DNA of 63,640 nucleotides from Setoptus koraiensis (GCA_048013815.1 CM106585.1:20584361-20648000), one strand, 5' to 3'; shown: positions 1 to 63,640, numbered from the stretch's first letter. Notes: generated by a model from the letters alone, not told the origin. Numbers and translations: made by a program.

Positions 1-2
1 AA

Positions 3-329
3 TTGAGGGAAAAATTAATATTCCCCGTCTACAAGATGGTATGCAGTATTGGCTATAATCCTCAATACAAAAACGAGCAACGTTCTTTGGAAGTGCATCT
101 TTTGAATCCTTTCAAATTCAACTTCTACAATTCGCACCTAAAAGTTGTCATCTGTGGCAAAGAACGAGATCAGTGCACATACAAATCGCTGGACGAATTG
201 AAAGAGGCCATCAGGAAAGATGTAGATTTTTCGAGGACAGTACTGAGCGACATTAAATGGAAAACTATAAAAGAAGGGAGTTTCTTTGAGTCTAGCAACA
301 TAGAAAGTACAAATGATAGTAGTAATTGA
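3..329 (+). CDS. RFK: Riboflavin kinase, C-terminal part (5'-truncated by the window)
   Basis: Translation contains MVCSIGYNPQYKNEQRSLEVHLL...LKVVICG...SLDELKEAIRKDV, matching the flavokinase pattern SIGxNPxY...ExH...SLxELxxAIxxD. Confidence 0.85.
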   Translation: MREKLIFPVYKMVCSIGYNPQYKNEQRSLEVHLLNPFKFNFYNSHLKVVICGKERDQCTYKSLDELKEAIRKDVDFSRTVLSDIKWKTIKEGSFFESSNIESTNDSSN

Positions 330-1173
330 TTCCTTGGAGGATTTACAACTACAATGAGCGTCTCGGACAGCATATTAAGTCAAAAGTATTTATGTGATTC
401 AGAGAGGGTTATATTGATTGTAGCAATCGTTAAACTAGCAAAATTATTATTTTATGTAATTAGTAGGTATTTGTAATAAAAATATAATAGATAAAAATTT
501 TCATTTTCACATTTATGGCAAGTAATAGATATTTTGCAGAAAAAGAGATAGCTATCGAGTTATTTTCGGTTGTTAACTTGGTGTGGTCACATTTTTGACG
601 ATTTTCATGTTTGAATCTACCGCCGGTTAGTCTGGTCTCGCTAGTGGGGGAAAGTATAGTTACTTGTCCGTACTCATGTTCGTTGTGGTATGGTTGTGTG
701 CACATACCGGATAAGGCTGAATCACGGTGTTTGCGCACAATTTTGCGCTCAAGCGTTGGCCGGCCATGCACAGATAAAGAAGCGTGCACCACACAAAAAC
801 GCGTGTAATATAATGCCTCTATTATTCACATCGTTGTTTATCGTCCAATCGCGCCGATATTCACAAGAGTCGCTGCTTTCATGCATGCTGCTGCAGGACA
901 TACCAACAATATAATTATTACTAATACCATTAATAATATATATAGCCACGAATAATTTAGAACCACATCAATAATATTAAAATATTCAAAATAATTGACC
1001 AGATATTCCTAAATTAAAAACGAACAAAACAATTTTATATTATTATTTGTTCTAATACTAATTGTTCAACATAGCTCACCATCCGACTACTATTAATACG
1101 GCAACACGAAATAATATTTTATTTCAAGTGACAATATAATACAAGCACCCCATACACTACTCTACGATATATC

Positions 1174-2460
1174 ATGTCTCGTCGAGACAATTTAAGCCGA
1201 ATCTACGTTGGCAATCTGCCACCAGATGTACGCACAAAAGATCTTGAGGACTTGTTTTACAAATTCGGCAAAATTGCCTTCATTGATCTAAAAACCCGCC
1301 GTGGACCACCATTTGCATTTGTCGAATTTGTTGACTACAGAGACGCCGAAGACGCTGTCCGAAGCAGAGATGGAAAAGATTGGGATGGATACAGACTTAG
1401 AGTTGAATTTCCCCGCGGCCGTGAACGAACCTCTAATTTCAACAGAAATGGATCTAAATCTAGCCGTGGAGGCCCACCACAGCGTCGATCAAAGTATCGC
1501 GTGTCTGTTTCAGGTAACTATACCGTTCTATTTTACAATACATATCAAACAACTATTATGCACACACATGTTAATTTTCTCTGCACAACCTACTCTATTC
1601 TTGATTAATCTAGGATTACCCCCAAGCGGCAGCTGGCAGGACTTGAAGGATCATATGCGTGAAGTTGGTGAGGTTTGTTTTGCCGATGTCTACAAAGGTG
1701 GCGAAGGCGTTGTAGAATTCCTTAGATATGACGACATGAAGTATGCTTTGAAGAAACTCAACAACAGTAGATTTCGTTCGCATGAAGGAGAGCAATCGTA
1801 CATAAAACGTAAGTATAATTGAATAACTATTACAATTTTCTCCTACATCTTTGCAAATCTCTCTTACTAAGAATGAATTACGCCGCTCTACAATTCCAAC
1901 ACCTAACAGTTCGCGAGGATGCCGGAGGAGATTCAAGGAGTCGCTCAAGAACACGCTCGCGCTCCATAAGTCCAGTTTCTAAGAAACGCGGATCACCATC
2001 TTATTCACCCGCAAGGAAGCGGTCGCCATCAGATTCAAGATCGCGTTCATATTCAAGATCTCCAAGAAAGAGCAAGCGCTCTCACAGAGCTAGAACTCGC
2101 TCTCGTACCCGCTCACCTTCTAGATCTCGTAGTCGTTCTGCTTCGCGATCGCATTCACGCTCGCGCTCAGGTTCGAGATCAACTAGATCGCGTAGGTCTA
2201 GATCAGCTTCTAGATCCTCACGATCAGTAACTCGTTCACCTCGCGGCAAAGCATCTCCAGCACGCTCTTCCGACAGGGGCTCTAGAAGTCCTTTTGTTTC
2301 ATCGGATAAAGCTAAGAACTCGCGCTCACGCTCACGAGATCGATCAAGATCAGCGTCGAGACACTCCAAATCAGGGACACCATCCAAAACGCCATCGAGA
2401 TCAGGGTCGCCTAGATCCAAATCGATATCTCCAGCGTCTCCAGCGAAATCAGAAAATTAA
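1174..2460 (+). CDS. SRSF1: SR splicing factor SF2/ASF, 361 aa. Exons 1174-1513, 1614-1808, 1910-2460
   Basis: RRM1 ([12 protein letters not shown]...PPFAFVEF), pseudo-RRM2 with the [11 protein letters not shown] signature, then an RS domain. GT-AG introns of 100 and 101 nt give a continuous frame (1086 nt). Confidence 0.95.
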
Positions 2461-2606
2461 TTGAGAACAACACAAACATGTTTATATATACACCTCTTAT
2501 ATGAGTAGTATAAAAGTAAATGTAAGGAATCGGATTAGGCTTTATTCAATTCTCTCTTGATACATCATAAATACTAATATACATGATATTATTGGACCAA
2601 ATCCAA

Positions 2607-3008
2607 CTATGTATTACGTCTTCTCGTATGGTAGGCGCTAAATGCCTGATGATGAGGCTTTTTAAATTTTGTGGGACCACGTTGCGAGGCGGGAGTCCAC
2701 TTTTTGTCGCTAGAACCTGTTGAGGAAAAACTAGGATCCTCAGGAGGATCCAAGGATTTTTTGACACATCTCGGACAAGGCGGGTTGTTAGCCATTATTT
2801 GTTTGACGTTGGTCCTCAGGTGATGTTCCACAGCCTTTTGTAAGCGAATAACGCCTGATGATGAAATGGATTCCTGGGACCCACATTGGGATTCCTTTTC
2901 GGAACTTGAGGTCATCGTGAAAAACCTAGGCAATGTTGAGTATACAACTAATGTTGAAAGTTGATTTTTGATACAACTCTGCAGTTCGGTTAACTCCTCT
3001 ATATTCAT
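2607..3008 (-). CDS. Hypothetical 133-aa protein, possibly with an upstream exon
   Basis: ATG ORF filling the gap between SRSF1 and PHF5A in a gene-dense block. Helical N-terminus and a CPRC motif. No family recognised. Confidence 0.3.
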   Translation of the reverse strand: MNIEELTELQSCIKNQLSTLVVYSTLPRFFTMTSSSEKESQCGSQESISSSGVIRLQKAVEHHLRTNVKQIMANNPPCPRCVKKSLDPPEDPSFSSTGSSDKKWTPASQRGPTKFKKPHHQAFSAYHTRRRNT

Positions 3009-3435
3009 CTATGACAGTATCCAGTTTGTGTGCTAATACTCTCTGACCAAACAAAAGTCGCCTTAAAGTGAATGAAAGCAAACAAGCTTTCTTGCTGCAG
3101 TGCGAAGGAAGGGCTCATCCGAGCGCTCTCGACCATCGTTAACGAATGCTATAGTTGTGCGCCGGTTTTGCACAGATATTTCCTCTGTGCAGGCCACGGT
3201 CGCCGTTCACGAAAGAAAAAAAAATGAATTGCATATATTCTGATATATGATTCACTACGAATTGAATCAATTTTTCGTCAAATACATATTCACCTTTGCC
3301 TGTCTTTTAGCCCAACAAATTTATATTCTTTAATCATCTACTCGAGACACCCCTCAAGGAACGCGCCAGAAAAATATCCCATTTGATTTTGAATAAAGTA
3401 TTTTCCAAGCCTATAACTTGCTCATATTACTCGAC

Positions 3436-3768
3436 ATGGCCAAGCATCATCCGGATCTCATATTTTGCAGAAAGCAGCCCGGAGTTGCAGTTGGTAGATT
3501 GTGTGAGAAATGTGACGGGAAATGCGTCATCTGTGATTCATATGTCAGGCCCTGCACATTGGTTAGAATTTGTGACGAATGCAACTATGGATCATATCAA
3601 GGGAGATGTGTGATTTGCGGAGGCCCAGGTGTAAGTGACGCATACTACTGCAAGGAATGCACAATATTGGAAAAAGACCGTGACGGCTGTCCTAAGATTG
3701 TGAATTTGGGCAGCGCTAAAACGGATCTATTTTACGAAAGGAAAAAATACGGCTTTAAGCGGAGGTAG
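3436..3768 (+). CDS. PHF5A: PHD finger-like SF3b component, 110 aa, intronless
   Basis: [58 protein letters not shown]... is near-identical to the conserved PHF5A/Rds3 sequence and has the canonical length. Confidence 0.98.
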
Positions 3769-4188
3769 CATCGGCAGCCTGGGGCCTTTGCTTTGGCTGT
3801 TCTAACACCGATCTCAACATTTTCTCAAAACATTTTTCGTTTCATTGAACCTATCCTCTCCAACAAATAAAGATAAAATCATGAATTGTTCCCAGCCATT
3901 TTGTCATCTATGAAACGAATGTAATTACTTATCCATTAACTCGCATGTATGGTTTCGATGTCAATGTACTTTGAAATGGCTCATGATACTGAACACATGA
4001 GTGCTTGTCTCCTTTTCCCGGCACATGCTCTTTCAGGTGCACGTGGTGTTCAAGCAAGAAAATACTTCATCACGTCATCAGATTCCATTGTTCTAGCTTG
4101 TGTTATGCCAACATTATGATCACATTTCTTGCTTTTCATTTACTTGTCACGTAACATCTATAAATCCAGCACAAATTTAAGCCTCACA

Positions 4189-5971
4189 ATGCCCCACTAT
4201 AACAATTTCATGCATCGAAACAATGTTTTCAGGAGGAAGCCGGACTATAAAAATTTAGCCCTAGAATTCAAAGAGCTGAGCCGACACATGACAGTAGGAT
4301 TAAGGGGTAAACTTCGTTATAATTTCGACGATCCAGAGGCTCTGAGGGCGTTTACGTGTGCCTTAATGAAAAGTCAATTTCAAAAGGAATTAGTGCTCCC
4401 CACAAATAGATTGATCCCAGCAATACCTCAACGCCTAAATTACATCTGCTGGTTAGAGGATCTAATTCAGCTCTTGAATGTTAGTCTCAATGACTCAATT
4501 ACCGGATTGGATATGGGCACCGGGGCGAGTTGTATATTTCCCATTCTTGGTGCCCATCGAAATTTAAATTGGAATTTTATAGCGGTTGAAGTTGACAATG
4601 AGTCGACGGAGTACGCCATTGAAAATGTTCAACGAAATGGTTTAGATGATAGAATTAGAGGTTTGTAGAACGATTGACTGGGCTCACTGAAGCCTTGCTC
4701 ACACTTTGTTGGTGCTATTCAACCAACTGATTTGATTCTTTGTTACTCTTGTCTCCTAAACGCATACAGTGACGCAAATTGACGCCTCGGCGCAAATATC
4801 CGACATTGTCCAATCAAGTGAGAGGAGGCCGGTACATTTCATCACGTGCAATCCACCTTTTTTTGATCAAGAATACAATGGACCAAATAGTGCCAGGGAA
4901 GATACTAGCGATGACGGTATGGAAATCTGTGGTAGACCTAAGTCAAAATCTAACACGGCCGATGTGAGAGAGGCAGTCACAGAAGGAGGTGAGATCAGAT
5001 TTGTGAAAAATATACTCAATCAGAGTGAAAATTGCAAGGAGGACGTCTTAATATTTACATCGATGCTAGGTCGCAAAAAAAGCCTACAGAATTTTAAGCG
5101 AGTTTTGGGCCACAACACGCAGATAAGTAGCTGGACTTGGGCAGAGTTATGTCAGGGAAAAACTATTCGTTACGCCATAGCATGGACATATGTTGCCGGC
5201 TTGAATTTGGAAAAGGCTCCCCCTCTCAGGTTGGGTAAAGCAAAGAAGTGGTCATTCAAGTTGCCTCCATCATCAAACGATATGAATGTTGAATTTGCCA
5301 AGAACGTTGGATTACTGAAGCAGCTGGTGACATTTGATTTGAAAATAGAGAAAATGAACATCTTACGTACATCTTCTCGGTCTTTCGAGTTCTCTCTGAG
5401 AACGCAACAACAGCCATGGCTCAATCAGAGAAGGAAACGTCGCGAGGAAGCCAGAATAAATGCAGACAACAAACAACCTGTGGAGAGCAAATCAAACATC
5501 GTTGTAGACATGAAAGATATATCCGATACAGCACTCCACAAATCATCATCAAAGGAATCATCACCCAGGACAATAGTAGATAAAAGCTCCTCCAATTCTG
5601 GTTCGGCTGAGTCTGAACAATCTAACATCCTAGGCAACTCTCTATCGGATCAACAGATTAGAAGGAAACGTAAATATTCAGACAGTGGCTCCTGTAATCG
5701 TTCTCATCAGGGTGATTCTAATGATTCGCCTGATGTTGATGGGCTCTCAAAGGTAGAGGAGGATGGAGAGTATGATATGATTAAAAGATTACGAGTGAAT
5801 GATGTCGAGGACAATGATGACAATACAAACTACCTGGTCCGTTGTAGATGTACTCTCACACGCGCAGGCCATGATTTATTTTTCGAGCTTCAGATAGAAT
5901 ATCCTTGCAGATCCTCCACTGCTGCTCACGATCTGTTCCAATACTTCAAAAATAAGCTAACGAAGTCATGA
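4189..5971 (+). CDS. METTL16: U6 snRNA m6A methyltransferase, 557 aa. Exons 4189-4660, 4770-5971
   Basis: LIPAIPQRLNYICW, GLDMGTGASCIFPILG (SAM motif I), catalytic CNPPFF, GGEIRFV, FTSMLGRK and QGKTIRYAIAW. A 109-nt GT-AG intron joins the two ORFs in frame. Confidence 0.93.
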
Positions 5972-5989
5972 AAACCAACATCTTATTTA

Positions 5990-7951
5990 TCAGCCATCCA
6001 TCCTCCAAATGGTTTCTACGTCTGTTTCGCCGGGCTTCCCCTCAAACGCCAAACAAGTTCCTTCAGTCATAATGGTGTCAGAGTCGTTGCAGGGAAAGTT
6101 TTGGATCAATGAACGGATGACATATACATTATTATTATTTGGAAATTAATTGTTAACTAATTTTAATTTTAAAATTATCAATACTTTGTTGGAAACGATT
6201 GATGAGGAAGTAAGTACCCCAGATCCTGATTGAGCTATCTTTTAGAATTTTTCACACACACACCTAATTACATATAGTCACATAACTAGAAGGACTATCA
6301 TTTTTGTAATAGAAAGATTTGGCTCATTTCTACAAAAAGAAACACTTCTATTCCATATCTGCCAATCTATCACAACCCTACTTTACTATATGCAGGTAGG
6401 TGTGAAAAAATCAGTCAGAACCTGAGATGCTTACTGCCTCATTCATTCTTTCAGAAAAGTAAACAAAAATAAACAACTCTTACCTTTGTGATAGAACATG
6501 CGGCTTTCATCCGGTGCTGGCCCGCCAGTTTTATATCCTCTCTTGGTTGTATTCAACGAGTCAGTGTCGTCATTTACATCATCTTGACTATTGTCATCTA
6601 CTGTGTCTGGCGCTGATGTATTGTAGATCAGCAGCGCTGTATCAGATGAGTTAACATTTGATTTTATCATCTTGAATTGCTGCATCAGTTGTTTGCACTC
6701 ATCGCAGAGTTCAGGCCCGAAACGAGGTGTCTCTGTATAGGTGTGGACTAAGTTGGATATTTGTTTGCATAAGGCTCTATAATTATTTAGTTGCCTAACA
6801 ATCTCACCGGTGGTTTCCTTAGACACAGATCTTCTGTGAGTCTTCCCGTATTTGAATGGAATTCCACATACAGTGAAGCAGTTTGACATCAAATTGGAAT
6901 AATAGATCACTTTCAGGTATATCTCATAGCTTGGTGGTCCTTTATTGTTATCTGTTGTAACCGATTCAACTGAGATGGCATAAGATTCATGAAAGGAGCG
7001 AAGAAGAGAATTGAATTGATATGGATAAGATTCATCAAAATTGTAGATCAGGCATCTCTGATGAGCACCGACTAAGGATATCATTTTTACTCCACCTTGT
7101 GTATAGGGTATCGATATGTTTCCATTGTGATTCTTATTGGACATCCAAATCAATCTGATGTTTGTCAAGACGAGAACACCATCCAACCACAAGCGATTTT
7201 TAGTCTTGTAACATACATTCGCAAATCTATCATGTATCTCCTCGCTAGTTAATAGATTGATATCACCGTTTCCATATGATAAGCCAGTGAGATTTATTCG
7301 GCATCGCCTAAATGATATTGTTGCCTTATATGCGTTCCAAACTTTTAAAATCAAATCGCTCGGATTCAAGCTAAAGCGGTAGGCATAGCTTGTTGGAGCT
7401 ATAGATTGCGTTGTGTCAGATTCGTCGTAACGTTTTCTTGTATTTGTCGTGGTAGTGGTCAAGTCATCCGAAGTTGTGTTATAGAAGCTAGTAATATTTG
7501 TTGGATCATTGCCATTTGCCAAAACTGAGGTAGAATCGTCGTTGGAAACTATAGGAGGAAAGTCAAATTTTTTGAATAGAAACTCATATTTCACCGATGC
7601 ATACTGGGCAAGCACACAGATACTCTGTTGCGTTTCACCCAGAGCCGATTTTGTGGCACGTTGAAACGAGTTCAACACGGTCCCGAAACCGATGGAGATA
7701 TTAATTTTTGGTTTGTCGTTGTGGATCCATATAACGCGCATGTTGGTCACCTGTAATGTCCCCGACTGTCCCGAATTGCCTTTGATATCCTCGATGTGGT
7801 ACGACGAACCTATTAAAACCTCTCCCTTTCCCAATGCCAGGCCAGAGGGTTTTAGGTCGAAGCGGAGAGTTTGGTCGCGCCATGACAGCGTTTTTGTTTC
7901 ACTCAAATCTTGACCTTTTTTGAAGAATTGCCAAATAGCCGATGGCAACAT
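5990..7951 (-). CDS. BBS5: Bardet-Biedl syndrome 5-like protein, ~512 aa. Exons 7951-6484, 6060-5990
   Basis: WRDQTLRFD...GEVLI...IEDIKGNSGQSGTLQVTNMRVIW matches BBS5 PH1; VLTNIRLIW...NISIPY matches PH2. The donor AAG|GTAAGA at 6483 spliced to the AG at 6061 gives MFYHKGTCLAFE...ETIW, which aligns with the BBS5 end (VFSEELGLAIE...GLW). The last exon is inferred. Confidence 0.85.
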
Positions 7952-9811
7952 GTCAGCAGACGGCCGATATTTCTGGCCGATATTGGTTGTATTTTCGCAA
8001 AACAAAAAATATTATAACGCCAAGTTATGTGGCACATGGGCGTCTAGCGGTTGTAAACAAGACATTTAAAGAGGCATTCTGACTGAGGCGTCACCATGGA
8101 TACCTATCGAAAATTGGTGCTTCCATTGCGGATGCACCATGATTTGCATGCAAGCTGACACGAGATCATGAATAATCTAGTGAGTAACACTCTTTGACTA
8201 TAATTATTCCATGTGTGTCTGTGTATTGGAATTAATGAAGTATCACTTGTATTTTTGTAACAAGGTAACCTAGAGCAACAACTGCTAGAGCCTTGTCCAT
8301 GAGCTCTGACGAAAATGCTTGTTGTTGCAGTGAAAAAGTTTTGCTAACGTTAGTTGTTACAACGCTTGTTTCTTCGAGGGTTGCATTATAGGTCGGTCAT
8401 TTAGTATCTTACAACTTGTGGAATAACAAAGTGGCGTGATCAATTAAGTGTTTATTGCATATAGGTGAATGAGAGCAACAGCACCAGAGGATGATTGCAG
8501 CAGAGAGAAAGAAACAATTAAAACGGGCTGGTTTTGTAGCTGCAACAGCCCGAGTTTTTACCATGAGTTTGGCCAACAAAATTGTTTGAACAGCATCATA
8601 ATGAAGTGACGATGGTGTTGTTGTTTGTGACGAGCTAATGGAATGCAGTATGAGCAGCAATCATATGATAGTAGAAGAATATTGATTGTCGATAATTGGC
8701 ATTGCGTACGCACAACAATTGATTGAAAGATGCGAAAATACAAAAGAATATTCTCAAGAACAACAACAATGGCCAATAGATATATAGGCAAAAGGCGCAT
8801 GTATGGTGTTGTGTTATGGAATGAAATATGAGTTTATTAATGATGAAAAAAGGAATGTTAATTGTTTTAATTGGTGCATAGTGGCGCACACCACAACCAC
8901 CAACGGCATCTCCGACAGCGGCATGTCCGACAACGGCAGCAACCAGTGTTGCCGGTATCGATGGTTGCGCTGCACTGCAAAGCGAAGAGCGAGAGAGATA
9001 ATTCGTGGAAGGAGATATAATCTAGACTGTGCATACATGAATGGATAATCGCCCGATTGATCGCACACTGGCATCTGTTTTAAATCTGGCAAAAGATTGT
9101 AATCGTCGGTAATTGATAATAGCCACGGGCATAAGCTCTCGAAGATGAGCAGAAGCCAGAATGTTTGGCCTAGTGGGTATACATCGGTGAGTGCATGCAT
9201 ATTGCAATCGATAGCAATAGGTGGCAGATTGGTTTGAGTAACGACGAGAGTTGGTCAGTTAATTACAGCCTTTAATTGATAGAGCATGTTTCGGCATGGA
9301 CGCTGTTGTTTGTTGGCACACAATGTCGGCCAGCAACTGTCGGCCTGCAAACAAGTTATGATAAGGTGACTTTTGTTGGCAGCCACTTACCTTTCAGCTA
9401 GTTAGTTTATGGTTGTGCGCGCTGACCTTTGAACAGGACAGTTAATTATTATTGATCAACAGCAACATTTATTAATGATGATACCGGGCTCATTAAGGGC
9501 GTCCGTTATCATGGGCAGTAGTTTGTGTTTTGGCTGGCACTGCACCGGCCAGTGTATCAATTGATGGGCAGCCGGGCACAAACAAAGGATGGTCACAATC
9601 TGCTTGCGTATTATGTAAGTTGAATGCTACCGCTTCTATGCCGCGGCATATGTACTACATACATTACTCAATTTTGATTGGGTATTTTAATTTATTCACT
9701 CACCATGATCGATAGCATGCAACTAGCGATAGATTAGAGAGCCAGGTAATTGTCAGCAGGGTTTAGGTGATGCGCGACAGCGAGATAAGCGACAAGCCGG
9801 CAAGATGGCAT

Positions 9812-9837
9812 GAGAGAGAGAGAGAGAGAGAGAGAGA
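9812..9837. repeat. (GA)13 microsatellite
   Basis: Read directly from the sequence. Confidence 0.95.
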
Positions 9838-12800
9838 TTTGCATAAGTTTGCCCTCGCCGAGAGCCCCTACAGTTGGTTGTTGTGGCGCCACTACACCGA
9901 GGAGTGTAGTGGCCACTACTGTGCTCGTTAGTGTTCGCTTGTGCCGATTAATACGGGAGATAAAGCGCGTAAGATTATATTATAATTCCTTGGCCCATTC
10001 CATTTCTTGGTCGCAATCTTGATTACATCTCTGTGTCTCGGTCGTCTTGCATGATTATATATGATTATAGGAGCTGATTGTGGAGCTTTGCAGTCGGGTC
10101 CGCTCCACTGGCTCGTCATTTTTTAATCTCGCATCGGCTGTGTCAAAGTGTTTCAAGTTACAACACACAAAGTGACTTGAGACGGCGACGCTCGCAGCGT
10201 GGACAAGTTTTTGTTTGTGTGAATTTAAAGATTGCCAGTTGTCACATTGTTGCTGTTTGCGTCTCATCGCCAAACAACTATTACCGACCAAAAAGAGATT
10301 ATGTAATGTTTGTTTTTGTTTGCTCTGGCTGGCACGGCGGCGCCACACCGGTGACACTTGGCGGCCTTGCGCGGCGTCGGCCGAGTGGCTGGCAAGTCGG
10401 GCCTAAAACAGTTGCCCGAAACTCGCAACTCGCAACTCACAACTCGCAACTGTTGTCGCCAGTGGATGACATAACTCGGCTATGGGCGCGATCGCGGCGA
10501 TGATTATCGCTGTGACGACTGGGACGACTCGCTATCTAATTTCAGCATCTTTGTATCTTTTTGCGCTATCGCGCCAACAATCTATCTGTTATGCCCAATG
10601 CGCACTGAACGACCGATTCGCCGAGAAACCTTTGCCCGAGTGCGCAATCCAGAGCAAAATCCTTTTTGCGGGCATCTCGTCGTTTTGGCGGTTTTGCGAT
10701 GCTGCCGGCCCAGCCACAAATTGACTGTTGAGCAGCTCCGGTGTGCACAATCGATTGCATAATACACTCACTGTATTGCACTGTCTGTGTCTGGCTGGCG
10801 CGAGCCAACCTGGCCGGCGGGTCCCGCGAGCGCCGTTAGCGCGAGCCGCTATCAACTGTCGGCGCTCGCTGCACGAGGCCCGCAACGGGCGCTATAACGC
10901 GCTATAATGCGCTTATAATGGACACGAGGGCCATAGAGCACGGGTGGCGTCGGATCGCTCGACGCGCTCACTTACGGGCCAATATAGAAACAATAAACAC
11001 TCAATAAATCATTAGTGTGACTGAAGGAGGGGCCCCGGTGGTGCCGATGCCGCGCCGGCGGCTGGCTCAGCGTCGGCTGCTCCAACGCTCGCCGGGCGGG
11101 CAGCCAAAACAAAAAAGATTTATAGTTGCTTATTGTGTCGATTATTATTTACTTTGGCTGGTCTGTCGGCGGGTTTGTGCGGGTCCCGCACAAACAGACA
11201 CAAACGGCGACGGGCGCAGAGAAACGGATAAGCCGACCGAGGGCACAACTCGGCCGACCAACAGAGACAAACAAGCAGAAACGAGCCAGCGAGCCAGAAA
11301 GTGCTCGTGTGCGCATATCATCGCGCCCGAAGAATCATCATTTTTTAATTTACCTCTTACATCGTGATTCGAAGCCAGTTGAGCTGGTGGCTGCCAAAAC
11401 GGGCATTGGCCGCGATGATGCTCGATTAGTTGGCACGTGTTGGCGCGCGTTGGCGCAGTGGCCGCTGCAAACTGGCTCGCGAATCGCGATTATTATCATG
11501 AAAACACACAACGCGCCGCCTTATATAACTCACAATTGTCAGTTCCGGGTTACGTAACCCAATTGTGCGCTTGTGCCGCTGCTTTCACAGTTCGACCATC
11601 AGAGTTACTGGCGCTGCAGTCGCTATATCACGGCTAAATCACGGCTAAATCACGGTTATATCGCGGCTATATCGCGAGTCGCGACTAAATCAGGGCTAGT
11701 GAACGGCTTGTGCGCGGCTCCATCGTGGCCATATCGTGGCTCGTGTGGACAACACGCTGGTGTTGTCACAGCAGTGTTGCGACAGTGCACTCGCTGACAA
11801 CAGCAACCATTGATCAATGAGCCACCGTTGCGCAACAATGGCCCACTAATGAGCTTATGCTCGTGCCACGGCTGCTTATGCACGCGTTATGCCGGGCTGG
11901 GTTACGTTGCGCAGTTTGTGCAGTCTCAACTCGGCGGATAGTTTGCAATCAGATTGTTAGCCGAGTTAGCCGAGTTAGCGGAGAGTCGATTGCCAATTGA
12001 CACTCACGAGCGGCGAGAGAGCAAACATGAGGCGAGCGGATAAAATTTCGCTCGAATCGGCCACCAATGGAGCACAACGAAATGAGATCAGTGGGCCGTT
12101 GGTTGGTGCCCAACGGTGGTCTAAACGGTGCCCAACCAGAAACCGTTGGGCACCGTTTAGAAATATTTGAAAATGGCTGCGTTTGTGTGCGCCTCACAAC
12201 CGGTAACAATTGCAATTCGCGTTTTGTAACAATCGAGTCGGATCGAGCCAAGTGCCACACGACGCCATAACAGTGACCATCACAATGCCATCACCTGCTT
12301 TGACAACGCTGTCGTAATGAGACCAGCTCACAGCCCGAATGGGAGCAACTGATTCAGCTCGAATGACCAATGTGGCGATAGCGATCAGGCATTTCAGTTG
12401 TTCCTTTGTGACTCGCACTCTGAATCTGAATTTGTGAGTCCGTTGGCTGTTGGCGTGAGCTGTTTTGTGCACTCTGTTCAACGCACTCTGCCGTCAACTG
12501 TCCGATTGTGCACTTGACAATCTCACAAGTTTCATTTGTGGCGAGATCGCTCATCAATGTGACTCAATATCGTTCATATGTCATAATAATAGAGCTACCC
12601 AACTGGAATTAGCCAGACTTTTGTGGCTTGTCGTACAAACTGCCGCAAACACGACACCGTTTGCGGCCCACAGTCAAGGCCGTAAAGACCGGACATCGAC
12701 TGGTCATCGTTGTGCAACTTGCACAAAGCTGCTTTGTCCCACGAACAAATAAACAATACGCAACATGTGCAATATTTGCACAATATGCAAAATGTTGTAT

Positions 12801-13145
12801 CGGCTTTCGGCTCACAGGCAACACAAGCCGTTTGCCGGCGGCAACAAGTGTCGCCAATGACACACTAATCAATGAGTATGGCCAAACGAAGCCTTTGTTT
12901 ACATTTGTGCCTGACAGTTGTGGCACTATGACAAGCTCGTGACTGTTCGGCCAACACAATCTGTCGGTATCAACAGTGACAAGTGCGCAACCCGTGGGAA
13001 TGTCCGTTGTATGCGCCGTGACACTGGCGGCAACTTATTGCATGCCGAGAGTTATTGCTCATCGCACAACCACTGATATAATACCAGTGATGTTGCAACA
13101 ATCGCAACAATCGGATTGCCACAAATTTGATTGGAAACGAGCAAA

Positions 13146-13222
13146 ATTGTCATTGTCGTTGTCATTGTCGTTGTTGTTGTTGTTGTCGTTGTTGTCGTTG
13201 TTGTCGTTGTTGTCGTTGTTGC
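13146..13222. repeat. Imperfect (GTT/GTC)n microsatellite
   Basis: Run of ttgtcgttgttgtcg-type triplets. Confidence 0.9.
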
Positions 13223-14264
13223 GTTTGGTGTCAGTTGTTGGTGATTGCAACTAAATGACAACAACAATTGCGTTGGACAGACTCGTCGCGCATAATCGCC
13301 ATCAATTGCCTGAGACAGCAACTTTTAACCGAAATGAACTGTTCATATGAGCCCACTGGTTCACCGGTCGCTCGGTGTCACACAGCGTCCGTTGTCGTTA
13401 CGCAACAGCCTGCCGATGTTTGTTGTTGCTATTTGTTGTTGCTGCTGGTTGTTGCTGTTGGTTGTTGCTGTTGGTTGTTGCTGCTGGTTATTGCTGCTGG
13501 TTGTTGCTGCGAGCACTTGTTGCCCCGTGCTGTTGGTCGCATGCGTGCTCACCTTGATACGCCTGTGCTGCCGACTCTCACAATCATCGCTCTGCAAACT
13601 GCCCTTCAAGTTGGCTGCTCGGTCTTGAGCCGGCGTGTTGTCGCAGCACCAATGTTACGTCACCGCTCTCACACTGACCAACTGTCAAGACACAAGCGGC
13701 CAACTTATTATTATTCCTTTGTTTGCCTGTTTGTTTGTCATTGTGAGTTAAATCGCAACACCACCAAACAAACAAATTTCATGACCAACAACGACAACAG
13801 CAACGGCAACAACGACAACAGCGACACTCATACCTTCACCTATAACTGCTCACCTGCGGCTGCCGCTGGCGCCCCTGGGCTCGAATTGATTGACATTTAT
13901 TGCGCAATTTCGAGACCATCGGGCGTCTTATGCGAGTACACATTATATTACAGGCAACATGCATTACATAATAAGTATTACATTAGCATCATGTGAGCGA
14001 TGCAGTATCAGTGGTATGCTGATTGATACAGTGAGCGCCTCGGAGATTATCCGCGCTAATATCTGACGCTCATGTCAGCCGGCGGACACATAACGATAAT
14101 CCCTGATGAAGCGCCATGATTATGCTCGTCTCAACTTGTTATTTTTCATCGCTCTTCGCCGATCTCTGGTCCCTTTTGCTCACTCTGGTCCCTTTGGCCA
14201 TCTCTCGTGGTCGTTGAGTGTCCAATGCAATAATTCATTGCGCATCGTTGCACGCAGCTGACAT

Positions 14265-14311
14265 TGATTACCTGAGACTGTGTTACCTGTGCGCACAGTC
14301 TCAGGTAATCA
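14265..14311. ncRNA. Perfect 18-bp hairpin, candidate pre-miRNA or inverted cis-element
   Basis: TGATTACCTGAGACTGTG (14265-14282) is the exact reverse complement of CACAGTCTCAGGTAATCA (14294-14311), with an 11-nt loop. No known miRNA recognised. Confidence 0.3.
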
Positions 14312-15767
14312 TCAGGTAAGTAGCATTGGTTGCTTGTATCACGCAGCATAGTATGGCATGTTTGTTGTGAGTTTGTTGCAAAATGTTGTTGTTGTTGTTG
14401 CTGTTATTATTATTCATAATTAGTGTGGGAAAATGGCTGGTTGTAGTAGCCCGATGCATGCCATTATTATGTAACACACTGGCCGGTGTGCAGTGGACAG
14501 GTAGTGCCACTCGCACACCTTGCATGAGCTGCATGTTGACCGCATCAACTTGAAAAAATTGTTGCTTCTCTCTTATCAAATTCATTTGTTTCGCGCCACC
14601 CTTATGCGTTGTCTTGCGTCTGTCGGTCGGTGTGTCCAGCTCAATGCTAATGTTTATAAACGCACTGCAATCATCACTGTCCGGTCGCCCCGACGCGCAT
14701 CGATACATGATAAACTCGGTCGGTCGGCCGGCCAACACGCACAAAATAAATACAAAATCGCGGCTTATCACTGGCCATCGGCTGATCATTGTTGCTGCTG
14801 CTGTCGGTGTTGGTGCTGTTGTTGTTGCATAATAGTTGCATAACAAATGCATAACAGTTGTTGCATAACAGCGCCATAATGAGATAACTTGATCGCCTTG
14901 TTTGTGTTGCTGCGTGCTGGCCATTGCGTGCCACTTAATGCCTCGCTGGCCCGGTCCGCAAAACCATTAGCCATTCGTTAGCTGCGAGTGATAACAACAC
15001 AATGCCGAGCCACAAAAGAATCGCCCACAATCGAATCGATGCCCACAATTTCAACTGTTCTCAACAGTCACATAATGAGCCTGAACTGGCCATTGGTCAC
15101 TTCACGCAATCGCCACGCCAATGGCGCAAAGTCACACTGGCCAGTGGGCACCCAACGCATCGCACCACGACGCGCCACACTGATCACCTGCTCGCTGCTG
15201 CGGTCAGCGGCCAACCAACGAACCGGTCAAATTAAACGCAAACAAATTACTAATTTGAAATTAGCGATAAATTCAACCAATTGCTGCCCGAGCACACCGC
15301 ATCACCGGATAATGCACACAATGGACACATGATTCGCGGATAGTTCGAGAAGGGTGTTTCATACCAAACGCACATCAGAACTGCCAAGACTACGGCTGAT
15401 TCCCACAGTGCTTTTTTTTCGATAGCTGTGGATGCACTGTGGCTACAGCATGCAGAGAGAGAGAGAGGCTATGTATGGGCAGCGAGCGGGCAGGGCGCAG
15501 GTAGTGGGCGGGGCTATTGAGGCGGATGGGAGCTGATTGGGGGAAAGCTGGGTGCTAATTGATTGGGGGCAATTTGATTTAAAATTTATTGTTATGATTA
15601 CTGTTGTTGTTATGATTATTTTCGTTGTTATGATCATTGTTATTGCTTTTGTCACTTATTTGCAAACTGTTTTGATTTGCATTTGCACATTGTTTTGATT
15701 ACAAAGTTTAAAAATAGAATGAAAGAGACAAAGTGAGAGTCAGGAAGCGAAAAGAGTAAGAATGACA

Positions 15768-15771
<4 letters not shown>

Positions 15772-15821
<50 letters not shown>
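15772..15821. repeat. (GA)~25 microsatellite
   Basis: Read directly from the sequence. Confidence 0.95.
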
Positions 15822-15825
<4 letters not shown>

Positions 15826-16169
15826 AGCGTCAGTCTGAGATTGGACGCAGAAGTGTGGACAGCGACACAAACCAACCCAACCAACTAACTAACTAACAGC
15901 AATATCAGTACCCAACTCAACTAACAGTCCGTATAATACAAAAATAAATGAATTAAGGGTTTCCATCGAACAGCGAGCAAGCTCTATTTCCTTCAAACTC
16001 AGCACAAGTACGAACAAGTAATACTGATCAAATCAGTATTTAGAGCGCTTAATTTTTTGTGTGGACAAGTATTGTTGAAGGATTCAAAGGAGTTTATGAC
16101 AACCTGTTAACCACCGAACTTCAAAATGTGACCATCGAACATCGAACGAGGAGATGGAACTGTCATCAG

Positions 16170-18253
16170 TAGGGAGAACAGAATCGGTGATTGAAAGCAG
16201 ACAAAATCGGCTTTTATCATTTAGAAAGGTGCCACTTTTCGGTTATTTCGGTTTTTAAAACCGATGTTGTTTCATTTATTGGATGGTTACGTTTTGTTTA
16301 TCATCTAGCAAGAAAGAATTGAAATTTATGATATAATGAAACTTAAGATTCTGTTCGGTAAATCTAGATCTATCAGCTTCGAATATCGCCTTTGTGCAAG
16401 AGAAAGATCTCTCGACATCGCATGATGTGATCGGCGCATATTTAAATTTAAGTCTAGTAGTGAGGTCCTCAATTTGGAGTAGCTCCAAATAATCAGGATT
16501 CTTTGTGATAGATTGTTCAACCTTGGCTTTAGGCTCTGGCAGCTTACATTGTTGGATTCTATCAAAAGTTTCGCCAACTAGCTTGACTGAATCATCAAGT
16601 CTCATATTTTTTGCCTCCAATTTGGTTATTGAATCAATCAAGAAGAAATAGTCAGACAGTTGAAACAATTCCTCCTTCAGTTTCTCGCTTTCGATCAACT
16701 CTTTGCATTCTTTGACACATAGAGCATCGCTATTAAATTCAGAGAGAAACATCTTTATAGCATCATAGTTATCCAAATGGTAGCTCGCAGTCTTCAACCA
16801 AGTGCACCATCACCATGATTGGTTTGGGAGGACAGGTGAGTTTAGTTCGATCCATGAATTCTCTCTGTCGTCTCTTGTTGCCTCTCAATATTTCTTTGAA
16901 TTTCCCAATGAATCTATCTACAGATGGATGGATATCACGTAATTTTTCAGCGACACGGTGCAGCATGTGAGCCACACAAGTGACATGATATGCGGCAGGT
17001 GTTACACTCTTCATGAGATCGACTGATTTTATCATGTAGGGTGCTTGGTCAGTGACAAACAACTTAACCCGATCATACGGGACATCATCTTGAGGCCAGA
17101 TAACTCTGCAACATTTAAGAAATAGTCGGTTCATCTCATAACTGTTGGCAGTTTCAACATAATCGATGTATATCAACATAGGTCTGACAGGTTTGCCATT
17201 GAGAGCACCCACAATGAAATTGACTTGAAAACGGTCCATTGAGTCAGTTGTTTCATCCATCATTACGAAGATATCTTGATCCCCGATGCTCTCTCTAATT
17301 TTTACTATCACTGATTGGTATAGATCTTCTATTGTGGTGCTTCTAAGTACAGATACAGAAGGTAATTTTTGTCCAGTTCTCTTCTCCAAAAAGGATTTAA
17401 ATAAGGGGTTCTTGAGCTTATGCAAAGGTATGTCTGCAGAAACAAGTGCAGTGCACAATTCCATTCGGAATTCTTTGTCATTCTTCTGCAAATAGCTTAC
17501 TTTATCCAAGCATATATCTATCCTCGGCTGGATCGAATTTGAATCCGAATTTTTCTTATGCAAATTAGATGTCAAATGCTCCTTGACTCTTGTTTTGAAG
17601 TGTTCTCGATCATATTTTACTTCGAAATTGCAGACAGTGCAGATCAACTTCGTGCCAAATGTGGTAAATTCTTTAAACTTTGAGCAGCATTCATCAAGAT
17701 GGTCTTTCAAACTCTTTTTAGGTCTCATGATACCGGAAAATGATTTATGATAAATTCTTACTGAGAAGGAGTTTCAATTCTTCACCAATTCAACTTGTGA
17801 GATCAACATGAGTTTCAATAGAATCAATGAATCAATTGTATGCGATATCGACATGTGATTGAGAGTCAATCATATGTCAATAACACGCGTAGCGTGCTAT
17901 TGTTATCCAACGGATTTTGTTACTCAACGGATTTTTTTATCCAACGGATTATATAACAGCGTTCAACCCGTTGAACACTGTGTTAATTGCACCCTGTGTG
18001 TAAGAAAGTACTAGTATACTGCAAACTCTGATCGCACAGTCACACCCACGCAGTCACAACGCAATTGAATTGCTCTCGCGGGAAAATAATCTATTTTCGG
18101 TTTTTACGGTTCTTACAACCTGATTTCGGTGTTTTCGGTTGATTCAAACAGGCCTTAAAAGATCCATCTAAGTCGGTCTGGCCCAAATACGAAGTCTTAG
18201 AGTTATGCCATCACCCGAAAAATTTCGGCTAATAACCGATTCTGTTCTCCCTA
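16170..18253 (-). mobile_element. hAT-superfamily DNA transposon, 2084 bp
   Basis: Perfect 19-bp TIRs TAGGGAGAACAGAATCGGT (16170-16188 and 18235-18253). Perfect 8-bp TSD GTCATCAG (16162-16169 and 18254-18261). Subterminal TTCGGTT and CAACGGATT repeats. Encodes a transposase. Confidence 0.93.
16276..17728 (-). pseudogene. Frameshifted small hAT/CGGBP1-like transposase
   Basis: N-terminal CxxC...HxxxxxH zinc finger, MDETTD, VTDQA, CVAH and C-terminal DVERSFS. The frame breaks at 16810, where the conserved RW motif reads GTG-A-TGG. Confidence 0.85.
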
Positions 18254-18261
18254 GTCATCAG

Positions 18262-18510
18262 AAATTCGAATTTTCAATTTCGAAATTCTAAGTTCGAAAT
18301 GTGACCAACGAAGTTCGAATTGTGACCATCGAACTTCGACAGAGCAGATGAAACTATCATCAGAAATTCGAATTTTCAATTTCGAATTTCGAAGTTCGAA
18401 ATGTGACCATCGAACACTTACCATCGAACGAGCAGATGAAACCGTCAACAGGAATTCGAATTTTCAACTTGGAATTTCGAAGTTCGAGTTGTGACCACCG
18501 AACTCCCAGA
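18262..18510. repeat. Tandem array of ~88-102 bp units rich in TTCGAA and CCATCGAAC; continues at 16109-16169 left of the hAT
   Basis: AGCAGATGAAAC recurs at 18343 and 18431 (period 88). The hAT TSD lies inside the first unit. Confidence 0.85.
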
Positions 18511-18922
18511 ACACAGATCAGTCTTGGCAACATTATTGACAACTTGGATAAATATGTAATTTTAGTATAGGTATCATAACCATTATTAATATTATTATCG
18601 TATATAATCATTTGAATAACATCACTCAGGCAAGACAGACGCAGCGAATAATCTAGATCAAGAAAGTATTGACGCCAATGTAAACACAAAACAAACATAA
18701 GACATCAACGCCATCATAGAAATAAGCATATTAGGCCAGCATTCAGCCAAAGCAAACTACAGGGTGTCTGAACTGATGTGATATGTTGGCTCAGAAATTT
18801 TCGCACAAAGGGGGTATGCGGGCGCGCACGCTTGCGCGCTTGCACGACGAGCGCACTGTCACTGTGCTCATCTTCGTACATTTATTGGGGCTCTTTTACA
18901 TTGAAAATATTAATAATTGATA

Positions 18923-21323
18923 TTAATTAATGACAGAAGAATTACTATATTTGTTGAATCGCTTCGCTTCTTCTTTGTCGAATTTTTCTAAAAGCTCTGA
19001 GATTCTGTGGAAGACTTCAATGTTCACTTGCCTCTTCAGCATTACTTCGAAATCATCATCGTCATCGTCACATTCTGTTTCCACAGGCGGATCATCGCTC
19101 AGCGAGATCGTGTTCACTCCCATCCTGAGGCTCTCTATTCGGTCTAGGTAGAGATAATCTTCTGGATCGGTTCTTCGATTCTCCACATCATGAGCGATGT
19201 GTCCACCTTCGTTTTGTATTACTTCGACAATCCGGTCGACAAACCCGATGACACAAGCTTTATTGATTTCGAATTGGTCCATGGTGTTGAATTCTTCAAT
19301 GATTACTCTCTTCAGCAGATCAAGTTTACCGCGAAATGGTCTATCATGCGTGTAAACTTTTGATTTAAGAACGCCCCAGAAGTAGAAATCCATAGGTGTT
19401 AAGTCTGGCGAATATGGTGGCCACCACAGATAGGGCGAATACTTGCCGAGCCAACGGCCGCCGGTTTTCCCATTCAAGTACTCTCTGTTCAAAAGAGATG
19501 TATGCGGACCAGCCCCATCCTGCATGAAGATAAGCCTCTTCTGAGCAAAGCCGTTGATAATATATGGGTCAGAGAAGAGGTGCGCGTCGAGCATATCCTG
19601 GTAACTCTGAGAAGTCACACTACCATTGAAAAAGAAGGTTGTACCATCGAATAGGAGCCACGCCCAATTTAGGTATTTTGGGTATTTTTGGGTGAGGTAT
19701 AGTGCCCTGATACCCGAATGGGTATTCCGGAAGTGCGGAAATTCTTCGTTACCGAGATACCCGGGGTACCGCATTCTGGGTATTTCGGGGTATTTGAGGG
19801 CATATTGACGGTTAAATCGGCGATACCCACCTGCGCGGACATCGGGTAGGGTACTCGCGTCTCTGTGCCGGGTAGATGATACCCAGAAGCTCGGGAAAGA
19901 GGAAGAATGCAGTCAAACCGAAGAGGCGTGACCGTTGAGTGCGGCGCGGAGTGAAACTGCGCCCGCAGTTAGTGAGACCACCCACAGAGTCCTAGCGCGT
20001 GCAAGAAGAGAGGTCGACCCATTCGCAGCTCTGATACAGATGATGAGATTAGAATAAAGGGATATGTCCCCACTTTTCACTGATTTACTTCGTTACTCAA
20101 CCTTCCATCTATACTGGACCCTCTTTCGATCTTTACCGACTCGGCCTTCGGCCTCGCGAGCTTGCCTCGCCTCGGGTTGAGGGCTTCGCCCTCAACCCTC
20201 GCTCGAACCGACAACCCCGGCCTTCGGCCGAGTAATTGTCACACATCCGGACACCAGAAACAATGCGAATGCGTGCCCGACACACGGAGAGTCGTGCGAT
20301 GTTCGATAAGACTACTATCACGTAGACCAGAAGTGGTTCATGGAGTCGAAGTTTATTATCTGGAGGTCTGGAAGCTCTATGAAGCTAAATTCAACTGAAC
20401 TGTAAAGACATCGTTAGGATCTATACAATCATGTGAAAATTTTCGGTTTGAGGCCCCTGTGAGGCCCGAAAAATGCATTTTTCCATATCTCCGGAAGTAG
20501 AAATTTCCGCACTTCCGGACCACTTTATTTGTTCTTTGGGGCCCCTCCAGGGCCCAGGTGTCGAGTTTGAAGGAGATCGGGCTTGGCTCCTATTCGATGG
20601 AACACCCAAAAAGAATGGTCCTTTGTAGTCAAAGCCAATGAAAGCTATGACCATGACTTTATCTGCATGCATCTCGCGCTCATAGACCTGCATTGGGTTC
20701 GATGGAGACCAGAATACAGTGTTCTGCTTGTTGATAGAGCCGTCCGTGCTGAACCAAGATTCATCGGTAAATATTAAATTCTTGAAATAATCAAGATTGA
20801 GACTGGCTCGCCCTCCAGCGAGTTGAATAATTTTGTTTGCAAATTCTAACCGCTCTTGCTGCTTATCATTCAAGTATTGCGGTGTTCTGGGACGGTATGG
20901 CTTCATCTTCAAACATCTTCGCAGTATCTTGTGCGTCATATAAATAGTCAGGTTGACAGACGGATGAGCGGCGATTTTGCGGATGCTTGATGGGTACAGT
21001 CCACCTTTGGTTAGCTCTTTAATTGCAGCAATCTTTGAGGCTTCTATTTCGCAATTCACTCCTTTGCGACGATCGTCGAAAGTGCCGAAGGTGAGAAATT
21101 TGTTTTTAATTCGGTGCAGAGTTTGATAGTCCGGTAGGTCGTAATCTATTAAACCGGCATTCTTCTTTTGTATGTACAGAGTCTGCAAGGTTTTGTATTC
21201 TTTGACTCTCGCCCAATCCCACATCATTTAGGCCTTCTGTGGTTTGGTCCAGCGCTCTGTACCATCTGCAGTCGCAAATATAATGAGAGCGACGGTGATA
21301 AATAGATTGATAAATGCTGCCAT
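18923..21323 (-). pseudogene. Mariner-type transposase split by an insertion and carrying an in-frame TAA at 21228-21230
   Basis: IFTDESWF, MQDGAGPH and WPPYSPDLTPMDFYFWG motifs. Removing 19637-20607 plus one TSD restores GPFFFNGSVT in frame (1326 nt from the ATG at 21227, 441 aa). Confidence 0.9.
19637..20607. mobile_element. 971-bp non-autonomous TIR element (GGGTG family) nested in the mariner transposase
   Basis: 29-bp TIRs GG(T/G)TGT(A/T)CCATCGAATAGGAGCCA(C/A)GCCC (26/29). 8-bp TSD AAAAAGAA at 19629-19636 and 20608-20615. Subterminal inverted TCCGGAAGTGCGGAAAT. Confidence 0.9.
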
Positions 21324-21983
21324 GATTTTTTCTTTCTTATGAATTAATTTTGATCAATAATGTTCTTTATTTTAATTAATAATTATAATAGTAATAATAG
21401 CTGTATAATAATCGAAGACAAAGAACAAATGAAGGAGAAACTAGGGTGTGGCCGAGGCTAAAAACGGAAGTGCAACAGTCCAGAGAAGCGAAAGGCATGC
21501 TGTTGCGCAAGAATGGCTTGGCGCAGTGCACAGAGAGAGAGAGAGAGAGAGAAAATAGTTGCGCAAGAAAAATAAATACCCGTGTGCGATGTGCTGTGCT
21601 ACATGCCTTCCACAGTGCTTACATATCAGTTCAGTTCAAACACCCTGTATCTTGATCTTATTTAGATTGAAGATTTAAATAGGCACCACAACATAGACAA
21701 CACTGACAACTAGTACAACAAAAGGCCAACATTTGTGCCAATAAAGTAAATTCAATTGACTAAAAGGCGATTAATAACAATAATACAAATTGGATTTTAG
21801 CATTCATACGAGACCTTACGGTCTCTTATGAATGACAATATAACAATAACAACATGTAATAACAATTAATAAATAAACAAACATCCTTCTTATTCCACAT
21901 CACCATTTAAATATCCTATTTAAATGGTGAAGTGGGATGAGAAGGAGCAGTTTAGTTTTAAACTCACAAATGAGACATTTCAG

Positions 21984-22595
21984 CACCAACACTAGCACCT
22001 ACGCCAGCAACTGCACCAGCACCTACACCAGCAACTGCACCAACACTAGCACTTACGCCAGCAACTGCACCAGCAGCTACACCAGCAACTGCACCAACAC
22101 CTACACCAGCAACTGCACCAGCAACTGCACCAGCAACTGCACCAACACTAGCACTTACGCCAGCAACTGCACCAGCAGCTACACCAGCAACTGCACCAAC
22201 ACCTACACCAGCAACTGCACCAACACCTACACCAGCAACTGCACCAACACCAGCAACCGGAGCACCAACACTAGCACCTGCACCAGCAACTGCACCAACA
22301 CCAGCAACCGGAGCACCAACACTAGCACCTGCACCAGCAACTGCACCAGCAACACCACCAATAACACCAGCAACTGCACCAACACCTACACCAGCAACTG
22401 CACCAACACCAGCAACCGGAGCACCAACACTAGCACCAGCAACTGCACCAACACCTACACCAGCAACTGCACCAACACCAGCAACCGGAGCACCAACACT
22501 AGCACCTGCACCAGCAACACCACCAATAACACCAGCAACACCACCAACACCAGCAACAACAATTGCAACAACAAAAAATGATAAATTGGAAAATG
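21984..22595 (+). CDS. Orphan Pro/Ala/Thr-rich mucin-like exon (phase 1-1, 612 nt)
   Basis: Tandem PATAPT repeats stay open between the acceptor TTTCAG (AG at 21982-21983) and the donor AATG|GTAAGT at 22596. Partner exons were not found. Confidence 0.55.
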
Positions 22596-22789
22596 GTAAG
22601 TTTGTTTTCTTTTGCGTGTACGTGTGCGTGTGCCTGTGTGTAATGATTTAAGCGCTTAAGATCGACAATAGTCCATCAAGCATCCACGGATGATGCTTAT
22701 GGTAGAAGATAAATTTCTGAATATATCAGGACTGATAATGAAAATTTTGGTTGATTGGTTGGTTGGTTGGTAATTCCTAGCGTAATTAA

Positions 22790-23350
22790 TACAGCCAGCG
22801 TATTCGTAAAGTAGTTACTGGGCGTATTTCAACAAATTTGTGGATTTTTTGGTATCAAATAATTGTCAAAATCTACACTTTATTTCAACTCAAATCACCT
22901 AATACTATATTCTCGCGACGAATAGAAGCAAAACAATAGAGTTCTGGAAAATATTACGATTATTCCAAAAACTAGACTTTAGTTGAGGTTTTTATATACC
23001 TTTTCTTGCTCAGCTTGATCAGGAAAAAAGATTTAGGCTATAGTCAGTTGGAATCTTTTGTACCTGGAAAGGAGGTTTACCTTGTAAGATAAATTACATG
23101 TGTGTTAAGAGAAAAGTGGACTCGATGCTCTTTCTTTTGGTGCCAGTCCATTACTGACTTTTATTTATTGGGAGATTAATAGGGAGTACAGTAGGGTTCA
23201 TAGGGGAGGCGGAGTCTGTTAGAGGGAGGTGTTACGCCGGCGCATAACATCTCCCTCCTCCAGAGTATTATATCTCCTGATATAATGGTAATGGTATTTG
23301 GTAGGGTATCTCACTATCCTGTCCTGTTGTAATATTCTTTTTAGCGTATT
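22790..23350 (-). mobile_element. Possible decayed LINE endonuclease (EEP) fragment
   Basis: Broken minus-strand peptides YIRRY..GGG, ENIVLGDLS and FDNYL...NTLAVLIT occur in the order expected for LINE endonucleases (GGGV, ILGDFN, PTR..LDLILT), with many stops and frameshifts. Confidence 0.3.
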
Positions 23351-23648
23351 AATCGTGATTATATCCATGTTATTTATGTAATTTTTTTATTTTTTATTTA
23401 TTTTTATTTTTGCGTGATACTAATTATTATTATATTGGGTATTGTTCCTGCTTGTTATCCTGTTTATTAGTTCCAATTATTTAGATCATAATCTTCAAAT
23501 GCTCTGGTTTCCCAGTATATGACGACTGCGGATTCGCAGTTCAAGCTGTCCGGGAAGACTCCAGCCGGTGCCCATCGCAATTTATAATAGAGAGTTTTTT
23601 CGTTATTGGTCATCTCTACTCGGTGATCACGTTGTCGGTAGTATTATC

Positions 23649-23731
23649 GGGTGTTCCATCGAACAATGACCCACTCCGATTTTCAAACTCAACACAGAGG
23701 CCTCTTTGGGTCGCTGTTCGATGGAACACCC
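23649..23731. mobile_element. 83-bp mini-MITE of the GGGTG family
   Basis: Perfect 17-bp TIR GGGTGTTCCATCGAACA / TGTTCGATGGAACACCC, extendable to 22/24. No TSD visible. Confidence 0.7.
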
Positions 23732-26250
23732 GAAGTTACTTCTGTAATCGACAAGTCCGAGTCTTCAGATAAGAATCCGCTTGAGCGGAAAACTGATTGC
23801 AAACTACGTAAAAACAAAATAATCCATTATCATTTTGTGTTAGTGCACCGTGTATCGACTGATCACCACGTGATCACAAGGTGATTAGTCTTGCTACATG
23901 CGCTAACAGCGTGGTTGCTACAGCGCTCTCGGCAAGCGAACAGAATCGAACACAAAGGAGAGTAAAGAAAAAACAATTTTGATTGTTCGCCCAATCGGGC
24001 GCAAACAATTGCATTGATTTGTCACAATTTGTCTTCGATGCGACATCCTCTGAAAAGTTGTTGCCCGCCCCGATAATTACACATTTACAAGAGGCTCACT
24101 CAAGCCGATGCTGCAACAGCAACATCCGCTCAAACGCTGTCCTGTTTGTTGCGTCATCACATTGGGGCCGCGTGGATCATATGGCCACTTGGTGTGCTAT
24201 TGCACGTACAGTACAAAGTGCATTTCAAAATGACACTTGCGTGACTAAAGTGCCCGTTGCACCTGTAAGCACCGTTGACTGTTGGCAGAATGTTTTTTGC
24301 TCACAACTTGTGAATCACAAGTGAATTGGCTCGAATCATACGCGTATCATACGAGTGGGCGTGTGACAGATTCGGATAAGCTCACTGCCGGCACCGCTCG
24401 GCCCCCTGCTGGCCGCCGTGTTGCGCCAGCACGGACACTGGCCACTCACCTGGGCGGCGCTGTCACTGGCCGACGCGAAGCCATTCGAGACGCGAATCGT
24501 GCAATTCGCCTGCAAACGTGCAACTCTTCGAGGCTTCGAGGTTCGAGAAGTGACAAGCGGCCAAAAAGCAGTCTATCATTGCGACCAATGGCACTTTGTG
24601 GGGTGCAGGCCGCTGTTTGAAAGGGAATAAATGCTGTGCTGTAACTCACTCGCCAACGGTGTTGACAGCACGAATGAACAAGTCGCCAATCGCTGTCACA
24701 GTGGCGTTACAAGTGGCCAGAAACACATATCAGTGATGTGATATCACTGTGCCGGTTACATGATTTTGGCCCCAACTGACAACTTAACTCTGGCTGCGTC
24801 ACCGTGTCCATGACAGTGCTTGCAACAACAACAACGACAACAACGACAACAACAACTTTTCAATTTTGGCCCCTCACTGTGAGAGTGTCACATCTAAACA
24901 GCGGCTAAACGGCGCCCATTGATGTGCGATACTTGTGCGAAATAAAAATAAAGTTTCGTAGTGTTAGTCTGAGCGAGCTGAATGCACTTTTATGCAAGTG
25001 ACTCGTTTCTACCGAGGCCAGCATTGTTATTGGTAGACGGCCACGAATGATGCGCCAACGATCGCCAGTTGGCCAAGACATTGTTTGTTTGTCTTGTTTG
25101 TTCACTTATAGGTAATAACCTGTTATTAGCCGCAAATAAAATAAAGAGACGATGCTCGATCAAGAGCAAATATGAAACAACAACATGCCACTCCCATGAT
25201 GCGAGTGCTGCTCGTGACGCGCCAAATCTCTAAAATTGTGCATCTCGAATGCCGTTGTGTGAAATATCCAGACTTACAAGTTGTTAGTAACTGATTTACT
25301 ATGTATGCCGGTAGCACTAACTAACATCACAACATATCTCAATGCATCGTGTCAACTTATGCAAAATAAGTTAGTTGCTGCTGAAAATTCAATTTTACAC
25401 TCGGCAGAATATCTCTATGCTTGCACGTGTTATTTGCATGTCTGAGCTGTTTGTCGCCACTCTTACGCTGCTGATCGTGTTTGGTGGCTCAAGTTGTGCA
25501 ATAACTTATCATAATGATCATTGTATATCAGTGATACAGTGTAAGTGAGGCCCACAGGTAACGCTGGCAACAAGATCGCGACGGATTGTTGTCATTACGG
25601 ACCGCATATTGTTTATATGCGAAGGGGAGACACAAGTGACTCACAAGTCGCGAGTCGCTAGGTGCATTGTGAATTGCAAACAGCACGTTGAGCCCGCGTA
25701 GGGACAAGCTGCCAGTTGGGCACACAAGTTAAAAGAGCTGCCACAATGATGTAATAACTTTTGATAACGTTGACTTTTGATTGAGGCACAAACAGACACA
25801 GTGTAGTTACACATGCAGTGACTGGCTGCCAGTGTGAGACACAATTTGCGATTTGCGACAATTTTATCCGGCCCAAATAAAATTAGCCCGGCGGCCAGCA
25901 ACGGCTCACACTGTGCAATGTCTGGTGATTGCGCCAACTGGCTCATTTTCCGTTCACATTTGCCGTTTACGTTTGCCAGCCAGCCCGTCAGCCAGTCAGT
26001 TAGCCAGCCAGTCAGTCAGCCAGCCAGTCAGTCAGCCAAGAGGCGACTGGCGCATAAGCGACTAATGGCGCCCACCGCTAATGGTGGCCCAAGATGCAAG
26101 ATATATCCGCCGATGGTGAGAGATATCCTGTTGCCAGTGTGCATTGTGAGCGGCCAGTTGGAAATTGGTGCCAATTTGTGCCAGTTGGTGTCAAGTCGGC
26201 CTCGTGATGGCTGCTTGTGGCGCAGATAAATAGAGAGATAGTGAGTTAGT

Positions 26251-26252
<2 letters not shown>

Positions 26253-26284
<32 letters not shown>
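26253..26284. repeat. (GT)16 microsatellite
   Basis: Read directly from the sequence. Confidence 0.95.
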
Positions 26285-26286
<2 letters not shown>

Positions 26287-29132
26287 CGCCACTGGTGGTG
26301 CTGCCAGGAAATGAAAGGCAACCACGCGTTCGCTCGTGCCAGCTCCTCACACTCTGACAGACGCGCCCGAAAAAAAGGGGCTTTACCTTGTGAGTTATGT
26401 AACACACACTTTGAGCCATATAACACACAGCGAGTGTAGACACAAATGGGCGCCCACGGACCACAATGGCTCAGGTGCTTGGGTGCACAGGCAGCTGCAC
26501 CTAGGCACCCAGGCACCCAGGCACCTAGGCACCTAGGCACGGTGCAGGCTAGGTAGGCAGGTGGGTATTGGTGCTGGGAGACAGGTGAAGCGAGCCAAGT
26601 GAAGTTGTCATTGTGGCATGTCTCACAAGCCAACGTGGGCCAATGTTTGGCTGTTGAGCTGGGTGCTGGCATCAAATAAACAGACTTGCACCATCTATTA
26701 TCTGTTGGCTGCATCTGTTGTGGCTCGGCTCGACAACACGTGTATGTGTACGTGTGTGTACGTGTGGCAACAACAACAACAACACCGACAACATTCAAAC
26801 AACAATGACAATGGTGTATATAAATGGTCGTTTATATGTGCAGCAAGCAGCACATAAAAAGCCATGATTGTATAATGGGCCCACTGGCAAGTTGTTGTCG
26901 GTGTGGCGCTGGCCGGCGAGCTAGCGCCAGCGAGCAACAACGCCAAACAACACGCTATAAGTCGGTGTGTCTGGTCGTTTGCCTGGCCACGACACAAGCT
27001 CGTGGCACAGAACTAAACGAACGAGAAGAAGCAACGAGAAAAAACGGCCAAGAAGAGATTTATGATCACACACGCAGATATCAGTTGTGCCGAGCAGCCA
27101 GCCGCAAACGGCCCACACAACACCGACACCGACACCGACAGCACCGACAGCAACACCGACAACAACACGCAGTTTGGCCAGCGAGCAGACATTGTTCACA
27201 TGGCAAGACAGGTGTATTTCGGTGTGTTCATTTTTTCTCTCGCTCTCTCTGGCTCGCTCTCTCGGGCTGGCTGTTTGGCTGCAATTTCACTCGCTACTAG
27301 TATCTCGCTGGCATCGCTGGACGCTGCTCACTGCGCCAGCGGCTCAGGTGAGTTCGGTCAGCGGGCGAGGCGCCGTTTGGGCCGGCCAGTTGCGACTGGC
27401 CGAAAACAGCGACAGCCAACAAACATCCATTTGTGCGTGTGTGTGTGTTGGGCCAAGTGGGGCGAGCGGGCCGGTTTCGTTTACCTGTGCTGCGACACTG
27501 TCGTAGTTGTTGCTGTCGTTGTTGTTGGCGTTGTTGTCGCTGGCATTAAGCCCTGATCCGGCCGGGCTGGCTCGCCGGTGCAGGCTCAACTTGCTTCATT
27601 GTTGGCTGCGCGCCGGGGCCCTCGCAGTCGCCGTTGGTCGCCGTCGCCGTTGGCCGCTGGTGGTCGCTGGCAGTCGCTAATGCTGTCGTCGTGCAACAAC
27701 AAAAATAGCTGCAACCAAAAATAACAGCCTGACAGCGGCTTTATCTGGCGCGCCAAGATCATTACGCGCGACTTTGGCGAGCGCGACTTTGGCGAGCGCG
27801 ACTCTGGCCAGCGGGCCGCTACATTTACACACAAACCAATGTTAGCGGACACAAACACAAGTGACACCGATGATAAAACATAACAAGACAAGCAAAATCT
27901 AGCTCAAGTGACCCACTGGCCAGCCCGGCGTGTGTGCGGGCCGAGCTAATGCCCGTTGCCATTAGCCGCTGTTACGTAATAATACGTATTATTACGTTGC
28001 GATCACGGTGCGCGCTGCTTTGTCCTCTGCGGGCCCCACAATCTGACCGCTCGCCATGCGACCACTGGCAATGCGACCGCTCGCCATGTGACCACAGTCG
28101 CTTTGCGTCTATTGGCTATCTGGCCAAACTGGCCGAGCTGGCCAAATTGGACAGTGGACAGCGGCCAGTGGCGAGCGCGCCAAGACGCCGGCGAGCCCAA
28201 AAAGAAGATGCAATGGAAATATGCAAATGTTTGTGCGTATGCAACCTTGACTGACACTCAACCAGTGAATTGGGGCCCCACGAGCCAGTCGAAGTGACAA
28301 TTTGTGAGTCAATTGTGAGTCGATGGCGTCATTGCGAGCGGCGCAAACAACAATCACGAGATGCCGGCCAGCCAGCGATGCGGCCAGCGACGAGATTGGC
28401 CCTGTTATTGCAGCATCAGCGGATATTAACAACAAATCATTAGTTTGCTACAAAATGACTGGTTGTGAATAAAAACGATCGATCATTTTGTGCGAGACAT
28501 TCGCAGCTAACAAATTGCACTTGTCGTGTTATGTGTTTATCCTGGCCGCTGCCATCAAGTCCCTCAGACAGGTGCATTGTTTTGTGCACCATTGTACCAC
28601 TACTACCTGAGATGCGCCATTTATACGGTGGTGCAATATGCCGCAGTATGCTGGCCAGCAAACTGACAGGGCATGGACGGTGCATGGACGGTTCGTGGAC
28701 GGTGCATGCAGTATGGTCAGCAGAGTAGATTCTAGTCACCGGAATATTGCATAACATTACACATAATTAGGCGGCTGCAGCGGCTCGCATGACTTCTAAT
28801 GAGCCGCCTCTGTGCCCGATTTCTAATGATGCTTGCATCGGGTCAACCGACAACAGCAACAGCAACAACAACAATATTTGTCTCACAATTATCTGCTCGC
28901 CAGAGTTGCTCTTGTTTTTGTGTGTGTGTGTGTGTGTGTGCGCTGTTTTTGCGTAAGTGGTCAGCTCAAATTCAGCCATTACGTATATTTGCGATCGTTT
29001 GTATGGGCCACACAACTTATTACAACCCGACACAAGCCCGTTATTACTCTGCATGCTCTGTATGGTCGCATGTTGCTGTTGCTGTTGTGCAAACTCTAGT
29101 TGATTTGGTCACTTTTTTACATTACAACCAAC

Positions 29133-29587
29133 ATTACGTAACACACAACTTTGCGCAACACAACCTTACGCAACACACAACGTACTCCATCGAAAAGTTT
29201 GTAAAGATTATTACGTAATCCCCGCTTGTCCCCACATATACAACACACTAAAACATTATGTAATAATGGCTGGCCATGTGTGGCTATTACGTCACACTTG
29301 TCTAATCATATGACGCATAATATATATATTTATATATCTTGTCCACTTTTATGCCGCTCTCATCTCACTCTGATCTGTATGAGAGAGTCTCTCGTGCTGT
29401 CATGCCCGCACTCGCAAACAGTCTGACTGTTACAGTCACTTGGTCAGTTTTGCACTTTAAAGGCTAGATGTCGCTGCTGTGCGCTGTGCCATCCATTATG
29501 TAATCCGATGCAAGCTCCCGATTGAGCCTCGCCAGCATCGACAGAAATGCAGTGCGCACATAATGATCGCCCCTATTATTGCGTAAT
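29133..29587. promoter_or_regulatory. Homotypic cluster of PAR-bZIP/D-box and C/EBP-type motifs, candidate enhancer
   Basis: RTTAYGTAAY at 29133, 29210, 29255 and 29495. Variants TTGCGCAA 29151, TTACGCAA 29166, TTACGTCA 29287 and ATTGCGTAAT 29578. Confidence 0.5.
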
Positions 29588-32500
29588 GCAAGCAACAACA
29601 TTACCTATGTATTGTCTGTGTGTTGCGTTACATCTGGCACATTGCGTCACCCATTAGAGACTCGTTATGTTGTGTGGTTGCCACCGGACCGGAAGTGAGC
29701 GAGGCTCCCATAATGAAGCCTTTCTCACTTGTCGGACAGTTTAAAATTCGTTCTGCGGCTAGCTTGCCACCGCCAGACAGGATATTGGATTGTGTGTGTG
29801 TGTCGCTTGGGTGTCGGTTGTTGGTGTCGGTTGTCGGTTGTTGATGTCGGTTGTTGGTTGCGGTTGGCGCTGGCGTCGCAGTTGTGCCAGTTGCGGCGCT
29901 CGTCCGACAGGGCGCGCATTGTGCATCGCGCCATCATTTTTATTTGCACGCCAACTAAACTGCTCACTGCTCCGTGGTGACGTAACCCAAAAAACGCTGG
30001 CGCCCCAAATGGGGCGCCACAACCGGCGCTGGCGATAGCGCAAACACCGAGTGGCCATTGTTTGCCGATGACAACTGAAAAAAGTGGACTTGATTAAAAT
30101 TGTGTGTGTCGTTTGTTTGTGCATTCGGCCAGCAACAACGACAACGACTACGGCGGCGACGACGACGACGACGACGACAACGACAAAAACAATCAGCTGG
30201 CGCATTAATTGAAGCCGGCCAGCGAACAACTATTAATAGTTAATCGTTGACACACACACACACACACACAATTGAATTGAATCGTGCACGAGCAAACTGG
30301 CGCACGAGCCGGTTGCGCAACCAAACCGATCGACGTCGGCTGGCGGGTCGACACAAACGCTCACATAATCGACAAAACAAATCGCACGGCTCGCCACTGA
30401 TGACGCAACATAGCCCGGCCATGATAGCCGGCAAAAAAGAATGATTATGCATGCAAATTATGCCGGCGGACATTAGTGAGTCGGCGAGTGAGTCGGCGAG
30501 TGAGTCGGCGAGTGAGTCGGGCGCGAGTGAGACCGCGCCAGCGAGAGCCCGGTGGCGCTGCAAGCGGCAGCGCAATAATCTGCGGGCCCGGATTATTTAT
30601 TTTTCTCTAAAATGGCGCCTCCATTGAGTGGAATTAAGCGCGCTCCAATGATTTTGCACACAATTAATAGGCCGCCATGGGCCCGTTATCTCGGCGGCTT
30701 GTTTGCCGTTCACTTTGCGCCAGCTTGTGTGTGTGCCCGACGACGATTATGAGACCATCGGCCGACCAAAGAGAGGCCAGGCCCGGCCCGGCTGGCTGGC
30801 TGTCGGAAAGGGGGCCCAATGCGAGACGCTGGTTGTCATGGCGGCGCCCGTCACCGTCGCCAGCGAGACGGCTCCCGCTGGCGCAATTGCGAGCGAGAGA
30901 GACGCTGCGTATGGTAATGCCACTGCTCACGGGACGCCGGCCCGATGCGATGTTTGCCAGCCCGAGCGCGGGCCGGATAATGTGAAAATTTGAAAATAAA
31001 TTTGCAAACAAACAAACGCTAAATGTTGTTGTCTTGTCTCGTGGCAACGTTGCCAGTCCGCAAGCTCGAGTCGTAGGTGTGCGAAGGGGCCCGCGATTTG
31101 CACGGCCGACGCGAGCAATAATTTGTGGGCTCGCGCAAATTTGTGTTGGTTGCCGTTGGAATTTGTTGGGCGCTGCCACAAACTGTTCGAAAGTGTTTGG
31201 CTCGCTGGGGCCCAAACATTTGAATATTTGATTGAATTACTGTGCCGATGGCGCGCGAATGCAAATGGTGGCGCAAATTGGAGCGGCATTGGCAGGCAAA
31301 CATTCTAGCATTCGTTGGAATATCGGCGCTGGTTTGTTTGCTCGTTCGCTGTGCCACTTTCTCATTTTCCCCATTTGCCATTCTCGAGACGTTGGCGCCG
31401 CCGCTTGCAACGGCCAGCGAGTCGGTCTAGTTTTTTGCACGTTGCAGTGGCCGGCAACGGGGCCCCAGTTGGCCCCAGTTGCGCCAAGTTGCGCCAAGTT
31501 GCGCCAAGTTGCGCCAAGTTGCCCAAAGTTGCCCAGAAAGCCCGAAGTAGCCCGAAGTAGCCAGACCGACTGGCCAACCGACGGTTTGTTTGTGTGGGTG
31601 GCACGAATGGGACGCGTCCGATGCGCAAATAGACCGCGCTGCGACATGTGCGACAGCCATATAGCCACACGACGCGCGGCACGTCATGTGGCCGGTGTCG
31701 TGCACGGCGGCAGGTTACGCGGAAATGGGTCGCCAAGTAACTGGTAGCACAGTTGGCCGGCCCGCCGAGCCGCGCGGATCGGGCGCGGATCGGGCGGCCA
31801 GATCGTTGCGGGCGACAAGAGCGGCGAAACAAAGCGTGTTAAACATCATTACAATAATAATCAGTCACTTTGCATTTGCGGAGACTGGCGCCGTCTGGCG
31901 TGCCCGGTGTTGCGCGTTGCCGTTGTCGTGGCTGTTGTCGCTGTCGTCGTTGTGGTTGTTGTTGTTGTCGCTGTTGTTGTTGTTGTTGTTGTTGTTTTTG
32001 TGCACTGTTGTTGTTGTTCGCCGTTGCTGTCCGCGGGCGAGAGTTGCAACAACAGCAACAACAGCGACCGCGACGACGGCAACAACAACGGGACCACCAT
32101 GACGGCCAGCGTCTTGCTCATCCGACGCCGGCCAGTCGACGGATCCTCCGGGGGCCAGCGCCGAACAACTGATAACACGATAATGATTGCGCTGCGCTCA
32201 ATCATTTGCAGTTGCGCAACTTGCGAGGCGCATCGTTGCGAGCTGCCGGTCGCTTGCGTCATTGCGGGTTGCGTCATTGCGTCATTGCGAGTTGCGCCGA
32301 GCGGCAACAAGAGGCAACAGCGAGCGGCCGAGAGCAAGCGGCCAAGCGAGCCAGCGAGCCAGCGACAGCCAACAAAAACAACGGATAAAACATGGCCGCT
32401 CGACTCGGCTGAGCGCATCGGGCCGAGCCCGACGGCTCACTTATTGCAAGCAGCTCGCTGTGTGTTTGCATCGCCCTTTGCATCGCTGCCTCACCGCGCC

Positions 32501-33924
32501 GGCCGTATATAGTATCATATAGGACACTAATGGAGCTTGGCCATACACACAAATAGTTAAATAAATTGCTCGAAACAGTTGCCGGCCCGTTCGATTGCGT
32601 TCGGTTCGGTTCGGCTCGGTTCGGCTCGGCTCGATTCGATCCGGTTCCATTCCGTTTGCTGCCGAATCGCAAGTTGCAATCGTTCGAACGCATTCGCCTT
32701 CGCGGGCCGATTCGCGCGGCGCATGCGAGCGCGCCAATGCCAATTCCGACTCGCCCGCCGATCTCGAACTCGCCCGTCGAACTCGAACTCGGAGCCGCCC
32801 GTCGAACGAGCCCAACGAGCTCGTCCGATTGCGGCCATGCGAGCGAGCGCAATCCAAACAGAACCAAAGTGTGCGCGGATCCGATGAGCCCGAGACGGTC
32901 GCTCGATCATGACGGGCCGGACGGGGCTCGGCGCAACACGATAACAGCGCCATGAGCGGCGCACTTGTTCGCGTCGCTTGCAATTGTTCTAATAAGTTGC
33001 AGATTTATTTTCGGCGCTCGGCATGCGTCTTAATTGCGGCGCTTCGGCGCTGCACATTTGCTGGCCGCATCGGCACGCTGCCACAACGGACGACACAAAA
33101 CAACACCAGACGACAGCAACAACAACAACAACGACAGCAACGTGTAGCTCGTCGTGTGTGCCACATGATGCATAACGGTGTGTCGTTGTTGCTGTCGTCT
33201 GGTGTTGTTGTTGTTATTGTGCATGTTTGGTGCGGATGTGCCAGAAAGGGACGGCTCAACATTGTTGAGCGCAGCAACAAAAATTGCAAACTTTGCAATT
33301 GTGCGCAGTTGGTTGCAACTCGACCGGAAGTGGCGCCGAAGCGCATCGTTTGTGTCCATTCGGCACACATTGGCGTCGTGATTGCGCAAACAAACAAATA
33401 ATAATAAATAAATGAAGCCGCTGTTTTGTTCTGCCCGCGACTCTCTGCCGTCGTCGAGGCTGCAATCATCGAGCCTGCGATCGTCGACAGCTGACAGTGG
33501 CCAGTGGCAACAGTTGGCCGTCGGCTCCAATGTCAGCCATCATCGAGCGTGTTTCGTCGAGCATGTTTCATCGACAGGTTCCGCAACGACGACACACAAG
33601 TGCAACTGCGGCCGCTATGTCCGCTGGCGCGACTTGACGCGCGCTCTGCCGGCCAGGTGAGAGACTCGCGACAGTGACACTCAAAGTGGCACTGACATTG
33701 ACAGTGTCGCCTATGCCATATTGACGGCGGCAACACAATGGACGCAGCCAACAGTGATAATATGCGCATAATGGGCGCATAGTTCAATTGTTCACACACT
33801 GTTGCTTGCCGTTGTTGTTGCCGGTTGTCGCTGTTGCCTTCTGTTGCTGCAAGCTACTCGCAAGTCGCGGCCGAGTCGAGCGAAAGGAACGGCCCAGTTC
33901 TTCGCGAGAGCCGCTCCGAGCGGC

Positions 33925-34000
33925 AGCTTTCGAAGCTTTCGAAGCTCCCGAAGCGTTCGAAGCGCTCGAAGCGTTCCGAGCGCTCGGAGCGTTCGGAGCG
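33925..34000. repeat. Degenerate 9-bp tandem array (AGC(T/G)TTCGA-like), ~8.5 units
   Basis: agctttcga agctttcga agctcccga agcgttcga agcgctcga agcgttccg agcgctcgg agcgttcgg. Confidence 0.85.
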
Positions 34001-34491
34001 CGTCCCGGCTTAGAAATTGCAAGCCTCGAAACTGGCAGAGGAATGTTACTCTTGTGTGTGTGAGCTCGCAAATTGATTTGGGCTGCTGCTCGAATTGCAC
34101 GCCGCCTGTGCCGGTCAGTCATTTTCATTCATTCACCTTTGTTGTTGCTCGCTCGCAGTGTCCATGCCGGCCAAATGACCCAAAACAAGAGCGAGCGCTT
34201 ACTGGTCGGCGGCCAAAAACAAGGTGAGGCGACACACAAGCTCATGTCCGTGTCGCCAATCTGCCAATCTGCCGCCGCGGCCCTGTCTGGCCTGCGACGG
34301 GCGGCGGGCGGCGGGTGACGGGCTTCGGGCGAGAGCGAGAGCGGCCCGACGCTGCAAAGTGGCTCGCACAGGGCAAGCCGATTGCCGTCATTCACGAGTC
34401 ATGAGCGATCGTCTGATTTGTGTGGATTGTTGCGGGTTGCATTGATGCCAATCAGCAAAAATCCACACAAAATCAGACACAAGCGCCGCTC

Positions 34492-34617
34492 GCACAGGAC
34501 GCACGGGATGCTCGGGACGCACGGGACGCGCGGGATACTCGAGATACACGGGATGCTCGGGATGCGCGAAATACGCGAAAGACGCGAGATGCGCCGAGTG
34601 CGCGAGATCCGCGAGAT
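34492..34617. repeat. Degenerate 9-bp tandem array (GCNCGRGAY-like), 14 units
   Basis: gcacgggat gctcgggac gcacgggac gcgcgggat actcgagat ... ccgcgagat. Confidence 0.85.
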
Positions 34618-37600
34618 CGTGTAAAAATGTGGCCGGCTCGTCGGTCAAGTGTGTGTGTGTGTGTGTGTGTTGGCAAGTCCGGCAGGTCCGGATATGAGAG
34701 TTGTTAACACACGGGCTCGTGCGCTTGTACAATGCGGCACAAGGTCGTGATTGCGGCGACGCGCGGCGCGGATGATAGATCGAAATCACGACCGCTCACC
34801 TCATCAAGCCACCTCATGCCGCCGCCCGGTACAAGTGGGCCCGACCGCGTCGGCCGAAGCGCCGTCAGCCGCGCCAGCTCCGTCAGCTGTCGAGGCCGGA
34901 ACGTCCGCAGTTCGAAGTCCTAACTTCGAAGTTCGGACTTCGGAGTTGGGCGTCAGTGCTGAACTTTGCCGTTCGGTCAGAGTGGCGCAACGAGCAGAGG
35001 GAAAAGGGCGAGCCGGAGCACAGTGGAGAGTGGGCGCGCGAGGCGCGAAAGATTCAATTAGCCGACGGAGCTGCCCGATTCAGGCGGCCAAGCATGTCGT
35101 AATGGTGGTGACGTAATGGGCCTAGTTTGCTCAGTTTGCCCGGCGCGCTCAGTCTGCTCGGTGTGCGCCAGTTCGGACACAGTGGCCACCGCGTCAGCGG
35201 TGGACAGCGACGGACGGCACTTGTACGGAACTAATTCCATTGTTTGGCCGTGGCGTATTTTGAGCCGTGTCGGGTTCAAGTTCATCGCCACCAGTTGCCT
35301 GACAACGTCGGCCGCTGTTGAGCGCAACAACAACAACCGGCGGCAGCAACAACAACAGCAGCCAACCAGCAGCAACAACAACAACAACAGCGCCGATGAC
35401 GATGACGAAACGCCAAATGAGGCCATTGTTTTTGCTCGGCCTGCTCGGCAAGCGCACACAAGCGGCCAGTTTGCAGCGGCGAGCGACAGACCGTGACCAG
35501 ACCGGTCATCCCGTCACACAATTTCGGTGAGCGCCGCCGCGGCCAATCAGCGGACGACGGGCGCACGGGCGCACTGACGGTCGGTCGGCCGGCCCGGTCT
35601 GGTCTGTTCTGTTTTGGTCTGGTCTGGTCCTGTTTGGCCAAGCAACAAATGATTGTATAATACATATTGTGTAATGAGACTTGTTGTCGGTGCGCAACTA
35701 TCGCTCGGCCCATTGTCTCGCCGGCCGGCGCGATTATTATTGGCTCGCTCATGTCGCTTTGATTGGCCATAATATAATTATTGCGCGCTGCTGTGCATGT
35801 TGCCCGCTTGGCACTGTTGCGACAAGACGAGTGGGCGACGCTCACCTGCAGCTGACCACAGCGAGCTGCCAAGTGCAACGAGACGGGCAACAGTGACAGT
35901 CCGGCGAGTCGACGGCGACAGTCCTGTGACGGCCGGTGACAACTGTTACGTCGCAAGTTTTATGCTGCAAGTTATATGCTATAGGTTACATAATATGAGC
36001 TGTAGTTGGTAACAAGCGGCGCCCCGAGTCGAGAGTGTGACAGATGCACCCATATAATAACACAATGATCAGGCCAGGTAATATCAGGCCGACATAATAC
36101 ACTGCGCGCCACAATAGCGCACACATGACAGCAAACAGTGCACAAGACATGCAATTTGTGCAACACAATGTAATAATGTGTGCACTGCACAATGAGTGGC
36201 TAGCCAACAACAGCTGACAAGTGATAAGCGTCGAGCGCTAATAATATATCATCGTCAACACTAATCAGGTGGGCGGCAAGACAGTGAAGCGCGCACGCAA
36301 GTGACACTCACAGCCGGCCGACAGTCACTGACAAGCTGTCAGTGACAAGCTGACCAGTGGCCAGTGGCACAAACAGCGCGGCACAGGCAGGCTCGCTGTG
36401 CAGGCGAGCAGGGCGAGCGGAGACTCTCGGCTCGAGACACTCGACTCCCGGAGGAGCGCCGTTAAATGGGCTGACCGAGCACAACAAGTCGTGCGCTCGG
36501 CGCGGCCAATTGCGCTGACCGCAACAGGCCGCGGCCTTGCGTCAGCGGCCATCGCGTCAGCGGCCATCGCGTCAGCGGCCATCGCGTCGGCATCGCTCGG
36601 CGTATTCATTGGGCTCGCTCATTGGCTGGCGCGAATGCGGGCGTGAGTGCGAAAATGAGTCTGCAGTGGACAGTGTGTGCTCAGGTGAGTGAGCTGCGGC
36701 CGATTTCGCGATGACTGGCAGCCCAAAATCGGCGCAATCGGTCAGCAGCGAGCCGATCGAGCCGTCGGACGCTCGGACGCTCGGACGGTGGCTCGAATGG
36801 CGGTCGCTGCGGCGATGCCTCCGCCGTCCGATGGCCGCGGTGAGACGCATAAGTGAATAAGTAGCGAGCAAGAGAGCGAGAGATAGCAACAACAAATCAT
36901 CATGTCTGATTGGTTGCGTCAGTCAAGTGGCCGTGTGTGTTTGTGTGCGCCGTGAAGCCAACAGCGCTGACCTGAGTGTGTTGTGGCAAGGCAAACATTG
37001 AGTGGCCAGCTAAAACTGGCCGAAGCATCGGCAGTGTTCGATTAGCCGAGTGCGAGTGTGCAGTTCGATTACCTGTGTGCGTTGCATAATTGCCTGCTGT
37101 TGTTGCTGTTGCCGGCCATTAATGATGATGACTCGGGCCTGCAACTAATCACCTGTGCGTGTATTTGCATTGGCCGGCCATTGGGCCGGCTCGCTGTCAG
37201 TGCAGCCAACGCGGCTCGTGAAGCCAGCGCGGCCAGCGCGGCCAGCGAGCGAGCCGAGGCCGGTTGGCATTGTGTTGGGCTGCACACACAATCAATGGAA
37301 ACACACGTGCTAATGATGACAAGCGCGCCTGTAATGGCGCAACAACTTTGCCGGCAACAGCCAGCGAGCCACGGCCAGCCACAACAGTCACTGTTGAACA
37401 GTGCGCGGCGCTGTTACGCAACTCGACAGCGGCCAGCGACGCTGACCGCTGACAGGCCGCTTGGGTGCGATCGGCGAGGCCGTGATTTAGTTGCGCCGTC
37501 GACTGTGCGCGGGCTTGTGGGCCCAATCAGCGGCCAACAGTCGGCGCAACTGAATCACACGCCGATATGTCGGACCATCACACCATTGGTTACATCATGT

Positions 37601-40600
37601 TATATCGTCTGGGTATGCCTTGATGTGTGTTGTCGAGCGTGGATATCGCATGCACACTGTGCATGTGTGCGCAATAAACGAAATATCCGCAGCGCATTAT
37701 GTAATGGTCAGCTGTTTTGCGTAACTGGCAATTTGTAGCTACAACAGCTGAACTGGAGCAGCAACAGCGGCAACAGCAACAACAGCGGCAACAGCAACAA
37801 CAGCAGCAACAACAACCGCGGCGCACCGGAGTCCGGCGAGTCGCTAGCGGCGCCTGGACGGGCCAAGACGAACGGCCGCTTGGCACGCAATAAAGTCATG
37901 TAATTGCGCGCCGTCTTTCTGTGTGTGCTGTATATTGTGCACACTGCACAGCGCCAAGATTGCGCGCCTTGATGTCCGCTGGCAAACAATTGGCCAACTT
38001 GATTACTCGTCGTTCGCACACGACACCCCTAAAACAGAACAAGTGAACAGATTATTATGACCAGCCGAGCGAGCCGATCAATAGACTGGCGATCAACTCG
38101 ACAACGGGCGCTAATGAGTCTGGGCCGTTTGTTTGCCCACAGCGCGCATTTGTTACCCGCTCGGCGCGCTCGTGCCCATTATCCCGTCGGGCCGATCGCC
38201 GCTGCCGGCCTGCTCGTCCGGCCCGCGCCCGTCTCGTCCGTCTCGTCTGGCCATCACCGAGTGCGGCCATCGCCGAGCGCGGCCAGCGTCGGGCCCAGCC
38301 GCGGGCCCGGCTGCTCGCGGCCGGCGGCGACCAGCGACATGCGTCGGCACAAGCCTAATTGAATTGTGCCCGAGCTCGAGCCCGCAGCGGCCCGCCACTG
38401 GCCACTGCGCATAATGCAGTTTGGCGCAGCGCCCAGCGAGCCGGCTGGCGGGCCGGCGGTAAGGTGAGCCGAGGCGCCGAATCACGATCGACCGGTCGGC
38501 CGGCATGACGCAAGGCATGTTGTGTTGTCACAAGGTTGGCGCGCCCGTGTTTGTGCACGGCGCTTGTTTGGCTGTTTAGAGGTTGCAAAGGGCAGCTTGT
38601 GGACAGTAACAACAATGCCAATTGTAACACGGCGCAGCAACGTAATTACAATGCAACAAATAGATTCGCCAGCGACGTCTGTGGCGAATCACACATAAGC
38701 CAGTTAGCGGCGTCGCGCCGTGATATCCGATGCCGTCCGCCGAAGCCGCTTCTCTCCGTTGCCAGCCTCCCCTGGCCAGTTCTGCGCTTCTTCGGCTTGC
38801 TTCTCGCTTCTGGATTCTTCGGTTCTCCGCTTCTCGGTTCTCCGCTTCTCGGTTCTCCGCTTCTCGGTTCTCGGTTCTTCGCTTCTCGATTCTCCGGTGG
38901 CGCGCATCTTGCAGTGAGCGTATGTAGTGAGCGGCAGCAGCAGTGGCACTAATATAAGTGATATGTAATAATAGGCGAGCACGACAGAAGCTCGCCTATT
39001 ATGAGTGCTACCTGCATGATTGGCCGCTGCGTGTTTAGCTGCGGCCGGCCGAGTGCACTTGTTATCATTGTTGCCACTGGCGGCCGCCATATAATTATTA
39101 TAACATTACCAGTGGCTAATATTGTGTGGCCAGGTAACATTGTGCGGCCAGGCAACATTGTGCGGCCAGGCAACATTATGTGGCCAAGGGCGTCGCGGAC
39201 AGCGAAACGAGAGCGCCAACAAGCCAACAGGAGCCGCGATTGTTGCGGCATTCGATGGGCCGGACAGAATGCGAGCACGGCGCGAACGCGCAGCCACATA
39301 ATGTTAGAGAGCACAGTCCGCCAGAACAGAGTTCGACAGAGCACAGTTCGACGGAGCAGAGTCCCAGCGAACAGAGTCCCGGCGAATGGGAATCCAATCC
39401 AGCAGCGGACAATGATGGCGCACAGCGCAACAGGCCAGTGAACAACAATGACGCCAAACAGTGCCGTGATGGTGTCCGGTGTGCACTTGTTGAGAAGCTT
39501 GCGTCGGGCCGGCACGAACTTGTTGCGGTCAGCACTTGTGTCCGGCGAGTCTCGTCTCTGGACGCGGCTTGTCGGCCGGCCGCTCAAGTTTAGTTGTGGG
39601 CCGGTCCGTAAGTCGGTCGGCGGGCCGGCGACGCTCGAGCTGGGCGCGTCCGGGCGCAATGTTGACCAATGGCGCTTGTCAGCTCAAACCGGCGCAAACC
39701 GAAACGGGCTAATAACACGGTCGCCAAATAACACAATCGCCAAACAAGGCACGACAGCGCTAATGATTGCACGGCCATCTCCGCCTGCGCCGGCCAGTGA
39801 GCAAACATTGATCGATGCCAGCGCCGAGCCCATCGATCTTGTTGCTGTTGACGCTGTTGTTGCCGTCGTTGTTGCCGTCGTTGTTGCTGTCGCTGTCGTT
39901 GCTGTTGTTGTTGAGGTCGGCGCTGTTGCGTCAGACGTGCGCGGTGTCACTGCGGCCGTCTATACATTCACCAGGCATTCATACTAAATAAATACGCCAT
40001 GAATATGGCGCAATGCATTGCGATATTTTATTTCGCACACTGGCCGTCGCAATGCCGCGGCGCATTATGCTGACGAACGAGCGCCGCTCAGGTGCCGGCG
40101 CGACGCAGTTGCAATTGGAGACGGATTCGATTTTAATGTTTGAATTGGATTTAATTTGCGGCCGTGATTGGCGGCCCGTGATCGGCGGCCGGCAGCGGGC
40201 CAATCGGCGGGCACTGCCTCGGCCAGTGGCCAGTGTCCAGTGGCGCGCGAAGCGATTTGCTCAAGTTTGCGCCGCTCAAGTTTGCGCCGCTCAGATTTGC
40301 GCCGCTAAAAGTGGCACCAATCGCAATTTTGTGCAATTGTGCAAATTTGTACCGACGCACCAATCAACTTGACGGCGCCGCAACAAATCAGTGGCGAACA
40401 CTGCGCACAGTTGCACAACTCGCGCTCAGATCGCGGCCCGTTTGCAAATGCATCAACAACTCGCCCATCGCTCGGTTGCTGCCCGCCGCTCGGATTGACT
40501 CGCCGCGATCGAGCGGCCACTGGCAACGCGCCACTGCCGCCAACACCGACAACCGATCGGGCGCTGCAGTCGGGCCAACAACAACAATTGATCAAAATAC

Positions 40601-41438
40601 GCCCGATTGGGCGCTAATGAGACCCGCCGACTGTCAACCGGCCACGGGAACAGTTGAGCGCGGATTACACGCCGCGCCAATCGCAATTTGGCCCAATTGA
40701 CCAAGAGCAAAGGTGATCCGGCCGCGGCCAGTTCATTTCGCCCGAGTGTCGCTCTGGAGTCGTGCCCTGGCGGAGCGTCGCGTTTTGGCGAAGCGTCGCG
40801 CAGATTAAAGTGTCGTGAGTGCCGTGATTTGTTGGTTGCGTTGGCGCCGGCACTCGCGCCGAACAACAGCAACTGCACCGAGCAACGACGACTGGACAGC
40901 GCCCTGTCCGCGACGGCCACACTTTGGCGCGAGCTCGCAACTGTCAGCGACTGGTGCGCGTGGCCTGTCGCTGCTACGTGGCGCGTGCTGCCAGCACGCG
41001 CAGCTAGGCGCCTCGAGGAGGCCGCGCAAACTTTTTATGGCTGTTGATGCTTTGCGCAATTACAGCGCCAACTGGGCCCACCTTGCGCCCGCTGATTGAG
41101 AGGCCAGAACAGGTTGAGTGGCTGTGCGGCGCCGAAAGTGGGGCCACGAGCCCGTCTGGCTCACTGTGCACTGGAGCGAGGGCGACAAACGCGCAGAGGG
41201 CAAAGTGACAGGCCGAAGGGGCCCCGAGCGCTCGGCTCGCGCGCGCGTATCGGTTGCACACACGAGTGACGCACACGAGCTCGCTCGGGCGGCCAATCTA
41301 CAGTCTAGAGTCGAGAGTCTGGAGTGAAGTGTTCCGAGGCGCCGCGCAATCGCCAGTGTCGGCCCACTCTCGGCGACTTTGCCCTGCGACTGGCAAAGTT
41401 GCCAAGCCGCCCTCTTAAAGTTTCAACCTGAGCCCCGT

Positions 41439-41509
41439 CAGAGGCGAACAGAACCTAACAGAGGCGAACAGAACCTAACAGAGGCGAACAGAGCCTAACA
41501 GAGGCGAAC
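41439..41509. repeat. 20-bp minisatellite CAGAGGCGAACAGAACCTAA, 3.5 copies
   Basis: Read directly; one substitution in the third copy. Confidence 0.9.
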
Positions 41510-44500
41510 GGGGGCCCGCAAGAGGCCGGCTCGCAGGCAAAGAGCGCAATAAGTGAGCACTGGCGAGAGCGCCAGTTGACAAGTTGCCAGCGAGAGCGAG
41601 AGTGAGCACATCGCGCGAGCCAGCTGATGGGGCCGGTGTCAGTGGCCCATTTGTTGCTGCGAGTGTGTCACTCGCTGTCAGCTGTCACTTGTCAGTTATC
41701 GGTTGTCACTTATCGGTTACCAGTTGCCAGTGGTCGCTTATGAGTGTGCCGGCACCGGAAGGGCGCACATGGGCACGCTCGGTCTTGTCGGCACACCCGT
41801 TATTGTCGGCACAGCGGGCACAGTGGGCACAGTGGGCACAGTCGGTCTTGTCGGTGGACGGCTAATAGAGCTAATATTATATTAGAGCGCGCATACTATT
41901 AGCGCCAGCCCGCACTAATTGGACCAGTGGGCGCTCCCGTGTCTTGGGACGCTCGCGTTGTTGCTGGCCCCAACAACAACACCAGCCGCACAGTGTGTGT
42001 CGGGCCGCTGGAGAACGCGCAAGCTGCAACGCGCCCACTTTGTGCCAAAAATGCATACACCAATAGCAAATATACAATAAATACTTCGGCTCGCCTTGCA
42101 CAATATCGCGCAGCGCAATCAGTCTGGTTCGGCATCGGCCCAACAGATTGGCCGGTCGCGCACTGGCGGCCATTCACTGTTGGCAATAACTGTTTGCCTC
42201 ATCGGTTGGCTTCATCAGTCGCCTTCATCGGTTGGCTCTTCGGGCGGCCTCATCGGTCGGCCCATCGGTCGGCTCGAACGGTCGCCCGAAACGATTCCGA
42301 TTTGCACGAAACAAACGCGCAACCCAATCCAAGGGCACGCAACGGAGTCGCGCGGAGTCGCATGGAGTCGCTCCGAGTGGCGGAGTGAATTGAATTGCCC
42401 GTCGGGCCGCGCCAGGGCCAAACAAGAAACAACCGACACTGCAAATTGAATGCCGTTCGGCTGGCGCTGCTCGTTGCCGTTCGCGATGCCTCTCGGCGAA
42501 CCGAGCCAGTTCTCAGTCCGAGTTAGCAGTTCGAATTCTCTACTCGAATTCTCGGTTCGGGTTCTCAGTGCGAGCTGTCGGTGCGAGTTGTCGGCCGAGG
42601 ATCGCCGATTGGAAGCCCGAGCCGCCCGATTGGAAGCGAGCTGGCAGCAATCGAGCGCGGGCCAAAGGAGAGAGCCGATCATTCGATTGGCCCATTTCGA
42701 CGAGCGTGCCATCTGGCCGGTGTGCGCGCCGCCGACCATTGCATTCGAGTGCGCGACAACATCCTTTATGTGCCCAATAATAAGACTACGAGGCTTCAGC
42801 GCACCCATTGAGCGCCGCCAGACACCAACAACAACTCAATCATTCCTGATGTGTGCAATGTAAACAATGGCCGGCCGGCTCTACCATTGTGCCGCACTAC
42901 CTGACCGAATGGCCAATTGTCAAGCAGTCGTTTGGCCACGTCGGACCGGACGACGGCACCGCGCGTCCGTTGGCATAATTAAACGCCGGCAAGTGTCGCT
43001 GATACCGGTCGGGTTAGTTAGCCGTCCACTGCGGGCGATGCAGCGCACGGGCCGAGGTCGCCGCTGCGACACGGGCACGACACCCGCAGCGCAGCTAGCC
43101 ACGCTCGAACTGGCCGCACCGGCCCCCCCGCCCCTCAGCCCAATTATTTAGTGCGCGCTCACACTGAGGGCCAGCTCATTATTTTCATTGTCACCATTTG
43201 GGCCCGGCGATCGGCGGCCAGCGAGCGCGAACGGCGGCGACAAGTAACGCCGTCACTTGTGCGTAGCGGCGGCCCCGTGGCTTGTGCAACGTCTTGCACG
43301 TCGTGCTCATTACGCGCGTGCAAATGCGACTGGTCGTTTGCGTCCAGCGCGCGGTCGCATTTGCACCAGTGGGCACAGGTGCCCGGCGCCGCCAGCGAGG
43401 GCGGCCGGCAGAGGCGAGAGGCCGCGAAAGGCCGCGAAAGGCGATCGCGGTAATAACAGCAATAATCGAGCCTGTGCGAGCTGTCACACAACTGCACAAA
43501 CGCGCCCCATTTGCGGCCGGCGCGCTGCCCAATCAAGCAATTGATCATTGTCGGCGCGTTCCGTTTGCCTCGTCCGCGTCCGCGCCCCGCAAGCCGCCCC
43601 GCAAGCCGCCTCACGAGCCGCCTCACGAGTCGCCCCACGAGCCGCCTCACAAGCCGCCGGACGGCGGTCCCGAGACGCCCAGAGGCTGGTCGCACTCGTC
43701 CGGCGCACAATTGTCAGTGGCGAGTCGCCGGGCGACGGTCAGCGGCCGTTAAGCCGCCTGCAAGCTTATGAGCTGTTATGGAAATGAGCCCCAGTTAATT
43801 TAGTGCCTGCCAGTATTTTTGGGCCCGCCGACGGCATATCCGTCAGTGACACAATGCGCCCATTGTGATACGTACGCGCCGCCGCCGGCCCGTGTGCGTG
43901 TTTGTGTGTGCGTGTTAGTGAGAGGAGCAGGGCCCCGCGGTTCGTTACAGTGCTGCGACAATGGCCGCTGCAAAAAGGCAACACAAGCCAGCGCGCAGCA
44001 GAGAAGTGAGCATCCCCCGAGCCGCACGGGTAATCCATTTGCTTGTTAGTGTTCATTTCTGTTTATTTTCTAAGGTCTCTCGTGCACAACCAGCGCCGGA
44101 CCACGTACTGTGCGCCGTTTGGCACGTACTGGCTGCGTCGCTGTCGGCGACGGCCAGTGTCGCATCAGGGCCACGCAAATGGCCTACATTAGCCGCCCCG
44201 TGCCACAGTTGTTCCATTATTGCCTCCTTCTCCGACTCTCCGACTCTCCGGTTTTGCGATTCGCCGACTCTCCGACTCGCCGACTCTCCCGTTCGCCGTT
44301 CGCCGATCCTTCGTCGCTGCTGCCGCTCGGCTGCGGCTCTGCGGATGCCCGCCCAGCGGCGGCCAATTCTCCAGACGATGCCAATTGGAATTTCGTTTCG
44401 TCGCCAACAGCCCAATAAGAATGCAACACGCCTCCGGAGTGCTCGCCAGCATTGATACTGGCACCGTCGCCGTGTATCCTTTGACTTTGTCGTCTTCATC

Positions 44501-47500
44501 GATGCCGTCGGCCACCGCCAATGGGGCCGCCAACAACAGCGCCAGCAATGATTTATGTGGCCCGAGCGTTTCGCCGGCCCGCCGCGTACAATATTGAATA
44601 TGCGACCAGCCAGTCGCGCAGTTATGAGCGCCAGCACCAATGCACCGGTTTGCTATTTGCACACTGTTCGCGTCATGGCACGCACGTCACGCGACAACGG
44701 AACAGGCGCTGCCTGCTACCTGCTGCCCGCTACCCTCTCTGCTGGACAGTGTAGGCAGTGTCTAGCCGCTCACCTGGCCGGCCGCGGCCGGACGCGCGGT
44801 TCAATTGGAGCTCTCTTCGGGCCGATCGGAGTCTTATCTGGCTCGCATCGCTCCTTGCGTTCGCTTGTGCGCCGTGTGTGCTATCAGCGCTAATTCATCG
44901 GCGGCACAATGGCACCAAAAACACGGCGGTGTCAGCGCCGCCGCCGCCGTGTCAGTGGGCCACAATGGCGTCGTCATTAGATTAATTATTATTTTTTAGC
45001 CACCATTTTTTGGCCGGCCATCCGTGTTTGTGGCAGTGGCCGGCCAGCGGTGCGACGCGAGCTGCATTCAATCAGGGCTGCCCGGCAGCAGCAACCACGG
45101 AACCACAAACAACGGCAACGCCAACTCATGTTAATTTGTGTGCGCCAAAGCGGCCGGACGCCGCCAGCTAGAGGGCAAAGAATCAGCGAGGGCAAAGAAT
45201 CAGCGAGGGCAAAGAATGAGAGAGGGCGAAGAAGCAGAGAGGGCCGAGAATTGGAGAGCGGACGGAATTGAGTTGGTTGGGGCAATTATTAGTTGACACT
45301 GACGCGCCGCGTCATGCGCTCAGCCAAATGGATTGTTAGCACGCGCTGACCAGCGCACGATGACTCACGCACCACTGCCGCTGACCAGTGGTTTTGTTTG
45401 TCGCCACGGCCAGTCAGCACGTTGTCTAGCCGTTGTCGTCGGCGTTGTTGGTGTTGTTGTTGTTGCCGCTGCTGCTGCTGTTGTGTCTTGGCTGCACTCT
45501 CGATATTGGCCCATCGTTGCCGCCAGACACGCCGCTGTGGCTGCTGCCGCGTTGTCATTATGACACACGTAACCAGCGAGCCCGGCGCGTTCAGACTGTG
45601 CAAATGTCAGCAAGGGCAGAGCCCCACCGAGTGAGAGTAATTTTAAAAGTCAACAAAATGCGCACATCCGATCAGCGCAACGCCATTACGACATTAGGAC
45701 GTTACGACATTACGACATGGGCCTATTATGTGTGTTATGATACCATTATGATATTGTCATGTTTTGGCGGTGCCTGGATATTATTATGAAACGATGATGA
45801 TATTACATGTGATATTGTGATGAGAGCTCGAGACCTGATTGACTCTCTATTGCCACGCATATTGTGTGTTGTTTATATATTTCATGTGCAGCAGCAGCAG
45901 CAGCTGATGGTGCACATGAAGCTGCATGAAGCTGGCTGCTGCCGCTGCACCAACAAACTGCTGCTGGCAAGTGGCCGCAAGCTCCTCCCCTTGATGCGTG
46001 CGCTGGCATGCGGCGCGGCCGAGGGGGTGGCAAGAGGAACAAAATTGATGGTCACTCTTTGCGCTCTGCTCTGTGGTTGTGGTGCAGGCCGCCACCACTG
46101 CACCGTAGCTCACAGCTACAAACAGAGCGAGCGGCACAGAGTCCGGTGTGGTGTGGAACAGTTCGGCCGGCGGCGCACCATCGCGCGATGTTATCAAGGT
46201 GCTGCCGCTGCTGCACCATGAGCAGTAGCAGGCGGAGTTGGTCGGTGCCGCGCACAAATTCGATCGTCGTCGTCGTCGGGAGCAGCCGCAGCGAGCAGTT
46301 GAGTTTGCTCGCGGGGTCATCCGCAAGCCCGTGATCTGATGCCAGGCATCATGCGTGTGTGTGTCGGGGGCTGGGTGGGGGAAGAAATATAGAACTATAG
46401 CAGGCTGATGCTGTTGCTGCAGTAGTGATAGCACGGTGGAGTATAGAATTGGTTGGTGGCATTCGCGTTTAGAATGTCGTCTCGTTCGCACTTTCCACTC
46501 GCCCAAACACAAACAGACGCACACATGCACGCACAGACGGGCACGTTGGCACAGTCGCACTCACACACAAGCGGCCGACAGTAGACAGACGGACGAGCGA
46601 ACGGACGGACGGACTGCGAGCAACGATTGAGAGAGGGAAAGAGACAGAAGAGAGAACAAAAACTAACACAACCATTCGACATTCGACGGTGAACGTGATC
46701 TCGTGCTGTCGCTCTGTTGTTGTTGTATCTCACAACAGTGCAGTATAGAACAAAAATCAAACAACAATTCGACAATTGTGAGCAGAAAATTCTACAATCG
46801 AACTACCAGCACCAGCACACACCATTTGATATTCTCATACACACACACACACACACACACACCACACACAAGAATCACGGCAGCAAATTCGGCCTGTTAG
46901 CGAATCAAGTTGTTCGGCCAATTGTTGCCAGAGCCTCAGAGGCAGCACGCTAATTGTTACCATTATTATTTCTATTTATTTCAAATTATCTCCATTTTGT
47001 TTATTTATCGACGATAGACAAATACAACAATAACGGCCAATCAAGCGATAATTCGCCAGGACAGACACCAACATTGAGAAGAAATCAAATCACAGTAACA
47101 GCCAGACAAACAGCACGCTCGAAAGCGAATAAAAAGTAAAAAATATGCCCACATCGGGGGCAGATTCGAGACGAATCGACAACAACGGCAAATGAGGAGG
47201 AGAACAGCAAGAAAAAATGCAGTTGCACATCTACTCCAGTCTCACGCAAACACTGCACACCAACAACAACAACAATTATCACAACTCCGCCGACACAAAA
47301 CAACGTTGCTGCCACCAAACCGAATCATCGTCAAATATCGTCGGCATCTAGGTGCCATTGTCGAAATTAGTAACAGCGCCGTAATCCAATATTAAACAGT
47401 GACAATTCAACAGCCATGACCTACAAAACCGTCACATGAGCACGAAAAGAAATTTAATAACGAGATATTCAATAATAAGAGATTCAACAATATTTAGAGA

Positions 47501-47769
47501 TTTAATCCCCAAGATAACACACACACACACACATTGTTTACAATCGTAATAACAACTAATAGCAACGTTGAGCGCCACCGTCTCACTGTTTCCTCGTGAG
47601 AGCACAACAAGTACAACACATCAATATATCAAAAATATAGATCGACCACAGCAGCAGCAGCATCATCATGGTCCTTGTGGTGGGCTGGTTCTCGCTAGTT
47701 ATTGAGGCCTTCATCCTCTTGAAATTGCTACCAACAGTAAATAGACGCCAATTTGTGTGCACTATCAAC

Positions 47770-50700
47770 ATGATGCTGTCTATGTCAACAATATTGATAT
47801 TATTATTATTATGTAATATACAACAACAACAAAATGATGTGATTGTTTTGGCTGCGCCAAGCTCAATTGGTAGCAATCAATTTGTGTTAAATCATTCCCC
47901 CAATAGTAATAATAATAACAGAAATTACAGACGTGAATCAATATTTATACCCGTTAATACGCCATCATTACAACAACAACAGCAAAATTTCCATCCATCA
48001 CAACTAATGCCCCAATCACTGCCACTATCGCCATCTATCAACAATTATCAAACAGAACAACAACAATTAATCAATCAACAACAGTATCAGCATCATCAGA
48101 TGCTCATGCTACCCTTAGCTGAATCATTAGTTGATCGTAGACTATTGGATTCAACTGAGCTTAATCCTCTAGTCTTACCATCGTGCCAACTGCCCCCCAC
48201 ATGGGCAGGTAAATGGTATCAGATGGGCACTAAAGATCCGATAAGATTTACAAATACAGAAATTAGTGAAAGAGGTGTTTGTCGTGATAGAAAAGATGAT
48301 AAGTTTCTATTTGAGCATCGTTCAACAAGATGTCTCGTCTGCATGGTGATCAATGAGCGACATATCAATGTGTTGCAATATAAAGAATCAGCCTCAGAGT
48401 GTCACATATCATCTTCTGCGTATGCCTCAATGCTTCAAGACGGCCACTCATCACATGAAATATTAGATAATCTTTGCTCATCAATAACCGGAGATGCCCA
48501 GCTAGAGTCCCTATTTAGACTTGAGACATCTCCTATAGAGTGCCCTATTATTGGTCAATACACATTCACCTATGATAATTGTAAAGTTATACCGTCCTCA
48601 TTAGAGTCGTGCATAGACAAAAAACAATTAAATTTCAAATTCAACGCCTGTCCGGATGTTGGCGGCTCCGAAAGCAAAAGTAGGTGTTACACAACAATAA
48701 TGAACACAACACAAATAAGATAGGGCCCAGTGCTAGAGAGGAAGAGAGAGAGAGAAAAAAACATGTAGAGATAGCTGAATGCTAAATGGTTTTTATCTTA
48801 AATATTACACACAATAACGCTGAGAAACGTTGATGGATGATAGTGGCTATTGTGTGCTTAATCAATCATGATTGATCTTGCCAATAATAGAGAAAAAGAT
48901 AGAGGAAACAATCATGTTCTTGTCTAATTTTTTGTTGTTTATCACACACATATACACTTCACACACCAACTAATATCTATTTGAACACTTTTTCATAACA
49001 ACCTTAACATATTTACCATAACTATCTTCCCTCGTCGTCTTATGTTGTATAAACTCGAATATAACTAGGTGAGGTACTTAAATGTTATGCCGATTGGACT
49101 GAAGGTAGCAACTATTATATGATTGGCAGATTGGAGCCAACAACAGCAAATAACAATGTAGACAGAGGAAAATTTCGTTGTTTTGTCTATGAGAAATTGC
49201 CCGATGGACAAACAATTTTGATGGCACAATCTTTAGAGGAAACTTGTTATGGATTGATAAGTGCAAGCGAGGGACCACGTACAATGAGAATTACTGCTAA
49301 GCCACCCACTTCTAGGTGTAATTTTCCTGATTATATAACAGGTCGACAAGCTTGGGTTAGTGTGGACAATTCGCTTATTTACATGTTCAACCAAAATTCA
49401 TCCAATTACCAAGTTAAAGAAACTAGAGAGGGAAATGTAATAGAGGAGGCCACATGTATTAAGCAAGTGTTTACGCCACAACAAACAGCGCGTAGGCAAC
49501 ACCAAATTGTAGACAATCAACAATTACAACAACAATATCACTCGTCATACCATTCGTCACACAGCGATACAAACTATGATCAATTCCTAGTCCAGGCAAC
49601 GAAGAACTGGTAAGTTTGAATTCACATTCCAAATGTGATTGCTTTTCTCCATCACTCACTCTCGCTTATTCGCCCCCCTCAATGGTATCTTATTCCATTT
49701 TGAATGTGCGTATTATTCAGATTAGACAGTCATTTAATGTGTGACCTAGAGAATTGCCCTCTCTTTCTAAACATTTAGCTAGAATTCTCTCCAATGATAA
49801 GTGCTATCAAGACCTATGGTTTTATTGCATGTATCGGCGAACAGTTTATTAGGTCAACAATTATCCGCTGATTGAAAGCATATTGTATAATAGAGTCAAA
49901 TTAATAATACTATAGAAGGACTCTGCTAGACGAGCAATTCCTTCTAATAGGGCTATGAATTTGACTTGGAAACAATGATCGCCGGCGTTTAGTTCTCTTA
50001 TTCTCCATCATCTAAATAACTTGAATAGTCAATCGCCAGAGATGGTCGCCTGTGTTAGACACACAACTATCCAGACACGCAAGCGTCATTACATATGCTG
50101 GTTGCATTATACGTAGGAAATGATCTATTTAATACTACGTTCTGTTCAAAATGCTAATTAGTTGGAAGAGTTTGACTCAGCTTTAGCAGCATCTTCTTGG
50201 CTATTCAATTGGCCCACGCAACAGATTTAACTGGCTTGTTGTAAGCTAGGCTACTTATGCTGTTGTTGTTATTGCAAATATGTTGTTGATATAGCTGACA
50301 ATCAGCATCTTAAATTAAAGTGGATAGGATCTTATTCGAGAATCATCATAGTTGGTGAGACTTAATTTATTTCCTAGACAATCACACAAACCTACAACCT
50401 GCCAGTTAGTTAATCATAGATAGATAGCCTGCTTTTCGACCACACTCCATAATCAATGACTTCCTTTTAACATCCTTTAAAGTTACTAGAGCAACTTTTT
50501 GCTACATGCCTCTGACTCGTGAATCTTGTCACCCAAACAAGAAACAAACTTATCAAACTGAGTGATACTACATTAAGAGAAAAGATCATTTTATTTTGTA
50601 TATTTAATGTCTATCTTAGAAGATGAATGATGCAACACCATTGATTTATAGGGGTGTTGGCGTGCTAAACAGAGTCAGTCTAGGCCAGCTAAATTGTTGA

Positions 50701-53700
50701 ATTATAATTGTGCGCGAGAGAGCATGATCATAACAGCAACATCATAAATATTATTAGGCTATTAAAGTCATTAGGATGTCGTCATTTTTGTGGCTTCTCT
50801 CGACTAACTAGTGTGGGCTTGACTTTTGGTATATAATAGCTTAGACCCTTATGATGTTGTCATGTTTAACATAAAGATTGCAGTTATATAATGTCTATTG
50901 TGAGGCATTAATCAAATCTAATTGAACACACTATTCTCCTACTGTGTTGTTCTTGTAGCTGTTTGTTAGCTTTTGATATTTTAATTAACTTCATTCAAGT
51001 TAATCAATCTTTTGTAAGTGTTTCACGTTTTATCTAACTATGTGTGATAATGTGTGGCATTGTAGGGCCACAATTTGACACACAATTTCCCGAACTGTTC
51101 AAGGAAGAGGACGATTTCCGACACTGGCAAGATACTTTACACGCTAACTACTCCATTAGCCACAATGATATTGAAGTTAGATGTAAAGCTGTTGTTGCTG
51201 TTGTCGCTACTTAGAGATAATGAGTCCTAATCTTGACTGTCTATTTGATCTATCGACCAAATGTTTATCGATTAACTAACCATTATTTATCTCATTATAT
51301 TCCCATTACTTAATCATCATGTTATTATCATCAACTGACAACAAAATTGCAACAACAACAAATCAACATTGAATAACTATGCTTCAAAACGAACATCTTC
51401 ATCAATTGTTTCCGTAAAATTGCCACTAATGTGACGCTGCAATCCGACACCAACAACTTAACAATAATTTCTACCAACTTTAACTCCAATAATGAATGCT
51501 ATTATTAACGATGAAACAACTACATCAACTCATTGATGTAATTTTCCTGTCGTTTTAAATGACTTATCGTGGCAATTCCACTTGAAAACCACTCATCAAC
51601 CTGTTTGTGCTTGTTTGTGTTTATGATTTGACATCGCTATGATAATGGTGTCTCTAATGAATCTCGACAAACAACAATTTATTACTATGGCTACTATCAA
51701 CTACTTGAAATTATTCACTAACATCAATGTTAACATCATCATCATTATTGTGATTATCATCATCATCTGTTGTTGTTCTAAAACTAAACAACACATAACT
51801 TGAATCCACTTACCTAATGACCACCATGACCATCGCATCATTGTCATGCATCCTACGTTGCGCCTTGACGATATATGAAAAAAAAATCCATTCTAATGAA
51901 TTCAATTTTTATCATCAAATTGATTCTTATTATACATTATCATGACGATGGTTCGCACACAAATGATTTACTCCCTTGTCATCAATGTGCATTCATCACG
52001 GCCACCGTCATCCTCTGCTTCTAATTCCAACACTGCCACCGATCGCAACTGAAAAAAAAACAAAATTAATAACGCTAATGTCTTCATCTACATAAAAAAC
52101 AACTATCTATTTCCATTTGCCCGCTTAACCTAAATATGATACACTCACACACATACAAACATGAAAAAACACAAAAAAACTAAAAAATGGCGTCTCTTCT
52201 GCTTGAAACTCGACAAACTGGTCGTCCTATACCATTTAAAAAATAATATGATTTCCCCTTGCCGCTATTATCAACATATGTGAACACTACACTTGGCTAA
52301 TGACATAATCTCATTGGAAACTCGATACCATCATCGCGTTAATCATATTTTCAACGCTTCGCCCATGTTGCGTCACCAACTCGAAACGAAATTGCTGTTG
52401 TTGTTAAAATCAAATTATCCACATGTGTGCTGCCTATTGTGCGCGTCACCCAACCGATGTTATTTATCATTGTCGGTCGGTCGCCCTAACCAAACCAACT
52501 TGATATTATTGTGTGCTGTCCGAACTTGATATAATCATCACTCATTGTATGTCTGTGTATGACGACGGCAACAACAACAACAACAGTCAAACATTGACAT
52601 ATTGTGTACGATTTCACAAGCGAGCAAACAGCTTGATTGAGATCGAGTTCTTTCAGCGTTCACATCACAATGACGAATCATGTAGTGACATCCATCCAGC
52701 AACATCACCCACACATATTATAACTCTTACAAGTAAGTACTTATGCTTATATATATTGATATAAATAATGATAATAGTAATAGTATATTGATAATAATAA
52801 CGGCAAAGGCGGTTATAATAGGAAATAAGCAGATTCTTTCTAAAGAGATGCATCTGTATTAGTAGGTAGTGTTAGTAGGAGGCACACAAAAGGGCGATAA
52901 TAATCTCTCTTTCTCTCTGGCTGACTCATCCAAAACGGTGCACCTACTTGAGAGGAAAGAAGCAACACAAGTAGTGTACACAAAGTGAGAGGAGGAGAGT
53001 TCATTAAATTATATACAGTATTTCGAACTGGTGGAGCGGCATTGCCTTCGCTTCACCAGTTCGATATAGCGGTGCTCTATATTTGACCGAAGCCAATATA
53101 AACTTTGCTGCTTGCTATCGGGCGACAGTGTTCGGTTTAAATCCAGTCTTCGAATTGCGCTACTTATCGTGTGTGGCAGATCATTTCTCACACATGACAC
53201 AACCGAATGTTGCCATGCCCAATCCACTCAGATATAATATAATAATGCCTCTCCGGTGTATGATATATGTGGCACACAAATATATCATAGAAATGATACA
53301 TTTGTTTGTGTGTATGATATTGAGATAGATTGAGCGCGAAAGAGAAAGAGAATAATGAAAGAAAAGTTCCGTTCCGATAATTTCGAATAGTTCTAAATTC
53401 GTTGCGCCGCTTTTGTCACATTGAGGCGAGTTTAGAAAATGAGCAATAAGACATTTCATATCTCATCTCTCTCACTCTGATTGGGCCGCTATTATGCTCT
53501 GTGCTGGTGGAGGCATATGTTGGTGCCGTTATATGTTGTTTTGGCAGAGTGAGAGAGGGAGAGAAAGCGCCACCCATGACAATGACTAGTTTAATTGTCA
53601 ATTAAACAAACCATGAATCTTGCCTCTGCTCCTCCGCCATAGTGGCACTGTTACGCCTGTCAAACAATATTGTTCTGTCTCTCTACAAGCAACGGCTAGA

Positions 53701-56700
53701 CGATGGTAGCGATCAACAGCGAAAACGGCACAAAACAAAAACAATAAGACGACGATAAGAATTCAATCATGCCCTGAGGATCCTCAAATTTTATCTACAC
53801 ACAATCTGTTTGGCTTTGAGACGAACACATCGAGACAATAATAAGAATAGTATGTAGTTAGTTGCTTGTTAGTATTCTTTGGCACAAACTAACACTCGCA
53901 TTGCAAAGATCCATCTTTGTGTGTCCTATATAGCGTAAGCGTATGCATACACTTGTCTCGTTGGACATGGGTATGCCTCGGGCTGTTATTATTATTATGT
54001 TTGTGCCATGTCTAGAGTCATCATCTAGTCTAAATTATAGCCATAGTGTGTTTGTGTTGGGATAAGATTGGATGATGAGCATCAGTGCAAGTCCAACAGT
54101 AAAAGAATTGTTGGGCATGGCCGAAAATTGCAAAGCGAGAGCCGGATCGTGGTTGTTGCTGTTGTTCATTGTTTATACTGTCATTTATGCACTCATACTG
54201 ACCACAGGCCAGCGAGTGGCGTACCGACTGGCATCTATCATGGAGCTTATGGTCAGAGTCAGTTACTGGTGATTGTCTATATTACGACCAACGGAACATG
54301 AGCGAGCATGCCTTATAATGACGGCGACCACGACGGACACAACAACTTGTCTACTCCTTTAGCCCTCATTTTCGCCAGCATCATTGTGATGAATAGTGGC
54401 AGCGAGTCAGCGATGGGATTGGATTAATTTCAATTTAGCAAAGTGAAAAGAACAGAGCAGAATAGAAAGCGAGCCTTCGTTTGATTTTCGAAACGCTGCC
54501 GCGGACACACTGATTCATGGCAACAACCAGCACCTGATGTTTGGGCTGTGCATGTGTAAATGGACGACTCTAATTGAAATTATTATGATTCATTTGGCGA
54601 TGCTGATGACTGCAAACAAACAAACAAACAGATCGGGATTTTCACTGATCATTATTTTGCCGCCGCCGCCTCGCTTAATCTGGCCAGCGCTGGTGCTGGT
54701 GCCGGTGCTGCTGCATTCAGTCACTTTTCCTTGTGGCGTTTATAAGCTCTCTTTCATTTATGATGTCGGCTTGTCGTTTTCAAAATTATAATAAGCGACT
54801 ATATTCTTTTATGGCCAGCAAATAGATAGAGAGGAGCAGACAAGAGATCAGATTTCCCGTGAGAGAGAGAGAGCCTTTTATTCTGCCAGACTAATCGATC
54901 ATATAGCGGATAACTAGGCACCATCGCCACAGGTTTACTCGACGACAGTATTTATATGTTATTTGTAGCCGCGGGACGAGTCCGCTATATCGGTGCCGTC
55001 GTCGTCGTCGCAGTACTTGCTGTTGTTGATGTTTTCGCTGGCTGGTAAGGGCGAGTGCGTCTCTGAATTTGAATTTCTGCCTCAAATCTCAGAGTTGACC
55101 ATCCGGCGTTGGAATTCTTCTCTTCGGCAGGCGAACACAGACACACAATGATAGTTGACAGTTGCTTTCAATTATCACTTAACACCACCCAACATCGATG
55201 GTGTGTGACAAGCTCAAATTTGATTTAAGCGATTTTGCTTGTTGCTGGTGCTAGTGTGCGAATTTGCGAATTTGCATATATTTAAATTGTATTTACTCAA
55301 ATGGCTAGTTGAGGCGATATACGACAGAGCGAGAGAACATGATTTTGCTGCAATGCGAAATCAAGGTGTGTCTGTCAGCGATAGAACGCGAGATATCTAC
55401 ATATTTATATATAACGTTATAGCGGTATCTACAGTATGGTGTATTTATATATAGAGAGATAGGGAGACATTCCTGCAATTTATGAAATTGTTTCAACACC
55501 ACCACCACCACCACCAGTGAATGTGCCAACAATTTCGGGTGGACCCGAGCAAGCAGCCACCTACGTCGCCGTCACCGGTGCACCAGTCAGCACCGGTGGT
55601 GCCACACGATGTCAGATAGCATCTCATAATAATATGAAGAATGGGCTGTGTATGGGGCTTTAGGATCGAGCCAATTCGACAGGCAGCTAATCTGGCCATT
55701 GCAATATATCTAATCTTGCATCTTTGTCCGTGGCCGGCTGTTGTAATACAGCTATGCCTCTAAGTGGATGCCTCAAGAATATAAATAGCAGCGACTTGTT
55801 TCTTTCATCATACTCCTTTCTACTAATATAAATTAGATGAGATTATCTGCTGCTCTATGTCAAACGTGTATGTGTGGCTCGGTATTGGTCACGGTTTGAT
55901 TGAGCCGCGCTATCAAACTAGTCGACGACGACGACGACGACGACGGCCGTCTAATTCAAATATTGCAAAAGCCAGCCAAACCGAGAGAAGAAGAGGACAG
56001 TAATTTTTGCGTTCACCACTCCTATTTATATCTGGCTGCCGCCGCTCGGTGCCTGATCAATCATGTTCAATGATGCATCAAAGGCATCATCGCGGCCGTC
56101 GTCATCGCACATTTTGTTTTTGGCTTCTTCGAGCTGTTCGGCCAAGCAAGCGACCAAGTTGCTGCTTCCACTGACGACCACGACCGTCCAAAAGTGATTA
56201 AATTTACTTTTTTCATTGCGAGCCCCCGCCTGACCAACAGACCAGAGGCGGTTACTGAACCTGATAACTTGTCGGTAGGACCGATATCTATCGTGGCTGC
56301 TGCAGTCAGCAGTATATGTGGCAGTATATTATGGCAACAGCGCCATTGCCAACATTGAAGGGGGACATTGTCGCAAATTGTAGCAAATTTTGTGAGTGTC
56401 GCTAGTGCTGACGCGCCCGACATTATCTACTGCTGATACATATATGCATTTAATTGGTCAATTTAATGGTGATCATCAGTGCCACTTAGCTTTAGTGGCC
56501 GGCAATGATCTAACTCGTAAATATTTAATTGCTTTATTTTGTCCTCACTCGGTGTGTCTCAATTTAAGATCACGGCCACAGCATCTTCGTCCGCGAGCAA
56601 AATCTCTTGGACAATAAAAATGATAATTATCTGATTTGCCTAAGCTCTCTCTCTCTCCGGCTATCTGAGTCCATGAGTTTGTTGCTGTGCCTGGGCTGGC

Positions 56701-57815
56701 TGCTGGCCTTCTAAGTGGCCATCAAATGATTTGATTCAGATCAAACCATTAGAAGCAGCCTTATTTATATATCTTATTTAATTATCGACGCGTCCCTTAT
56801 CGCTGCCACTGCTGCCTATCATGCTATCATCGAATCTCAAAATCGTTCCTGGTGACTAATCAAACGTTGATTACGATTCTTGCTATTATTATCATTGTTC
56901 ACTCATTCTTAGGTGCCGAACAACAACCCTGCCCATTTGATGGAATATACAGTATAGAGGCGCCAATGGAAAGTGATCTATCATACAATCCGTCTGATTT
57001 GTTTGTCTGTCCGAGGCAATCATTTTTGGCGGCTCACTGTGATGATGCTAGTCTCATACACATACATTCCAAATGTAACATCAAAACGACCATTAAAAGT
57101 AAGTTAATTAATAATCCTCTCATCGGACTATCACTGTCATGATGATGATGATACCACTACTCAACTCAGGTAATAAAAAACTAAACTCTCTCGCTATTGC
57201 TTTACTTCCATATTATTATTTATTATGTTAATTGCCTTTATAGATTTATATTGTTTGGGCAGCTTCTACTGGCCGTCGCATGGATCGTTGGTGTTGTTGC
57301 TGTCGGACGACGATCGCCAAAGGTACCAGGCAATTATTCAACAACGTGATAATCAACAATTACAACAAGCTTACAACCACCACCACCATCACCACAACAA
57401 CATTCAAGCCCCCTCTAGTGATACTGCAATGCTACCTCCGCAACAACATATGAGATTCTTTAACAACGACTTGAATCAACGGCCCTCCATTATATCATCA
57501 TCGGCAGTTATAAACATGTCCATATCATCAATAACAAGCCCATATTTCAAGATTCCGCCTAGGAATGCCATGAGGGTCAAATTGATTCGCAAAAGTCAAT
57601 GCGTTGAGGTGTCTAGATCACAGATTGCCAGCAGTAGCAGTAGTAGTAGTAGCTCGTCTTCAGCGCCCTCCTCGGCACCAGCATCCTCTGCCGCCAACAA
57701 CCACAGGCAAACAAACTCTGTTAATTTGTTAATTACAATTATATCGTTATATCATTGTTTAAAATTTTTCTACTTTTGTAATAACAATATGAGAAGATTG
57801 GGTATTTTCGTTTAA
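47770..57815 (+). CDS. Cys-rich secreted or surface protein with a two-fold internal repeat, ~784 aa (recalled as resembling the arthropod DUF7042/7043/7044 family). Exons 47770-48679, 49069-49609, 52587-52732, 56913-57098, 57244-57815
   Basis: Signal-peptide-like start and hydrophobic C-terminus. Paired motifs: CQLPPTWAGKW / CNFPDYITGRQAW; CMVINERHINVLQ / CVRFHKRANSLIE; CPIIGQY / CPFDGIY; LKCYADW / LYCLGSF. All four GT-AG introns are phase-compatible (1,2,1,1) and the total of 2355 nt is divisible by 3. The family name is from memory and needs an HMM search. Confidence 0.8.
51225..52586 (+). other. AG-exclusion zone of 1,360 nt ending at the exon 3 acceptor
   Basis: The last upstream AG is at 51223-51224 and the next AG is at 52585-52586. 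Checked line by line, including block boundaries. Confidence 0.9.
53019..53068. ncRNA. Intronic ~19-bp hairpin, candidate pre-miRNA
   Basis: TAT-T-TCGAACTGGTG-G-AGCG pairs with CGCT-T-CACCAGTTCGA-T-ATA, with one G.U pair, one mismatch and a 10-nt loop. Confidence 0.25.
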
Positions 57816-58012
57816 AGATAGTAGATAGTCTATATGTAGATATTTATAGAGCACTATTATTATTATTAGCGAATTGCCTGATTGGATTATTGTATTGTAA
57901 TAGTAGCGGTAATAAATGTGAGAATATAATTCGATCTCAGTCTTGCAAAGAACGAGGAAGAGCTATATGAAAATCTCACGCCAGATCTCATCATCGTTAC
58001 CATCATTGTCGA

Positions 58013-59635
58013 TTAGGCTCTATCGATTTTCATATTAACTGCTCGTTGAACTCTTGATGCTCGTTTTCTTTCCTGTTGTGTCCTCATGTATTTATCTAAC
58101 ATGTTCATTTGTTTCTTGCTATTCCTACTTATTTCAGCGTCTACGTTGGATTTAGGACGTATCACATAATCTTTCATCGAGGGCTGAGGCACCCTGGCTC
58201 GCGGAATCCAACCCTTCTCACCAGGTCGTGATGCAACGGGGGCTTGAGCAGTAGATTCTTTAGCCTTGGAAGCTGCAGGTGTGGCCTGATTTCTGTTGCG
58301 ACCCTCTGTTTCGCTGTCCGAATCTTCTTCTACGATTCCACTACTTCTACGGTGTTTATTTCTGAGATCCAAATCGCGTTGCTCTCTTTCCTCTTTAGTC
58401 ATTGAGCTGAAACTAGTATCTAGTTGGAATATCGGCCTCGACCATGAGCCGATCAATTGACGGGCACGTGCCTTATTTTCTTTGGTCTCTTTTGGGTGTT
58501 TGTACAAATACATAATGGCCTTGCCAATTCCACTGGCCTTAATTTTATCCGTGTCATAAATATTAAACTCCAGAAGCAACTTCATAAGACTTTCTCTGAT
58601 ATTTGTGTGAGGTAGGCTACGATCAGGCAGTGGTGTCAACCAATCTGTTATAACACTCAACACTCCTGAATCTAGAAAGGCGTCTCGGAGGTCCACTTTT
58701 CTCAGTTGACGCGTGACAAATGGTAATAATTTAAGTTTTCTGGTAGCGGTCATACAATTCTTATTTAATTGGAAATCCTCATCGACAGCTGATTTCATTT
58801 GTCTGATAATATCGTCGATAATGTCATCGTTATCATTGATTATGTCATAATTTCTCCTTTTTCGCCTCCTACTGTTTTCCTCTTTTTTCTTTGCCATCAT
58901 TATGTCGAAATCATACACCATATTCGAGGATTGATTGCCTACACGTTTATCATCATCGCTACTATCATCATCAGAGATATCTGGCAGGGCAGCATCACCG
59001 TCACCCTCATTATTATCGTCATCCTGATCCTCGTTGTTTTTAGCCCTTTCGTCATCATCATCACTTTTTTGTTCCGAGTTATCTTTCTCAGCAGCCCCAT
59101 CTTCATTGTCGCTTTTTTCATCATCATCATCACTATCCTGAATAGCCTTCCTTCCAGAGCTCATAGGATCGTTTGAGTAATCATCGTCGAGTTCTTTATT
59201 GGTATTGTCTTCGTCATCGTCCTCATCATCATCCTCTTGGATTTTTTTTCTTTTTTCAACCCCACTAAATGCTTGATCTTCTTCCTCATCATCATCCAGT
59301 ATGCGACGTTTTTTACGTTGCACCACACCATCATCATCGTCGTCGTCGTCATCCTCGTCCTTGCTCCCCTCGCCATCATCGTCTTTCTGTTCACCCTCGG
59401 AGATATCATTTGAGTTTCCATATTTCGGAATATTACTTGTGAGACTGGAGAATTCCTCTTCATCCTCCTCATCCGAAGAACCGAATATGTCTGTGATGTC
59501 TTCAGATGGTTTTAGGCGTTCTTCTATAGCCCTCTCTCGTTGCCAGTTATTTTTCTCTAAAGCAGCTCGAGCCTTTTTCTTATTCATTCCGGTTGCGTTC
59601 ATAACCCATTCGATATCTTTCTCTTTGGTAGACAT
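58013..59635 (-). CDS. IWS1: Transcription elongation factor IWS1/Spn1, 540 aa, intronless
   Basis: Acidic disordered N-half, then a TFIIS-N-like domain (FLDSGVLSVITDWLTPLPDRSLP...SGIGKAIMYLYKHPKETKENK...LIGSWSRPIF) and GWIPRARVPQPSMKDYVIRP. Confidence 0.95.
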   Translation of the reverse strand: MSTKEKDIEWVMNATGMNKKKARAALEKNNWQRERAIEERLKPSEDITDIFGSSDEEDEEEFSSLTSNIPKYGNSNDISEGEQKDDDGEGSKDEDDDDDDDDGVVQRKKRRILDDDEEEDQAFSGVEKRKKIQEDDDEDDDEDNTNKELDDDYSNDPMSSGRKAIQDSDDDDEKSDNEDGAAEKDNSEQKSDDDDERAKNNEDQDDDNNEGDGDAALPDISDDDSSDDDKRVGNQSSNMVYDFDIMMAKKKEENSRRRKRRNYDIINDNDDIIDDIIRQMKSAVDEDFQLNKNCMTATRKLKLLPFVTRQLRKVDLRDAFLDSGVLSVITDWLTPLPDRSLPHTNIRESLMKLLLEFNIYDTDKIKASGIGKAIMYLYKHPKETKENKARARQLIGSWSRPIFQLDTSFSSMTKEEREQRDLDLRNKHRRSSGIVEEDSDSETEGRNRNQATPAASKAKESTAQAPVASRPGEKGWIPRARVPQPSMKDYVIRPKSNVDAEISRNSKKQMNMLDKYMRTQQERKRASRVQRAVNMKIDRA

Positions 59636-60337
59636 GACGGACAATTTATTTGTTGCAATATAATCAATTGATTAATACAAATGGACAATAACGTTTTAAT
59701 CGGTGGATGGTTCACTAATTTTTGTGATTAAATTTTCTTCGATGATTCTATGCATGCATTCGATTGCATGAACTGATTCAATATGAATTTGTATTTGTGT
59801 TTTGCTGCTGATTGTGTAATAAATATGTGGCAGATTAAAATTGGACCCCTGAACAAGAATAATAAATCATTGTGCTGATCATAATATTAATAATAATAAT
59901 AATAATAAAAGAAAAAAATTCAAGAGCAAAACTATTCAGGTGCCCATGTTGTCGTTGTAAACACCGTACACACGAACTTGCATCTTTTACTACCTCGCGC
60001 ACACTCATACAAATACCCTAGTACAATTATGTACATTTTCTACCGAAAATTGGGCGTGCAGTCAGGGTATTGGCTTGTACCGAGAACTCATATGGTGAAG
60101 CGCATTTAATCGGGACACTGTGCATGTAACCTTAACAGACTGACTGGAATCGAGAGAGCACATGACCGATAGGGAAAAATATTTTGATCGTCATTGCTCC
60201 ATCTTGACTACTGTTGACTATCCATTGATTATTATTGCCAATGAATCACAGGAGCACATTATCATCCTATTTAATATACATCTAATCAACTCACAGCCGA
60301 CAATAACAGTCGTGGACAATCGCCTCACTCAACCGTC

Positions 60338-62722
60338 ATGTCTCTCATAGCCAGATTTGGTAGCCTTGGCAAGATCAATTGTAAGCGCACCCTGCCTCTA
60401 TCATTGAGACTGTTGTCATATAATCAAGCCAACAGAATATTGTACGGCCTACATGGACGAACAACACCAAAACAGGATAATGTATATCTATTAAATTCTA
60501 TCATTCTCGATGGATCAAATGCACTCAAGGATGCATTCAGGAAGCTACATTTTCACGAAAATATAACCTCTGCGCCTAGATTAACGGAGTTGCGAACATT
60601 GCTCACTCGCTTGCTGGATCTCTGCTCTAAAACTAATCAAACAAACGATACTACTAAGAACAACAAACAAGATTCTGACAATGCTAAAAAATCCAATCCC
60701 AAACCATCAGAAGAATCCGCTGATGCATTTAAGCAGGCCCTGGGGAGAATCATGAAAGAATACGATTCCATAAAGGAATCTATGGAACAACAGCAACAAC
60801 AGCAAGGCGGACCCTCCGGAGGCAAAAACAAAGATGGCAACGACAATAGCACAAGAAATCTTGCCATACAAACATTTCTGGCCGTCAATCTGGCTATACT
60901 TGTCTATCAGCTTTACGATATGGGTAACTATCAGGAGATCACCATGAAAGACTTTTTGAACTATGTGAAGCTGGGTAAAGTGGCCAAAGTTGAAGTCGTC
61001 AACAAAAAGTGGGTCAAAGTATTTGAGCATGCAGGCGAGAACAGAAAGATAATGTGGTTCAATATAGGCAGTGTTGACTCGTTCGAGAGGAGTTTATACA
61101 TTACTCAACATGAGTCCCAAATAGAACCTCAGAATCATATACCCGTATTCTATAGGAGCAAAGTGGAATACCTTGCTCTCATTTTCAATATGTTACCAAC
61201 TATACTCATATTTGGCGCTATCTACTACTTTATGCGACGAGCCGGAGGTATTGTCGGCGGCAAGGGTCGCAAGGGCGGCCTTTTCGGTATGTCTTCATCA
61301 CCTGCAAAAATCGTCAATCCGGCCGATATTGGTGTCACATTTAAAGATGTTGCCGGCTGCGAGGAGGCCAAAATGGAAATAATGGAGTTCGTGAATTTTC
61401 TAAAAAACCCACAAAAATACACCGATCTCGGAGCCAAAATACCAAAAGGTGCATTATTGACTGGGCCTCCGGGCACCGGTAAGACACTGTTGGCCAAGGC
61501 TACTGCCGGAGAGGCAAGTGTACCGTTTATCAGTGTGTCAGGTTCAGAGTTTCTAGAAATGTTCGTTGGTGTTGGTCCATCCAGGATACGTGATATGTTT
61601 GCTATCGCCCGCAAACAGTCTCCCTCGATATTATTTATTGATGAAATAGATGCCGTTGGTAGAAAGAGGAGTAACAGGAGTTTCGGACCAGCCGAGGCGG
61701 AAAACACTCTCAATCAGCTTCTAGTCGAAATGGATGGTTTCAACACAACTACAAATGTTGTCGTTATGGCTGCTACCAACAGGGCTGATATTTTAGATCA
61801 AGCTCTGCTTAGGCCGGGTCGATTTGATCGTCAGATATACGTTCCCGCGCCAGACATAAAAGGAAGATCTGAAATATTTCAAGTTCATTTGAAACCCATC
61901 AAAACAACACTGACTCTGCCAGAATTATCTCGTAAAATGGCTGCCCTAACTCCAGGTTTCACTGGAGCTGATATTGCCAATGTTTGCAATGAAGCCGCCC
62001 TTATAGCTGCTCGGGATAACGGCGAAACTGTTATTTTAAAACATTTTGAACAAGCCATTGAAAGAGTGATAGCCGGTATGGAGAAAAAGACCAATGTTAT
62101 GCAACCGGATGAGAAAAAGACGGTGGCCTACCACGAGGCCGGACATGCAGTGGCGGGATGGTTCCTAGAGCATGCCGATCCCCTATTAAAAGTATCTATA
62201 ATACCTCGCGGCAAAGGTCTAGGTTATGCACAATACTTGCCAAAGGAACAGTTCCTATATACAAAGGAGCAATTATTAGATCGTATGTGTATGACGTTAG
62301 GTGGCAGGGCCTCAGAGCAAATCTTTTTCAATAAAATAACCACCGGCGCCCAGGATGATTTGCAGAAGATAACTCAGATCGCCTACTCACAAGTGGTACA
62401 ATTTGGAATGAGCGAAAAAGTTGGTAATCTATCGTTTGATCTCCAGAAGGCCGGCGAACCGATGTTTGAGAAGCCATATAGTGAGACAACAGCGCAATTA
62501 ATCGATTCTGAAGTTAAAATATTGGTTGACTCAGCATACAAGAGGGTAATAGAGTTGCTAACTAAGAACAAAAGTCAAGTAGAAAGAGTGGCAAAGCGTT
62601 TATTGGAAAAAGAGAGTCTAAACAGAGAGGATATGATTGAGTTATTAGGCCAGAGGCCGTTCAAAGAGAAGTCAACTTATGAGGAATTTGTTGCTGGAAC
62701 TAGTGCCGAAGAGAAACTCTAA
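60338..62722 (+). CDS. AFG3L2: Mitochondrial m-AAA protease, 794 aa, coding sequence intronless
   Basis: [11 protein letters not shown], Walker A GPPGTGKT, Walker [20 protein letters not shown] and the zinc motif [17 protein letters not shown]-domain and two hydrophobic segments. Confidence 0.95.
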
Positions 62723-62978
62723 TAAATTCATCCATTACAATCTCCGTGTCCGCTTTCTGGGGCACTCACTCACTCACTCAACATAATGTGTATCAATTAC
62801 GTAATACCTCAATTCATCAATTCATAGAAGTAACTGATTATGTTAGAATTGTTGCACCTGTATGCAGTGTTGTATGCCGCGAATGTGTTTTCTCTATGAG
62901 CACAAACATTACTATGTAATTTATTTTGATCCTAATTTATATCATTGTTGACGCTACCATCTATTACAACTTATCGTC

Positions 62979-63640
62979 TCACCTTTTGTCGCTTAATAGA
63001 TGGCTTGTTGTATTTAGTTTGAAGTATGCGATAAGCGACTCTTTGGAATTGCGCTCTTGTAACTTTTGCCAGAATCTCGATGATGTGTCGACGGATGTGT
63101 TCTGTTGTTGTGCAGTACTATTCATTGGTGTCTCTCTGTGGCTAAATCTTTGAGATCCATTGATTGTACAAAGACTGACTGTTTCGGGCAACTGATTATC
63201 TTGGGTGATTTGCAATTTTTGTGCATCGGGCAGTAGCCACTTTTGTTCGAATTCCGACCAATTCGACAGACCTCTAACATGGCGAGTGAAACTCTTGAAG
63301 GGCTTATCTTTGACTTCCGCTTCCAGCGACGATATCGACGAGGAATCGTCCCTGTCAGGATCAAAGTTGTTGTTTTGCTCATCAATTACGCGTGCAAGGG
63401 GAGTCCGACAATTTACCGAACAGTATATAAATTCGGCTAGTTGCTTGAAGAATTTAATCTCTTTGCTTTGTTTGTAGATCTTTTCCGCCATGTCCGATTT
63501 ATCGAGCTCATAATCGCGCGTCATTTCGCTTATTTCCTGTTCCAAATTTGCTATGCGCATTTCGCAATCTTTGATCACATCCGATTTGGTGGCAAGCTCC
63601 TGAGAGACGTCGCCGAAGGCTCTCACAAGCTTTAGGTCGT
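62979..63640 (-). CDS. Kinesin-2 (KIF17/OSM-3-like) stalk and tail, 5'-truncated by the window
   Basis: Coiled coil IANLEQEISEMTRDYELDKSDMAEKIYKQSKEIKFFKQL, followed by SNWSEFEQKWLLP, resembling kinesin-2 tail motifs. The motor domain lies outside the window. Confidence 0.6.
   Translation of the reverse strand, partial: DLKLVRAFGDVSQELATKSDVIKDCEMRIANLEQEISEMTRDYELDKSDMAEKIYKQSKEIKFFKQLAEFIYCSVNCRTPLARVIDEQNNNFDPDRDDSSSISSLEAEVKDKPFKSFTRHVRGLSNWSEFEQKWLLPDAQKLQITQDNQLPETVSLCTINGSQRFSHRETPMNSTAQQQNTSVDTSSRFWQKLQERNSKESLIAYFKLNTTSHLLSDKR

What the first reader, a model, noticed from the sequence alone, without database searches (positions are those of the whole stretch)
51225..52586. Giant AG-exclusion zone: 1,360 nt with no AG, ending exactly at a splice acceptor
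Sequence: there is no AG on the + strand from 51225 to 52584, although A and G are both present and GA, TG and CG are common. At a rough expected AG rate of 4-5% per position, about 60 would be expected. The first AG (52585-52586) is the one that restores the frame (KN-C-QTLTYCVRFHKR) and yields the missing repeat segment. The upstream half of the same intron has normal AG content. Established: the spliceosome generally picks the first AG after the branch point, and distant-branch-point exons have AG-free zones, typically up to a few hundred nt. Inference: the branch point lies about 1.3 kb upstream (candidates CCTAAT near 51226 and AACTAAC at 51274-51280, followed by a T/C-rich tract) and step 2 scans or loops over more than 1 kb. 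That would be an extreme, possibly lineage-specific mode of 3' splice-site selection.
Basis: partly seen in the sequence, partly recalled or inferred. Interest (0 to 1): 0.95.

Follow-up and report, generated by a model that had tools for sequence, protein, structure and literature searches.

The report
Kilobase AG-free zone before mite exon
In a gall-mite-lineage gene, the last 1,360 bases of an intron hold no AG at all, selection keeps it that way in a sister species, and RNA shows the first AG is the splice site; this suggests the intron's branch point lies about 1.3 kb upstream, far beyond the roughly 400 bases mapped so far.

Summary
There is no AG on the + strand from 51225 to 52584, where about 53 are expected. 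The next-longest AG gap in the window is 202, and the complementary CT is normal.

The RNA contig from run X5 joins 49609 to 52587 (GT..AG, 2,977-nt intron). Two DNA runs carry the stretch unchanged, so it is not an assembly artefact.

The organism is an eriophyoid mite, not a fly. The gene encodes a DUF7044/7042/7043 protein.

A sister species (L001) has a 1,434-nt AG-free zone at the same acceptor. The two zones differ by 201 substitutions and 21 indels, the same divergence as the AG-rich upstream half of the intron. None of these changes made an AG, although 13-18 would be expected. That shows selection specifically against AG.

Seven more distant mites have only 45-103 AG-free nt at this acceptor. 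Each of these zones contains a CTAAC motif (ACTAAC in five of the seven). In the window, AACTAAC plus a pyrimidine run lies at the 5' edge of the zone (-1307), and the acceptor itself is (CAA)n-AG.

Best reading: an extreme AG exclusion zone with a distant branch point and first-AG selection. The branch is not mapped.

This scan has noted shorter AG-free zones (112-957 nt) elsewhere in this genome. I found no published description.

The parts
49069..49609 (+). Exon 2 of the DUF7044/7042/7043 gene, followed by the donor GTAAGT at 49610-49615.
   Evidence: It matches Pfam DUF7042. X5 RNA contigs cover 49156-49608 with 0 mismatches and join it to exon 3.
49610..51224 (+). Upstream half of intron 2, with normal AG density (95 AG in 1,615 nt). 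It ends with the last AG at 51223-51224.
   Evidence: It is 85.1% identical to L001, with 58 species-specific AGs.
51226..51231 (+). Candidate branch-point motif CCTAAT, one base after the last AG (branch A at 51230, 1,356 nt from the acceptor G).
   Evidence: It is conserved in L001. In related mites the AG-free zones also start 2-9 nt before a CTAAT/CTAAC motif.
51274..51280 (+). Best candidate branch point, AACTAAC (branch A at 51279, 1,307 nt from the acceptor G).
   Evidence: It lies in a 50-nt block that is 48/50 identical to L001. A CTAAC followed by a pyrimidine run lies inside the AG-free zone of this same acceptor in 7 other mite species, and in 5 of them it is ACTAAC.
51281..51335 (+). 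Pyrimidine-rich run next to the candidate branch point (70% C/T in the first 40 nt, the highest after any CTAAY motif in the zone).
51225..52584 (+). AG exclusion zone: 1,360 nt with no AG, G-poor (11.6%), not a repeat array, and no excess predicted RNA structure.
   Evidence: L001 has 1,434 AG-free nt at the homologous place. The two differ by 201 substitutions and 21 indels without creating an AG, where 13-18 are expected.
52485..52490 (+). Proximal branch-point-like motif CCTAAC, 97 nt from the acceptor G. It is the rival or additional branch site.
   Evidence: It is conserved in L001 and has no strong pyrimidine run after it.
52569..52586 (+). Acceptor: a (CAA)n run in place of a polypyrimidine tract, then the acceptor AG at 52585-52586.
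   Evidence: Related mites also have A/C-rich sequence before their acceptor AGs.
52587..52733 (+). Exon 3 (147 nt, in frame), encoding the end of a DUF7043-like segment. The donor GTAAGT follows at 52734.
   Evidence: X5 record 27 covers 52586-52734 and continues into downstream exons. Pfam gives a weak DUF7043 hit. The peptide is 100% identical in L001.
48905..49066 (+). AG-free zone of 162 nt before the exon 2 acceptor (AG at 49067-49068). CTAAT plus a T-rich run lies near its start.
   Evidence: The intron 1 junction itself rests on homology and is not seen in RNA.
56759..56910 (+). AG-free zone of 152 nt before the next downstream homologous exon (acceptor AG at 56911-56912).
   Evidence: The exon is placed by homology only.

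Best explanation
This is an extreme AG exclusion zone. During splicing of intron 2 (49610-52586), the branch point and its pyrimidine tract are recognised at the 5' edge of the zone. The most likely site is AACTAAC at 51274-51280, possibly with CCTAAT at 51226-51231. The second catalytic step then uses the first AG downstream, which lies about 1.3 kb away and is preceded by (CAA)n rather than a pyrimidine tract. Any AG arising between branch and acceptor would capture splicing and break the reading frame, so selection removes every such mutation while the rest of the sequence drifts. Shown here: the AG-free state, the spliced junction, conservation of the AG-free state with neutral-like divergence, and the same motif/zone layout at shorter scale in related mites. 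Inferred: the branch position, and that AG choice works by a first-AG (scanning-like) rule over this distance. The zone probably grew by AG-free insertions and slippage in the spacer between pyrimidine tract and AG, from an ancestral 45-103 nt.
For: There is no AG in 1,360 nt against 53-80 expected. The absence is strand-specific, and AG density switches abruptly from normal to zero at 51224. The zone ends exactly at the acceptor used in RNA (X5 record 27, GT..AG, 149 nt of exon 3 and onward). Sister species L001 has 1,434 AG-free nt at the same acceptor. Its zone is 84.6% identical to the window's, against 85.1% for the upstream half-intron. None of the 201 substitutions and 21 indel events creates an AG, whereas shuffling the positions of the same substitutions gives 13-18 AGs and never zero in 5,000 trials. 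The control half-intron has 58 species-specific AGs. AACTAAC plus the most pyrimidine-rich run of the zone lies 50 nt inside the 5' edge and is conserved. In 7 other mite species this acceptor has 45-103 AG-free nt, each containing a CTAAC motif (ACTAAC in 5 of the 7). At the exon 2 acceptor, in 8 of 9 species, the AG-free zone (48-220 nt) begins 2-9 nt before an (A/G)CTAAT. So in this clade the zone runs from branch motif to acceptor whatever its length. All three acceptors of the window's gene have at least 152 AG-free nt. The model itself is established for vertebrate distant-branch-point exons (PMC1431707).
Against: No lariat or branch was mapped, and only assembled contigs could be laid. 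A conserved CCTAAC lies 97 nt from the acceptor and could serve as a conventional, if distant, branch. CTAAY motifs are spread through the zone (11 against 4.8 expected), so several branch sites may be in use. Only two species carry the long zone, so conservation of single motifs is not statistically informative. Mapped branch-to-acceptor distances elsewhere reach only about 400 nt (PMC1431707). Distal branches in human often contribute little to productive splicing (PMC5378181).
Confidence: 0.68

Rival explanations
1. Many branch sites are used. Most splicing uses a proximal branch (for example CCTAAC at -97), and the ACTAAY-like motifs scattered through the zone, up to its 5' edge, are used occasionally. 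Every AG downstream of any used branch would give mis-spliced mRNA, so selection in a large population clears AG from the whole stretch without a dominant 1.3-kb branch-to-acceptor step.
For: CTAAY motifs are enriched in the zone (11 observed against 4.8 expected, P about 0.007), and 7 are conserved in L001, including the proximal one. Human introns often use several branch points, and distal ones contribute modestly (PMC5378181).
Against: The proximal motif has no good pyrimidine run after it. The orthologous acceptor in 7 other mites has its CTAAC plus pyrimidine run at the 5' part of the AG-free zone, matching the distal site here. This rival still requires that branches about 1.3 kb upstream are used often enough to be seen by selection.
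Confidence: 0.22
2. The AG-free state has nothing to do with 3' splice-site choice. It would be a by-product of composition, a repeat or mobile element that lacks AG, a strand-biased mutation process, or a binding platform for some RNA or DNA factor.
For: Gooding et al. describe a human 369-nt AG-free zone caused by a repeat with a conventional branch at -17 (PMC1431707). The zone is G-poor and contains short CAA, CAT and A-rich microsatellites.
Against: A and G are both present (454 and 158), and GA, TG, CG and CT are at normal levels. TRF finds only short arrays, and there is no second copy in the window or in related loci. The upstream half of the same transcribed intron has normal AG. The zone ends exactly at the used acceptor. 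Substitutions and indels accumulate at the neutral-like rate but never create an AG in either species. There is no Rfam match and no excess RNA structure.
Confidence: 0.05
3. The tract or the junction is an assembly or annotation artefact.
For: None was found.
Against: Contigs from two DNA runs span 48000-53900 with 0 to 1 base differences, none in the zone. An RNA contig carries the exon 2-exon 3 junction. An independent assembly of a sister species has the same layout.
Confidence: 0.01

Closest known systems
Vertebrate distant-branch-point exons with AG exclusion zones: alpha-tropomyosin exon 3, PTB exon 11 (AGEZ 381, branch -351), GABBR1 exon 23 (AGEZ 288, branch -275), Fugu PTB exon 11 (AGEZ 590, predicted). 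Source: Gooding et al. 2006, PMC1431707.
   Same: An AG-free stretch runs from a branch-point motif plus adjacent pyrimidine tract to the acceptor. AG frequency is normal upstream. The first AG downstream is used. The AG-free state is conserved in an ortholog although the sequence diverges.
   Different: The zone here is 3 to 4 times longer than any mapped case (up to about 400 nt) and more than twice the Fugu prediction. It is in an arthropod with an intron-poor genome. The acceptor is preceded by (CAA)n. No branch mapping or mutagenesis exists, and alternative use of the exon is unknown.
Human PTPRS intron with an AGEZ of 1,126 nt (Gooding et al. 2006, PMC1431707).
   Same: A kilobase-scale AG-free tract lies before an acceptor, with several candidate distant branch points.
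   Different: The human zone shrinks to 229 nt in mouse, and its nearest candidate branch is at -171, so selection over the full length is not shown. Here the full length is kept AG-free in two species across 201 substitutions and 21 indels.
Budding-yeast style 3' splice-site choice: a strong UACUAAC branch site, first AG downstream, and long branch-to-AG spacers shortened by RNA structure (COF1; PMC3239191). Also the strong 3' intron consensus of intron-poor eukaryotes (Irimia and Roy 2008, PMC2483917).
   Same: The lineage is intron-poor. A near-consensus ACUAAC/ACUAAU lies at the start of the AG-free zones. The acceptor AG needs no adjacent pyrimidine tract.
   Different: Intron-poor lineages converge on constrained, short branch-to-AG distances. 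Here the distances range from 45 to 1,434 nt. No conserved or unusually stable structure bridges the spacer (z about 0).
Other long AG-free zones noted by this scan in the same genome (112-957 nt; notes s1-318736, s1-318739, s1-325877).
   Same: The same genome, the same layout, and the same proposed mechanism.
   Different: This one is the longest so far. It has an RNA-verified junction and a quantitative test of selection against AG. The other notes were not re-checked here.

Membership tests
AG exclusion zone / distant-branch-point 3' splice site (Smith 1989, 1993; Gooding 2006) | An extended AG-free region immediately upstream of an acceptor that is really used. | tested here: met
   There are 1,360 AG-free nt, and the acceptor at 52585-6 is used in the RNA contig.
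AG exclusion zone / distant-branch-point 3' splice site (Smith 1989, 1993; Gooding 2006) | AG frequency returns to normal upstream of the zone. | tested here: met
   There are 95 AG in 1,615 nt at 49610-51224 (observed/expected 1.12), with three AGs in the last 12 nt before the zone.
AG exclusion zone / distant-branch-point 3' splice site (Smith 1989, 1993; Gooding 2006) | [quoted passage not shown] | tested here: met
   CCTAAT begins at +2 and AACTAAC at +50 from the zone start, followed by a 70% pyrimidine run. Both are conserved in L001. This holds at the sequence level only.
AG exclusion zone / distant-branch-point 3' splice site (Smith 1989, 1993; Gooding 2006) | The branch is experimentally located at the distal site (lariat mapping or branch-site mutation). 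| not testable with these tools
   Only assembled contigs were available in the single read-laying run, and no lariat-type joint was seen.
AG exclusion zone / distant-branch-point 3' splice site (Smith 1989, 1993; Gooding 2006) | The AG-free state is conserved in orthologs beyond what sequence conservation explains. | tested here: met
   L001 has 1,434 AG-free nt at 84.6% identity, and 13-18 new AGs were expected against 0 found. More distant mites have 45-103 nt.
AG exclusion zone / distant-branch-point 3' splice site (Smith 1989, 1993; Gooding 2006) | An AG introduced into the zone captures splicing. | not testable with these tools
   This needs a minigene or in vitro splicing.
Repeat- or composition-caused AG-free tract (a non-splicing AGEZ, as in Gooding's repeat example) | The tract is a repetitive or low-complexity element that lacks A or G, with a good conventional branch and pyrimidine tract near the acceptor, and is not conserved in the ortholog. 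| tested here: not met
   Only short microsatellites are present. A is 33% and G 12%. No other copy exists. The acceptor has no proximal pyrimidine tract. The tract is conserved in L001.
Intron-poor-eukaryote 3' intron architecture (Irimia and Roy 2008) | A strong branch-point consensus. | tested here: inconclusive
   A CTAAC/CTAAT-type motif is present in 19 of the 20 AG-free zones examined at two acceptors across 11 species, mostly as ACTAAC or ACTAAT. That sample is too small and too biased for a genome-wide consensus.
Intron-poor-eukaryote 3' intron architecture (Irimia and Roy 2008) | A constrained, short distance from branch point to acceptor. | tested here: not met
   AG-free lengths are 44-220 nt at the exon 2 acceptor and 45-1,434 nt at the exon 3 acceptor.

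The most novel reading that the evidence does not exclude
Eriophyoid mites, after losing most introns, may have uncoupled the branch point and pyrimidine module from the acceptor AG altogether. The spliceosome would commit at an ACUAAY plus pyrimidine module and then find the first AG in a directional, effectively distance-independent way, here over 1.3 kb. If so, this intron would be the longest natural branch-to-acceptor spacer known. [quoted passage not shown]
Probability: 0.4. Interest if true: 0.9.

Novelty: new variant of a known kind. Interest (0 to 1): 0.74.

Why it matters
How the spliceosome picks the acceptor AG after branching, by threading along the RNA or by diffusion, is still debated, and natural test cases reach only a few hundred bases. 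Here selection has removed every AG from 1.36-1.43 kb in two species, which implies that an AG anywhere in that span would be used. That is what a first-AG rule operating over kilobases predicts. The mite lineage also offers a graded natural series at the same two acceptors (44-220 nt and 45-1,434 nt). It links an unusual 3' splice-site layout, with the pyrimidine tract at the branch and A/C-rich sequence at the AG, to extreme intron loss. On the practical side, gene predictors that look for a branch and pyrimidine tract within 40-100 nt of the acceptor will mis-annotate such genomes.

Tried and rejected
1. Drosophila origin was my first guess, from the CAA repeats. It was rejected: the intronless AFG3L2 ORF at 60338-62722 is closest to Fragariocoptes setiger (85%) and Aceria tosichella (84%), ahead of ticks (80%).

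2. RNA structure bringing branch and acceptor together. The MFE z-score is about 0 in both species, and the exterior-loop distance is no shorter than in shuffles.

3. A tandem repeat or mobile element. TRF finds only short arrays, and blastn finds no other copy.

4. A relic pseudo-exon. The direct repeat at 51350-51372 resembles the acceptor and exon 3 start, but the match is only the CAA run plus 8 nt, and the exon-only alignment scores below shuffles.

5. A remnant of the fatty-acyl-CoA reductase gene that sits in this intron in all nine other mites sampled. tblastn finds none in the window or in L001.

6. A hosted small RNA. There is no Rfam match at 47000-57500.

7. Coding potential. ORFs in the zone are at most 78 aa with no family hit, and the ORF at 51044-51214 just upstream is broken by indels in L001.

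8. A window-wide test of whether long AG gaps start at CTAAY. The result is only weak (5 of 26 for gaps of at least 150 nt, against a 3% background), and it counts the window and L001 as non-independent entries.

9. More relatives from metagenome contigs. The scan found only the species of L002 again.

10. Backward joints (52585 to 51343) occur in the DNA runs too. They are CAA-repeat cross-matches, not lariats.

Full report
**Observation**

On the + strand the last AG before the tract is at 51223-51224 and the next is at 52585-52586, so 51225-52584 (1,360 nt) holds no AG. The zone contains A 454, T 431, C 317 and G 158. Its own composition predicts 52.7 AGs, and the AG rate of the upstream half of the same intron (95 in 1,615 nt) predicts about 80. 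GA, TG, CG and the reverse-complement dinucleotide CT (89) are all present at ordinary levels, so the absence concerns one dinucleotide on one strand.

The next-longest AG gap in the 63.6-kb window is 202 nt. The only other long dinucleotide-free runs, at 21.9-22.6 kb, lie in a tandem Thr/Ser/Asn/Cys-rich coding repeat. The AG-free zone is not a repeat array: TRF finds only short CAA, CAT and A-rich microsatellites. It has no second copy in the window or in related loci.

**Gene and junction**

The flanking ORFs encode a DUF7044/DUF7042/DUF7043 protein (Pfam).

The single read-laying run showed that run X5 holds RNA-type contigs covering only the exons, with no mismatches. Its record 27 (1,765 nt) joins 49609 to 52587, a GT..AG skip of 2,977 nt. 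It covers all 147 nt of exon 3 and then continues beyond the 52734 donor.

Runs X1 and X2 hold DNA contigs spanning 48000-53900 with no difference inside the zone. The tract and the junction are therefore real.

The acceptor AG is preceded by (CAA)n and not by a pyrimidine tract.

**Organism**

I first took the sequence for a fly. The intronless AFG3L2 ORF at 60338-62722 has its best named matches in the eriophyoid mites Fragariocoptes setiger (85%) and Aceria tosichella (84%), ahead of ticks and other arthropods (80% or less).

Earlier notes of this scan had said the same. Published eriophyoid genome papers report that more than 80% of genes are intronless. They say nothing about branch points, pyrimidine tracts or AG-free zones (PMC7738191; PMC11879100).

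**Selection against AG**

A Logan contig from a sister species (L001) is 82.5% identical in DNA over 6.2 kb, and its exon 3 peptide is identical. It has a 1,434-nt AG-free run ending at the same acceptor.

In a global alignment the zone is 84.6% identical with 12% gap columns. The AG-rich upstream half of the intron is 85.1% identical with 8% gap columns. The zone as a whole therefore drifts like ordinary intron.

The 201 substitutions and 21 indel events in the zone, including insertions of 17-29 nt, created no AG in either species. Placing the same substitutions at random positions gives 13 AGs on average. Using the control region's substitution spectrum gives 18, and taking L001 as the source gives 17. 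None of the 5,000 trials in each of the three simulations gave zero. The control half-intron has 58 species-specific AGs.

This is direct evidence for purifying selection aimed at the AG dinucleotide itself across the whole 1.4 kb.

**Where the zone starts, and what relatives show**

Both species share the same last AG. It is followed at +2 by CCTAAT and at +50 by AACTAAC (51274-51280). The AACTAAC lies in a block that is 48/50 identical between the species, and it is followed by the most pyrimidine-rich run after any CTAAY motif in the zone.

I fetched the orthologous locus from nine further mite species (L002, L006-L009, L013-L016).

| Acceptor | Other mites | L001 | Window |
|---|---|---|---|
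| Exon 3: AG-free nt | 45, 48, 57, 76, 89, 89, 103 (7 species) | 1,434 | 1,360 |
| Exon 2: AG-free nt | 44-220 (9 species) | 154 | 162 |

- **Exon 3 acceptor.** Each of the seven zones contains a CTAAC motif (ACTAAC in five), usually followed by a pyrimidine run and then an A/C-rich spacer before the AG.
- **Exon 2 acceptor.** In 8 of 9 species an (A/G)CTAAT begins 2-9 nt after the last AG, even though the distance to the acceptor varies five-fold.
- **Window gene.** All three acceptors I could place have at least 152 AG-free nt: 162, 1,360 and 152.

In this clade the AG-free zone therefore runs from a branch-type motif to the acceptor whatever its length. The pyrimidine tract sits next to the branch motif and not next to the AG, and the spacer length is free to change. 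The window's exon 3 acceptor is the extreme end of that series. It is derived, because all other sampled species have about 100 nt or less.

All nine other species also carry a fatty-acyl-CoA reductase gene on the opposite strand inside this intron. The window and L001 have no trace of it.

**Mechanism**

The pattern is what the AG exclusion zone and distant-branch-point model predicts. The branch site and pyrimidine tract are recognised independently of the AG. The second step uses the first AG downstream, so AGs between branch and acceptor are selected against while AGs upstream are free (Gooding et al. 2006, PMC1431707).

On that model the 5' edge of the zone marks the most upstream branch that is used often enough for selection to notice. 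My best estimate is the AACTAAC at -1307, because a CTAAC plus pyrimidine run occurs at this same acceptor in the other mites, and CCTAAT at -1356 is the alternative.

The branch position is inferred, not shown. A conserved CCTAAC at -97 could serve as a proximal branch. CTAAY motifs are moderately enriched through the zone (11 against 4.8 expected, P about 0.007). A mixed regime with several branch sites is therefore the main rival.

Predicted RNA structure does not bridge the spacer (z about 0). There is no Rfam family, no coding signal and no pseudo-exon to explain the tract otherwise.

The zone most likely grew by AG-free insertions and slippage in the spacer. It carries several microsatellites and differs by 21 indels between the two sister species.

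**Comparison with what is known**

- Mapped distant branch points lie 100-400 nt from the acceptor.
- Predicted cases include Fugu PTB exon 11 (AGEZ 590).
- A human PTPRS intron has 1,126 AG-free nt, but only 229 in mouse and with the nearest candidate branch at -171 (PMC1431707).
- Distal branches in human often contribute modestly to productive splicing (PMC5378181).
- Intron-poor eukaryotes tend toward strong branch consensus and short, fixed branch-to-AG distances (PMC2483917). The mites fit the first trend but not the second.

Literature searches for AG exclusion zones in Drosophila, mites or eriophyoids found no description of this. Other windows of this same genome were already noted by this scan to have AG-free zones of 112-957 nt. 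I did not re-check those notes. Within my window, three of three acceptors agree with them.

**Verdict**

It is a new, extreme variant of a known kind of 3' splice-site layout, in a lineage where the layout seems to be the rule. The claim that step 2 reaches over 1.3 kb is likely, but it still needs branch mapping.

Noticed in passing
L002 12399-14117; L006 4616-6302; L007 6176-7887; L008 5757-7514; L009 12367-14119; L013 3323-5001; L014 5817-7600; L015 4436-6259; L016 3463-5189: In all nine other mite species sampled, a fatty-acyl-CoA reductase gene (NAD_binding_4 + Sterile) lies on the opposite strand inside the intron between exons 2 and 3. The window and its sister L001 have no trace of it in this intron, and the window has none anywhere in its 63.6 kb.
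   Followed up: partly
window 48905-49066 and 56759-56910: The other two acceptors of the same gene also have long AG-free zones (162 and 152 nt). The first is kept at 154 nt in L001.
   Followed up: partly
L002 11301-11350; L006 3118-3339; L007 5003-5116; L008 4663-4728; L009 11261-11331; L014, L015, L016 exon 2 acceptors: At the exon 2 acceptor of related mites, the AG-free zone (48-220 nt) starts 2-9 nt before an (A/G)CTAAT that is followed directly by a pyrimidine run. The acceptor AG is preceded by A/C-rich sequence such as aaaacaaaacAG or gcaacaacAG.
   Followed up: yes
window 51426, 51654, 51814, 51893, 52075, 52297: Six of the eight CTAAT motifs in the zone are followed by G (CTAATG, four of them CTAATGA), although only about 24% of T's in the zone are followed by G. 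The meaning is unknown.
   Followed up: no
window 60338-62722: There is an intronless 794-aa AFG3L2 (m-AAA protease) ORF. Its best named relatives are eriophyoid mites, which identifies the genome's lineage.
   Followed up: yes
window 21937-22600: A tandem-repeat ORF encodes a Thr/Ser/Asn/Cys-rich low-complexity protein (TSNCTNTSTYASNC...). It accounts for the long GT-, TC-, AT- and TT-free runs in the window.
   Followed up: partly
window 39116-39486: A 368-nt CT-free run on the + strand (AG-free on the - strand) begins with three copies of a ggccaggyaacattgtg repeat. No splice-site link was examined.
   Followed up: no
window 16769-17728 and 18923-19774 (- strand): ORFs here have DUF659 and DDE_3 transposase-type domains, which suggests mobile-element remnants in an otherwise streamlined genome.
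   Followed up: no
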